Source: Tubulanus polymorphus (lineage: Eukaryota > Animalia > Nemertea). Taken from it: DNA of 64,000 nt. Positions 1-64,000 of the stretch are shown here, in pieces; position 1 is the first letter of the stretch, and each line of letters starts with the position of its first letter. The stretch is from positions 12,836,088 to 12,900,087 of the forward strand of contig NC_134031.1 of assembly GCF_964204645.1 (NCBI RefSeq), in the 5' to 3' direction. Position numbers and translations under genes: made by a program. The notes under the pieces are model-generated. The model worked only from the letters and a program-made list of their open reading frames with translations. It ran no database searches and had not been told where the DNA came from.

Positions 1-2179
1 TGATTCATCATAAATATTGATACACCGGTGACAATCCTCTCTTTAATCGTTATCTATAAAATACTTGAGTAAGGCCCTGACGAGAGAACGTGTCCGTGCA
101 CAAATCCGAATGAATAAATTGAAATACCGGATGATAATCTTGAAGATAATATATTTTATTTACCTTGAACAAAGAATGATTTTCCTAATCCCTATTGTAT
201 ATGAATCCCTATCGTTCCGAAGCTTCTCCTGACCTGCTGTCGACACTCGTCTTACTAAGGTAGCCTACTTATTCTCTCCTCTCTCTCGATAGCTGCCCCC
301 TTTTGTAGAAAGAACCGGCATTCTCAGAATTCCGATTCTCCCACGCAGGGCCTTCCGCTTTTTGGCAAGGAGCAGCTACCCAACTGTCATGACCGTTTTT
401 AGTTACGGAAAATTTAGCCCTACTGATTTGCTGATCTAAAGGTTTTTTAGAAACTGATTTGCTGATATAAATTTTTTCTTCCAACCCTCCTGTCATGACG
501 CGTTGTGATTTACTCGTTGTGAGAGAGCAGCTATTGTTTGTGAATTACCAACGAGCGCATACAGACAACAGAAACTTCAGACAGCTAGTTTTAACATTTA
601 ACACAAATTAATTTTTCTAAAACATTAGCGATTATTAACAATTTGTTCTTAAACAACATCTAGATTACTCAAATTAAATATCTTTTCAAAACTTTTCTAA
701 TTACAGTACAAATTCATTGTTTCTTTTTTAATTATTATAATTAACTACGATTCGGAATACATTGTGATTGATTATCAATTCTTAAATTATTTGAAATACT
801 TATACTAATTATTTTATCTACAATTTAACTAGTTCTATTTTAATACAGGATAAGCAAAACAACCACATCTTCCTAAACTTCCGGTTTTTCCTTTTACGGA
901 AAGTAGCCGGGAATATCATGAAGTATCAGCGTGATCCCTTCACGAGCCTCATTATAAATACACTCCATTGTTCCGACCCAACCAAATATGGTTCCAACTA
1001 TTTAAAAGTTTTATATAAAGATTTTCTGAATGTTTGCCAGATCTCACAGCAGAAGAACCGAGAAAGAATTGTTGTTTATAGACTGATTTATGGTTTGCGT
1101 TAGTAGATGAAAGCATCAAACAAGAACTTTCGTAATTCTTACTACTAGTACGTTCTTGTCTGACGGCTTTAACGTAACCCCCACGCATACGGAAACAACA
1201 TTAAGAACATTTCTAAATACTACGAAACATTTTCAAATACTACGAAAATCTAGCTGTGGATCAATATGCATGGTAGTGGGTTTTCCCCACTGACTCAAAT
1301 CGACACCCCGTTCATGGCGTGACGATTTCATACACAGTGTACGAAGTTTGTCAGGCAATCGATTTTCGTAAATAGAACAATTTCTAAGATTCACTTACCC
1401 TTTCCCAATTTTACTGCCCTTCTATAAAATTCACCGCTTTTCACGACCGCCCGCGACGAACCAATTCGAACCCTGGCAGTTAAATCATTTGCAGTGTCCA
1501 AGAAAACTTTAACTAGGCCACACGCGAGGTGCGCTTTTCATATACATGCATAGATCAATATATTGCATTGCAGCGAGTATATTGTTGTGACATAGGGATT
1601 TTAATCAATTTAACTACGTATAACTTTCTACTATTACGCTCGTGGGAAAATTCCTGCTGTCTAGTATTATGGAATAATTAAAAGCTTTCTAATAAAACCC
1701 GGAATTAGATAACGATAAATTTATAGAATGAATACAGTGTATAAACCGTACTCTGGGGAAAAAAACAGGGAGAGCAACCTTGGTGGCAACATCGGACGGT
1801 GCCAGAGCAGAGGCAGCGCGGGTAAGGGTAATTTGATATTTTCAGTTGTCATTTGTTTAAGTTCATGCAATAGAATCCTTGAATCATTTATCAAGCTGAG
1901 TTGAGTCGTTGGTTTATTTTTGGTCTCTGGTTTCTACATCGCCGTGCTCGACAGGAGGGGAAGTGCATACGCCCCGAACAAGAACAGCGGCGCTCTCCTA
2001 CAGCTATTTCGAGCTTCCCCCTCCCGGTCGCACGACAATTTGTGTTATGCACGTGTGTGAAGCATGAATATACATAAAAGGACATGTGTTCTTCCGATAC
2101 GAAATGTAGTTCCAACAACAAATAAATAACTAAATTAATAAATAAGCTACGGATTCCGATGAAATTCAACAGGGTTAGA

Positions 2180-2468
2180 GACGAAATCGCCCAGTGTGTC
2201 CGGGCAATCGCCTGTGGCGATTTAGTCGGCCGACCAAATCGCCCGAATCCAACATGTTGGATTCTGTCGCCGGCGATTTCGTCGCCGGCGACAGGATCGC
2301 CCAGTGTGTCCGGGTACGGCGATCAGTCGCCCCGAGCGCCGTATTAACCAGCCAATCGCGGCTCTTGATTTATTAAAGGTGGCGCTAGCAGCTGGTCGTT
2401 TCAAAATAAGCGGCGCTGTTCGCCGATTTCGTCGGCCGACGAAATCGCCCAGTGTGTCCGCGGCTTAA
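2180..2468. mobile_element. GC-rich non-autonomous DNA transposon (MITE-like) fragment with internal palindromes
   Basis: Motif atcgcccagtgtgtccg occurs three times (~2187, ~2297, ~2444). Local palindromes include gaatccaacatgttggattc and atttcgtcggccgacgaaatc. It ends ...gtccgcggc followed by TTAA. Only one end is evident. Confidence 0.5.
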
Positions 2469-4485
2469 ATTATGCATTGGGCCTGTCGCCCAAGGCAGTG
2501 CGTCGGATGAGACTGCATCTATGAGTTCTGTGTATACCACTAATAAACCTTTAACTAATTTGATAAATGCTGCATTGTAAAATGGATATAAAAACGATGG
2601 TTTATTTAGACTGCACTGTTTCACTGGTCGTAAGACCAAACTGAGGTATGTTTTTATACAGTCAAGAGAAATATCCCAAAATGCACGATATCAGACGAAA
2701 ACAGATACACATGCATATTCTGGCTTTCGATTTTAAATGCGTCTCGTGCATCTAAATTGCGATTTATGCGAGTGTGGTGTATCTAGAATAGTTGATAAAA
2801 GTTGAACGATATTAAAGATTATATATAAAATGGTATCTTTTTTAACTCAGTTAATTTGTGATGAGAAAGCTGTTACTTAGTTGCTTCTGTGACAACGGTA
2901 TTATTGAGTTTCAACAGCAGTATCAATTCACAGACAGTGCTGCCATCTTCTAACGATATCATAAACTATTTCGTGATAAAACTTTCAAACTTTGACGATA
3001 ATAATTCCAGCGTCAGCTTCCATATAACTTTTTGTTTGTACTGAGATTGAACCTTACGACTAATGCGCGTCAGTTGCTCGTAAATATTAGCTTCTGCAAG
3101 CAACAACCGCTGATGGAGAACATTATCCAAAGTAATGTATCCCGTCTTTTCGTAAATATTTGCTGTTGCACTAACGAGAAATTAGTGGGTTTTGGTAATG
3201 TCGTTCGCTAATGAGATGGGTTATTCTGGAACAGGAACTATGCGTGTTGTGACTCGTTTATTCTCGGACGTTTTGTGGTATTTTCACTCACTCAAGCGAA
3301 ATTCAAAGATCCCGTTGGTGACACTTCTCCATCTTGATTCCTTGGGTCTAAAAAATGTATTATAGACGGCGGTTTCTATCAAAATAGACTTACAAGGAAC
3401 CGTGTTACGTGTTTAGTCGTAGCACATTTCACGTTTGCAGCCACCTAGAGCGACCGTGCTCAAATCTAAGATCGCAAAACGTCGATAAACTTAAGTACCA
3501 ATGCCCTGGTGCCGTTCTAGTGTGATTCGATGCTAAGCGCATGGATTGGTCCGGTGCCTTGTCCAACACAGGATATCCCCGCGGGAGAACTATTTATAGC
3601 AAAAGTGAAGAGATTCCGTGTTTTTGGTTTACCTTTGTCAGCGATATGATGGCATTGAGCCAATTCGTGTAAAATAGCGGTACGTTTTTCATGTGAGCAT
3701 TTGTTTCATTGGTTCTCGGCTTAAACGACGTATAATCGATGTGATTGAAGACATGGCGAACCTCCGTCGATGACATGCTCTACTGAGTTAAAATTCTACG
3801 AAAAACTGTTTTTGTTCTTTGCTCTCGCGTATGAAATTGCAATGATCGGGGGCGTCGCCTCTACGAGCGAATGGGATTGGCTGTTTTGGGATATACGGGG
3901 AATTCCGGCGCTTCACTAAAATAATAATGGGAAAGCCATAGAATGGCGTACGTTTCATTGGACTAGGTGCCGTATACGTGCGAATTTCAAATGCTCATTG
4001 CTGGTGAGGATGTAATCATTTCACACATCCGCCATAGGTATTGTTTCATTTTAATACCCGGTGATTGTTTTGATTGACATTGAAGTGTAAGGGAACATTT
4101 ACTTACACGAGGCCCCCACGTGCGCGCGGAGTGCTACACGACAAACACACGAGCTCGTACAGTAAACTACTAAAGGTGATGCTGTAACGCGTGCATGTTT
4201 GACATGAAAATAGGCTGAATAATCGTAGCAGAAGATGAGCGCTGTGTTTTCTGTTTTATAGAATTTGTAATAAATTGTAATTTCTTGTGACCTGAAAATA
4301 TTAAGCAGCAAACTACAAGTATAGGTCGAGGTCTGAATATTGTAGTCGTAAATTCCAGGATTTAAAACGATCTAATAGCCGATTTCTTCTGTACCGGTAT
4401 TTTAACTTCCGCGGCCAACATTGGAAGAGGTTTCCAAGACCCAATATTCAGCCACCCTCTGATATGTGACATCATATGAATTTTA

Positions 4486-5049
4486 GGCCATCCCATATTA
4501 ATGGTCTGTTTGTCGTAACCCGACCGACCCGACTTCAAAGGTACCGAGTGAAAACTTTTTTTCTGGGATTCATTGAAATAAATTTTAATTTAGATAAAAA
4601 TGGCCGACCGACCGACCCACTGCCGACGTATGAGCTACGTATGTTCGAATTCAAGTGTGCATCGTGTGAAAACATGCCTTGACATGTGGCCTAATTTAAG
4701 TTTTCCAGGAAACTGGCAGTGTTCAAATAAGCTGCCATTTATTCTCATAGTGACTATATTAAAGCTGGTAACGTTAAAGCGCGCACATATTCAATGTACT
4801 GTTTCGTTTTCAACACAGAGATGACGCTCTGGACGAAGTTATGATTTTAGAATAATTCTCGAAATCTACGCTATTAGACAAATTTCCCGTGCACAACGTA
4901 GATGATTTTTGCGATATTGTTTCCATGTAAAAAAGGTGATAAATTTGTTTTTTTTGCCCAAAAATTTTGCCAAAAAAAAATTACCTACCGGCTCATCCTG
5001 AAAAGTTGAGTCGGTGTTACGGCAAACAGACAATTATTTTGGGATGGCC
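4486..5049. mobile_element. PIF/Harbinger (Tourist-like) MITE
   Basis: Imperfect ~40-bp TIRs (GGCCATCCCAtattaatggtctgtttgtcgtaacccgac ... gtcggtgttacggcaaacagacaattattttTGGGATGGCC) with a TTA duplication on both sides (4483-4485 and 5050-5052). Non-coding. Confidence 0.8.

Positions 5050-5054
<5 letters not shown>

Positions 5055-5125
<71 letters not shown>
5055..5125. repeat. (TA)n microsatellite
   Basis: About 35 TA dinucleotides directly after the MITE. Confidence 0.98.
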
Positions 5126-5127
<2 letters not shown>

Positions 5128-6469
5128 CATTCGCGATTGAATCTGTTCTAACGTGGTTCCAGGACGCCCAATCATAATTCCCTTACCGTTTCAGGTTTAC
5201 AACGAACTCAATCTGGAGCGAAGAATAAGCGATCACGTAGTGTGTTGTTACCTGTTGCAAATGCAAATAAATACTATTGAGTAAAAAGGAATAGAAAAAC
5301 CTAATGAAATGAAAACACCTGCCATTCAAATGAAGTTGCTACCGTTTTAGGCCAGCCGTAGGCTGAGCCTATTACTAACATATGGAGCGAATTTGAATGA
5401 CATGGTTTCCAGAGCAAAGGCTCTTTTACTGTGCAACTGAGCATATATTCATACAAATCATTCATTAAAGCATTATCCATTCTCCAAACTCTACGTAGCT
5501 GAATTTTGAAGGAGGGCCTCGTTAAAATCTCTATGAGCTTTATCGCGAATATCTGATCGCAAAAATATTGGTTTTGAAAAGCCAATCAGAAAGCAAAGAC
5601 TTCCACAGAAACCAGCAGGTGTTCACGTGAACCCTCGGTATCGTCTATCGTTTCACTTCCGGGTTTTCATTTTAAGATCTAAAATTGTATTTCAAGGTCG
5701 ATTTCTGTGAAAGCTTTAGTTGATTAGGTTTTTGGGAGGAATATCTTTATTAGCACTACAGAAAATATCATTGACCATTGTGCAAAGTCCGGGAAAAATA
5801 GCTTTTTCTTAAATCGGATAGATGACCTTGATATGCTGTTTAGCCATGCGATCAAACTACAAATTCACTCAAATTTTATTCCGCAAAAAAATATCAAATC
5901 CAATTCAATTTTACTTTATTGAACAAATAAAGACATCAAATCCAATTCAATTTTGTTTTGTCGAGCAAATTTCAAAAAATTCTATTCTATTCCGCATTAA
6001 AATCAATAAGACCTAGGGAAAAGATTTATCTGAGGTATTTTTTCCTGCCAGATCCAGTCGCTGTCTGTGCTACTTATGTATTCTACGATTGTATTGTGTA
6101 AATTATTAGTTATTGACTCTAAGCTGGAAGTGTACTCTGACAAATTTAACCCACAGAATGCATCATCATTTGCCATTTTATGAAAAGCTGACAGGCTGGC
6201 CATAGTGCCCCTTGGGGCTCCTGTTACTCCAGGCTGGTGGGAAAAAATTGTCAGATTCATTTGCGTTCTTCTCAAGTCAACTTTACTTACATTTATTTGC
6301 GTCGCTGTTACATTTGCAGATAAATAACATAGGGATGAATTGATTTGACCTGCTACTTTCAATCACAAAATGTTAGCGTCGTCAGAAAAGTGAGCAGCTG
6401 TTGAACTAGGGGTACAGGGACGTAATGCCCACTTGGGAAGTGGTTTCAACTGCTCAACAATCTAACAAT

Positions 6470-7035
6470 TTCAATATTCAACGCCCCCTGGTGACCATAT
6501 ACAAAAACAATGACTTTGAAACTCACTACAATCATAGAACATGTCAGCAGCTACGATTTTATAATTGATTGTGATAACAAAATATGCCTCATTACCAATT
6601 AAATATGAAAATACTAAGTTATTATCCTATTCAATGCCCCCTGGTGACTATATGCAAAACCCAATGACCTTGAATCATGACTCACCACAATCATAGAACG
6701 TGTCATGAGCTACAACTTTGCAATTGATCATGTTAACAAAATATGCCTAGGTACCAATATAATATGGAAATACTGAGTTATTCTACTATTCAACGCCCCC
6801 TGGTGTCCATAAAGAATAACTAATGTCCTTAAAACCCACCACATTCATAGAACATGTCATGAGCTACAACTTTGCAATTAATTGTGGGTAAAAAAATATG
6901 CATAGGTACAAATACAATATAGAAATACTAGGTTATTGTATTATTCAACGCCCCCTGGTGGCCATATACAAAAAGCAATGGCCTGAAAACTCACCAATAT
7001 CATAGAACACGTTATGAGCTACCACTTTCCAATTG
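6470..7035. repeat. Diverged ~155-bp tandem repeat (about 3.6 units), each unit with a CTCF-like motif
   Basis: caa(c/t)gccccctggtg recurs at 6479, 6632, 6791 and 6946 (spacing 153/159/155). Units also share catagaac..gtcatgagctac..ctttgcaatt. The array is truncated by the Polinton fragment at ~7035. Confidence 0.85.
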
Positions 7036-10000
7036 GAAAATAAAAAACATTTAGAAAATATGAAAAATATTATAAAAAATAATTTCTGATGTTGAATACC
7101 CTAAAATTAGTATATCTAAGTTAAATTTATCAAATCTGAAGATAAACCAATATATGATATAAATTCTCATTCACAACATATTATTTCAAAACAGCATATA
7201 GATGATAAATGATAAGGATCAGGTTTAATATTTGATGAAATAATATTTATGACTTTACATGTTTATAACACAAAATATAATAAGTTAACTAAATCAAAAC
7301 CAATTGATGAAAATAATTTATCTTATTATAAAGATGATAATATAAATGAATTAAGTTATATCAAATTACCGTTTAAAACTAATGCTGTTATAAATGTATA
7401 AAATGAAGATGATAAATGTTTTCTATGGTCAATTATAAGTTGCTTACATCCAGTTGAAGATTATAAACAACATGGTTTTAGAGTATCAAATTATAAACAA
7501 TTTGAAAATAATTATAAGATAGACAGTTATCCTGATAGAATTAAAAATATCCCAAAAATAGAAAGGGATAATAATCTAAAAATAAATGTGTTTGATTTAA
7601 TCAAATTACCAAAAACAAAAGGTAATAATATAAAAGATTATACATTAGAACCTTTATACCTATCAAAATATTATGATTCAAATGGTGTTATAGATATATT
7701 ATATTATGAAAATCATTATATGTAGATTAAACAAATTGATTTATTTTTAAAATCAGAAAATGATTACACTCGTAAAATATATCTATGTAGAAAATGTTTA
7801 CATAAATTCAGTAATGAAAGTGCATTATTAAATCATAAACAATTATGTGATAATCATGATTATTGTAAAATGATTTTACCAAATGAAAAAGATAAGATAT
7901 TAGAATTCAAAAAATATGATTACAAAAGTAAAGTTCCATTTGTAATATATGGAGATTTTGAATCACTAAATACGGAATTAACTGATCAAGATAGAAAAGA
8001 AATATATTATAAAAGAAGGAAATTAAATTCTGAAAATGATGTTATTGATTATTCAGATCCTCTAATAACAAATACTATTTAAAAGATTCATCAATCAGCT
8101 GCAGCTTTTGGATTATATATAAATCTGACTATTCAGAACTAATTAAAAGTGAATATTATAATTATAGAAATGAAAATGTTATCAATCATTTTTGTGACCT
8201 ATTAATTGAGTATGAAATCAAATTTAGTAAAGTATTAGATACAAATAAAGAAATTATAATGACAGAAGAAGATAGAGAAGAATTTGATTTTGCAGATAAA
8301 TGTTATTATTGTGAAAAACTATGTAATTTTAAGGATAAAAAAGTAAGAGATCATGATCATTTGAATGGAAAGTTTAGAGGTGCAGCACATGAGAATTGTA
8401 ACTTACAAGCTAAGAAAATTAACTTTGTTCCAGTAATATTCCATAATTTATCAGGGTATGGTGCACATTTATTCATCAAACAGCTATGTCATAAAATGGA
8501 AGAAATCAATAATGAAATAGAAAGATTAAATTCAAAAAGATCAATAGATAAAATACCAACTTATAAATTTAAAATGTTAGCTAAGACATCTGAGAATTAT
8601 ATATCTTTCCAATTTGGGTGTCTATGATTTATAGATTAATATAGATTTTTAAGCAGTTCATTAGATAATTTATCAAAATCATTGGTTGATGATGAATTAA
8701 AAATATTAAAACAACAAATCCAAATAATGATGATTTTCAATTAATGAGATATAAAGGCGCAATTCCATATTCATTTTATAAATCGCATAATGATTTCAAT
8801 ATAACTGAATTATTAAAAGAACAATTCTATGATGAATTAAAAAATGAATATGTTAAAGATGAAGTATATAATAGAACATTGAATATTTGGAATCATTTTG
8901 GAATGAAAAATCATGGACAATTGGTAGATTTATATTTACAATCAGATGTATTATTATTAACTGATACATTTGAAAGGTTTAGAGATGTAAATCTAGAATA
9001 TTTTAATATTGATCCATGCCATTGTTATTATAGTCCAGGTTTTACTTGGGATTGTGGATTAAAATTTACAGATATAAAAATGGATTTGTTAACAAATATA
9101 GATCAATCATTATTATTTGAAAAATCTATAAGAGTTTCAGGTGTATTAGGCGATAGATATTTCAATGTAAATGATAACCCTGGATATAAGTTATTATATA
9201 TAGATGTAAATAATCTATATGGTTGGGCAATGGTGGAACCTCAGCCTTATGGAGTATTTGAAATAACTGAAGTATGAAAATAATGATAAATTTGATTGGA
9301 AGCAAATAATTCTAGATATTGCGGATGATTCAGTTACTGGATACTTCTTTGTTGTAGATTTAGAATACCCTGAAGATAAAAAGATTTAAATCTAGAAATC
9401 TAGCATACTGTCCCGAACATAAAACTGTAACACATGAAGAGTTATCAAATTATCAAAAAAGAATTAAACCCGCAAATCATATTGATACTGAAAAGTCAAT
9501 GGTAACTCAGGAAAATAGATATAATTATGTAGTACATTATAGAATGTTGAAGTTTTATTTGAATCAAGGAATGTTTCTAAAAAAGTACACAGATATATTT
9601 CATTCAGACAATCTAAATGGTTAGAAAAATATATAGATTTTAACACCAAACAGAGAACTAAAGCTAAAACTGATTTCGAAAAAGATTTCTTCAAGTTAAT
9701 GAACAATGCATTTTATGGTAAGACTTGTGAGAATATTAGAAATAGAAATGATATAATTAGTTAGTTAGTAATGGTAAAAGAATTAGACATTTACAAACAT
9801 ATCCCAAGTTTATAGGTAACAGAATATTTGATGAAAATTTAGCTGCAGTTAAAATGAGAAGAACTTCTATGAAGTTTAATAAACCAATCTATGTTGGAGC
9901 TACAGTTTTAGAAATATCAAAATTATTGATGTATGAATTTTACTATAACGTATTACAAACTCATTTTGGAGAAAAGCATATAGAAATCTTATATTTTGAT

Positions 10001-10498
10001 ACTGACAGTTACATATTAAAGATAAAAACTAATAACATAACAGATGATTTAAAAACATTAAAACATCATTTTGATTTCAGTAATTATCCTAAAACTCATG
10101 AATTGTTTAGCAACGATAATGAAAAGTTGCCCGGTAAATTCAAAGATGAATTAGGAGGTGAAGAAATGATAGAGTTCATTGGAATTCGATCTAAAATGTA
10201 TAGTTATAAAACCAATACTCATGAATCAAAGAAATTGAAAGGAATTACTAAAAGTGTAGTAGAAAAGAATATCCATTTCAAAGATTACATCAATTGTATA
10301 TTCAATGAAGAAGTTAGAAAACATAAGATGAAATTTTTAAGTTCTGAAGATCATGAAATGTTTATTGAAGAGATAGAAAAGGTTAGTTTGAACCCATTTG
10401 ATGAGAAAAGATATATTTTAGATGACGGAATTCATACAGTCGCGTATGGTTGCAATTTAGATGAATACTTAAGATTTAAAAGAAACAAAAGAGAATGA
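7036..10498 (+). pseudogene. Protein-primed family B DNA polymerase (pPolB) pseudogene, copy A
   Basis: ORF fragments 7870, 8259, 8744 and 9854 carry IYGDFES (Exo I), VRDHDHLNGKFRGAAHENCNL (EndoVII-like), FHNLSGY (Exo II), YIDVNNLYGWAM (motif A), KLMNNAFYGKT (motif B) and YFDTDS (motif C). Multiple stops and frameshifts. Confidence 0.93.
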
Positions 10499-10579
10499 CA
10501 TTTTAAAAAGGATTCTAGCGTGTTAATCAAATTTTAGTAAAAATATGAGTATATAATTTAGTAAAAATATGTATAATAA

Positions 10580-10968
10580 ATGGAGCCAGAACAATCACAA
10601 ACTATCAATATTAGAAATAACACTGGTGTTATAAATATATACTACAAGAAATGTTCTAAATGTGAATTAGATAAATTAGCTATAACAGAATTTAGTAAGC
10701 GTAAGATTACAATATTGCTGCAAAACTTGTATAAAACTATATACCAAGCAATATCAAAACGTAAGATGAAATGTTTCAGATCTGAAGATCACGAGATGTT
10801 TATTGAAGAGATAGAGAAGATAAGTCTAAACCCATTTGACGATAAAAGATATATTTTAGATGATGGAATTCATAGAGTCGCTTATGGTTGAAATTTAGAT
10901 GAATACTTAAAATTTAAAAGAGAAGAAACAAAAGAGAATGAGATTATGAAAAGGATTCTAACATGTTA
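10580..10968 (+). pseudogene. Chimeric remnant: HNH-nuclease N-terminus fused to a second copy of the pPolB C-terminus
   Basis: MEPEQ...YYKKCSKCELDK matches ORF 21617. RKMKCFRSEDHEMFIEEIEKISLNPFDDKRYILDDGIH repeats the pPolB tail. Confidence 0.85.
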
Positions 10969-11008
10969 ATCGGCTTTGATTCAATTTTAATAAAAATATG
11001 TATAATAA

Positions 11009-11338
11009 ATGGAGAGTAAACAAGCAAACAGTGAGAACAACAAATCATTTCTAGATAGAATAAAAGATATCACAAATGCTAAATCAGTAGATTATAAATT
11101 TAAAAAATTAAATGAACTAACAATTCATAAGAAATATCTAATTACAAATATTGATACAGTTTCTAACAAATATGGAGATAAATTAGTTATCCACTTAGAA
11201 TATGAAGGATTAGAAGGAAATAAATTTAAATTCAGAACATATTTACCAGATAGATTTAGAAGAATTATGTTCAGGTGATTTCTATTTCATATATAAAGGT
11301 AAGAATTAAAAAGGGCACCACGAAATAGATTTTGAATA
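11009..11338 (+). pseudogene. Small Polinton protein (MESKQ...; possibly OB-fold/SSB-like), 3' disrupted
   Basis: The 89-aa ORF 11009-11278 is homologous to 33658-34009 and 47858-48127. A deletion shifts the frame before the native stop. Confidence 0.65.
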
Positions 11339-11353
11339 AAATATGTAAAATAA

Positions 11354-12075
11354 ATGGTAGAATTAAAAGAATATAGAATATTCGTTGATTCAAGAAGACT
11401 TACATATTATAAATCTCATAATTAACTAGTACAATTAGATAGAGAATTTAAAAATTGTGTAGATTTAAAATTAGTAAATGTAAGTTTATGTAATTCTTTT
11501 TATATTGTATCGGATAAAAGTCTTGATCATGATTCTTTTATGATTCATGTAAGGAGATTATATAATTTAGAGACTTTAGCGCAAGAAATTGATAGAAAAG
11601 CTAAAACAAAAATGAGCGCAGCTGCTGGATTTGGAATTGAATTTTTTTAAAGTGATAATAATAATAAATTAAGAATAGAGTTAGCTAATGAAGAACAGCA
11701 TAAATTTATAGTGAGAAAACCAGTAGCTAAAATTTAGGAATTACATCAAATAAACTTTATTCAAATGTTGATAGTTTAGCTAATATAATACCTTTTACAC
11801 ATTTTTATATTTATTGCAATTTAATTGACCCTACAAAAACATTCGAAGCAACTAAAGATACAACTTGTAATTCTAGTATATTAAATATTTTACCATTAAA
11901 AAATGTTAAACAATTTGGAACACAAATAAATAATAATTTAGCTGAGTGTGATTTCAAACCTTGTATTCCAAAATTTGATAATTTTAAGTTAGAAATAAGA
12001 AATCATAATGGGTACTTAATTGATTTAAATAATTTTCCTGTAATTTATGAATTAGTTATAAGATGTAAAGAATAA
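11354..12075 (+). pseudogene. Minor capsid (penton-like) protein pseudogene, copy A
   Basis: Starts MVELKEYRIFVDSRR and ends ...IDLNNFPVIYELVIRCKE, like 32884-33643. Internal stops and frameshifts. Confidence 0.75.
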
Positions 12076-12092
12076 TTTTTTTCATTATATAA

Positions 12093-13470
12093 ATGAATAT
12101 AACTGTTGGACCGAGTATATGTTTTGGATTTGATTCTAAACGTGAGAAAGAAATGAAATTAACATTAATGATGTAATAATTAGATATTTATGTTACTGAA
12201 ACTAATAATTTTAATGCAAAGATGGAAAATATATTTCATGTATATTTAATTAGTTTTTAAAAATTGAAAGATGAAAAACAATGGTTATTAAAATCTAATA
12301 TTAAGTATTGGCAGAACCAATTAAATTTTGCAGTTTATTGTGCAACAGCAGAATGTGGAATTAGTTGGAATGATCATTTGAATAATTCAAAATATAAGTT
12401 AATTCAAAGTTTATTTAGATTTCATACTTATTTTCAAATAAGATTAATATTAAATTAATTAAATACCCCTTTACCAGGATCTAGGTATTTTAAAAAATTA
12501 GATAATAATATTAATTTATCAGAGTTTTATAAAATTTGTAATGAATTTAATATAGATATAAATAATTTTGATTTTAGAACAAAACTTGGAACAATACGAT
12601 CACTTCCTTGTCCTGAAAATATTTTACAATATTGCATACTTCCCATACCATCTAATAGTTTTTACAATATCTATAATAATAAATTAGGTTATGGTAAAAT
12701 AGAAACTAAGGATTTAGAAACATTAAATTTTAATAAATTACCGAAATTCTATGATAATTTAAAACAAGAAAACAATAATGGTTGGGTTTATTTTATTTTA
12801 GAAAATAGTGAAGGTTTTACAAAAGCTGGTATACAAAGAATAAATCAATAAATTAGAACTTATTTGATTTGCATACTAGGCGCTCAAGTTGAAACAAGAT
12901 CTCCAATAATTGGAAATTTAAATACATCATTTGATACACAAAAACAATTTAAATTTTTATTTGAAGATTCTATTCATAATGATAAAAATAGATCGATTCC
13001 AGAAAACATTGTAAGGTATCAAAATTATTTAGATAAACCACATGTGAGATTAAATTATTGTATAGGCCCTAATTTGTTAATTATTTCAAATGATTTAATA
13101 TTAAAAATGGGAAATATAGTTGGTTATAATATTATAATTAAAATTGCAACAATAAATGATAAGTTTGGATTAAATGATATAAATAAAAAGACTATCACCG
13201 CTCCAAAATTAATCGAAGGTGAAAAACTTAAAAAACATATTCAATCAACAGAAACTAAAACTATTAAATATAGACTATTAAACTAAGAATATTAAATTGG
13301 ATAATGATTCTAAAATAAATGATTGCAATACTACAGAAAATATAAAAACTGATATTATTCAACATGATATAATTAAAAGTAATAATGATAATAAGTCACA
13401 TGGAAATACTAAATTAGCTATAACTTGTATAGGAATTGTAATAGTAGGAATATTATATTTTAAATTTTAA
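12093..13470 (+). pseudogene. Deletion-fused remnant of the 118-aa gene and the 441-aa gene
   Basis: The MNITVGPSICFGFD start is joined at ~12180 to DIYVTE...YWQNQLNFAVYCATAECGISW...ILGAQVETRSPI. The three small membrane genes of element B are deleted here. Confidence 0.8.
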
Positions 13471-13486
13471 TTTTTATAAGATATAA

Positions 13487-15076
13487 ATGGATGTAGAAGG
13501 TGGAGAAGCTTATGAAATGGGAGAAATGGGAAATAATAATGAAGGATTTATACCTGATGAACCACAACCTGATTTTAATGAAACTAATCTTGATAATGAT
13601 GATGGATCAGCATATAAATCTAATTTAGCAGATAGTGGTTCTAAAGCCCCTTCAACAGACGAGTTTGATAATAAAACTAAATCGAGAATAAATGCTGAAA
13701 ATGAAAATTTTAAAACATCTGGTTTCGATAGTGCACACTAGCAGTAGAGGTGACTGTAAAACCACCCGTCTGTCAACAGTGACTTTGTCATAGTAACTCC
13801 TACCATAACAGCTACTCTCAAAACACATCGTTTCTAAAAGTCAACTATAACACAAAACATAATCAGAAAGATCAAAGTCTTAAAGAAATAGCTTTCTAAT
13901 AGAAATATATTTCCTAATAATTCAAATTAATTCTCAGCTTATCACGGGACCATTTGAGCCGTTGTAGTTGCTAGTAATCGCAACCGACATAAGCAGGGAA
14001 GCAACTGAGAGGATCTCATATCCCGCTAGTCGGCCTCAGTTGCTGCGAATCGGAGCGCAGTCGACATAAGCTGGGTTGCGATCGCGGTTGCACTCAGTTG
14101 CGTCGGTAGGAGTCGGTAGGCGTCGCGTTGCTTGTCGACAAAAGCCAGCCTTTAGTAATCCTTCGTCACAGATAAATAGACGCAGCTGTCTAACTAACGG
14201 AGCTTTAGACTTCGGTTTATTGTCTCTGAGTACGGTTATTTCATAAGAATACGCGGCAGACTGAACAGATTTCACCCACAATTTTTCCGCATATCGAATA
14301 TCGCTAGCTTGAATCTCATTGTTCGCGGTAATGTTTTTCTTTGACGTAATCCGTTCAATGAATCGTAATACAAATACAGTAATCCTGAGCAGTTTCGCCA
14401 ATGACGGATATTTATTTATATCCAATACGCTAGCAATTCCTAGTTTCTGAGTCGAATCTGAGTCGCAAGGTTCATTAGTTTGAGCATGGACGTATAAACT
14501 AGAAGGACGACGCACCAGCCTAGTTCAAAGGAATCCACTGTATTTCCGACACTCGTTATCAGCGCTGAGTTAACACTTCACACATCTTGCCTATTTATAA
14601 TTTTAAACATATATTTGAAAGATCTGGATATAATATAAATGGTAGAGGTGCCAGATATTTAGTAAGAGAATTAAAATTTTTAGATGGTGAATATTATTAT
14701 CATTTGAAAGATGATTATTAAATTAATATCACTTATAAAATTCAAAACAAAATATTAGCAGAATCTAGAATTAAAAGAATAAGTAATAGTAATGAAATAG
14801 AAAATGTTACCGACACAGAAATAAATCAAAATAAAAGAGTTTTTAGACAAGGAATTAATGAATTATTTGAAATAATCAATAATAATTTAGAAACAGAAAC
14901 AACCTCTGAACAGAATATAACTTCCAAAACTAGTAAACTTAAATCAAATAAAGTTCCAATTGAAAAACTTTTACCAAATGGGTTACTTGATGCAACAGAT
15001 CAAGAATTAGAAGATTTAAATATATTTTCTGATAAAGCAATTAGAGAAATTATTAGTATAAGACTTGCATCTGACC
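13487..15076 (+). pseudogene. Homologue of the 452-aa coiled-coil/membrane gene, split by an insertion at ~13730-14585 and 3' truncated
   Basis: MDVEGGEAYEMGEMGNN...SNLADSGSKAPSTDEFD matches 30031. Homology resumes at ~14590 (FERSGYNINGRGAR...ETETTSEQNITSKTSKLKSN...KLLPNGLLD). Confidence 0.8.
14160..14540 (-). mobile_element. BEL/Pao LTR-retrotransposon pol fragment (RNase H-integrase linker region)
   Basis: LDINKYPSLAKLLRITVFVLRFI...IRYAEKLWVKSVQ...YEI...LVRQLRLFICDEGLL fits the Pao-type KLLRVTAYVLRFI...AE..WIK..Q...L..F.D..GLL pattern. Confidence 0.8.
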
Positions 15077-15077
15077 A

Positions 15078-15253
15078 GTGGAGATCACCGTACAGTCACG
15101 TACGGGTAACAACTTCGTACTTAAAATGGTATTGGCTACTAGGAACTCACATACGGCGTTAGTAGGGAACTCACGTACGGTTAACCTGTGGAGATCACCG
15201 TGTACAGTCACGTACGGGTAACAACTACGTACTTAAAATGGTATTGGCTACTA
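15078..15253. repeat. Direct duplication of a ~65-bp unit
   Basis: gtggagatcaccgt..acagtcacgtacgggtaacaact.cgtacttaaaatggtattggctacta occurs at ~15078 and ~15188. Mirrored at ~44575-44750. Confidence 0.85.
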
Positions 15254-16341
15254 CATAATAGGCCTTATAGACAAATAAATACCGGTAGGCTTTCTTAGCT
15301 TCCACACTTCACAACCGAACCAACTGACCAACCAGTATATTTAGTCCCAGCACGCACCAACCGGCACAGGCCTAACACTATTTGTCAACTGTGTGTACCG
15401 TAGTAGGCTATCGATAATCACCTGATACTTTTCTGTCGTTTGTTTTCTCTCTGAGACGAACGTAATTCTAGTAGCCATCCGCGACTCAACGACCTTGATT
15501 TAAACTTGATCAATTCAAAATCTGTTTATTGACGCTTTTGGTTACATGAACTGATCAGCAATATACTTAAATGAAATAACCGGAATAACAAAAAATCAAA
15601 AATATTAAAGAGGTTCCAAACAAATGCCCGTAAACCTGTCAGACACGCGAACGCCGGACTCGTAAACTCTTGGACTCGGACCCGCTGAGCAATAAATTCA
15701 TAAAATTGAATTTGAAATTGATTGTGGGGAAGAGAGGGAATGATTCGATAGCTCTTCCTAAAAAATCTGGGAGAAATGTCGGAAAGAAAACACAACACGG
15801 CTACTAATTGAACGGAGCCATATTTCCGATGTTTACGGCTCGACAGTGCCTTTATAACGTGGATTTATCAAAATTCCCATGCAGTATCTGGAGATTGAAG
15901 TGAGCAGAAGGATATCATACGTTTGTATGATACGATTGTATCGGCGACAGCGGTAAGGTAAGGAAGCCTTTACACTTTTAGCAAAAACTGTGTGGAAAAG
16001 GGAAAAATAAAAATAAATATAGCTGCAAAGCAGCGATAACGGGTTTCTGCCTTGCTGGATAAGGAGCGCCACCTAGGGGTCAGCTGATTACATGGCTATG
16101 TTGATCCACATGGGATACTACGCGAAAAGTTCAAATGTACCAAGGTTAGGGGAAATGACACCGAGAATAACGAAGATACGGTACTTTTACCATGCCCAAG
16201 TGGCCGGTAATTTGCCGGTTAGCATACTACTGAATTAAACAATCGAAAAAAACTGATGCTAGAATGAGTTTTCAACATAAACGCTCCCTAGTGGTTAGAA
16301 TAGGAACTAATTATGTTAGGGATTCGTTGTATTTTATATCC

Positions 16342-16800
16342 AGGTACATGTATATCAATTTTCATAGAAATCCCTTTATCCGCTTAGTAGCTATCAATGA
16401 AAATGCATTTCCAGCAACTTGTAGGTGGCGCTCCCAGAGAACCATATGAGTTACCTACTTAAACCATACATCACTACAAGTGTTTTGTAAAGGGCTACTA
16501 ACCACACATTCCAACAACGATTCTATTGGCAACGGTTAAGAACCTAGGAGCAGAAATCATTGTTTTCACAGTCCCCTGGTGGTAGGTACATGTGTATCAT
16601 TTTTTATAGAAATCCATTCACACGCTTAGTCGATATAGATGAAAATGCGTTTTCCGGCGTCTTATAGGTGGCGCTACTGGAGAACCATATGAGTTACATA
16701 GTTATACCATACATCAATACAAGCGTCTTCGCAATGGCTACTGGTCACTCGTTGCAACCACGATTCTATCTCCAACGGTTTAGGAGCTAGGAGCAAAAAT
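16342..16800. repeat. Two diverged ~242-bp tandem units with CTCF-like taggtggcgct motifs
   Basis: aggtacatgt.tatca.tttt.atagaaatcc starts at 16342 and 16584. Both units carry taggtggcgct...agaaccatatgagttac...ccatacatca.tacaag...cgattctat...caacggtt.ag.a.ctaggagca. Confidence 0.75.
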
Positions 16801-19800
16801 CTCATTAAAAAATTTGGGGGCCCATTTTCGAGCCCGTAGAGCCCAAACGGTTAATCGCAGATAGGGCGTGCCATTGACTTTTTTAACCTCCGGGCTGTTA
16901 TGAACAACTTTCGTGCTCGCCCGAAGCTGAAAAGTCAAAGACAAAACATTTTCTCACACAATAACTTTTCGATGTCACAATTTTTAAATGTAAAACACCC
17001 CCTGGTGGGTAAACGGGGTCCCCAATCAAAGATCCCTTCGACTTACCTCAAGGTACCTGCGTTCCGTACATCTGTAACAAAATTTCATTTCTCAAGACAG
17101 ATACCTCCTGCCCCTTTTTTATAAGCGTCCTTGCAGAAGATACCTTCCCCTTACTCCGGCGCCGACGATAACCCGCGACTCCTTAATCCCGAAATTGTTC
17201 CCGGTGGTAAATACTACCGCCGCTGTATTTATCTCGCCTTTTACACACGAAATAATTGTCGAAAGCTATCATGTACGATACCGTTTGAAAGAGGATTATA
17301 AAGTCTTGACTCGGTGCAAGTATCTCCGAATTTCATCGTTTTTAGGCGACACGAGCTGTAGTTTATTAGTTGAGGCGATTTCGCCGGTTTGTTTACTTCC
17401 GGTACGAGCACATGGCCCGCTCGACTAGCGGGAGAGTTTAAGTTTCTACACCGACGTCTTTCGGCTATCATTATAAGTTATCACCTTAATTTCTAGTCAC
17501 GAAGTTAACGCCCTTATATAGTCCTCAATATTACAAATCCAGTAGATGATTTCGGCACCTTCATATCCTAAAAATACCGAGAATTCGACGATTGAATCGA
17601 CTGAACTAATTGACCCTTGCGGTAAATGAGCGGTTATTTGGTCGATTAAATGTCGGTAATTAGATGGTAATTAAGTGTTTAATTGTCTGTTTGATATCGT
17701 CGGTTGTTTAGGGGTTATTTACCGACTAATTACCGACGGATAGGATTAACGACGATTTTCCGACGAACTTCCGACAGAAATGAGATGGCGGAAAATCGTC
17801 AGATTTTATTACCATAGTAGCAACAATACACGTAGTTTTAAAACGACGTTCAAATTCCATTTCTGATCACGATTTACAACCATCAGTCCAACAAATACCT
17901 CTGATTTACATGATTTATTTACAGCACTGTAGCGGAAATTCGTTTCAATTCGTTCTGTTCTTTTTATTTTCCAGCTGCAGAGTCCTCCCCAGCTCAGTCT
18001 AAAATTCATATTAAATTCCTATTAAAAGTTTGTATGATGTAAAATAAAACCTTATAATGTATTTGTAACTCTGAGACAAGAATGTTTAATGCTTTGGACT
18101 TCGGTCTGGTGGATTAGAAACTATTTTTATTTCTATCTTAATGAAATATTGTATGATTTAATCTAAATTCAAAAACTGTACCTAAAGACCTTTTCTATGT
18201 GTTCGGGTCACTCCCGGTTTGTATTTTTCGAGTTAATGTGCCTAAATCGATGTTCCCGTGCTTAAATCGATATTTTTATGCTGTGCTCTGTGCCCGAGAT
18301 GGCGCCACTATACGGTTCTTAATTATATTGTGTGCTCGGGGTGCTTTGTTTTAACCAATTAGATGGGGTTACGTCATAATCTGGGCTCTATAAAAGGCAA
18401 AAATGTGATTTATTAATTAGTCTCGGTGCACATTCTTAGGTGTGTATTACTAAGATTTTGAACTATGGGGGGAGGGATTAATCTAATTTTCTTAGTAAGT
18501 CATACTTAGCACTGATTCTCTTTAAGTATTTCTTGGTCCTTATTCTCAAAGTTGTTTTTCTTCCAAGATGTTTTCGGAAAACAATCTTTCAGGGTTCAAG
18601 GAGGTTTTCTCCTTCGAATTATTCCCGAAAGTATTCTTCTTTCCGATTTCCTCTCTTGGTTTTTCCCTCAACTTTTGAGTTTTCGGAGTAGTGACCATCT
18701 CTTACATAAACATAATAGGAAGAATGATTAAATAAATACTTAACTGGAACTATGATTAAATATAGCGAAAATTCTTATCTTTATTAAGAGCACTTAGAGT
18801 TACATCTTCTTTAGCGTAAAACGAGCGCAGGGTTTAAGTAACTATTGTTGAGTCGTAATGTTAGAATATCTGAAATCTTTATTCCTAATACTATTGAATT
18901 CTGGTGCGAGTCGTGCACTTGTATTAAGGGCAATATGCCCTTGTTAATCTCCTCCTTTGGTGGCCGGTTGGCCATCTTATCTACCTTAAATGTTGTAAAT
19001 AAGAGATAACCTCGAGGTTGTGTATATATTGTTCATTGTTCGAATATTTCCAAGAAATAATAAATAGTATTCAAGAGAATATTATCATATACATAAAATT
19101 CTAAATCTTTGCCTTTTTCCCTAAACTATTTTTGTGGTGTCGGATTTACTATCAATTGAGGAAAGGATTTTCTTGTGCATTTTTGGGATTCTGTGACTTC
19201 ACTTCAAAATATTCTTGAAGAATCTTGTGGGTTGGAGAGTTTAGGGCATCATGTAAGTCTTCAAAAAGGGGAAGCATTGAGGGCACCCTCTAGTGGGAGA
19301 GGCCAAATATTGGTGAATGCTCCTCGTTTTATTTAGTTGGTATCTATTATTCTTTTTGAAGCTAAACGCCTGATCAGGTCGGCTGTGGAGGCTGGAAATA
19401 CTTGTAGCGCTGGACGCAGTCCTGTATTTCCTCCTCAGTCGGAGAGAAAGCTAGGGGATTTTTATTTTATTTGACTCATTCATGATTCTTCTATTAATTC
19501 TTTTGGTCACAGTTTTTCATACATGCACACGCCTTTTTCATGGGTGATTTGTGAGGACATGCAGTCACCCGTGTTACAATTATGACTTATCACTGAGAAT
19601 TAGGACTCCTTTAAGTATTCTCACTCACCAGAGGAAGACTTGACCTTATTTTTCCGCGTTAAATCTCATGGAGGAAAACAAGAGAATTTTCCCCTTCTAG
19701 CTTCTCTACCTCCCAGATGCTAGTGACGTGAGCGAACCCTAGAAGCGACGCCTATATGCAACTTTTTTCTTAAATGTATAGGATTATAGAAAGAGAGAGA

Positions 19801-20636
19801 GAGAGTTACCTGTATTCCCTCTTGGTCGAGGAAATTCCGAGAGTTGAGACCTTAGACTTGACATTATGAATTTTAACGGAAATGGAAGTAGATTTTTGTA
19901 GTCACTTGCCAGAGCACGCTACCCCGAATCCCGGTATTCCGCTTCAGCACCACGACCAAACTGATCGGTGTGCGAGAGTGAAAACGGCGCCGAAAGTGGT
20001 GGATGCGATATGCCTAAAACAAAAGCGCGATACGAAGAGCAAATTTTATAATCGCCAAACGATTAACAAAATTACGACGACAAACTCCCGACGCTGATTT
20101 ATTACTTATACAGATCTTTTGTTAAGATAAGCGAAATTTCGGATACAATAATTTCGAAACTAAATTATAGATGGCAGCACCAACAGAGCGCTCTACAAAC
20201 TATATCATCTTACAAAAGTTTCTAACATCGATATCGTTAATCGCGTTGTACCGGAGCGTGCCGAAAATACGTCCGTCCGCCAACTGTGTTAATTCCCAAA
20301 TCTGCAAACAATATAACTAGTGAAGCACAAGCCGGATTTAGACCAAAATGGTCTACTATTGATCATATTCTACGATTTCTCGAGTTTGTGTAAATAAAAT
20401 AACTCACATGTATTGATATGTACTGATGTATAATATTTCCACGTCAAAAATAAAGTTCTAAATTGAATGTACACATACACATGAAACTCTCGGTTGACTT
20501 GTCTTACTCTTTATTTCTGACGAGCGTATGTTTGAACGTTCAAATGATTACTATGACTTAACTATGCACCAGCCCCCAGTGCCATTCTGAGAGGCTGTGT
20601 ATAGAACGATGACCACACTCAAACGTGGTGAACGGA

Positions 20637-20691
20637 TAATAAGATAAAATCCCACTATTTAATCTGTAAATAGTGGGATTTTATCTTATTA
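20637..20691. repeat. Perfect 25-bp-stem hairpin
   Basis: taataagataaaatcccactattta-atctg-taaatagtgggattttatcttatta. Confidence 0.95.
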
Positions 20692-20715
20692 GGCTGTGTA
20701 TACTTTACTGTTAGA

Positions 20716-20828
20716 TGCATCCCCCCGGCAAGGATTCGAACCCGATGGCATCGAGATTGCCACGGTTCGTGCCGAGGCTGAGTGTAGCGATGCCATCAGG
20801 TTCGAATCCCTGCTGCAAAGGGAGCATG
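20716..20828. repeat. Inverted repeat with a tRNA T-arm/B-box (GGTTCGAATCC) on each strand
   Basis: Arms 20728-20753 and 20788-20813 are complementary at 24/26 positions. No complete cloverleaf is visible. Confidence 0.75.
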
Positions 20829-20937
20829 TGTTAGATGGCTAACACATCTTTTTTAACCAAATTTTAGCCCGCGCTTTAAATGAATATTGTGACTCCCTTG
20901 GACCACCAATATATTAAAAAAATGTAACTTGACGATG

Positions 20938-21210
20938 AGAGTAATAGGGAATATCTTGTTTCATACCAAAGGTCGAAAGGTCGAGCTCATAAAAAATGAA
21001 AAATATGAAAATAATAACAATTTCTATTTGAATTAGTAGCGAAACTCATATAAAATGAAAAATAATTCTCGCACACTCGAATTTATTTTTCATTTTATAT
21101 GAGTTTCACTCCTAATTCAAATAGAAATTATTATTATTTTCATATTTTTCATTTTTTACTCACTAGCCCTTTCGACCTTTGATATGAAACAAGATATTCC
21201 CTATTACTCT
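20938..21210. repeat. ~273-bp imperfect terminal palindrome of element C
   Basis: agagtaatagggaatatcttgtttcata...aaaatgaaaaataa / ttatttttcatttt...tatgaaacaagatattccctattactct. Loop around 21066-21080. Confidence 0.93.
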
Positions 21211-21287
21211 TAAAATATTCATATATATGAATAAAATATAAATGAATAACTTCTAAAATCAATTTTAATAAAAATTATAGTATTAAA

Positions 21288-21539
21288 ATGGAAGCAAATA
21301 AGTACTACTGTTCAACATGTAATATCAATATAGATAAATCCCAAAAAGCAAGACACAATAAAACTAAAACACATTTAGAGTATAAATTGAAACTAGAATA
21401 TTTACAGTTATATTTAGAACAGTTAACAAAGGCAAAGAAATTTATTGATCAATGGAACAATGATCCAAATAATGAACAATACGTTGAGGAATTTGATATC
21501 AAGGAATCGAAACAACTTATCAAAAGCAGCGAGGAATGA
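21288..21539 (+). pseudogene. Chimeric ORF: pPolB N-terminal zinc finger fused to an HNH-protein C-terminal tail
   Basis: The first ~39 aa nearly equal ORF 38052 (MEANKYYC.TCNINIDKSQKARHNKTKTHLE). QLYLEQLTKAKKFIDQWN...EQYVE resembles the end of ORF 21617. Confidence 0.8.
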
Positions 21540-21616
21540 AAAAGGATGACATTGGTCGAAGAAATGGAAGAGGATTCTAAAATATTAACCAATTTAGTAA
21601 AAAATACATATAATAA

Positions 21617-22270
21617 ATGGAACCAGAACAACCACAAATTATCAATATTACAAATAACACTGCTGGTTTTATAAATACATATTACAAGAAGTGTTCTAAG
21701 TGTGAATTAGATAAATCATTAACAGAATTTAATAAGTGTAAGATTAGCAAAGATGGTTTTCAATATTGCTGTAAAACTTGTTTTAAACTATATACCAAAC
21801 AATATCGAGAAGATAATAGAGAAGCCTATAATGATTATATGACAGAATATATGAGAGAAAGATATCAAACAGATCTTAATTTTAGATTAAAACAATGTTT
21901 ACGGTCTAGATTAACACAATTATTCAACAAAGAAACACATTCAGAAACATTATCTAATTTGTTGGGTTGTTCAGATGAATTTTTCAAATCATGGATTATA
22001 TTTCAATTCGATGATAAAATGAATATAGATAATTATGGTGAATACTTTCATATTGATCATGTGTTGCCGATTTCTAAATTTGACATGAATGATGATTATA
22101 AAAAGAAGCTAATCTGGAACTGGAGAAATTTAAGACCTTTAGAAAAGAAGGAAAACATAATTAAATCTAACAAACTAGATATACAGTTATATTTAGATCA
22201 ACTGGATAAAGCAAAGACATTTGTTGAATTATGGAATTCAACACATAATGAAAAATACGTTGAATGTTAA
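21617..22270 (+). CDS. HNH endonuclease of the large-DNA-virus type with an N-terminal CxxC...CxxC zinc ribbon
   Basis: CSKC...DGFQYCCKTC; LRSRL...LLGCS.EFFKSWI.FQFDDKMNIDNYGEYFHIDHVLPISKFD...WRNLRPL.KKENIIKSNK. Intact 217 aa with a TAAATG start. Confidence 0.85.
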   Translation: MEPEQPQIINITNNTAGFINTYYKKCSKCELDKSLTEFNKCKISKDGFQYCCKTCFKLYTKQYREDNREAYNDYMTEYMRERYQTDLNFRLKQCLRSRLTQLFNKETHSETLSNLLGCSDEFFKSWIIFQFDDKMNIDNYGEYFHIDHVLPISKFDMNDDYKKKLIWNWRNLRPLEKKENIIKSNKLDIQLYLDQLDKAKTFVELWNSTHNEKYVEC

Positions 22271-23429
22271 ACGCTTAGAAAACCGGTTACTCTCGATCTA
22301 TGTCAAACCGCCTGTATGTAATTGTATTAGGTTGTTTACAAAAGCATCTGTCGCACGTTATATTCAGTTGAATAGGGCGCACCTCATTTGAATATTGATC
22401 GAATGTGCTATTTCAGTTGAAAAGGATTAATCAATTATATTACAAAAGAAGGAACATCTGTTGCACCAGACGGTGTTTAGCTAGTGAATAACTGGCAGTT
22501 ATAAACGCGCAGCACATAAGCATAGGAACGTATAGGATATTCTCTCTATAAACACAATTTTAGGAGTTTACAGTTATAAATGTAAGTACTGTTTTTGTTG
22601 TTATTAAGGCGTTGGGAAACGTTAAACTTGTAAAACTTATCCTGGTAAGATGCGCCACAAAATGGTCATGTTTAAGTGTTGTAATTAATATTTTACAACT
22701 ACAACTTCAAGTTAGTTTTATTCTACGTGAGATATTTATCTTTTAGATAACAAAATGAAGACCATTGAATCTAGAAAGTGAAGATAGATGGATGTGGAAT
22801 CAGAAATAATGGATATTTCAACTCATGAGACTGTAGCAGTTTAGCCATACTGTATAGGCTTTCAATGCATTACGTTTGCCGGGAATTTCAATTGCGTCAT
22901 TAAGCTATTGTTAATGACACACAGTGACAGATGTTGTATTGTACTTTATTGATTCCTGCATTCCACGCATAACTTACCGCTCCTCTCTGGAGCGGCTTGG
23001 AATGTGGAAATCGATAATGATTGTAGAATAAAATATATATGTATTTATGAAATAGTATTTCCAACAGTCAGTTCTTTGAATTTATTTTCAGTTTTAGGAT
23101 TTATTTATCGAGAATCCGAAATGACTTATCTGGACAGTTATAATTACTGCTCCTAATAGATAAACAAAAGTAGTGAGATAATCTAAATCCTAATTTAAAT
23201 AATATATAATAATAAAACAATAACTTCAACTAGCTAGTGAATTCTATTATGTTTTTAATACTTTCTTTTCAAAAGAGAATACTTTATATTTTGAATAGAT
23301 TCAAATAGAAATTCTTTTAAGTTCAAATAGCTAGTATCAGTAGTCAATACTAGAATTCTTTAGCTTTAACTAGCTAGTATCATTTTATAATACTTATAAT
23401 ATTTTTCTTATTAAATTTCTCTAATATAA

Positions 23430-24032
23430 ATGTCAAAGAAATCGAGTAAGAATAATACTGATATTGAAAAAACATTAGATGATTTGGGTATAAGTGATAA
23501 TAAAGATACAGTTGTTTCTTATTCTATTCAAGTTAATAACAATATAGATTATGAATACTATTTATATTGTAAGCATCATATAGAACTATTGATTGCCGGT
23601 GGAAAAACTAATGAGTTTTTAAATAGAATCATTACTTTTCAAGAACTAGATGCTATGAAACCAGATAAAGTAATAAAATATTTTAAGATTTATGAAGAAG
23701 CAAGATTAGCTAGAATAAATGATTCTATTTCAGATGGTATTGTCAAATGTTACTCTAAGTTATGTAACCAGTTAATACCAATTGATGATGAAAATAAATT
23801 ATATAGTGATTTGAAAAATGACTACTTAGTTATGACTGAATTACGAAAATGGGTCGGTTATGCTTCATTCCAATTAGGATCTGTTATGACATTAATTTCT
23901 ACTGGCGTCATAACATTTTCGAACATCAAGCCTATGGAATATAAATCAGGTAAGAACGAAACACATGTACTACAACCAAACGTCGAAACAGAAAATGAAT
24001 CAGAACAAAAATTAACTAAGATAAATGAGTGA
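23430..24032 (+). CDS. Polinton hypothetical protein, 200 aa
   Basis: Intact ORF with a TAAATG start and a hydrophobic segment (YASFQLGSVMTLISTGVITF). Overlaps the next gene. Confidence 0.75.
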   Translation: MSKKSSKNNTDIEKTLDDLGISDNKDTVVSYSIQVNNNIDYEYYLYCKHHIELLIAGGKTNEFLNRIITFQELDAMKPDKVIKYFKIYEEARLARINDSISDGIVKCYSKLCNQLIPIDDENKLYSDLKNDYLVMTELRKWVGYASFQLGSVMTLISTGVITFSNIKPMEYKSGKNETHVLQPNVETENESEQKLTKINE

Positions 24033-24393
24033 TAGCGTTAAGAAAAATGCTAGATCTGAAAAACAAATTAAATGGGCAAGAGAATTAGGTAAAAGATCTT
24101 CAGAATTAAAAAAAGCTAAGAAAAAGAAATTAACTGATATAAATGAATCACAGACTTTATCTGATATTAATTCAAATAACAATCCATCTGATTCTTCTAA
24201 TGCTGGAAGAAATAATTACTTATATATTACAATTGGATTAGTAACAGTTATTATATTATCCGGTGTAATATATAAATCAAAATTCAAATCTGATGATAAA
24301 GATGATTCCAATGACAATAAACCTATCATACCAGAAAATAAGTCAAATCATAAAGTCATTGAAACTAAATCTAAATTATTATTAATGGATTAA
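24025..24393 (+). CDS. Small single-pass membrane protein, 122 aa
   Basis: Basic N-terminus and TM-like YLYITIGLVTVIILSGVIY. TAAATG start. Confidence 0.7.
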   Translation: MSDSVKKNARSEKQIKWARELGKRSSELKKAKKKKLTDINESQTLSDINSNNNPSDSSNAGRNNYLYITIGLVTVIILSGVIYKSKFKSDDKDDSNDNKPIIPENKSNHKVIETKSKLLLMD

Positions 24394-24399
24394 AATAAG

Positions 24400-25517
24400 A
24401 TGAAAAAAGAACAATATTTAAGAGATTTATATTATAACCCAGAAAGTGAAGTATCATATTCTAACGTTACAGAATTATGGAATAAAATTAAATCCGATAA
24501 TGAAAATGGTAATGGTGCCGTATGGCACCCACACGGTGATATAAAATATAATGAGTTAAAATCATGGTTACAAAATCAACCAACATATCAAATTCACAAG
24601 AAAATGAATAAAACTTATTTAACAAGAAAAGTTATGGTTTCATATATCGATCAACAATGGCAAGCAGATTTAATTGACATGAAGAACTTAGAAGAATACA
24701 ACAAAGGATATTTCTGGATATTGAATGTTATAGACATATTCAGTCGATACGCATGGTCAATTCCAATCAAAATTAAAACTGGAATAGAAGTTACAAATGC
24801 TTTTAAATCTATATTCAAAGAAGATATTCCAGATAAGATACAATTTGATGAAGGTAAGGAATTTTATAACAAACATTTCAAAAAACTATTATCTGATAAC
24901 GATGTAAAATATTTTCAACACACTCAGATAAAAAAGCATCTATTATAGAAAGATTTAATAAAACATTGAAAACTAGAATGTGGAAATGTTTTACTGCTAA
25001 TGAAACATATAAATATATCGATGTATTAGATGATTTAGTGAAAGGTTATAATAATTCTAAACATTCAAGTATTGGTATGTAACCTATGCAAGCTAGAAAA
25101 GAAGATAATTCAGAAATAGTTTGGAATAATTTATATGGAGCATTTGTTACACATGATTTCGGTGAACCTAAATTTAAAATAGGACAACACGTTAGAATAT
25201 CTAAATATAGAAAAACATTTTATAAAGGTTATACCCCTAATTTTACAGACGAAATATTCAAGATTAAAAAGATAACATTAACTAAACCTTTTGTTTATAA
25301 ATTAGAAGATCTAAAAGATGAAGAAATATTAGGTTATTTCTATGAACAAGAATTATCATTTGTACCAAATCCAGATGAAATAGAATACAAAATAGAAAAA
25401 TTATTGAAATCAAAAACTCTTAAAGGAAAAAAGTATTCTTTGGTGAAATATAAAGGATACGATGATAAATTTAATGAATGGATTTTATCTAGTAAAATTA
25501 AAAGAATAAATGAATAA
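24400..25517 (+). pseudogene. Retroviral-like (rve/c-INT) DDE integrase with C-terminal chromodomain; one frameshift and one stop
   Basis: YLRDLYYNP, WQADLIDM, LNVIDIFSRYAWSIPIK.KTG.EV..AF, IQFDEGKEFYN, then after a 1-nt loss at ~24915 STHSDKKASIIERFN.TLK. In-frame TAA at ~25080. FKIGQHVRISK, GYTPNFTDEIF, chromo-like YKIEKLLKSK...LVKYKGYDDKFNEWI. Confidence 0.93.
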
Positions 25518-26121
25518 AGATTTATTTATATTTGAACCGCATAATATGTTAGTTACTGGTGTAACCAATTGTGGTAAAACACATTTCATATTAGATTTGT
25601 TAGAAACTATTTATAAGAATCATTTAGATAACATAATATTATTTTGTCCTACTTATGAAATGAATAAAACATATAATAGAGATATAGTTAAGATAAAAAA
25701 GTTTATTATATTAGATCCTAAAACAGTAAAAGAAAATTTAGATAATTGTATTAAAATAGCAATTGATATCTATAAAGGATCAAATACATTATTCATTATA
25801 GATGATTGTGCTAATCTACATGATTCAAAAGTGAGAGAAAGTGAGTTATGTTATCTAGCTTTCTCTGGGAGACATTTCGGGATAACAACATGGGTTTTAA
25901 ATCAAAAATATAATTCAATTGTTAAAGACTTTAGGGAGAATATAAGATTTTTAGTTTTATTTTATAACAAAGATAGAAAATCTATGCAACAATCATTGGA
26001 AGAAAATCAAATTATACCTACTGAATTACATGATGAATATATGAATAAATTAAAGAATAATAAAGGTTCAAAATTATTACTGAGACTACAATTTCCCTAT
26101 GAATATAAGTTTATAAAATAA
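25510..26121 (+). CDS. A32/FtsK-HerA family genome-packaging ATPase
   Basis: Walker A GVTNCGKT, Walker B FIIDD, arginine-finger motif SGRHFGI and sensor NQ. Intact 203 aa. Confidence 0.93.
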   Translation: MNKDLFIFEPHNMLVTGVTNCGKTHFILDLLETIYKNHLDNIILFCPTYEMNKTYNRDIVKIKKFIILDPKTVKENLDNCIKIAIDIYKGSNTLFIIDDCANLHDSKVRESELCYLAFSGRHFGITTWVLNQKYNSIVKDFRENIRFLVLFYNKDRKSMQQSLEENQIIPTELHDEYMNKLKNNKGSKLLLRLQFPYEYKFIK

Positions 26122-26500
26122 CTATTTATATATCTATGTATTAGATACCCTATTAGATACCCTAATACCTGATACCCCATTAGATACCCTAATACCTGAT
26201 ACCCTATTAGATACCTTAAATACTTAAAACCCCCTTTTTTAAAATAAATATTATTTATACAATTTTCAACCAATTTATTTTTATTTTTTCAACAAATATA
26301 TGAATAAGTTTGAAAATAATAAAGGTTATTTATTATTACTGAGGTTTCAATTTCCATATGAATATCAGTTTATAAAATAAGATATTTTTATGTATTAGAT
26401 TGTATTAGATTGTATTAGATATGTATTAGATACCTTAAATACCTTAAATACTTAAAACCCCCTTTTTTATTTACTATTATTTTATACAATTTTCAACCTT
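26095..26500. repeat. Duplicated intergenic block with short tandem repeats at the convergence of the two gene arms
   Basis: atgaatat.agtttataaaataa...tgtattagatacc...ccttaaatacttaaaacccccttttt occurs twice (~26099-26240 and ~26358-26468), with ttagataccct and tgtattagat iterations. Confidence 0.8.
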
Positions 26501-26505
26501 TATTA

Positions 26506-27369
26506 TTATTTGATTGTTAGATAATTAATTTCTGAATCACTTTCATCATCACTCTCCAATTCATTATCAGGCCCTAACAATTTATTCAAATGCTCTACCG
26601 TGTCTTCATAAATAATTGGTTTATTGATATACTTATTAGGCATCTCAACTATATCTTTATTTTCTGATTTAAGTTTCATAGAATCTTTATTATCAATGCG
26701 CTTTCCTGTATTTTCATTATTATCTTTATTAGTGTTTGCTCCTAATATTTCATTTACAGTGTTTGATCCTAATATTTCATTAGCATAAGTTATATCTAAT
26801 TCATCTTTATTAGGTGTTGCTAATAAAAAATCTTCATATAATTCTTTACCATTTACTTCTTTATTTGAAACAAATTTTGTAACATATCTAAATGGGTGTT
26901 CTATAAATTCTCTTAAACCAACACGTTCTATAACATTAGTAATATGTGAATTTGTATTCATATGTTTATTCCAATTTGATGGAGCGTTTGAAAATTCACC
27001 TTTACAATAATCACAATAATTTCTATTTTTACTTACATTTAATATTATTGCATTATTATATGTAGTAGGTATTACATTATTAGATGTAGTAGGTATTACA
27101 TTATTAGATGTAGAAGGTATTACATTATTAGATGTAGTAGGTATTACATTATTAGATGTAGTAGGTATTACATTATTATCAATTACATTACTTAAATTAT
27201 CAACAACACCACCTTTATTATTATTGATTTCTATTAGTTTAGTTTTATAAATTTTGAAAATAGGATCAAATATCAAAGCTATATTACAAGGTATTACATA
27301 ATATAAACCATCATTATTTTCATGTGTATCGATGTATGGAATATGTTTATATACTTTACCTCCTTCCAT
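26506..27369 (-). CDS. Zinc-finger protein with 8-aa repeats, 287 aa
   Basis: CDYCKGEFSNAPSNWNKHMNTNSH (C2H2-like), five NNVIP(T/S)T(S/Y) repeats and an acidic tail. TAAATG start. Confidence 0.75.
   Translation of the reverse strand: MEGGKVYKHIPYIDTHENNDGLYYVIPCNIALIFDPIFKIYKTKLIEINNNKGGVVDNLSNVIDNNVIPTTSNNVIPTTSNNVIPSTSNNVIPTTSNNVIPTTYNNAIILNVSKNRNYCDYCKGEFSNAPSNWNKHMNTNSHITNVIERVGLREFIEHPFRYVTKFVSNKEVNGKELYEDFLLATPNKDELDITYANEILGSNTVNEILGANTNKDNNENTGKRIDNKDSMKLKSENKDIVEMPNKYINKPIIYEDTVEHLNKLLGPDNELESDDESDSEINYLTIK
27051..27178. repeat. 24-bp coding minisatellite (5 copies)
   Basis: cattattagatgtagtaggtatta repeated. Encodes NNVIPTTS. Confidence 0.95.
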
Positions 27370-27404
27370 TTATTATATATATTTTTATATTTTAAGTTAA
27401 AATT

Positions 27405-28652
27405 TTAATACATAACACTATCTAATTGTGTATTTACAATATTTAATTGCGCGTCAGATATAATATAAATGTGCATTTTGAAATTTTTGATTCCTTTATT
27501 CTTTGTCATGAATAATTGTATTCCATCTTTAGTGTTCTGTAATTTTTTTCCAGAACCATGTAATGAATTATCCTCTGTTGTTCTAAAATCTAACCATAAT
27601 GCGTATTTATTACCGGTATATTAATCAATTTGATTAATGTTACAATTTTCAGATGATTTTACTTTTTCATTCATAAAATGTTTTCTAATTTCTGGCCATT
27701 GATCTATCATTCTCATTCCTTGACAAAATATTTTATTTGCTATTCCTTCGATAGTTATTTCTACTTTTGTTATTTCAGGATTATAATACTTATCAACCTG
27801 TATTGCACCATTAGTATATGTTGCAATGGTAATAAATATCAATATACCTTTAATAGATCTTCTTGGGAAGTTAATATTCTCATTAATTATTTCATCATTT
27901 GCATTAATAGTTACAGTTTTAAATTTAACAATATAATCATATAATAATGAAAATCCTTGATTGTATTTAGTTTGAATTATACTTGAAATATTTTCATCAG
28001 TTACTGTATCATATTCTAAACATATATTCGATAATTTATAACTCATATCTTTAACAACGCTAGATAATACAATTTCATTTACAGGAGTAAATGTTATTTC
28101 GAATATAACGTCTTCTTGAATTGCGTATTTATATAAAGGCGCATTATTATTTATCAATTCAAAGTCTAATGGAATTTTATATTTGTTTCCATATATACTT
28201 TTTATCAATTTATCTATAGAATTAGTTAATATTGCATTATGTGCTTCTGATCTTAATTTATTTTGGTTTTCTGATTGGATTCCTTGAAATATCATATTAT
28301 TTCTATTTTCTTTAGTTAACCATAAATCTTTATAATGCATAAATAAATTATAATCATCTAATGAGAAAACTTTTTCTGGACCAATCTTTATAGTTAATTT
28401 TTTAATCAAATATCTCCCAACATTATCAACAACATAATTATTATTATTACCGATTACTTTTATATCGGCTGATAAATAAATATTATTTGGAACATAAAAA
28501 GTATTTTGTGTTAATCTCGGAATTCTAACATATAAAGTTTCATCAGGATTAATATTAGAAGGGTTATGAGTAATTATATGATGTGATCTTTCTGCTTTAA
28601 TAGCATTAGATATTCTATGATTCTTAGAAGGATTGATATAACTCCCACTCAT
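27405..28652 (-). pseudogene. Major capsid protein (putative double jelly-roll), ~415 aa, one premature in-frame stop at 27621
   Basis: HNPSNINPDETLYVRIPRL, VVDNVGRYLIKKLTIKIG, KYKIPLDFE, YKLSNICLEYDTV, NFPRRSIKGILIF, YNPEITKVEITIEGIANKIF. The frame continues past TAA as YTGNKYALWLDFRTTEDNSLHGSGKKLQNTKDGIQL...SDAQLNI. Size and context fit an MCP. Confidence 0.82.
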
Positions 28653-28672
28653 TTATTTAACAAAAAAATTAA

Positions 28673-30031
28673 TTACTTATTTTTGATCATGTTTACTAAC
28701 CCAAAAATAATTGCACTTACAACTGTAATTAAAAATAAAATAATATGTTCAGCAGCAAAGTTAATAATGTTTCCTGCAGATTTCAATATAAAACCAACAA
28801 TTGATGCAATAACTCCTGGCAATGCTGCAGCAGATTTCTTTGATAGTTCCCATAAATATTTTGCTAATTTCTTTAAACCATCTTTAACTTTATCTTGTAT
28901 AGAATTATTATCATTCGGGGGTTTATCTGGTTTATTGACAGTAGGAGTATATTTTAAAGCATTTGATATAGCTAAACCAATTGTTGTAAATACCATAGTT
29001 ACAGCTGTTAGAATTGAAAGAATTGTTATTCCTTCTAATTTAAATAATAATTTTATTCTATCTTTCAATGATATTTTAGAATTTGGTTTTATCAACAAAT
29101 CTTTAAAAACATCTTTTAATCTTTTAAAATTATTACCAAATTCTTTTAATAATATATCTCTTTCACCTTTCAGTACTTCTAAATTATCTTTTAAATTATT
29201 AATTTCTTTTTCTAAACCTAATTCTTTTTGCCTATATTCTATTTCATCAATTGCTTGATGGTCTAAATCAGACTTTAATTTTTCTATTTCTTTATTTTTA
29301 TCAGTTAATTCTTTTTCTAAATTGTTAATTTTAATATCTCTTATACTTTTTTCATTCGCAATTTTATCAGCCGATTCTTGCATACCTTTAATTTCTCTAC
29401 GTGTTTGTTCAGGATATAATTCTAATTCATCATCAGTTAAATCAAGTAATCCCTTCGGTAAAAGTTTTTCAGTTTGAACTTCGTTTGATTTAGGTTTACT
29501 AGTTTTGGAAGTTTTATTCTGTTCAGAAGTTGTTTCTGTTTCTGGATTATCATCGATTATTTTAAATAAGTCATCAATTCTTTGACTAAATACTCTTATA
29601 TTATCATCTCTTTCTTCTTGTGTAACATTGGTTATTTCATTACTAATACGTATTCTCTTAATTTTATCTGGACCTAATTTTCTCAAAGTTGATTCCGCTA
29701 ATATTAAAAGTCTGGCGCCTCTATCATTTATATTATATCCAGATTCTTTAAATACACGTTGAAAATCATACATAAAATCAATATTTTCAATATCTTCCTT
29801 TGATAAACCTGGGTCTAAATTTTCAGTAGGTATTCTCGATCTAGTTCTTCTATCAAATTCATCTGTTGATGGGGCTTTAGAACCACTATCAGCTAAATTA
29901 GAATTATATGTTGTATCATTATCATTATCAATATTAGTATCAGCAGTCATATAATCATCATTGTTAGTATTGGCATCATCATTATTTCCCATGCCTTCCA
30001 TTTCATAATCTTCTCCACCTTTTACATTCAT
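28673..30031 (-). CDS. 452-aa protein: acidic N-terminus, coiled coil, C-terminal hydrophobic helices
   Basis: Coiled coil ~INNLEKELTDKNKEIEKLKSDL. Hydrophobic GITILSILTAVTMVFTTIGLAIS, ALPGVIASIVGFIL and IILFLITVVSAIIFGLV. Confidence 0.8.
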   Translation of the reverse strand: MNVKGGEDYEMEGMGNNDDANTNNDDYMTADTNIDNDNDTTYNSNLADSGSKAPSTDEFDRRTRSRIPTENLDPGLSKEDIENIDFMYDFQRVFKESGYNINDRGARLLILAESTLRKLGPDKIKRIRISNEITNVTQEERDDNIRVFSQRIDDLFKIIDDNPETETTSEQNKTSKTSKPKSNEVQTEKLLPKGLLDLTDDELELYPEQTRREIKGMQESADKIANEKSIRDIKINNLEKELTDKNKEIEKLKSDLDHQAIDEIEYRQKELGLEKEINNLKDNLEVLKGERDILLKEFGNNFKRLKDVFKDLLIKPNSKISLKDRIKLLFKLEGITILSILTAVTMVFTTIGLAISNALKYTPTVNKPDKPPNDNNSIQDKVKDGLKKLAKYLWELSKKSAAALPGVIASIVGFILKSAGNIINFAAEHIILFLITVVSAIIFGLVNMIKNK

Positions 30032-30047
30032 TTACATAATAAAAAAA

Positions 30048-31373
30048 TTAAAATTTAAAATATAATATTCCTCCGATTACAATTCCTAAACAAGTTAAAG
30101 CTAATTTAGCATTTTCATGGGATTTATTATCATCATTTAGTTTAATTATATCATGTTGAATATTATCAGTTTTTATATTTTCTGATGTATTGTAATCTTT
30201 TATTTTAGAATCATTATTTAATTTAATATTCTTAGTTTTAGTTTCAGTTGATTGAATATGTTTTTTATTTTTTTCACCTTCCATTAATTTTGGAGCAGTA
30301 ATTATCTTTTTATTTATATCATTTAATCCAAATGAATTATTTATTGTTGCAGTTTTAATTAGATTATTATAACCAATTATGTTTCCCATCTTTAATACTA
30401 AATCATTAGAAATAATAAATAGATTAGGGCCTATACAATAATTTAATCTAATATGTGATTTATCTAAATAATTTTGATATCTTACAATGTTTTCTGGAAT
30501 AGATCTTTTTTTATCATTATGAATTGAATCTTCAAATAATACTTTAAATTGTTTCTGCGCATCGAATGAAGTGTTATCATTTCCAACTATTGGTGATCTT
30601 GTTTCAACTTGAGCACCTAAAATACATATCAAATAAGTTCTAATAGATTGATTTATTCTTTGTATTCCAGCTTTAGTAAAACCTTCTCTATTTTCTAAAA
30701 TGAAATTAACCCAACCATTATTATTTTGTTGTTGTATATTATTATAATATTTTGGTAATTCATTCCAATTTAGTGTTCTTATATCTGAATTTGTCATTAT
30801 TTTTCCAAATTCTTTAGTATACAATATTCCTAATCCACCCATTGTTCCAATTTTTGCTCTAAAATCTTTATTTGAATTAATATTAAATTCATTACATATT
30901 TTATAAAACTTAGAAAAATTAATATTATTATTCAATTCTTTAAAATATTTTGAACCTGGTAAAGGACATTCTAATTCATCTAATATTAATTTCATTTGAA
31001 AATATTTATGAAATCTAAAAAGTGATAATATCAATGGTAAACTTGGTTTGTTTAAATGATCATTCCAACTAATTCCACATCCTGTTGTTGCGCAATAAAC
31101 AGCAAAATTTAATTGGTTCTGCCAATACTTCATATTAGATTTTAATAACCATTGTTTTGCCTCATTTAAATTTTTGAAATTAATTGTATACACATGAAAT
31201 ATATTTTCCATCTTTACATGAAAATTATTACTTTCAGTTACATAAATATATAAATCAATTAATGAATTTAAAACTTCATTTCTATATGTAATATCTTTAT
31301 TAAAATCTATTGCTGGAATATTATATTTAATTGATTTATTATATTGGAAAGCTTTTGGAAAACTATTTGCCAT
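30048..31373 (-). CDS. 441-aa conserved Polinton protein with C-terminal membrane anchor
   Basis: YWQNQLNFAVYCATTGCGISW and GFTKAGIQRINQSIRTYLICILGAQVETRS are conserved with copy A. Tail LALTCLGIVIGGILYFKF. Confidence 0.82.
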   Translation of the reverse strand: MANSFPKAFQYNKSIKYNIPAIDFNKDITYRNEVLNSLIDLYIYVTESNNFHVKMENIFHVYTINFKNLNEAKQWLLKSNMKYWQNQLNFAVYCATTGCGISWNDHLNKPSLPLILSLFRFHKYFQMKLILDELECPLPGSKYFKELNNNINFSKFYKICNEFNINSNKDFRAKIGTMGGLGILYTKEFGKIMTNSDIRTLNWNELPKYYNNIQQQNNNGWVNFILENREGFTKAGIQRINQSIRTYLICILGAQVETRSPIVGNDNTSFDAQKQFKVLFEDSIHNDKKRSIPENIVRYQNYLDKSHIRLNYCIGPNLFIISNDLVLKMGNIIGYNNLIKTATINNSFGLNDINKKIITAPKLMEGEKNKKHIQSTETKTKNIKLNNDSKIKDYNTSENIKTDNIQHDIIKLNDDNKSHENAKLALTCLGIVIGGILYFKF

Positions 31374-31454
31374 TTATATAATTAAAAAATTAATTATTTA
31401 TTAATTCTTTTAATAATTTATCTTGTTCTTCAACTGTTATATGACCATTTAAAC

Positions 31455-31823
31455 TTAAATATAATCTAGTGTATTCTTTAATTTATTAATTTCTTTTATA
31501 TTAGTTTTAATTTTTTCTTTATTACTTTTTATATTTAATTTTGAACTTATACCAGTTAAAACACTTGAACTTAATCCTAATACACCAATTGATATAGCTA
31601 AAGGTGTTAATGGACTGAATATTGCTAGAAATGTTATTACAGAACTAATTGTAACCGAACCACTGATAATAAGATAATATATAATTTTACTTTTTAAATA
31701 TTTTTTCTTTTTTATCTTTAAGTCACTTTCAAATTCTAATATTTGTTTTTCTAAATATATTTTTAATTTAGTTTTATTTATATCATGAGGAATAATATTA
31801 ACACCATCAACTTTATCATCCAT
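31455..31823 (-). CDS. Two-TM membrane protein flanked by coiled/basic segments (C-terminus probably cut by a premature stop)
   Basis: IIYYLIISGSVTISSVITFLAIF and LAISIGVLGLSSSVLTGIS. TAAATG start. Confidence 0.7.
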   Translation of the reverse strand: MDDKVDGVNIIPHDINKTKLKIYLEKQILEFESDLKIKKKKYLKSKIIYYLIISGSVTISSVITFLAIFSPLTPLAISIGVLGLSSSVLTGISSKLNIKSNKEKIKTNIKEINKLKNTLDYI

Positions 31824-31841
31824 TTATTTAGCAAAAAATTA

Positions 31842-32264
31842 CTAATCAGTAAATTTATAAGCAACAAATATAACAATAACTGTTCCCCCTAAAATCCAAA
31901 TTATTTCATATTTCTTCTGTTCATTACTTGGGGTATAATAATCTGATATTGTACGTTTGTATAGATGTAATTTTTCTTTATTGGTTACTGCGTTATATAA
32001 ACTCATTGCATCATCAACTGATTGAAAATCTCTATGTGAAATCTTCTGATCATATAATTCTTTATTGATGTAATCCATATAGTTTAGTCTCTTTTCTCTA
32101 TATTCTTCCGCTGCTTTATTATATTTCTCTAATGCTAAGTTATGTCTTTTTTGTTCGGTTAATGAACCATTTTTATCAATATGCTTGAATAAATAACCAC
32201 CACCAGTAAATGCTAAATCGTTAACAATTGCTGATCCTATAATAGTTATAACTGCAGAAGCCAT
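31842..32264 (-). CDS. 140-aa membrane protein (hydrophobic N- and C-termini)
   Basis: MASAVITIIGSAIVNDLAFTGGGYLF ... IIWILGGTVIVIFVAYKF. Confidence 0.78.
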   Translation of the reverse strand: MASAVITIIGSAIVNDLAFTGGGYLFKHIDKNGSLTEQKRHNLALEKYNKAAEEYREKRLNYMDYINKELYDQKISHRDFQSVDDAMSLYNAVTNKEKLHLYKRTISDYYTPSNEQKKYEIIWILGGTVIVIFVAYKFTD

Positions 32265-32288
32265 TTATTTAGTAAAATAATTATGCAT

Positions 32289-32510
32289 TTATATGGGAGG
32301 AATATATTTTTGTTTTTCTAAATAATCAATAGTTAAATTAGATAAAGTAACTGCTAATTTTAATTTTAAAATATCATTTATATCAAATCTATCAACAATA
32401 ACACTTCCCATTTTAAATACTTTTTTTAATACCATTGAATAACCAACAGTTCCAACTGATAGTAATGCGCCATTATATAATCCAGTTATTATCCACTTAT
32501 TATCACTCAT
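32289..32510 (-). CDS. 73-aa hydrophobic protein
   Basis: WIITGLYNGALLSVGTVGYSMVL and ILKLKLAVTLSNLTIDYLEKQKYIP. TAAATG start. Confidence 0.7.
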   Translation of the reverse strand: MSDNKWIITGLYNGALLSVGTVGYSMVLKKVFKMGSVIVDRFDINDILKLKLAVTLSNLTIDYLEKQKYIPPI

Positions 32511-32867
32511 TTATTTATCAAAAAAATTACTATCATCAAAATATTTAGTTATCTTATTTATGATTAATTCAACATTTATTTCATTACTAGTTTCATTTGT
32601 ATATATTTCAATTATTATTTTTTTAATATCATCGATGATAAAATCTTCATCTAATTCATAAAATCTTAAAGATTCTCTTATTAAATTAGTAATCTTTTCT
32701 ACATTTAAAGTTTCTTTATTTATTGTTGTTTCATACTCAAATATTGTTTCATTAGAAAATGTAATATTTTTGATATGTGTAATTACATCAGTAATGTTAA
32801 ATTTCATTTCTTTCTCATGTTTAAAATCAAACCCAAAACATATACTCGGCCCAACAGTTATATTCAT
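32511..32867 (-). CDS. Polinton hypothetical protein, 118 aa
   Basis: Intact ORF. Its start is conserved in copy A (12093) and it has a TAAATG context. Confidence 0.7.
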   Translation of the reverse strand: MNITVGPSICFGFDFKHEKEMKFNITDVITHIKNITFSNETIFEYETTINKETLNVEKITNLIRESLRFYELDEDFIIDDIKKIIIEIYTNETSNEINVELIINKITKYFDDSNFFDK

Positions 32868-32883
32868 TTATATAGTGAAAAAA

Positions 32884-33643
32884 TTACTCTTTACATCTTA
32901 TAACTAATTCATATATCACAGGAAAGTTATTCAAATCAATTAAATAACCATTATGATTTCTTATTTCTAATTTAAAATTATTAAATTTAGGAATGCAAGG
33001 TTTAAAATCACATTCCGTTAAATTATAATTTATTTGAGTTCCAAATTGTTTAAAATTTTTTAGCGGTAAAATATTTAGTATACTAGAACTACAAATTGTT
33101 TCTTTAGTTGCTTCGAAAGTTTTTGTAGGCTCGATTAAATTGCAATAAATATTAAAGTGTGTAAAAGGTATTATATTTGAATTACCATCTATGTTTCCTG
33201 TAACAGTATCTGGTGCAATTCCTAGCAATTTAGCTAATGGTTTTTTTTACCATAAATGCATGTTGACTTTCATCAAATACCTTTATTTTAATTTTATTTG
33301 TGCTATCACTTTTTATAAATCTAATTAAAAATTTATCATCTCTTCTAATTTTCAACCGTGCTCTTCGATTAATTTCTTGAGCTAATGATTCTAAATTATA
33401 TAATCCTGGTTTTAAAATTATATGAAACCATTTATCTATATTTCCAATATGAATTAAAAAAGTATTATCTTCAATAGTTTTATCCGTTAAATTATAAAAA
33501 GAATTACATAAACTTATATTAACTAATTTTAAATCTACACAATTCTTGAATTCTCTATCTAATTGTACTAGTAAATTATGAGATTTATAATTTGTAAGCC
33601 TTCTAGAATCAACAAATATTCTGTATTCTTTTAATTCTACCAT
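32884..33643 (-). pseudogene. Minor capsid (penton-like) protein, ~250 aa, one +1 frameshift in an A-run at ~33245
   Basis: IFVDSR, LVNISLCNSFYNL, LKPGLYNLESLAQEIN, LAKLLGI, IYCNLI and LEIRNHNGYLIDLNNFPV resemble the single jelly-roll minor capsid pattern of Polintons/PLVs. Confidence 0.72.
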
Positions 33644-33657
33644 TTATTTTACATATT

Positions 33658-34009
33658 TTATTCGAAATCTATTTCATAATGCCCTTTTTCATTCTTACCT
33701 TTGTATTCGAAATAGAAATCTCCAGAACATAATTCTTCTAAATCTTCACTTGATAATCTATGAAATCTATCTGGTAAATATGTTCTGAATTTATACGTAT
33801 TTCCTTTTAATCCTTCATATTCTAAGTGTATAACTAATTTATCTCCATAGTTATTAGTAACTGTATAAATATTTGTAATTAGATATTTCTCATGAATTGT
33901 TAATTGTTAACTTTTTGAATTTATAATCTACAGATTTTACATTTGTTATATCTTTAATTCTATCTAGAAATAATTTGTTGTTCTCACTGTGTGTTTGTTT
34001 ACTCTCCAT
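33658..34009 (-). pseudogene. Small MESKQ protein (~117 aa, possible OB-fold/SSB), frameshifted at ~33905
   Basis: Homologous to ORFs 11009 and 48127 (KYLITNI.TV.N.YGDKLVIHLEYEG...FRTYLPDRF). Confidence 0.65.
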
Positions 34010-34038
34010 TTATAATACATATTTTTATTAAAATTTGA

Positions 34039-37000
34039 TTAACACGTTAGAATTCTTTTCATTATTCCGTTCTCTTTTGTTTCTTCTCTTTTAGATTTTA
34101 AGTATTCATCTAAATTGCAACCATAAGCAACTGTATGAATTCCATCATCTAAAATATATCTTTTATCATCAAATGGGTTTAGACTAATCTTTTCAATTTC
34201 TTCAATAAACATTTCATGATCTTCACATCTTAAACATCTCATTTTATGTTTTCTAACTTCTTCATTGAATATACAATTGATGTAATCTTTGAAATGAATA
34301 TTCTTTTCTACTACACTTTTGGTTATTCCTTTTAACTTTTTAGCTTCATGTTCTTTAGTTTTATATGAATACATTTTAGATCTAATACCTATGAACTCTA
34401 TCATTTCTTCACCACCTAATTCATCTTTGAATTTACCGGGAACTTTTGTATTATCATTGCTAAACAATTCATGATCTTTAGGATAATTACTGAAATCAAA
34501 ATGATGTTTTAATGTTTTTAAATCATCAGTTATGTTATCAGTTTTTATCTTTAATATGTAAGAATCTGTATCAAAACATAATATTTCTATATGTTTTTCT
34601 CCAAAAAGTGGTTGTAATATATTATAATAGAATTCATACATTAGTAATTTTGATAATTCTAAAACTGATGCTCCAACATAAATTGGTTTATTAAATTTCA
34701 TAGATGTTCTTCTCATCTTAACTGCAGCTAAATTTTCATCAAATATTCTGTTACCTATAAATTTAGGATATGTTTGTAAATGCCTTATCCTTTTGCCATT
34801 ACTAACTAACTCAATATCATTTCTATTTCTAATATATTCACAAGTCTTACCATAGAATGCATTATTCATTAGTTTGAAGAAATCTTTCTCGAAATCAGTT
34901 TTAGCTTTAGTTCTCTGTTTGGTGTTAAAATCTATATATTTTTCTAACCACTTAGATTGACTAAATGAAATATAACTATGTACTTTTTTTTAGAATCATT
35001 CCTTGTTTTAGATAAAACTTTGACATTCTGTAATGTACTACATAATTATATTGATCTTCTTGAGTTACCATTAACTTTTCTGTATGAATATGATTTTCGG
35101 GTTTAATTCTTTTTTGATAATTTGATAATTCTTCATGAGTTACAGTTTTATGTTCGGGACAGTAAGCTAGATTTCTAGATTTAAATTTAATATGTTCAGG
35201 ATATTCTAAATCTACAACAAAGAAGTAACCAGTATCTGAATCATCTGCAATATCTAGAATTCTTTTCTTCCAATCAAATTTATCATTATTTTCATTCTGT
35301 AAAACTTCAGTTAATTCAAATACTCCATAAGGTTGTGGTTCCATCATTGCACAACGATACAAATTATTTGCATCTATATATAATAACTTATATCCAGGGT
35401 TATCATTTACATTGAAATATCTATCACCTAATACACCTGATACTCCTCCTCTTATAGATTTTTCAAATAATAGTAATTGATCTATATTTGTTAACAAATC
35501 CATTTTTATATCTGTAAATTTTAATCCACAATCCCATGTTAAACCTGGTGATGAATAACAATGACAAGGATCAATGTTAAAATATTTTAGGTTTACATCT
35601 CTAAACCTTTCGAATATATCGGTTAATAATAATACATCTGATTTTAAATATAAATCTACTAATTGCCCATGATTTTCTATTTTGAAATGATTCCAAATAT
35701 TCAATGTTCTATTATATACTTCATCTTTAACATATTCATTTTTTAATTCATCATAGAATTGTTCTTTCAATAATTCAGTTATATTGAAATCATTATAATT
35801 TTTATAGAAAGCATATGGAATTGCGCCTTTATATCTCATTAATTGGTAATCATCATTATTTGGATAGTGTTGTTTTAATATTTTTAATTCATCATCAACT
35901 AATGATTTATGAACTATTAACTAGTTATTACACTACTAATAACTTATTATTACACTAGTTATCTAATGAACTATTTAAAAATCTATATGAATCTATAAAT
36001 CTTAAACACCCAAATTGGAATGATATATAATTCTCTGATGTTTTAGCTAACATTCTAAATTTATAAGTTGGAATTTTATCTTTTGATCTATTTGAATTTA
36101 ATCTTTCTATTTCATTATTAATTTCTTCTATTTTATTACATAACTGTTTGATGAATAAATGTGCATCATATCCTGATAGATTATGAAATATAACTGGTAC
36201 AAAGTTAATTTTCTTAGCTTGTAAGTTACAATTCTTATGTGCAGCGCCTCTAAACTTTCCATTCAAATGATCATGGTCTCTTACTTTTTTATCTTTATAA
36301 TTAAATATCTTTTCACAATAATAACATTTATCTGCAAACGCAAATGCTTCTTTATCTTCTTCTGTCATTATAATTTCTATATTTGTATTCAATAATTTAC
36401 TAAATCTTATTTCATATTCAATTAATAAGTCACAAAAATGATTGATAACATTTTCATTTCTATAATCATAATATTCACTTTCAATTAGTTCTGGATAATC
36501 AGATTTTATATATAACCCGAAAGCTGCGGCTGATTGATGAATCTTTTTAATAGTATTTGTTTTTGGTGGTTCATCTGAAAAATCATTTTCATTAGAATTT
36601 AATTTCTTTCTTTTATAATATATTTCTTTTCTATCTTGATCAGTTAGTTCTTTATTTAATGATTCAAAATCTCCATATATTACAAATGGTACTTTATTTT
36701 TGTAATCATATTTTTTGAATTCTAATATTTTATCTTTTTCATTTGGTAAAACTAATATACAATAATCATGATTTTCACATAATTGTTTATGATTTAATAA
36801 TGCACTTTCATTACTGAATCTATGTAAACATTTTCTACAAAGATATATTTTATGGAGATCATTTTCTGATTTAAAAAATAAATCTATTTGTTTAATCCAC
36901 ATATAATGATTCTCATAATATAGTATATCTATAACGTCGTTTGAATCATAATCTTTTGATAGGTATAAAGGTTCTAATGTATAATGTTTTATGTTGTTAC

Positions 37001-38052
37001 CTTTTGTATTTAGTAATTTGGTTAAATAAAATACATTTATCTTTATATTATTATCTCTTTCTATTTTTGGGATGTTTTTAATTATAACAGGATACTTATC
37101 TATCTTATAATTATTTTCAATTGTTTATAATGAGTTATTCTAAAACTATGTTGTTTATAATCTTCAACTGGGTGTAAACAACTCATTATAGCCCATAGAA
37201 AACATTTATCACCTTCATTTTGTACGTTTATTACAGCATTAGTTTTAAATGGTAGTTTAATATAACTTGATGCTTCAATATCTGGTTCTTTATAATATGA
37301 TACATTATTTTCATCAATTGGTTTTGATTTAGTTAACTTATTATATTTTGTGTTATAAACATGTAAAGTCATAAATATTATTTCATCAAATATTAAACCA
37401 GATCCTTCAAAATATTTCTCTTCTATTTTAGTTTTTACTTCATTATAACATTTATCTAATTTATCATCTATATATTGTTTAGATATAATATGTTGTGAAT
37501 GAGAATTTATATTATATATTGGTTTATCTTCAGATTTTATGAATTTAACTTTTGATGAAATACTTATTTTAGGATATTCAACATCAGTTATTATTTTTAT
37601 TATTTCATTCATATTTTCTAAATGTTTTTTATTTCCTTCTAATTTTCTTCTTTTTTATTATCTAATGAATTAATATAATTTCTTACATCTTCCATGTATG
37701 GTCTTTTATTGTTTAATTTATTTTTTATGTTTTAAATTGTCTTCTGTTTCTTATCATTATCTTTATCAAAATAATCTTCACCTAAAATATCATTATTCTT
37801 ATTTCTAATATGACTTTTAGATTTTAAATGTTCTTTATAATATCTTTTATCACTGAATGATTGATTACATGTATCACATTTGTATATTTCTCTTTCATTC
37901 TTTAATTCATCTAATTTAGTTTCTAATATATCATCTTCATATTCTAGTTTCAATTTATTCTCTAAATGTGTTTTAGTTTTATTGTGTCTTGCTTTTTGGG
38001 ATTTATCTATATTGATATTACATGTTGGACAGTAGTACTTATTTGCTTCCAT
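34039..38052 (-). pseudogene. pPolB, ~1300 aa: N-terminal zinc fingers, terminal-protein/OTU-like region, exonuclease with embedded EndoVII-like domain, polymerase; several lesions
   Basis: ORFs 38052, 37612, 36902, 35839 and 34869 are collinear. Motifs: CPTC..H..H, CDTC..H..H, EGSG, SSYIKLP, VINVQNEGDKCFLWAI, HYMWIK, IYGDFES, CYYC..VRDHDHLNGKFRGAAHKNCNL, FHNLSGYDAH, YIDANNLY, KLMNNAFYGKT, DTDS, KVPGKFKDE, RSKMY, KKLKGI. Confidence 0.95.
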
Positions 38053-38255
38053 TTTAATACTAAATTTTTTATTAAAATTGATAGAAGTTCAATGATTTAT
38101 ATCATGTATTATTTCAATCACACTTTACTAACACTTTTAATGTTTAAAAATCTAACTCACACAAATATGAATATTGAAATAATGTTGTAAATATATACTT
38201 TTATATTGAATAATCTGTCAATTTAAATGTTATTCATTTACATGAATATTTTAAG

Positions 38256-38665
38256 AGTAATAGGGGAATTGGGCTTTCAGGTTAAAGGTTGAATGGTCGA
38301 GTTCATTAAAAACAAATATTAAAAGTAATTTAAAACTATAATATATTTTCATAACCGTGTGTATTTCAGTTGAATAATAGAATAATTATTATTATTTGAA
38401 TATATTTGATTATATGAATTTGTGTATTGTAAATAAATCAATTGGTCACGGAGCGGAGCGGTAGCGAAGTGGAGCGACCAATTGATTTAATACAATATGC
38501 TTTTAAAATTTAAATCATTAATATCCTAGAATAAATATTTAGTTATGATATAAAATACACACGGTTATGAAAATATATTACAGTTTTAAATTACTTTTAA
38601 TGTTTTGTTTTTTAATGAGCTCGACCGTTCGACCTTTGGCTTGAAAGCCCATTACCCCTATTACT
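38256..38665. repeat. ~410-bp imperfect terminal palindrome of element B with a GC-rich apical loop
   Basis: agtaataggggaattgggctttca...aatatattttcataaccgtgtgtattt pairs with aaatacacacggttatgaaaatatatt...tgaaagcccattacccctattact. Inner stem taaatcaattggtc / gaccaattgattta surrounds acggagcggagcggtagcgaagtggagc. Confidence 0.93.
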
Positions 38666-38914
38666 AACACTTCTCTTAATGGAACAGACCGCGAAAGTGA
38701 CTTTCTCCGCAGCGCGAGTTTTGAAGGGCTAACGACCTACCAACTCAACAGAGAACAAGACACTGACAATAAACGGTTAAAGGAAATGTACAAAGTAAGG
38801 GGAAAATTAACGTCGAACCCCTCGTCTGAAGACATTAAAACGCTGAAACATCGTATCTCAGCGAGAGAAGAGGAAATAACACGCCGTAAAGCCAATATCA
38901 ACAAGAAGAAATGA
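38666..38914 (+). pseudogene. Probable C-terminal remnant of LINE ORF1
   Basis: An open 82-codon frame starts at the Polinton terminus and ends ...EEEITRRKANINKKK* about 200 bp before ORF2. Confidence 0.5.
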
Positions 38915-39110
38915 CTAAGCGGTAAGAGAATTCTACCAAAGCGCACTGATTTTGCCATTTAATTCATGAATATTAGACCTTTTAGGTATATTTGGGAAAC
39001 TGAAATGCTAAACAGATTAATTGAACAGGCTTCGAAAACTCTCTCGGTTTGTGAAATTAGGAAAATTGTAACAAAGTATGAAATGATTAATTCTTGTAAA
39101 CCTCTGTAAG

Positions 39111-42100
39111 ATGGCTACTGATGGTATGAAAATAGCGAGTCTCAATTGCAATGGACTCGTAGCCTCAAAAATCAAAAGACTCAATATTTTTGATCGGCTA
39201 AAGCATTCTGATATATTTCTCCTCCAGGAGACGCATATAAGGAATGAGGACGAGGCAAAAACCCTTTTTAAAAGTATAAGTAAAGAATACGAAATTTTCA
39301 CCAATAATAATATTAATCGTATTAATGGGGTAGCAATCGGGATAAGTAGAAAATCTCATTTCGACCTGGGACATTGTACCAGAGATACACAAGGTCGCGG
39401 AATATGCTTAAAATTATTGATCGGTAATAAGAGATATAAAATAATCAATATATACGCTCCAAGTAAAGACAGGCAAAAGAAAGAGTATTTTCAATCAATT
39501 CCAGATCTTATTGGTAACGCTGAAAACACGAAGGTAATTATCGATGGAGACTTTAACTGTATAGAAAATTATTCCTTAGATAGACAATCAGCTCATTCCA
39601 ACCCTAAGGCAACATATGGTGCTGAACAATTAGCCCAATTGTGTAGTTCATATCGTTTAGAGGACCCATTGAGGGCCTTAAACCCTGCAAAGAAGGCTTT
39701 TACTAGATTAACTAATGTCAATAATACAATTACTATGACTAGAATCGATAGATTCTATGTCTCTCAATGTGTCACTAGCGATATAGAAACAATAGCGCAC
39801 TTAAATTCAATCCATTCAGATCACAAACTAGTGTCAATGACTATACGCACAAACCAACTACCAAAAGGCAAAGGATTTTGGCATCTAAACAATGACCTTT
39901 TGAATAACGAAGAATACATCGAGTTAATAACCAACACTTGGAGCAAGTGGCAAAAACACAAAGTTTTGTATGATAACATCCTTCAGTGGTGGGATGACGG
40001 TAAAAAGTTAATCAAATCCAAGTCTACCCAATTCTCTAAAAAACTTGCCAAATCTAGAAACGAACTGAAACGCAGACTCGAACTTTATGTTTTGGAGGGC
40101 CGAGCAAGTGAAGGTCTGAATTATAATCGTAATAGACTAAAAGATATCATAACAATAATCAAACAAATTGATGATAATAAAACGAAAGGTAACATGATAA
40201 GAGCCAAAAGAATGGAGAGAGGAAGGTTAAAAAACATCCAAATTTTTTGCAAATTTAGAAAAACAAAGAGGAAAAATTAATCGTATAAACGGCCTTTATA
40301 ACGATTTCGAGGAACTTAAAACTGACCAAAATGATATAATGGATATTGAGGTTAGCTTTTAATATAAAAAACTATACACTAGAGAAGTAACCAATCCCGT
40401 TACTCAAGAACGATTCCTACACAATTTACCGCAAGTCCATAACCCAGAGATAATCGATGGACCGATCACGCTTGAAGAATTAACAAATTCGGTTAAATCG
40501 TTTAAGCTAGACAAGTCGCCGGGTATTGATGGATTGTCTAGCAATTTTTATGTTCAATTTTGGCCAATTCTGAAATACGATGTCCACGAAGTCGTGTGTG
40601 AATGTATTCGTTTAAATACAATTACAGAATCTATGAAAATTGGCGTAATCACTCTCATACACAAAAGAGGGGAAAGAACACGCTTAGGAAATTGGAGACC
40701 GATAACTTTACTTTGTACAGACTATAAGATTATAACTAAAACTATTTCAAATAGGTTAATTACTGTTTTGACAGATATTATTAATCCTGATCAAACATGT
40801 AATGTTAAAGGTAGACGGATCCATGACAATTGTCACATAATCCGTGACCTAATCCAGTATACCAACGATGAAAATATTGAGGCCTTTCTATTAGCGATCG
40901 ATCAGATGAAGGCATTTGATCGAGTAGATTGGTCATATATGTTCAAATCCCTGAAATCGTTTGGCTTCGGCGAAAATATAATCAAATACATTGAAATGTG
41001 TTATTCTGATCCCAAGTCTTTGATTAAAAGTAATGGTTTCCTTACAAATCCATTCTCTCTTGAACGAGGAGTAAGACAAGGGTGCCCAATGAGTGCGCTT
41101 CTCTATATTATTGTAGCTGAAACCTTAGCAATTAGAATAAGGCGCGATCCAGAAATTGAGGGTATCACCTTGCCAAACGGGGAAGTGTGTAAAATGAAAC
41201 AATATGCTGACGATACAACCCTAACCTTAACAAGTATTGAATCAATCAAGAAACTTTTCCATGTTCTAACGGAATTTGAGCAATCTTCTGGAGCCAAAAC
41301 AAATAAAGAAAAGACGGAAGGTTTATGGATTGGTGCCTCCAAGAATAGAACGGATAAACCCCTAAACCTAAATTGGTCAAACAGACACATAAAAATATAT
41401 GGCATGTATTTTGGTCTTGGTGACATCGATAAACAAAATTGGGAACGAAAGATTAACACAATTGCAAACATAATAAATCAATGGCGACAGACTAAACTGT
41501 CGTACAAAGGCAAACGGGTAGTTATTAATTCGTTCATTTTACCTGTCTTATGGTATGTCTCAGAAATTTATCCTTTACCCAATATTTACGTCGAACGTAT
41601 TCAGAAAAAAATTAACGGTTTTCTTTGGTCTTATGGTAAACATTATGTAAGAGCGGAGATAATCTATCAACCCTTAAGCAGTGGTGGATTAGCAATTAAT
41701 AACATTAGTTGTAGAGTAATGGCCCAAAGGGCACGAACTATCCTAGTAGAAATGAATCGAAGATCTAAATGGAGAACATTACTGAATTATTATCTTAATC
41801 AAGTGCTAGGACAGGGCTGGATAGATTCCCTTATAAATGAAAATTTCATAAATAGAGAAACTCGGAATTCATACTACAAAAGCCTTTTAACCGCGTGGAA
41901 GTATGTTATGGCTCTCATTGAACCGAAATGGTCGAAGCACGATATTAAGAATAACTTAGTGTTTAATAACCCCTCAATAACTGTCAATGGTAGGACCTTG
42001 AATTATCCAGAATATACTGACATAGGTTTAACAAATATCAAGCATTTCTTCGATGAATACGGTAATTTCAAAGATATTGATAATTTTACGCCGATATTAG

Positions 42101-42918
42101 TAAACGGAGGAAAACACAGCCGAATTTACGCTGCTATACCTCGCGAATGGCGGGTCACCCAGGGTGACGAAACTATTGATGACAATAAAAAGTCAGCTTA
42201 CACAATTAAAATACAGAACTATAGAAAACCATTAGCTGATACTTCGATGCGCGAAATATATAATGCCATAGTCCATGCAAAATTCGGCCACATAAAACCA
42301 ATTAGTCAAAATAAAATCCAAACAATTCTAAACGAACATAACATAAATTGGGCTCAAATATGGGGAGACATTTATCATCCAATAACTGAGAATAAATTAG
42401 GGGATATGCAATGGAGGTTTCTACACGATACCCTAGCTACAACAACTAAACTCGTGACATGGCAAGTTTCTAACGACCCTACCTGTAAAATATGCGGCCG
42501 TGCAGCCACTAATACGGATGTCATAATTGAATGTCCGGCAGCCGTAAGACTTTTTACTAGATTTCAAACGATAATAGCTCAGGTAGCAGAACAACCAGCC
42601 CTCTTAACTAAACGTACAATTTGTTTTGGTTTTTCTAAACAAGCAATCATAAATCCACACAGTAGGCGTATATGTAACTATTTGATAACTGTCTTGAAAT
42701 GGACACTGTATAAGAATCATCGCAAGACATGCGCAGGAGAAACTGAACTAGATATGAAAAATTATGCTCGAAATTTTATAGCCAAACGATTGAAACAGGA
42801 GATTACGGCTAGGAAAAATATTAATGTTTGGACTCAAAATGAAACACTGATCAGATGCAACGGAAATAATTACTTTATAAATGAAATAGCACTCAGTACG
42901 ATTAATGATATTTTGTAA
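39111..42918 (+). pseudogene. LINE ORF2: AP endonuclease + reverse transcriptase, frameshifted around 40210-40370
   Basis: EN motifs SLNCNGL, LLQETH, NIYAP, GDFNC, RIDRFY, SDHK. RT motifs KSPGIDG, NWRPITLLCTDYKI, AIDQMKAFDRVDW, RGVRQGCPMS, QYADDTT. C-terminal CKICG...ECP. Confidence 0.95.
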
Positions 42919-43385
42919 GGCCAGAAAAGAGCGTTTAGGTTTCTGTAAATAGCAATTAAATCGTTTTATACATACTATACATGAGACTGTGAATGATGAC
43001 TTGATATTTCTATACTAGACAAAAGTATTCCTATTTTGTAAATATAAAGAATAATTTGTGTCATTTCGGATAATGTGTAAATATTGGAAAGAGTTAAACG
43101 ATGTATGTATGATGTGTAGTGAAATGTTCCAGTTAATGCAGTTTGAATAGTCTTATTATACATATACGACTGTTACTAACCAGTGTTAATGAATAACGTT
43201 TAAATCGAATTGAAAAGAATTAAATATACATTTATGATTGCTTGGAATATGATGTAAATACCTCCAGTCCCCCACCTGACTCCATAGGGTGTGATGTAGT
43301 TGTTATGGAGCTTTCCTTTTGTAAAATAAAGTTTATATGTAAAAAAAAAAAAAAAAAAAATAATAATAATTCTTTCGGCTAAGGG

Positions 43386-46300
43386 TCAGAGGTATTTGTT
43401 GGACTGATGGTTGAAAATCGTGATCAGAAATGGAATTTGAACGTCGTTTTAAAACTACGTGTATTGTTGCTACTATGGTAATAAAATCTGACGATTTTCC
43501 GCTATCTCATTTCTGTCGGAAGTTCGTCGGAAAATCGTCGTTAATCCTATCCGTCGGTAATTAGTCGGTAAATAACCCCTATACAACCGACGATATCAAA
43601 CAGACAATTAAACACTTAATTACCATCTAATTACCGACATTTAATCGACCAAATAACCGCTCATTTACCGCAAGGGTCAATAGTTCAGTCGATTCAATCG
43701 TCGAATTCTCGGTATTTTTAGGATATGAAGGTGCCGAAATCATCCCGTAGTATCCCATGTGGATCAACATAGCCATGTAATCAGCTGACCCCTAGGTGGC
43801 GCTCCTTATCCAGCAAGGCAGAAACCCGTTATCGCTGCTTTGCAGCTATATTTATTTTTATTTTTCCCTTTTCCACACAGTTTTTTGTTAAAAGTGTAAA
43901 GGCTTCCTTACCTTACCGCTGTCGCCGATACAATCGTATCATACAAACGTATGATATCCTTCTGCTCACTTCAATCTCCAGATACTGCATGGGAATTTTG
44001 ATAAATCCAACATCGGAAATATGGCTCCGTTAAATTAGTAGCCATGTTGTGTTTTCTTTCCGACATTTCTCCCAGATTTTTTAGGAAGAGCTATCGAATC
44101 ATTCCCTATCTTCCCCACAATCAATTTCAAATTCAATTTTATGAATTTATTGCTCAGCGGGTTTACGCGTCCGGCGTTCGCGTGTCTGACAGGTTTACGG
44201 GCATTTGTTTGGAACCTCTTTAATATTTTTGATTTCTTGTTATTCCGGTTATTTCATTTAAGTATATTGCTGATCAGTTCATGTAACCAAAAGTGTCAAT
44301 AAACAGATTTTGAATTGATCAAGTTTAAATCAAGGTCGTTGAGTCGCGGATGGCTACTAGAATTACGTTCGTCTCAGAGAGAAAACAAACGACAGAAAAG
44401 TATCAGGTGATTATCGATAGCCTACTACGGTACACACAGTTGACAAATAGTGTTAGGCCTGTGCCGGTTGGTGCGTGCTGGGACTAAATATACTGGTTGG
44501 TCAGTTGGTTCGGTTGTGAAGTGTGGAAGCTAAGAAAGCCTACCGGTATTTATTTGTCTATAAGGCCTATTATATAGTAGCCAATACCATTTTAAGTACG
44601 TAGTTGTTACCCGTACGTGACTGTACAAGGTGATCTCCACAGGTTAACCGTACGTGAGTTCCCTACTAACGCCGTATGTGAGTTCCTAGTAGCCAATACC
44701 ATTTTAAGTACGAAGCTGTTACCCGTACGTGACTGTACGGTGATCTCCACTGGTCAGATGCAAGTCTTATACTAATAATTTCTCTAATTGCTTTATCAGA
44801 AAATATATTTAAATCTTCTAATTCTTGATCTGTTGCATCAAGTAACCCATTTGGTAAAAGTTTTTCAATTGGAACTTTATTTGATTTAAGTTTACTAGTT
44901 TTGGAAGTTATATTCTGTTCAGAGGTTGTTTCTGTTTCTAAATTATTATTGATTATTTCAAATAATTCATTAATTCCTTGTCTAAAAACTCTTTTATTTT
45001 GATTTATTTCTGTGTCGGTAACATTTTCTATTTCATTACTATTACTTATTCTTTTAATTCTAGATTCTGCTAATATTTTGTTTTGATTTTTATAAGTGAT
45101 ATTAATTTAATAATCATCTTTCAAATGATAATAATATTCACCATCTAAAAATTTTAATTATCTTACTAAATATCTGGCACCTCTACCATTTATATTATAT
45201 CCAGATCTTTCAAATATATGTTTGAAATTATAAATAGGCAAGATGTGTGTTAACTCAGCGCAGATAACGAGTGTCGGAAATACAGTGGATTCCTTGGAAC
45301 TAGGCTGGTGCGTCGTCCTTCTAGTTTATACGTCCATGCTCAAACTAATGAACCTTGCGACTCAGATTCGACTCAGAAACTAGGAATTGCTAGCGTATTG
45401 GATATAAATAAATATCCGTCATTGGCGAAACTGCTCAGGATTACTGTATTTGTATTACGATTCATTGAACGGATTACGTCAAAGAAAAACATTACAACGA
45501 ACAATGAGATTCAAGCTAGCGACATTCGATATGCGGAAAAATTATGGGTGAAATCTGTTCAGTCTGCCGCGTATTCTTATGAAATAACCATACTCAGAGA
45601 CAATTTCCCATTTCTCCCATTTCATAAGCTTCTCCACCTTCTACATCCATTTATATCTTATAAAAATTAAAATTTAAAATATAATATTCCTACTATTACA
45701 ATTCCTATACAAGTTATAGCTAATTTAGTATTTCCATGTGACTTATTATCATTATTACTTTTAATTATATCATGTTGAATAATATCAGTTTTTATATTTT
45801 CTGTAGTATTGCAATCATTTATTTTAGAATCATTATCCAATTTAATATTCTTAGTTTAATAGTCTATATTTAATAGTTTTAGTTTCTGTTGATTGAATAT
45901 GTTTTTTAAGTTTTTCACCTTCGATTAATTTTGGAGCGGTGATAGTCTTTTTATTTATATCATTTAATCCAAACTTATTATTTATTGTTGCAATTTTAAT
46001 TATAATATTATAACCAACTATATTTCCCATTTTTAATATTAAATCATTTGAAATAATTAACAAATTAGGGCCTATACAATAATTTAATCTCACATGTGGT
46101 TTATCTAAATAATTTTGATACCTTACAATGTTTTCTGGAATCGATCTATTTTTATCATTATGAATAGATCTTCAAATAAAAATTTAAATTGTTTTTGTGT
46201 ATCAAATGATGTATTTAAATGTCCAATTATTGGAGATCTTGTTTCAACTTGAGCGCCTAGTATGCAAATCAAATAAGTTCTAATTTATTGATTTATTCTT

Positions 46301-49300
46301 TGTATACCAGCTTTTGTAAAACCTTCACTATTTTCTAAAATAAAATAAACCCAACCATTATTGTTTTCTTGTTTTAAATTATCATAGAATTTCGGTAATT
46401 TATTAAAATTTAATGTTTCTAAATCCTTAGTTTCTATTTTACCATAACCTAATTTATCATTATAGATATTGTAAAAACTATTAGATGGTATGGGAAGTGT
46501 GCAATATTGTAAAATAATTTCAGGACAAGGAAGTGATCGTATTGTTCCAAGTTTTGTTCTAAAATCAAAATTATTTATATCTATATTAAATTCATTACAA
46601 ATTTTATAAAACTCTGATAAATTAATATTATTATCTAATTTTTTAAAATACCTAGATCCTGGTAAAGGGGTATTTAATTCATTTAATATTAATCTTATTT
46701 GAAAATAAGTATGAAATCTAAATAAACTTTGAATTAACTTATATTTTGAATTATTCAAATGATCATTCCAACTAATTCCACATTCTGCTGTTGCACAATA
46801 AACTGCAAAATTTAATTGGTTCTGCCAATACTTAATATTAGATTTTAATAACCATTGTTTTTCATCTTTCAATTTTTAAAAACTAATTAAATATACATGA
46901 AATATATTTTCCATCTTTGCATTAAAATTATTAGTTTCAGTAACATAAATATCTAATTATTACATGATTAATGTTAATTTCATTTCTTTCTCACGTTTAA
47001 AATCAAATCCAAAACATATACTCGGTCCAACAGTTATATTCATTTATATAATGAAAACAAATATTCTTTACATCTTATAACTAATTCATAAATTACAGGA
47101 AAATTATTTAAATCAATTAAGTACCCATTATGATTTCTTATTTCTAACTTAAAATTATTAAATTTTGGAATACAAGGTTTGAAATCACACTCAGCTAAAT
47201 TATTATTTATTTGTGTTCCAAATTGTTTAACATTTTTTAATGGTAAAATATTTGATATACTAGAATTACAAGTTGTATCTTTAGTTGCTTCGAATGTTTT
47301 TGTAGGTTCAATTAAATTGCAATAAATATAAAAATGTGTAAAAGGTATTATATTAGCTATACTATCAACATTTGAATAAAGTTTATTTGGTGTAATTCCT
47401 GAATTTTAGCTACTGGTTTTCTCACTATAAATTTATGCTGTTCTTCATTAGCTAACTTTATTCTTAATTTATTATTATTATCACTTTAAAAAAATTCAAT
47501 TCCAAATCCAGCAGCTGCGCTCATTTTTGTTTTAGCTTTTCTATCAATTTCTTGCGCTAAAGTCTCTAAATTATATAATCTCCTTACATGAATCATAAAA
47601 GAATCATGATCAAGACTTTTATCCGATACAATATAAAAAGAATTACATAAACTTACATTTACTAATTTTAAATCTACACAATTTTTAAATTCTCTATCTA
47701 ATTGTACTAGTTAATTATGAGATTTATAATATGTAAGTCTTCTTGAATCAACAAATATTCTATATTCTTTTAATTCTACCATTTATTTTACATATTTTAT
47801 TCAAAATCTATTTCGTGGTGCCCTTTTCCATTCTTACCTTTACATATGAAATAGAAATCACATGAACATAATTCTTCTAAATCTATCTGGTAAATATGTT
47901 CTGAATTTAAATCTATTTCCTTTTAATCCTTCATATTCTAAGTGGATAACTAATTTATCTCCATATTTGTTAGGAACTGTATCAATATTTGTAATTAGAT
48001 ATTTCTTATGAATTGTTAGTTCATTTAATTTTTTAAATTTATAATCTACTGATTTAGCATTTGTGATATCTTTAATTCTATCTAGAAATGATTTGTTGTT
48101 CTCACTGTTTGCTTGTTTACTCTCCATTTATTATACATATTTTTATTAAAATTGAATCAAAGCCGATTAACATGTTAGAATCCTTTTCATAATCTCATTC
48201 TCTTTTGTTTCTTCTCTTTTAAATTTTAAGTATTCATCTAAATTTCAACCATAAGCGACTCTATGAATTCCATCATCTAAAATATATCTTTTATCGTCAA
48301 ATGGGTTTAGACTTATCTTCTCTATCTCTTCAATAAACATCTCGTGATCTTCAGATCTGAAACATTTCATCTTACGTTTAGATATTGCTTGGTATATAGT
48401 TTAATACAAGTTTTGCAGCAATATTGTAATCTTACGCTTACTAAATTCTGTTATAGCTAATTTATCTAATTCACATTTAGAACATTTCTTGTAGTATATA
48501 TTTATAACACCAGTGTTATTTCTAATATTGATAGTTTGTGATTGTTCTGGCTCCATTTATTATACATATCTTTACTAAATTATATACTCATATTTTTACT
48601 AAAATTTGATTAACACGCTAGAATCCTTTTTAAAATGCCATTCTCTTTTTTTTCTTTTAAATCTTAAGTATTCATCTAAATTGCAACCATACGCGACTGT
48701 ATGAATTCCGTCATCTAAAATATATCTTTTCTCGTCAAATGGGTTCAAACTAACCTTTTCTATCTCTTCAATAAACATTTCATGATCTTCAGAACTTAAA
48801 AATTTCATCTTATGTTTTCTAACTTCTTCATTGAATATACAATTGATGTAATCTTTGAAATGGATATTCTTTTCTACTACACTTTTAGTAATTCCTTTCA
48901 ATTTCTTTGATTCATGAGTTTTGGTTTTATAACTATACATTTTAGATCGAATTCCAATGAACTCTATCATTTCTTCACCTCCTAATTCATCTTTGAATTT
49001 ACCGGGCACCTTTTCATTATCGTTGCTAAAAAATTCATGAGTTTTAGGATAATTACTGAAATCAAAATGATGTTTTAATGTTTTTAAATCATCTGTTATG
49101 TTATTAGTTTTTATCTTTAATATGTAACTGTCAGTATCAAAATATAAGATTTCTATATGCTTTTCTCCAAAATGAGTTTGTAATACGTTATAGTAAAATT
49201 CATACATCAATAATTTTGATATTTCTAAAACTGCAGCTCCAACATAGATTGGTTTATTAAACTTCATAGAAGTTCTTCTCATTTTAACTGCAGCTAAATT

Positions 49301-49936
49301 TTCATCAAATATTCTGTTACCTTTAAACTTGGGATATGTTTGTAAATGTCTAATTCTTTTACCATTACTAACTAACTAATTATATCATTTCTATTTCTAA
49401 TATTCTCACAAGTCTTACCATAAAATGCATTGTTCATTAACTTGAAGAAATCTTTTTCGAAATCAGTTTTAGCTTTAGTTCTCTGTTTGGTGTTAAAATC
49501 TATATATTTTTCTAACCATTTAGATTGTCTGAATGAAATATATCTGTGTACTTTTTTAGAAACATTCCTTGATTCAAATAAAACTTCAACATTCTATAAT
49601 GTACTACATAATTATATCTATTTTCCTGAGTTACCATTGACTTTTCAGTATCAATATGATTTGCGGGTTTAATTCTTTTTTGATAATTTGATAACTCTTC
49701 ATGTGTTACAGTTTTATGTTCGGGACAGTATGCTAGATTTCTAGATTTAAATCTTTTTATCTTCAGGGTATTCTAAATCTACAACAAAGAAGTATCCAGT
49801 AACTGAATCATCCGCAATATCTAGAATTATTTGCTTCCAATCAAATTTATCATTATTTTCATACTTCAGTTATTTCAAATACTCCATAAGGCTGAGGTTC
49901 CACCATTGCCCAACCATATAGATTATATGCATCTAT
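43386..49936 (-). repeat. Inverted, near-identical duplicate of 9200-17904 with two large deletions
   Basis: 43386 pairs with 17904 and 49936 with 9200. Segments ~16122-17546 and ~13534-14219 are absent. Near-identical ORFs include 9464-9706/49430-49672, 9854/49282, 11009/48127 and 14515/45308. Confidence 0.95.
44752..49936 (-). mobile_element. Degenerate Polinton copy A' (within the inverted duplication), including the pPolB 3' half at 48640-49936
   Basis: ORFs 48599-49282 (pPolB C-terminus), 47858-48127, 46285-46872 and 45851-46093 mirror copy A. BEL/Pao fragment at ~45290-45604. Confidence 0.92.
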
Positions 49937-52900
49937 CGAAAAACGACAATGTCGATGCGTAAAATCGCTCAAATCGTCAGGAAAAGCACTTTTCGACCCG
50001 AAAACGTCGTTCAGCGCTAGAAAAGACGTTTTCGTATCAAATATTCCCCCCTATGGGAAAAACGACAATGTCGATGCGTAAAAGCGCTCAAATCGTCAGG
50101 AAAAGCACTTTTCGACCCGAAAACGTCGTTCAGCGCGAGAAAAGACGTTTTCCTATCAAATATTTCCCCTATCGGAAAAACGACAATGTCGATGCGTAAA
50201 AGCGCTAAAATCATCAGGAAAAGAACTTTTCGACCCGAAAACGTCGTTCAGCGCGAGAATAGACGTTTTCTTATCAAATTTTCCCCCTGTCGGAAAAATG
50301 ACAATATCGATGCGTAAAAGCGCTCAAATCGTCAGGAAAAGCACTTTTCGACCCGAAAACGTCGTTCAGCGCGAGAAAAGACGTTTTCGTATCAAATATT
50401 CCCCCTATGGGAAAAACGACAATGTCGATGCGTAAAATCGCTCAAATCGTCAGGAAAAGCACTTTTCGACCCGAAAACGTCGTTCAGCGCTAGAAAAGAC
50501 GTTTTCGTATCAAATATTCCCCCCTATGGGAAAAACGACAATGTCGATGCGTAAAAGCGCTCAAATCGTCAGGAAAAGCACTTTTCGACCCGAAAACGTC
50601 GTTCAGCGCGAGAAAAGACGTTTTCGTATCAAATATTCCCCCTATCGGAAAAACGACAATGTCGATGCGTAAAAGCGCTAAAATCATCAGGAAAAGAACT
50701 TTTCGACCCGAAAACGTCGTTCAGCGCGAGAATAGACGTTTTCTTATCAAATTTTCCCCCTGTCGGAAAAATGACAATATCGATGCGTAAAAGCGCTCAA
50801 ATCGTCAGGAAAAGCACTTTTCGACCCGAAAACGTCGTTCAGCGCGAGAAAAGACGTTTTCGTATCAAATATTCCCCCTATAGGAAAAACGACAATGTCG
50901 ATGCGTAAAAGCGCTCAAATCGTCAGCAAAAGCCCTTTTCGGCCCGAAAACGTCGTTCAGCGCGAGAAAAGATGTTTTCAGATCAAATATTCCCCCTATC
51001 GGAAAAACGACAATGTTGATGCGTTAAAAGCGCTCAAATCGTCAGGAAAAGCACTTTTCGACGCGAAAACGTCGTTCAGCGCGAGAAAAGACGTTTTTGT
51101 ATCAAATATTCCCTATATCGGAAAAACGACGATGTCGATGCGTAAAATCGCTCAAATCGTCAGGAAAAGCACTTTTCGACCCGAAAACGTCGTTCAGCGC
51201 TAGTAAAGACGTTTTCGTATCAAATATTCCCCCTATCGGAAAAAACGACAATGTCGATGTGTAAAACCGCTCAAATCGTCAGGAAAAGCACTTTTCGATG
51301 CGAAAACGTCGTTCAGCGCTAGAAAAGACGTTTTCTTATCAAATATTCCCCCGTCGGAAAAATGATAATGTCGATGCGTAAAAGCGCTCAAATCGTCAGG
51401 AAAAGCACTTTTCGACCCGAAAACGTCGTTCAGCGCGAGAAAAGACGTTTTCCTATCAAATATTCCCCCTATCGGAAAAACGACTATGTCGATGCGTAAA
51501 AGCGTTCAAATCGTAAGGAAAGCACTTTTCGACCCGAAAACGTCGTTCAGCGCGAGAATAGACGTTTTCTTATCAAATTTTCCCCCTGTCGGAAAAATGA
51601 CAATATCGATGCGTAAAAGCGGTCAAATCGTCAGGAAAAGCACTTTTCGACCCGAAAACGTCGTTCAGCGCGAGAAAAGACGTTTTCGTATCAAATATTC
51701 CCCCTATAGGAAAAACGACAATGTCGATGCGTAAAAGCGCTCAAATCGTCAGCAAAAGCACTTTTCGGCCCGAAAACGTCGTTCAGCGCGAGAAAGATGT
51801 TTTCGGATCAAATATTCCCCCTATGGGAAAAACGACAATGTTGATGCGTAAAAGCGCTCAAATCGTCAGCAAAAGCACTTTTCGACGCGAAAACGTCGTT
51901 CAGCGCGAGAAAAGACGTTTTTGTATCAAATATTCCCTATATCGGAAAAACGACAATGTCGATGCGTAAAATCGCTCAAATCGTCAGGAAAAGCACTTAT
52001 CGACCCGAAAACGTCGTTCAGCGCTAGAAAAGACGTTTTCGTATCAAATATTCCCCCTATCGGAAAAACGACAATGTCGATGTGTAAAAGCGCCAAATCG
52101 TCAGGAAAAGCACTTTTCGATGCGAAAACGTCGTTCAGCGCTAGAAAAGACGTTTTCTTATCAAATATTCCACCGTCGGAAAAATGATAATGTCGATGCG
52201 TAAAAGCGCTCAAATCGTCAGGAAAAGCACTTTTCGACCCGTAAACGTCGTTCAGCGCGAGAAAAGACGTTTTCTTATCAAATTTTCCCCCGTCGAAAAA
52301 TGACAATGTCGATGCGTAAAAGCGTTTAAATCGTCAGGAAAAGCACTTTTCGACCCGAAAACGTCGTTCAGCGCGAGAAAAGACGTTTTCTTATCAAATT
52401 TTTCCCCTGTCGGAAAAACGACAATATCGATGCGTAAAAGCGCTCAAATCGTCAGGAAGAGCACTTTTCGACCCGAAAACGTCGTTCAACGCGAGAAAAG
52501 ACGTTTTCGTATCAAATATTCCCCCTATGGGAAAAACGAAAATGTCGATGCGTAAAAGCGCTCAAATCGTCAGGAAAAGCACTTTTCGACCCGAAAACGT
52601 CGTTCAGCGCGAGAAAAGACGTTTTCGTATCAAATATTCCCCCTATAGGAAAAACGACAATGTTGATGCGTAAAAGCGCTCAAATCGTCAGGAAAAGCAC
52701 TTTTCGACGCGAAAACGCCGTTCAGCGGGAGAAAATACGTTTTCGTATCAAATATTCCCCATATCGGAAAAACGACAATGTCGATGCGTAAAAGCGCTCA
52801 AATCGTCAGGAAGAGCACTTTTCGACGCGAAAACGTCGTTCAGCGCGAGAAAAGACGTTTTCGTATCAAATATTCCCCCTATCGGAAAAACGACAATGTC

Positions 52901-55900
52901 GATGCGTAAAAGCGCTAAAATCATCAGGAAAAGAACTTTTCGACCCGAAAACGTCGTTCAGCGCAAGAAAAGACGTTTTCGTTTCAAATATTCCCCCTAT
53001 CGGAAAAACGACAATGTCGATGCGTAAAAGCGCTCAAATCGTCAGGAAAAGCACTTTTCGACGCGAAAACGACGTCGTTCAGCGCGAGAAAAGACGTTTT
53101 CGTATCAAATATTCCCCCTATCGGAAAAACGACAATGTCGATGCGTAAAAGCGCTAAAATCATCAGGAAAAGAACTTTTCGACCCGAAAACGTCGTTCAG
53201 CGCGAGAATAGACGTTTTCTTATCAAATTTTCCCCCTGTCGGAAAAATGACAATATCGATGCGTAAAAGCGCTCAAATCGTCAGGAAAAGCACTTTTCGA
53301 CCCGAAAACGTCGTTCAGCGCGAGAAAAGACGTTTTCGTATCAAATATTCCCCCTATAGGAAAAACGACAATGTCGATGCGTAAAAGCGCTCAAATCGTC
53401 AGGAAAAGCACTTTTCGACCCGAAAACGTCGTTCAGCGCGAGAAAAGACGTTTTCGTATCAAATATTGCCCCTATGGGAAAAACGACAATGTCGATGCGT
53501 AAAAGCGCTCAAATCGTCAGGAAAAGCACTTTTCGACCCGTCAACGTCGTTCAGCGCGAGAAAAGACGTTTTCTTATCAAATTTTTCCCCTGTCGGAAAA
53601 ATGATAATGTCGATGCGTAAAAGCGCTCAAATCGTCAGGAAAAGCACTTTTCGACCCGAAAACGTCGTTCAGCGCGAGAAAAGACGTTTTCGTATCAAAT
53701 ATTCCCCCTATAGGAAAAACGACAATGTCGATGCGTAAAAGCGCTCAAATCGTCAGGAAAAGCACTTTTCGACCCAAAAACATCGTTCAGCGCGAGAAAA
53801 GACGTTTTCGTATCAAATATTCCCCCTATAGGAAAAACGACAATGTTGATGCGTAAAAGCGCTCAAATCGTCAGGAAAAGCACTTTTCGACGCGAAAACG
53901 CCGTTCAGCGCGAGAAAATACGTTTTCGTATCAAATATTCCCCATATCGGAAAAACGACAATGTCGATGCGTAAAAGCGCTCAAATCGTCAGGAAGAGCA
54001 CTTTTCGACGCGAAAACGTCGTTCAGCGCGAGAAAAGACGTTTTCGTATCAAATATTCCCCCTATCGGAAAAAACGACAATGTCGATGCGTAAAAGCGCT
54101 AAAATCATCAGGAAAAGAACTTTTCGACCCGAAAACGTCGTTCAGCGCAAGAAAAGACGTTTTCGTTTCAAATATTCCCCCTATCGGAAAAACGACAATG
54201 TCGATGCGTAAAAGCGCTCAAATCGTCAGGAAAAGCACTTTTCGACGCAAAAACGACGTCGTTCAGCGCGAGAAAAGACGTTTTCGTATCAAATATTCCC
54301 CCTATCGGAAAAACGACAATGTCGATGCGTAAAAGCGCTAAAATCATCAGGAAAAGAACTTTTCGACCCGAAAACGTCGTTCAGCGCGAGAATAGACGTT
54401 TTCTTATCAAATTTTCCCCCTGTCGGAAAAATGACAATATCGATGCGTAAAAGCGCTCAAATCGTCAGGAAAAGCACTTTTCGACCCGAAAACGTCGTTC
54501 AGCGCGAGAAAAGACGTTTTCGTATCAAATATTCCCCCTATCAGAAAAACGACAATGTCGATGCGTCAAAGAGCTCAAAGCGTCAGCAAAAGCACTTTTC
54601 GATGCGAAAACGTCGTTCAGCGCTAGAAAAGACGTTTTCGAATCAAATTTTCCCCCGTCGGAAAAATGACAATGTCGATGCGTAAAAGGGCTCAAATCGT
54701 CAGGAAAAGCACTTTTCGACGCGAAAACGTCGTTCAGCGCTAGAAAAGACGATTTCGTATCAAATATTCCCCCTATGGGAAAAACGACAATGTCGATGCG
54801 TAAAGCGCTCAAATCGTCAGGAAAAGCACTATTCGACCCGAAAACGTCGTTCAGCGCGAGAAAAGACGTTTTCGTTTCAAATATTCCCCCTTTCGGAAAA
54901 ACGACAATGTCGATGCGTAAAAGCGCTCAAATCGTCAGGAAAAGCACTTTTCGACGCGAAAACGTCGTTCATCGCGAGAAAAGACGTTTTCGTATCAAAT
55001 ATTCCCCTATGGGAAAAACGACAATGTCGATGCGTAAAAGCGCTCAAATCGTCAGGAAAAGCACTTTTCGACCCGAAAACTTCGTTCAGCGCTAGAAAAG
55101 ACGTTTTCGTTTCAAATATTCCCCCTGTCGGAAAAACGACAATGTCGATGCGTAAAAGCGCTCAAATCGACAGGAAAAGCACTTTTCGACCCGAAAACGT
55201 CGTTCAGCGCTAGAAAAGACGTTTTCGTTTCAAATATTCCCCCTCTCGGAAAAACGACAATGTCGATGCGTAAAAGCGCTCAAATCGTCAGGAAAAGCAC
55301 TTTTCGACGCGAAAACGTCGTTCAGCGCGAGAAAAGACGTTTTCGTATCAAATATTCCCCCTATGGGAAAAACGACAATGTCGATGCGTAAAAGTGCTCA
55401 AATCGTCAGGAAAAGCACTTTTCGACCCGAAAACGTCGTTCAGCGCAAGAAAAGACGTTTTCGTATCAAATATTCCCCCCATTGGGAAAAACGACAAATT
55501 CGATGCGTAAAAGCGCTCAAATCGTCAGGAAAAGCACTTTTCAAACCGTAAACGTCGTTCAGCGCGAGAAAAGACGTTTTCTTATCAAATGTTCCCCTCG
55601 GAAAAATGATAATGTCGATGCGTAAAAGCGCTCAAATTGTCAGGAAAAGCACTTTTCGACCCGAAAACGTCGTTCAGCGAGAGAAAAGACATTTTCTTAT
55701 CAAATTTTTCCCCTGTCGGAAAAATGATAATGTCGATGCGTAAAAGCGCTCAAATTGTCAGGAAAAGCACTTTTCGACCCGTAAACGTCGTTCAGCGCGA
55801 GAAAAGACGTTTTCGGATCAAATATTCCCCCTATCGGAAAAACGACAATGTCGATGCGTCAAAGAGCTCAAAGCGTCAGCAAAAGCACTTTTCGATGCGA

Positions 55901-58900
55901 AAACGTCGTTCAGCGCTAGAAAAGACGTTTTCGAATCAAATTTTCCCCCGTCGGAAAAATGACAATGTCGATGCGTAAAAGGGCTCAAATCGTCAGGAAA
56001 AGCACTTTTCGAACCGAAAACGTCGTTCAGCGCGAGAAAAGAAGTTTTCGTATTAAATATTCCCCCTATGGGAAAAACGACAATGTCGATGCGTAAAAGC
56101 GCTCAAATCGTCAGGAAAAGCACTTTTCGACCCGAAAACGTCGTTCAGCGCGAGAAAAGACGTTTTCCTATCAAATATTCCCCCTATCGGAAAAACGACA
56201 ATGTCGATGCGTAAAAGCGCTCAAATCGTCAGGAAAAGCACTTTTCGACCCGTCAACGTCGTTCAGCGCGAGAAAAGACGTTTTCTTATCAAATTTTTCC
56301 CCTGTCGGAAAAATGATAATGTCGAAGCGTAAAAGCGCTCAAATCGTCAGGAAAAGCACTTTTCGACCCGAAAACGTCGTTCAGCGCGAGAAAAGACGTT
56401 TTCGTATCAAATATTCCCCCTATAGGAAAAACGACAATGTCGATGCGTAAAAGCGCTCAAATCGTCAGCAAAAGCACTTTTCGGCCCGAAAACGTCGTTC
56501 AGCGCGAGAAAGATGTTTTCGGATCAAATATTCCCCCTATGGGAAAAACGACAATGTTGATGCGTAAAAGCGCTCAAATCGTCAGGAAAAGCACTTTTCG
56601 ACGCGAAAACGTCGTTCAGCGCGAGAAAAGACGTTTTTGTATCAAATATTCCCTATATCGGAAAAACGACAATGTCGATGCGTAAAATCGCTCAAATCGT
56701 CAGGAAAAGCACTTATCGACCCGAAAACGTCGTTCAGCGCTAGAAAAGACGTTTTCGTATCAAATATTCCCCCTATCGGAAAAACGACAATGTCGATGTG
56801 TAAAAGCGCCAAATCGTCAGGAAAAGCACTTTTCGATGCGAAAACGTCGTTCAGCGCTAGAAAAGACGTTTTCTTATCAAATATTCCCCCGTCGGAAAAA
56901 TGATAATGTCGATGCGTAAAAGCGCTCAAATCGTCAGGAAAAGCACTTTTCGACCCGTAAACGTCGTTCAGCGCGAGAAAAGACGTTTTCTTATCAAATT
57001 TTCCCCCGTCGAAAAATGACAATGTCGATGCGTAAAAGCGTTTAAATCGTCAGGAAAAGCACTTTTCGACCCGAAAACGTCGTTCAGCGCGAGAAAAGAC
57101 GTTTTCTTATCAAATTTTTCCCCTGTCGGAAAAACGACAATATCGATGCGTAAAAGCGCTCAAATCGTCAGGAAGAGCACTTTTCGACCCGAAAACGTCG
57201 TTCAACGCGAGAAAAGACGTTTTCGTATCAAATATTCCCCCTATGGGAAAAACGAAAATGTCGATGCGTAAAAGCGCTCAAATCGTCAGGAAAAGCACTT
57301 TTCGACCCGAAAACGTCGTTCAGCGCGAGAAAAGACGTTTTCGTATCAAATATTCCCCCCATAGGAAAAACGACAATGTTGATGCGTAAAAGCGCTCAAA
57401 TCGTCAGGAAAAGCACTTTTCGACGCGAAAACGCCGTTCAGCGGGAGAAAATACGTTTTCGTATCAAATATTCCCCATATCGGAAAAACGACAATGTCGA
57501 TGCGTAAAAGCGCTAAAATCATCAGGAAAAGAACTTTTCGACCCGAAAACGTCGTTCAGCGCAAGAAAAGACGTTTTCGTTTCAAATATATCCCCTATCG
57601 GAAAAACGACAATGTCGATGCGTAAAAGCGCTCAAATCGTCAGGAAAAGTACTTTTCGACGCGAAAACGACGTCGTTCAGCGCGAGAAAAGACGTTTTCG
57701 TATCAAATATTCCCCCTATCGGAAAAACGACAATGTCGATGCGTAAAAGCGCTAAAATCATCAGGAAAAGAACTTTTCGACCCGAAAACGTCGTTCAGCG
57801 CGAGAATAGACGTTTTCTTATCAAATTTTCCCCCTGTCGGAAAAATGACAATATCGATGCGTAAAAGCGCTCAAATCGTCAGGAAAAGCACTTTTCGACC
57901 CGAAAACGTCGTTCAGCGCGAGAAAAGACGTTTTCGTATCAAATATTCCCCCTATAGGAAAAACGACAATGTCGATGCGTAAAAGCGCTCAAATCGTCAG
58001 GAAAAGCACTTTTCGACCCGAAAACGTCGTTCAGCGCGAGAAAAGACGTTTTCGTATCAAATATTGCCCCTATGGGAAAAACGACAATGTCGATGCGTAA
58101 AAGCGCTCAAATCGTCAGGAAAAGCACTTTTCGACCCGTCAACGTCGTTCAGCGCGAGAAAAGACGTTTTCTTATCAAATTTTTCCCCTGTCGGAAAAAT
58201 GATAATGTCGATGCGTAAAAGCGCTCAAATCGTCAGGAAAAGCACTTTTCGACCCGAAAACGTCGTTCAGCGCGAGAAAAGACGTTTTCGTATCAAATAT
58301 TCCCCCTATAGGAAAAACGACAATGTCGATGCGTAAAAGCGCTCAAATCGTCAGGAAAAGCACTTTTCGACCCAAAAACGTCGTTCAGCGCGAGAAAAGA
58401 CGTTTTCGTATCAAATATTCCCCCTATAGGAAAAACGACAATGTTGATGCGTAAAAGCGCTCAAATCGTCAGGAAAAGCACTTTTCGACGCGAAAACGCC
58501 GTTCAGCGCGAGAAAATACGTTTTCGTATCAAATATTCCCCATATCGGAAAAACGACAATGTCGATGCGTAAAAGCGCTCAAATCGTCAGGAAGAGCACT
58601 TTTCGACGCGAAAACGTCGTTCAGCGCGAGAAAAGACGTTTTCGTATCAAATATTCCCCCTATCGGAAAAAACGACAATGTCGATGCGTAAAAGCGCTAA
58701 AATCATCAGGAAAAGAACTTTTCGACCCGAAAACGTCGTTCAGCGCAAGAAAAGACGTTTTCGTTTCAAATATTCCCCCTATCGGAAAAACGACAATGTC
58801 GATGCGTAAAAGCGCTCAAATCGTCAGGAAAAGCACTTTTCGACGCAAAAACGACGTCGTTCAGCGCGAGAAAAGACGTTTTCGTATCAAATATTCCCCC

Positions 58901-61900
58901 TATCGGAAAAACGACAATGTCGATGCGTAAAAGCGCTAAAATCATCAGGAAAAGAACTTTTCGACCCGAAAACGTCGTTCAGAGCGAGAATAGACGTTTT
59001 CTTATCAAATTTTCCCCCTGTCGGAAAAATGACAATATCGATGCGTAAAAGCGCTCAAATCGTCAGGAAAAGCACTTTTCGACCCGAAAACGTCGTTCAG
59101 CGCGAGAAAAGACGTTTTCGTATCAAATATTCCCCCTATAGGAAAAACGACAATGTCGATGCGTAAAAGCGCTCAAATCGTCAGCAAAAGCCCTTTTCGG
59201 CCCGAAAACGTCGTTCAGCGCGAGAAAAGATGTTTTCAGATCAAATATTCCCCCTATCGGAAAAACGACAATGTTGATGCGTTAAAAGCGCTCAAATCGT
59301 CAGGAAAAGCACTTTTCGACGCGAAAACGTCGTTCAGCGCGAGAAAAGACGTTTTTGTATCAAATATTCCCTATATCGGAAAAACGACGATGTCGATGCG
59401 TAAAATCGCTCAAATCGTCAGGAAAAGCACTTTTCGACCCGAAAACGTCGTTCAGCGCTAGTAAAGACGTTTTCGTATCAAATATTCCCCCTATCGGAAA
59501 AAACGACAATGTCGATGTGTAAAACCGCTCAAATCGTCAGGAAAAGCACTTTTCGATGCGAAAACGTCGTTCAGCGCTAGAAAAGACGTTTTCTTATCAA
59601 ATATTCCCCCGTCGGAAAAATGATAATGTCGATGCGTAAAAGCGCTCAAATCGTCAGGAAAAGCACTTTTCGACCCGAAAACGTCGTTCAGCGCGAGAAA
59701 AGACGTTTTCCCATCAAATATTCCCCCTATCGGAAAAACGACTATGTCGATGCGTAAAAGCGTTCAAATCGTAAGGAAAGCACTTTTCGACCCGAAAACG
59801 TCGTTCAGCGCGAGAATAGACGTTTTCTTATCAAATTTTCCCCCTGTCGGAAAAATGACAATATCGATGCGTAAAAGCGCTCAAATCGTCAGGAAAAGCA
59901 CTTTTCGACCCGAAAACGTCGTTCAGCGCGAGAAAAGACGTTTTCGTATCAAATATTCCCCCTATAGGAAAAACGACAATGTCGATGCGTAAAAGCGCTC
60001 AAATCGTCAGCAAAAGCACTTTTCGGCCCGAAAACGTCGTTCAGCGCGAGAAAGATGTTTTCGGATCAAATATTCCCCCTATGGGAAAAACGACAATGTT
60101 GATGCGTAAAAGCGCTCAAATCGTCAGGAAAAGCACTTTTCGACGCGAAAACGTCGTTCAGCGCGAGAAAAGACATTTTTGTATCAAATATTCCCTATAT
60201 CGGAAAAACGACAATGTCGATGCATAAAATCGCTCAAATCGTCAGGAAAAGCACTTATCGACCCGAAAACGTCGTTCAGCGCTAGAAAAGACGTTTTCGT
60301 ATCAAATATTCCCCCTATCGGAAAAACGACAATGTCGATGTGTAAAAGCGCCAAATCGTCAGGAAAAGCACTTTTCGATGCGAAAACGTCGTTCAGCGCT
60401 AGAAAAGACGTTTTCTTATCAAATATTCCCCCGTCGGAAAAATGATAATGTCGATGCGTAAAAGCGCTCAAATCGTCAGGAAAAGCACTTTTCGACCCGT
60501 AAACGTCGTTCAGCGCGAGAAAAGACGTTTTCTTATCAAATTTTCCCCCGTCGAAAAATGACAATGTCGATGCGTAAAAGCGTTTAAATCGTCAGGAAAA
60601 GCACTTTTCGACCCGAAAACGTCGTTCAGCGCGAGAAAAAACGTTTTCTTATCAAATTTTTCCCCTGTCGGAAAAACGACAATATCGATGCGTAAAAGCG
60701 CTCAAATCGTCAGGAAGAGCACTTTTCGACCCGAAAACGTCGTTCAACGCGAGAAAAGACGTTTTCGTATCAAATATTCCCCCTATGGGAAAAACGAAAA
60801 TGTCGATGCGTAAAAGCGCTCAAATCGTCAGGAAAAGCACTTTTCGACCCGAAAACGTCGTTCAGCGCGAGAAAAGACGTTTTCGTATCAAATATTCCCC
60901 CTATAGGAAAAACGACAATGTTGATGCGTAAAAGCGCTCAAATCGTCAGGAAAAGCACTTTTCGACGCGAAAACGCCGTTCAGCGGGAGAAAATACGTTT
61001 TCGTATCAAATATTCCCCATATCGGAAAAACGACTATGTCGATGCGTAAAAGCGCTCAAATCGTCAGGAAGAGCACTTTTCGACGCGAAAACGTCGTTCA
61101 GCGCGAGAAAAGACGTTTTCGTATCAAATATTCCCCCTATCGGAAAAACGACAATGTCGATGCGTAAAAGCGCTAAAATCATCAGGAAAAGAACTTTTCG
61201 ACCCGAAAACGTCGTTCAGCGCAAGAAAAGACGTTTTCGTTTCAAATATTCCCCCTATCGGAAAAACGACAATGTCGATGCGTAAAAGCGCTCAAATCGT
61301 CAGGAAAAGCACTTTTCGACGCGAAAACGACGTCGTTCAGCGCGAGAAAAGACGTTTTCGTATCAAATATTCCCCCTATCGGAAAAACGACAATGTCGAT
61401 GCGTAAAAGCGCTAAAATCATCAGGAAAAGAACTTTTCGACCCGAAAACGTCGTTCAGCGCGAGAATAGACGTTTTCTTATCAAATTTTCCCCCTGTCGG
61501 AAAAATGACAATATCGATGCGTAAAAGCGCTCAAATCGTCAGGAAAAGCACTTTTCGACCCGAAAACGTCGTTCAGCGCGAGAAAAGACGTTTTCGTATC
61601 AAATATTCCCCCTATAGGAAAAACGACAATGTCGATGCGTAAAAGCGCTCAAATCGTCAGGAAAAGCACTTTTCGACCCGAAAACGTCGTTCAGCGCGAG
61701 AAAAGACGTTTTCGTATCAAATATTGCCCCTATGGGAAAAACGACAATGTCGATGCGTAAAAGCGCTCAAATCGTCAGGAAAAGCACTTTTCGACCCGTC
61801 AACGTCGTTCAGCGCGAGAAAAGACGTTTTCTTATCAAATTTTTCCCCTGTCGGAAAAATGATAATGTCGATGCGTAAAAGCGCTCAAATCGTCAGGAAA

Positions 61901-64000
61901 AGCACTTTTCGACCCGAAAACGTCGTTCAGCGCGAGAAAAGACGTTTTCGTATCAAATATTCCCCCTATAGGAAAAACGACAATGTCGATGCGTAAAAGC
62001 GCTCAAATCGTCAGGAAAAGCACTTTTCGACCCAAAAACGTCGTTCAGCGCGAGAAAAGACGTTTTCGTATCAAATATTCCCCCTATAGGAAAAACGACA
62101 ATGTCGATGCGTAAAAGCGCTCAAATCGTCAGCAAAAGCCCTTTTCGGCCCGAAAACGTCGTTCAGCGCGAGAAAAGATGTTTTCAGATCAAATATTCCC
62201 CCTATCGGAAAAACGACAATGTTGATGCGTAAAAGCGCTCAAATCGTCAGGAAAAGCACTTTTCGACGCGAAAACGTCGTTCAGCGCGAGAAAAGACGTT
62301 TTTGTATCAAATATTCCCTATATCGGAAAAACGACGATGTCGATGCGTAAAATCGCTCAAATCGTCAGGAAAAGCACTTTTCGACCCGAAAACGTCGTTC
62401 AGCGCTAGAAAAGACGTTTTCGTATCAAATATTCCCCCTATCGGAAAAAACGACAATGTCGATGTGTAAAAGCGCTCAAATCGTCAGGAAAAGCACTTTT
62501 CGATGCGAAAACGTCGTTCAGCGCTAGAAAAGACGTTTTCTTATCAAATATTCCCCCGTCGGAAAAATGATAATGTCGATGCGTAAAAGCGCTCAAATCG
62601 TCAGGAAAAGCACTTTTCGACCCGAAAACGTCGTTCAGCGCGAGAAAAGACGTTTTCCTATCAAATATTCCCCCTATCGGAAAAACGACTATGTCGATGC
62701 GTAAAAGCGTTCAAATCGTAAGGAAAGCACTTTTCGACCCGAAAACGTCGTTCAGCGCGAGAAAAGACATTTTCTTATCAAATTTTTCCCCTGTCGGAAA
62801 AATGATAATGTCGATGCGTAAAAGCGCTCAAATTGTCAGGAAAAGCACTTTTCAAACCGTAAACGTCGTTCAGCGCGAGAAAAGACGTTTTCTTATCAAA
62901 TGTTCCCCCTGTCGGAAAAATGACAATGTCGATGCGTAAAAGGGCTCAAATCGTCAGGAAAAGCACTTTTCGACCCGAAAACGTCGTTCAGCGCGAGAAA
63001 AGACGTTTTCGTATTAAATATTCCCCCTATGGGAAAAACGACAATGTCGATGCGTAAAAGCGCTCAAATCGTCAAGAAAAGCACTTTTCGACCCAAAAAC
63101 GTCGTTCAGCGCGAGAAAAGACGTTTTCGTATCAAATATTCCCCCGTCGGAAAAATGATAATGTCGATGCGTAAAAGCGCTCAAATCGTCAGGAAAAGCA
63201 CTTTTCGACCCGAAAACGTCGTTCAGCGCGAGAAAAGACGTTTTCTTATCAATTTTTTCCCCTGTCGGAAAATAATAATGTCGATGCGTAAAAGCGCTCA
63301 AATCATCAGGAAAAGCACTTTTCGACCCGTAAACGTCGTTCAGCGCGAGAAAAGACGTTTTCTTATCAAATTTTCCCCCTGTCGGAATAATGACAATGTC
63401 GATGCGTAAAAGCGTTCAAATCGTAAGGAAAGCACTTTTCGACCCGAAAACGTCGTTCAGCGCGAGAAAAGACATTTTCTTATCAAATTTTTCCCCTTTC
63501 GGAAAAATGATAATGTCGATGCGTAAAAGCGCTCAAATTGTCAGGAAAAGCACTTTTCAAACCGTAAACGTCGTTCAGCGCGAGAAAAGACGTTTTCTTA
63601 TCAAATGTTCCCCCTGTCGGAAAAATGATAATGTCGATGCGTAAAAGCGCTCAAATTGTCAGGAAAAGCACTTTTCGACCCGTAAACGTCGTTCAGCGCG
63701 AGAAAAGACGTTTTCCTATCAAATATCCCCCCTATCGGAAAAACGACAATTTCGATGCGTAAAAGCGCTAAAATCATCAGGAAAAGCACTTTTCGACCCG
63801 AAAACGTCGTTCAGCGCGAGAAAAGAAGTTTTCGTATCAAATAATTCCCCATATCGGAAAAACGACAATGTCGATGCGTAAAATCGCTCAAATCGTCGGG
63901 AAAAGCACTTTTCGACGCGAAAACGTCGTTCAGCGCGATGCGTAAAAGCGCTCAAATCGTCAGGAAAAGCACTTTTCGACCCGTCAACGTCGTTCAGCGC
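49933..64000. repeat. 118-bp satellite DNA array (~119 monomers, continues beyond the window)
   Basis: Consensus tatcggaaaaacgacaatgtcgatgcgtaaaagcgctcaaatcgtcaggaaaagcacttttcgacccgaaaacgtcgttcagcgcgagaaaagacgttttcgtatcaaatattccccc, head-to-tail with low divergence. Confidence 0.99.

Follow-up and report, generated by a model that had tools for sequence, protein, structure and literature searches.

Element B, its copies and its genes

The stretch of DNA analysed here (the window) comprises 64,000 nucleotides of the nemertean Tubulanus polymorphus (NCBI RefSeq assembly GCF_964204645.1, contig NC_134031.1, forward-strand positions 12,836,088 to 12,900,087) and harbours a decayed Maverick/Polinton, element B, at 20940..38665 (17,726 bp, 24% GC, no strand assigned). 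Mavericks/Polintons carry terminal inverted repeats with AG...CT ends, and element B begins and ends in this way (AGT...ACT), its repeats being 94% identical over 167 nt and 75% identical at the tips. The tip of the left repeat is a fold-back palindrome of ~270 nt (20940..21208; -106.6 kcal/mol, z -25, equalled by none of 200 shuffles) whose arm length differs between sister copies, and a palindrome of ~410 nt occupies the right end (38256..38665; -114 kcal/mol, z -20, equalled by none of 100 shuffles); both lack a strand assignment. A search of Rfam with window positions 1-53000 gave no match.

Element B is part of a multi-copy integrated family: read depth is mostly 400-800 within it vs ~17 in the right flank, and loose read ends with mixed flanks number 435 at 20940 and 1355 at 38665. 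The flanks of this copy do not match as a target-site duplication, so chimeric or eroded ends are likely. The window also holds copy A, a more decayed partial relative (7038..13702, forward strand, 82-88% identical to element B), and an inverted near-duplicate of part of it (45603..49900, reverse strand); all three copies are broken. Copy A retains TAAATG at the starts 10580, 11009, 11354, 12093 and 13487, and the inverted copy has the same five; since these two share 99% identity with one another and 82-89% with element B, they do not count as independent evidence. The original prediction had listed six starts that kept the motif in diverged copies, and all six read TAAATG, although the sixth, 21617, lies inside element B and marks no separate copy.

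Most genes of element B start in TAAATG preceded by a run of A or of T (A-run and T-run promoters). On the forward strand, a zinc-finger ORF in the left repeat (21288..21539), which duplicates the start of the ORF at 38052, has an A-run promoter with TAAAATG, and is followed by an HNH/endonuclease VII-like gene (21617..22270; PHROG 1035, E 7.6e-19; A-run, TAAATG; 18 homologues). A conserved 200-aa Polinton protein with no function assigned (23430..24032; T-run-like promoter with TAAATG) has homologues in 31 of 80 related loci. Next come a 122-aa protein (24025..24393), whose TAAATG promoter lies inside the upstream ORF, an rve integrase with a chromodomain, split into two ORFs (24400..25517; Pfam rve E 5.5e-9, plus Chromo), which starts exceptionally with TAAGATG, and an A32-like packaging ATPase (25510..26121; Pfam Pox_A32 E 3e-11) with an A-run TAAATG promoter within the integrase tail. 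The starts at 24025 and 25510 each overlap the upstream ORF by 8 nt.

The remaining genes lie on the reverse strand. A 287-aa zinc-finger-like protein confined to the branch defined below (26506..27369; A-run, TAAATG) has homologues solely in the related loci L001 and L003, and the L003 homologue has 2 matches among 1.84 billion representatives. The broken major capsid protein gene (27408..28652; T-run, TAAATG), whose ORF ends at 27621 while homology continues to 27408, has 102 homologous proteins, one carrying PF16903; its own Pfam match to Capsid_N is weak (E 0.007, below the cut-off), in a double jelly-roll test that used sequence only. Six packed genes (452, 441, 122, 140, 73 and 118 aa; 28673..32867) have T-run TAAATG promoters and mostly encode hydrophobic segments, with 0-24 nt at four internal junctions and at the junction to the capsid gene. 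A model of a homologue of the 441-aa protein reached pLDDT 76 (an earlier model, pLDDT 40) and gave no fold match in BFVD or PDB. Two broken genes with A-run TAAATG promoters (32890..34009) were delineated by tblastn of intact L002 proteins; the one starting at 33643 we take to be a probable minor capsid protein gene, and the one starting at 34009 is homologous to a 114-aa L002 protein. The protein-primed family B DNA polymerase (pPolB) with an endonuclease VII domain (34039..38052; Pfam DNA_pol_B_2 E 3.2e-7, and Endonuclease_7) is in at least four pieces and has an intact homologue in L018; the zinc-finger ORF starting at 38052 in TAAAATG is probably its 5' end. No ORF among those scanned in element B or L002 matched an adenovirus-type maturation protease (adenain) in Pfam, and this gene is possibly lost or divergent. 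Furthermore, neither an RNA polymerase nor a known transcription factor was recognised in element B by Pfam or PHROG, and no poxvirus-derived gene was identified.

The start-codon signal and the branch that carries it

The original prediction rested on 13 starts of element B that lie in TAAATG, and every one of them reads so on its coding strand (23430, 24025, 25510, 27369, 28652, 30031, 31373, 31823, 32264, 32510, 32867, 33643 and 34009); the two exceptions it named, integrase at 24400 with TAAGATG and the pPolB-side ORF at 38052 with TAAAATG, are also real. The expected enrichment over background is strong: TAAATG stands at 14 of 18 candidate starts (the other four being 21288, 24400, 37612, which is probably an internal Met, and 38052) vs 41 of 494 ATGs that are not starts but likewise come first behind an in-frame stop (Fisher p 1.2e-11). 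With a null model built from the upstream composition of each start, the mean was 1.6 of 18, and none of 1,000,000 draws reached 14; chance and AT content were rejected as causes. TAAG is a baculovirus-type promoter motif, and this candidate was rejected: only the integrase of the window reads TAAGATG, and that of L001 has TAAATG.

TAAATG marks one monophyletic Polinton branch. In a FastTree phylogeny of 57 capsid proteins, the window groups with L001-L011 with support 0.999, and the proposed comparison with other Polintons separates this branch clearly, as TAAATG occurs at 25 of 29 homologous starts within it vs 0 of 34 in outgroup loci rich in AT and 1 of 100 in those rich in GC. The very AT-rich composition ascribed to the element holds for element B but not for the branch in general, since L006 has 44% GC and keeps TAAATG at 3 of 4 ORFs. 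Accessory genes carry the motif too, such as a deoxynucleoside kinase in L002; its matches, which comprise one 37% viral match and Atlas clusters from phages, bacteria and nucleocytoviruses, tie it to no single virus family. Relatives of the branch capsid and ATPase were not found in viral contigs, and scans of bacterial genomes gave none or, in one scan, a single 44% fragment.

The state of the copies bears on whether the promoters are a relic of a branch that once depended on a helper, or took over a helper's promoter style, and whose present copies spread or decay without one. The three broken window copies, the divergent tips of element B and its missing target-site duplication would fit such a history, but L001, L002 and L003 have intact capsid and ATPase genes together with near-complete motif sets (7 of 7, 14 of 15 and 5 of 6 starts, respectively), and the motif has outlasted changes of gene order and precedes lineage-specific genes, which makes this account very improbable.

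Across 61 branch starts, drawn from 12 related loci and hence not independent, and compared with 111 non-start occurrences of TAAATG, the motif proves to be one half of a larger signal. A T at -12 from the ATG is present at 58 of 61 starts vs 41 of 111 non-starts (p 3e-15), and at 14 of 14 TAAATG starts of the window. Ten capsid promoters show no variation at positions -13, -12 and -3 to -1, whereas 22% of pairs agree at -9 and -8. The signal consists of an upstream T-run or A-run, a fixed spacer and TAAATG over the start codon; A-run spacers of 10 (seven cases) and 11 (three cases) dominate. The division of the two classes by gene function is imperfect, as the L010 capsid gene and two L007 membrane genes are A-run and HNH genes occur in both. 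In L007-L010, back-to-back promoters are 18-24 nt apart, and gene junctions in the branch are too short to hold much beyond the motif.

Several of these features could instead reflect a role in RNA, namely an in-frame stop that insulates the start, an AATAAA that serves the upstream gene as its poly(A) signal, or stop-restart translation of a polycistronic mRNA. AATAAA lies within 27 of 61 starts, G occupies +4 in 40 of 61 vs 22 of 111 non-starts, and genes are packed head-to-tail with gaps of 0-29 nt. On the other hand, AATAAA is missing from this position in 34 of 61 starts, of which 22 read TATAAATG, and the motif is kept in divergent gene pairs, where no upstream gene lies on the same strand. 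The TAA is the stop of the upstream gene only at 32511/32510, once in 14 window starts, in agreement with the earlier view that stop-start coupling is not the general cause, and an invariant T 12 nt upstream across a free spacer would not be expected of a translation context. A purely RNA-level function is therefore quite improbable. Depletion of AATAAA within coding sequence failed to separate the branch (180 observed vs 176 expected) from the AT-rich outgroup (92 vs 83) and an iridovirus-like set (132 vs 133).

More weight, although still well short of an even chance, attaches to a gene-by-gene nuclear promoter for host RNA polymerase II, used alone or with an element-encoded factor and giving nearly leaderless mRNAs, whose likeness to poxvirus promoters would have arisen by convergence from an older, start-proximal TATA-type Polinton word. 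In the outgroups, TATA does occur no more than 8 nt from the ATG (25 of 36 starts vs 230 of 2962 in the AT-rich set; 14 of 95 vs 174 of 6880 in the GC-rich set), which indicates that start-proximal signals are older than the TAAATG branch and, for the AT-rich outgroups, leaves room for an element-wide or host-based mechanism. Moreover, the element integrates in the nucleus and has reached many copies, as its read depth attests, and the branch encodes orphan zinc-finger proteins and the unexplained 441-aa protein. Against this, a TATA box would be expected upstream of -20, and the base-frequency table of the starts shows no strong conservation there; Pfam and PHROG revealed neither a TBP-like protein nor any other known factor; the upstream T matches a feature of vaccinia promoters; and the motif stands before nearly all genes, polymerase-side genes included, so that a factor encoded by the element would have difficulty in initiating its own expression.

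Likeness to poxvirus and iridovirus signals

Vaccinia intermediate and late promoters comprise T-rich and A-rich classes in which TAAAT overlaps the ATG (PMC11980589, PMC11423596, PMC12917281, PMC5294985); the accessible parts of PMC7728225 and PMC11464507 contain no late-promoter data. Judged against published vaccinia consensus strings rather than poxvirus genome sequence, the branch has both the TAAAT overlapping ATG and the late-class upstream T of poxvirus post-replicative promoters. The vaccinia late pattern T-N9-TAAATG fits 46 of 61 branch starts vs 43 of 111 non-starts (p 3e-6). For the longer group I pattern, the counts are 17 of 61 vs 2 of 111 (p 4e-7). In 39 iridovirus-like starts, the two patterns have 18 and 2 matches, respectively, which is no enrichment. 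Frequent G at +4, a T about ten bases upstream, T-rich and A-rich classes and back-to-back promoter pairs are further points in common. Unlike in vaccinia, the best conserved branch T lies at N8 (58 of 61), one base closer than N9; the A-run spacer is mostly 10-11, not 14, the intermediate pattern TAAAAA-N14-TAAA being found at 0 of 61 starts; and the poxvirus early motif is not enriched (3 matches vs 2.6 expected).

TAAATG alone does not point to poxviruses, because the motif also stands at 61 of 149 ORF starts in iridovirus-like contigs (16 loci, partly redundant; 29-58% per locus), a set (L086, L087, L323-L338) that forms one related group with all temporal classes mixed. The pox-style character originally claimed for the signal accordingly holds for its upstream part, which fits the vaccinia late consensus, and not for TAAATG by itself. 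The motif is also present at 4 of 6 starts in viral contig L119 and 5 of 13 in L365; among the matches listed from three TAAATG motif scans of viral contigs, no poxvirus was recognisable, and a giant-virus MAG had TAAATG at 0-50% of starts per locus.

Invertebrate iridoviruses, which have a nuclear phase and marine invertebrate hosts, thus share TAAATG at gene starts with the branch, but the iridovirus-like loci differ from it in other respects. The upstream T is not conserved in them (15 of 39), and AATAAATG is present at 35 of 39 of their starts vs 27 of 61 in the branch. Scored by word match, unfolded, the TAATG..CATTA terminator hairpin, an expression signal of invertebrate iridoviruses (PMC5923455), follows 14 of 80 genes in the iridovirus-like loci and none of 64 in the branch, the mid-gene control counts being 1 of 39 and 2 of 48. 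In addition, tblastn of branch proteins against the iridovirus-like loci gave no match.

Proposed helper dependence and the biology of animal Polintons

Since nearly every gene starts with a poxvirus late-type signal, the branch promoters are, with moderate probability, recognised by the RNA polymerase of a cytoplasmic large DNA virus that co-infects the host and is probably pox-like. Among such helpers, a pox-like virus would be the leading candidate, somewhat more likely than an iridovirus-like one, with another nucleocytovirus in third place. The interpretation originally proposed for this locus is, as a whole, partly supported. Under helper transcription, the AAA of the motif, two bases ahead of the ATG, would be the point where transcripts begin, and slippage may add a poly(A) leader to them, as it does in poxviruses; the A-run genes for polymerase, ATPase and zinc-finger proteins would be expressed before the T-run genes for capsid and membrane proteins, and the element would replicate and be packaged inside the helper's factory. 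Intact elements would then live like integrated virophages, and the branch elements may be parasites of the helper. The fullest version, in which this entire animal Polinton branch consists of germline-integrated virophages of an undescribed pox-like virus with a two-step intermediate/late programme on the helper polymerase, is conceivable but rather doubtful.

A close known parallel is mavirus, an endogenous virophage of Cafeteria and likewise an integrating element of rve-integrase, pPolB type. Its promoters match the late motif of the large virus CroV, and those of the branch may similarly be of a helper's late type; helper-triggered activation of its nuclear copy has been proposed (bioRxiv 10.1101/068312). 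Its host, however, is a protist, its motif is of the CroV TCTA type, and its helper and protective effect were shown by experiment, whereas the present branch has capsids that group with Polintons and carries TAAATG. In animals, Polinton-like viruses (PLVs) occur in entomopoxvirus occlusion bodies and have been proposed to be poxvirus hyperparasites (PMC11296320). These elements (AHEV_PLV1/2 and CBEV_PLV1) are also Polinton-related, but encode a protease and PLA2 while lacking rve integrase, the opposite of the gene set of element B. Animal Mavericks and adintoviruses share with element B pPolB, rve integrase, packaging ATPase, capsid, membrane-active genes and terminal inverted repeats (PMC8502044, PMC8097293), and differ from it in that element B has no detected adenain protease and has long terminal palindromes; the accessible text of these two papers reports no helper-type promoter. 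For vertebrate Mavericks, virophage-like immunity against iridoviruses has been hypothesised, with helper dependence postulated from host range alone (PMC8097293). A palindrome at the tip of the terminal repeat is likewise found in Halocafeteria virophages and PLVs (bioRxiv 10.64898/2026.07.28.741278), where it measures 52 nt in the subtype shown in a figure and belongs mostly to elements that lack pPolB, compared with the far longer palindromes of the pPolB element described here.

How animal Polintons are expressed, and whether they produce virions autonomously, is a long-open question. Helper dependence of the entomopoxvirus PLVs had been postulated from co-occurrence, without promoter analysis (PMC11296320, in whose main text the words 'promoter', 'motif' and 'transcription' never occur), and no report of TAAATG promoters in Polintons was found in a literature search whose coverage excluded most subscription journals, bioRxiv supplements and figure logos. 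Helper dependence becomes directly testable through a signal that is specific to the branch, has fixed spacing and precedes nearly every gene, and reading by a helper leads one to expect, in hosts for which none has been named, a large DNA virus whose late transcription is pox-style. If the fullest version of this reading is true, other AT-rich Polinton branches with TATA next to the ATG might be adapted to different helpers, so that Polinton promoters would form a readable record of the large viruses of invertebrates, and Polintons themselves would possibly serve as a heritable antiviral defence.

A start signal shared by one Polinton branch

The TAAATG start signal is real and extends across the branch of Polintons to which the Tubulanus element belongs. 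In the window, the hexamer lies on the coding strand at 13/13 of the starts that the original prediction had named for element B (20940..38665) and at 6/6 of those named for the copies, one of which, at 21617, had been wrongly given to a separate copy and belongs to element B. Because the ATG of any TAAATG necessarily directly follows an in-frame stop, non-start ATGs that come first after such a stop served as the control set; 14/18 candidate starts carry the hexamer versus 41/494 control ATGs (Fisher p 1.2e-11), and a null from the upstream composition of each start predicts 1.6/18, bearing out the proposed enrichment over background. Stop-start coupling is as rare as had been claimed, with direct contact at one start only. 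Of the four candidate starts that differ, the integrase reads TAAGATG, the pair of zinc-finger ORFs located in the terminal repeats open with TAAAATG, and 37612 probably lies within the broken polymerase gene.

Among capsid relatives in metagenomes, the best 80 of at least 242 were kept, and a tree of the 56 with sufficiently long capsid ORFs plus the window protein unites the window and contig loci L001-L011 in a clade (support 0.999); L060, a broken, 55% relative outside the tree, was counted as a branch member. Among homologous genes aligned from close to their first codon, TAAATG marks 25/29 starts in the branch versus 0/34 in AT-rich and 1/100 in GC-rich outgroup Polintons, so the anticipated difference from other Polintons holds. 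For ORFs of at least 100 aa, the counts are 7/7 (L001), 14/15 (L002), 5/6 (L003), 1/2 (L004), 2/2 (L005), 3/4 (L006), 3/4 (L007), 4/4 (L008), 2/2 (L009), 2/2 (L010), 0/2 (L011) and 1/2 (L060). AT content was therefore rejected as the cause on the per-locus and outgroup counts, L006 having 44% GC. The hexamer is kept in the branch despite changed gene order and also precedes accessory genes of its members; that these promoters are a relic appears very improbable.

Putative promoter layout and the polymerase that may read it

When 61 distinct branch starts carrying TAAATG were compared with 111 non-start TAAATG, a T at -12 from the ATG was seen in 58/61 versus 41/111 cases (14/14 in the window), and in 10 capsid promoters positions -13, -12 and -3 to -1 are invariant around a free spacer, a layout consistent with a putative core-spacer-initiator promoter. 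A T-run version precedes capsid and most hydrophobic-protein genes, and an A-run version precedes the genes for the polymerase, the ATPase, zinc-finger proteins and the probable minor capsid protein, the exceptions being the L010 capsid, two L007 genes and the HNH genes. Additionally, a deoxynucleoside kinase in L002:10340-10981 (Pfam dNK E 1.7e-31) has a T-run TAAATG start. Element B gene junctions (six measured) span 0-29 nt and are made up largely of the motif; L007-L010 carry back-to-back promoter pairs 18-24 nt apart, and back-to-back promoters are described in poxviruses (PMC3185747).

In vaccinia late promoters, TAAAT(G) overlaps the start codon and lies ten bases downstream of a conserved T that is set in a T-rich stretch; intermediate promoters are A-rich and carry TAAA (PMC11980589, PMC5294985); the viral polymerase reads TAAA directly (PMC12917281), which is also found on fish poxvirus genes (PMC4542343). 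Compared with published vaccinia consensus strings (PMC11423596 Table 1) rather than poxvirus DNA, the late consensus T-N9-TAAATG fits 46/61 branch starts (p 3e-6) and the group I pattern 17/61 versus 2/111 non-start TAAATG (p 4e-7), whereas the intermediate spacing is matched by 0/61. No pox-derived gene was identified among the branch genes searched, and AATAAA depletion within coding sequence does not separate branch, AT-rich outgroup and iridovirus-like genes.

Matches listed in a motif scan of viral contigs include contigs with MSV199, DUF5757, DUF5770 and DUF5772 domains, which we take to be invertebrate iridoviruses; 16 such loci among the matches listed carry TAAATG at 61/149 starts, and the hexamer is therefore not pox-specific. 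In loci of this kind (L086, L087, L323-L338), AATAAATG occurs in 35/39 TAAATG starts and, unlike at branch starts, the upstream T is not enriched. The available portions of reviews do not describe AATAAATG, and the known IIV-6 terminator words (PMC5923455) follow 14/80 iridovirus-like genes versus 0/64 branch genes. These differences tilt the sequence comparison, which covered pox consensus strings and the invertebrate-iridovirus-like loci, towards a helper that would be pox-like rather than an iridovirus. Two unrelated viral contigs, L119 (16 kb, presumably virophage-like in appearance) and L365 (with PCNA and a Ras-family gene), carry TAAATG at 4/6 and 5/13 starts.

We consider it somewhat probable that branch promoters depend on the RNA polymerase of a co-infecting helper virus. 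An integrated copy would have to come into contact with a polymerase of the cytoplasm; in the mavirus model, a late factor is sent into the nucleus (10.1101/068312), and iridoviruses have a nuclear phase. Within the outgroup loci (L012-L080), TATA occurs no more than 8 nt from the ATG at 25/36 starts of AT-rich loci (e.g. L013, L018, L029, L048, L066; background 230/2962) and at 14/95 of GC-rich ones, both above background, and thus start-proximal signals may be ancestral to the branch, with factors of the host or the element reading them. The element's orphan zinc-finger proteins and its 441-aa protein are candidate element factors, although neither an RNA polymerase nor a known transcription factor was found in the element by Pfam or PHROG, and we regard a host or element-factor promoter as an unlikely source of the TAAATG signal. 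The outgroup TATA word stands too near the ATG for a TATA box and resembles the asfarvirus late initiator (PMC5294985). The conserved 441-aa protein (window 30048-31373; L002:2996-4324) has a confidently predicted fold (pLDDT 76), invariant Cys/His residues and no Foldseek match in BFVD or PDB. An RNA-level role for TAAATG is improbable.

Element B and its surroundings

By gene content, element B is a Maverick/Polinton, in which Pfam recognises an rve integrase with chromodomain, an A32-like ATPase and a pPolB with endonuclease VII domain; the capsid has a weak Pfam match and 102 homologues, and no protease gene was found in the element. Each limit (20940 and 38665) is marked by an accumulation of read ends whose flanks are mixed, and read depth is mostly 400-800 within versus about 17 in the right flank. 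Both tips are long palindromes, which could self-prime replication or result from fold-back copying; terminal palindromes are known in protist virophages and PLVs (10.64898/2026.07.28.741278). The two fold-backs (20940-21208, z -25; 38256-38665, z -20) are unlike in length and sequence, and arm length varies among sister copies. Element B is a dead copy with five broken genes, among them those for integrase, capsid and polymerase, and its flanks contain no target-site duplication.

After the ATPase, a 250-nt direct repeat (26036-26511) duplicates the ATPase 3' end and downstream sequence and contains 27-nt tandem units. The partial relative copy A (7038..13702, +) and the inverted copy (45603..49900, -) share 99% identity; an inverted duplication (9200-17904 and 43386-49936, 96-99% identical) spans copy A and adjoining host repeats. 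The inverted copy is cut off by a 118-bp satellite array (49933-64000), the scanned part of which has no Rfam match. Adjoining the right end is a non-LTR retrotransposon (39111-42918; endonuclease, reverse transcriptase, zf-RVT), presumably Tx1-like, both of whose ORFs lack a TAAATG start and whose nearest clusters, among very few with a record, are mostly chordate.

Relatives and possible biology

No report of a TAAAT(G) motif was found in the available portions of the Polinton promoter and helper literature, and the start signal is apparently new for these elements. PLVs in entomopoxvirus occlusion bodies have been proposed as pox hyperparasites in a paper whose main text holds no promoter analysis (PMC11296320). 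Virion genes of adintoviruses are reported to occur in animals only (PMC8502044), which, with the mostly chordate clusters of the flanking retrotransposon, makes an animal host probable. Virophage-like immunity against iridoviruses has been hypothesised for vertebrate Mavericks (PMC8097293). The element probably behaves like an endogenous virophage, and branch elements might, purely as a hypothesis, contribute to antiviral defence.

Follow-up and report, generated by a model that had tools for sequence, protein, structure and literature searches.

A decayed, integrated polinton-like virus in the genome of the nemertean Tubulanus polymorphus starts nearly all of its genes with TAAATG or TAAAATG, preceded by either a T-run (T-type) or an A-run (A-type). 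Both motifs are for the most part conserved gene by gene among its close relatives and are restricted to one clade of the capsid tree. According to our preferred reading, to which we give a little under even odds (about 0.45), they would be promoters that a poxvirus-like helper virus, present in a co-infection, reads in two stages with its own RNA polymerase.

Organization of the element

The window, i.e. the whole stretch of 64,000 nucleotides that was analysed (contig NC_134031.1, positions 12,836,088 to 12,900,087), contains a 17.7-kb element with frameshifted genes. Its features are as follows (window positions; gene coordinates in brackets).

20940..38665, whole element, integrated and decayed polinton-like virus
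20940..21210, left terminal fold-back palindrome, arms of 128 nt, 92%, fold z −24
21258..21401, plus strand, inner terminal inverted repeat (TIR), 144 nt, 97%, mate at 37939-38082
21598..21619, plus strand, A-type start motif of HNH-like gene (21617-22270)
23411..23432, plus strand, ambiguous T-leaning start motif (T=4 of 6) of 200-aa gene (23430-24032)
24006..24027, plus strand, A-type start motif of 122-aa membrane-segment gene (24025-24393), within the upstream coding end
24400..25517, plus strand, rve integrase-chromodomain gene, split into two ORFs, start without TAAATG in the window copy
25491..25512, plus strand, A-type start motif of A32 packaging ATPase gene (25510-26121), within the integrase coding end
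27367..27388, minus strand, A-type start motif of 287-aa zinc-finger-like gene (26506-27369)
28650..28671, minus strand, T-type start motif of double-jelly-roll major capsid gene (27621-28652)
30029..30050, minus strand, T-type start motif of 452-aa coiled-coil, membrane-segment gene (28673-30031)
31371..31392, minus strand, T-type start motif of 441-aa conserved gene (30048-31373)
31821..31842, minus strand, T-type start motif of 122-aa gene with two membrane segments (31455-31823)
32262..32283, minus strand, T-type start motif of 140-aa gene with hydrophobic ends (31842-32264)
32508..32529, minus strand, T-type start motif of 73-aa gene (32289-32510), within the end of the 118-aa ORF
32865..32886, minus strand, T-type start motif of 118-aa gene (32511-32867)
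33641..33662, minus strand, A-type start motif of penton (minor capsid) gene (33230-33643, truncated)
34007..34028, minus strand, A-type start motif of broken MESK gene
38050..38072, minus strand, A-type TAAAATG start motif of pPolB gene (34039-38052, five ORFs)
38256..38665, right terminal fold-back palindrome, nested inverted arms of 57 and 59 nt

Read mapping placed the boundaries at 20940 and 38665, where read ends accumulate and the flanks are mixed, and many similar copies of the element were found in the read data of four runs. At the window copy the flanks 20934-20939 and 38666-38671 differ, so that no 6-bp target-site duplication is seen; a flanking fragment that we take to be BEL/Pao-like gave no Pfam match. 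The pPolB, rve integrase and A32 ATPase were all matched by Pfam (Pox_A32, E = 3e-11, for the packaging ATPase), and pPolB, rve integrase and terminal inverted repeats, the marks of polintons and polinton-like viruses, occur together. An adenovirus-type protease had no Pfam match among the 23 window ORFs, and RNA polymerase is absent among the genes identified in the element. The model of the double-jelly-roll major capsid protein (pLDDT 81), whose gene is about 70 aa shorter than in relatives, had the PBCV-1 capsid and D13 as top Foldseek matches (E ~3e-7). The penton measures 254 aa in a related locus, L003, and the low-confidence model of this orthologue (pLDDT 52) resembles the mavirus penton (E = 1.5e-5). 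Function searches for the 441-aa (1372 representatives) and 140-aa gene families gave none.

Two types of start motif in the window

TAAATG was found at 14 of 17 gene starts and TAAAATG at two, i.e. 16/17 in total against a chance level of about 11% (53/499 first ATGs; p ~1e-11). The earlier note had described T4-7, a spacer of 6-7 nt and TAAATG at seven consecutive genes, and this arrangement is indeed present at 32867, 32510, 32264, 31823, 31373, 30031 and 28652. The motif of the gene at 32510 is, as it had said, embedded in the coding end (SNFFDK*) of the upstream 118-aa ORF; this embedding is not conserved, the L003 counterpart lying in a 19-nt intergenic gap. An A-run precedes eight starts: those that the note had named (ATPase, zinc-finger, penton, MESK, HNH and pPolB genes) were correct, and we add two more, that of the 122-aa gene starting at 24025 and the TIR copy at 21288. 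The latter is an A-type TAAAATG start within the inner TIR, common to an 83-aa ORF and pPolB. The range of 24005..38080 given in the note leaves out one of its own genes, HNH (21617).

Both upstream patterns, which were defined post hoc, were concentrated at gene starts compared to non-start TAAATG sites in the element (T-type: 7/16 versus 1/39, p=4e-4; A-type: 8/16 versus 1/39, p=8e-5). At position −4, which lay outside the classification, T was found in 7/8 T-type and 0/8 A-type starts, and the types also diverge at −5. In a larger set of 24 T-type and 14 A-type starts, T at −10, a position that was among those used for classification, occurs in 23/24 versus 4/14, and T at −9 is common to both types (24/24 and 11/14, respectively). 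The invariant A's of the A-type motif lie at −13 to −10, and A-rich coding ends overlap 3/8 A-type motifs. No avoidance of internal TAAATG was observed.

Conservation of the two types among relatives

A two-class model of the starts outperformed a one-class model by 41.6 nats on held-out data, compared to −29.8 to +3.3 nats for six column-shuffled controls. A label-blind model trained on relatives only assigned 14/15 window starts cleanly, with the same sorting as the motif classes. Conservation of class per orthologue, which the earlier note had proposed as a check, was borne out among close relatives: class was kept in 18/22 pairs (r=0.74, permutation p=0.006), most of them near saturation at 4-fold (synonymous) sites. 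The start of the 200-aa gene (23430) is T-type in 3/3 relatives (L001, L003 and L004), and the A-type class of the 122-aa gene at 24025 is retained in 1/3 orthologues. In the close clade the types fall into two sharp modes. In deeper TAAATG lineages (48 starts) the one-class model is ahead by 16 nats and the A-to-T step has a single mode, i.e. the T/A distinction blurs there.

The note's equation of the late-like class with a structural block did not hold. The split is not one of structural versus non-structural genes, because the penton is A-type and, in relatives, the deoxynucleoside kinase (L003) and integrase (L001 and L003) starts are T-type; in addition, the 118-aa gene start is T-type in the window and A-type in L003.

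In a capsid clade of 15 rows, TAA precedes ATG in 55/63 reliable starts, versus 0/94 in the sister capsid clade (18 rows, AT-rich members included), as judged on a quick version of the capsid tree. TAAATG is present at a GC of 0.44 (L007) and missing at 0.26-0.28 in the sister clade, and sister lineages have TATA-ATG or A-run-ATG start contexts. The T-run before the capsid gene is also present at 6 loci where the neighbouring gene is divergent (T=4-6). Protein scans gave no relatives of the element in the viral contigs, and two contigs, of non-TAAATG type, in the prokaryote collection.

Comparison of the motifs with vaccinia promoters

According to the accessible parts of PMC11980589 and PMC12722222, TAAAT(G), a spacer of about 6 nt and a T about 10 nt upstream characterize the late promoters of vaccinia, and this T is missing from intermediate ones; the A32 ATPase belongs to the intermediate genes, and the late ones encode mainly membrane and morphogenesis proteins. 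The intermediate core, as described in the accessible part of PMC12917281, lies further upstream than −13 to −10, with a sequence-free spacer between. As for the poxvirus-like classes claimed in the earlier note, the late half was supported in its geometry: the TAAAT(G) initiator overlaps the start codon, and the T-type, with its T-rich core about 6 nt upstream and T at about −10, fits published vaccinia late promoters well. The intermediate half stood only in part. The A-type has the TAAA initiator with T at −10 in just 1/8 window starts; however, T at −9 occurs in 7/8, so that "no T at about −10" depends on the numbering, which for vaccinia was taken from later papers. Moreover, the distance from the A-run to TAAA is 2-3 nt shorter than that of the intermediate core. 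The AT-rich core of intermediate promoters is at least 11-12 nt upstream, the invariant A's overlap the spacer, and T-richness in the core region of A-type starts is not significant (p=0.10). The A-type fits intermediate promoters less well: its A-run is within the vaccinia spacer, and motifs resembling it are found at gene starts of unrelated viruses.

Interpretation of the start motifs

If the motifs are promoters of a poxvirus-like helper, transcription of the element would take place in the helper's cytoplasmic factory, where the polymerase would initiate on the TAAA adenines and slip, so that the AUG directly follows a 5' poly(A) leader. The first genes to fire, at the intermediate stage, are predicted to be those of the A-type (polymerase, packaging ATPase, penton, zinc-finger and HNH genes), and T-type genes would follow at the late stage (major capsid and several membrane-segment proteins). 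A fuller version, which we regard as possible though on the doubtful side, is that the clade took over both post-replicative promoter classes from its helper and uses the helper's stage factors for an intermediate-then-late cascade of its own, sister lineages having changed to different start motifs (TATA-type, A-run or none). From such changes it would follow that the start motif of a lineage records what type of large virus that lineage exploits. In search of a helper, viral contigs were scanned twice for the motifs, which gave 17 and 16 single matches; at no locus was TAAATG used in a genome-like manner.

The main rival, which we consider rather unlikely, keeps the poxvirus-like helper with a single late promoter class tuned in strength, T-tracts being strong, for abundant virion proteins, and A-tracts weak, for low-copy proteins (polymerase, ATPase, penton). 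Davison and Moss are said to have found in 1989 that, in vaccinia late promoters, a T-run is stronger than an A-run. The two types have a frame in common, with nothing but A/T at −15 to −11 and with T at −9 and A at −1, they form a continuum in deeper lineages, and the A-type penton is a structural protein of low copy number. Against tuning stand the differences at −4 and −5, the sharp bimodality in the close clade, and the scarcity in the A-type of T at −10 (the classifying position noted above), an intermediate mark in the accessible part of the cited review.

That the helper was another large DNA virus, neither a poxvirus nor its close kin, with convergent AT-rich promoters is an unlikely reading in our view. 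It draws on the sister lineages with TATA-ATG or A-run-ATG contexts, on virophages, which in the accessible accounts use motifs of their giant virus, and on the exact A-type motif at ORF starts in unrelated viral contigs (11/16 matches, several redundant), including a giant-virus MAG; moreover, no poxvirus was linked to the host in this analysis. However, the unrelated contigs have TAA-ATG at a minority of ORF starts, unlike the clade, the asfuvirus late initiator is TATA, and the mimiviral early motif was not enriched (13 matches versus 17.5 expected). Still more improbable is that no helper promoters exist and that TAAATG results from AT bias or from the coupling of stop and start codons, the T-runs being terminators of the upstream genes or host polymerase signals. 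All seven window T-type genes are tandem, several T-runs directly follow an upstream stop, some A-runs are Lys/Ile codons, and T5+ runs are depleted in coding strands, although the last is common to the sister clade and hence not diagnostic. The T-run is nevertheless fixed relative to the downstream ATG at upstream-stop gaps of 0 to 107 nt, and persists with divergent neighbours; T-runs as terminators of upstream genes were rejected on these grounds. AT bias is contradicted by the GC values given above, and T at −3 is a poor initiation context for the host.

Comparison with known systems

The link between polinton-like viruses and poxviruses previously consisted of co-occurrence in insect occlusion bodies, and an initiator of poxvirus type throughout a clade, together with two conserved upstream types, would amount to sequence evidence of transcriptional dependence. 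If the fuller version of the preferred reading is true, start motifs would point to undiscovered poxvirus relatives in the hosts of these lineages. The helper class of integrated elements might be predicted from DNA alone, and the short natural motifs suit standard vaccinia reporter systems. Our literature search found no promoter analysis of such kind for any polinton and no satellite with a motif-encoded two-stage programme.

Mavericks/Polintons likewise carry pPolB, rve integrase, A32 ATPase, major and minor capsid genes and terminal inverted repeats, and have many genomic copies. In contrast, the window element has no detected protease, long fold-back ends and no matching target-site duplication at the window copy, and TAAATG starts occur throughout its clade.

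Vaccinia, as far as the accessible parts of PMC11980589, PMC12917281, PMC12722222 and PMC5294985 go, likewise has a TAAA(T)G initiator fused to ATG; in one class a T-tract precedes it by about 6 nt, and the other has A-rich sequence upstream and no T at −10, with the packaging ATPase in the non-late class in both. The conserved A-run of the element is nonetheless closer than the intermediate core, its capsid-fold gene is T-type whereas the vaccinia capsid-fold protein D13 is intermediate, and its putative promoter classes are defined by sequence.

Polinton-like viruses co-occur with entomopoxviruses (Barth et al. 2024, PMC11296320). According to the accessible part of that paper, these are also small double-jelly-roll viruses, for which its authors proposed poxvirus dependence; they have a protease and no rve integrase, the reverse of what was detected in the window element, and the word 'promoter' occurs 0 times in the main text as accessible.

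The virophages mavirus/EMALE, Sputnik and Gezel-14T differ in that their helpers are mimiviruses. In the accessible accounts, Sputnik has early and late gene groups with no motif separating them, Gezel-14T carries the early motif, and two post-replicative motif types are reported for none of them. They are integrated or satellite viruses without an RNA polymerase that carry the promoter motif of their helper, as the window element is proposed to do, and this motif varies between clades.

Results

The element at 20940–38665, a decayed integrated polinton-like virus, is AT-rich and 17.7 kb long, and 14 of its 17 gene starts read TAAATG and 2 read TAAAATG (these two sit in the two copies of one terminal repeat). 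Only the integrase gene begins otherwise. TAA preceded the first ATG in 53/499 cases in the element. The number of T at −12 to −7, counted from the T of TAAAT, was 5–6 at seven starts, 4 at one and 1–2 at eight, and the seven T-rich starts (T-type) belong to consecutive genes from the major capsid gene to the 118-aa gene (28652 to 32867; p = 6e-4, post hoc), while an A-run defines the A-type. Each pattern occurred only once among 39 non-start TAAATG sites, and every motif quoted in the earlier note was correct in the sequence.

The element encodes an A32 ATPase, a double-jelly-roll capsid and a predicted penton (minor capsid protein), which was recognised via the intact orthologue in a close relative, L003. 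Its pPolB is split over five ORFs and its rve integrase over two, and neither RNA polymerase nor protease was found among 23 ORFs. For the 441-aa T-block protein (30048–31373), one of a large family counting 1372 representatives, neither Pfam nor PDB gave a match. The ATPase and zinc-finger genes converge on a gap at 26140–26500 that contains short tandem repeats as well as two C-run/T-run units, possibly terminators. In a DNA run of the same organism label, reads covered the element at even depth and their ends accumulated at 20940 and 38665, where the flanks were mixed; it is therefore a many-copy integrated family. Two partial copies, inverted and 98–99% identical to each other and ~88% to the main copy, retain starts of the same classes as the main copy. 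The LINE and the satellite listed below mark the host as a eukaryote, probably an animal.

Other features of the window
~7000–15667, decayed partial copy of the element
43386–49936, decayed partial copy of the element
39111–42918, two-ORF LINE retrotransposon with endonuclease and reverse transcriptase, adjoining the element's right end
49930–64000, 118-bp tandem satellite, starting where the third element copy breaks off

Long fold-back palindromes at both element ends (20940–21210, 38256–38665) join the inner inverted repeat at an identical junction and look like hairpin termini, unexpected with a protein-primed polymerase; none were found in seven relatives checked, most of them lacking their ends.

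A label-free mixture model of 43 starts from the window and four close relatives (L001, L003, L004 and L005) favoured two classes by +41.6 nats in leave-one-out evaluation (six column-shuffled controls: −29.8 to +3.3). When trained on the 28 relative starts only, it placed the window's seven T and seven A genes at probability of at least 0.999 and assigned the 200-aa gene (23430) to neither class; the training set includes orthologues, so that this placement reflects both class structure and conservation. T at −4, which played no part in class scoring, also separated T-type from A-type starts (7/8 vs 0/8 in the window; 18/24 vs 2/14 across all starts once five mixed ones were excluded).

The earlier note had proposed conservation per orthologue as a check, and among close relatives class was indeed retained in 18/22 pairs covering 12 genes (r = 0.74, permutation p = 0.006), a count excluding L002 (near-identical to L001), the integrase (window copy without motif) and the HNH gene (differing N-terminus, T-leaning in L001). 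Class was not retained in four pairs: one for the 118-aa gene (L003), two for the 122-aa gene (24025) and one for the ATPase, which was a tie. Fourfold-degenerate sites were saturated or nearly so in the majority of 11 pairs (for the capsid gene, window versus L003: 0.40 observed, 0.41 expected), with the 140-aa pair as an exception (0.65 vs 0.43), and identity increased sharply at the motif in the 118-aa/73-aa junction alignment.

In a quick capsid tree (41 rows out of 68 loci), TAA preceded ATG at 55/63 homology-supported starts in the 15-row clade including the window and L007, versus 0/94 in the 18-row sister clade. Because it is present at GC 0.44 (L007) and absent from sister-clade members at GC 0.26–0.28, TAAATG tracks lineage, not base composition. 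Outside the closest six rows the distinction weakened: T counts still averaged higher for the capsid gene (4.2) than for the ATPase (2.6; p = 0.011), but a single class beat two classes over 48 starts.

Sister lineages (L014, L030, L031, L033, L039, L049, L061; L019, L026, L035–L038, L055) have other start contexts: ATG follows either a TATA-like sequence, reminiscent of asfuvirus late initiators, or a long A-run, and GC-rich members showed neither. These differences may reflect different helpers.

The T-run was kept before the capsid gene with a divergent neighbour at six loci (T = 6, 5, 6, 4, 5, 4), and with tandem neighbours its location was tied to ATG rather than to the upstream stop. This behaviour fits a promoter element and speaks against a terminator of the upstream gene. 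Divergent pairs at the loci listed below have 19–30 nt spacers with two back-to-back TAAATG starts, in which one gene's T-run is the other's A-run.

Divergent-pair spacers
L009: 2017–2046
L010: 370–399
L016: 788–819
L052: 999–1029
L001: 5548–5568

Exact-motif scans of viral contigs gave single matches only, and no helper virus was found. The A-type motif lay at ORF starts in 11/16 matches (several redundant), in contigs where TAAATG begins only a minority of ORFs, so the A-type alone is not pox-specific; the T-type did so in 3/17. The argument for a pox-like helper therefore comes from near-universal TAAATG together with T-type geometry.

Discussion

Both motifs are genuine, under selection and specific to the lineage, and they are likely read by a helper virus's polymerase (probability about 0.9, summed over readings), the helper itself being probably pox-like. 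The earlier note had gone further, to late-like and intermediate-like classes in a two-stage cascade. According to PMC11980589, late promoters combine TAAAT(G) and, ten nt upstream, a conserved T that intermediate promoters lack, and PMC12722222 places late and intermediate cores ~6 and ~11 nt upstream, respectively. The T-type is a good fit to late promoters; the A-type fits intermediate promoters only partly. In PMC12917281, the intermediate core spans −26 to −13 relative to the transcription start, without consensus, and its spacer has no protein contacts, whereas the element's invariant A's straddle the spacer region. A longer TTT-purine-TAAA block occurs at several A-type starts (6/14 vs 0/24 T-type), but T enrichment of A-type starts in the core region alone was not significant.

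Since both types keep T at −9, both would resemble late promoters if positions were counted one base differently. A less likely reading is that the two types differ in strength rather than stage; against it, the label-free model splits the starts into two classes that T at −4 also separates. Two stages are the preferred, though tentative, reading. Gene content is in loose agreement: vaccinia expresses its ATPase at the intermediate stage, its late genes mostly encode membrane proteins (PMC11980589, PMC12722222), and membrane-like segments occur in 3/7 T-block proteins. Against this agreement, vaccinia D13 is intermediate, and the idea of a late-like structural block holds for the major capsid but not for the penton, whose start is A-type, while T-type starts also serve the relatives' integrases and a deoxynucleoside kinase gene found in L003 (10340–10981).

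Polinton-like viruses occur alongside entomopoxviruses, as reported in PMC11296320, the main text of which makes no mention of promoters. In searches with most subscription journals outside their coverage, no literature brought polinton, poxvirus and TAAATG together, and no title or abstract opening described such polinton promoters. Virophages carry promoters of their helper, and Sputnik is described as having two timing groups with no motif separating them, whereas the present element has two motif types.
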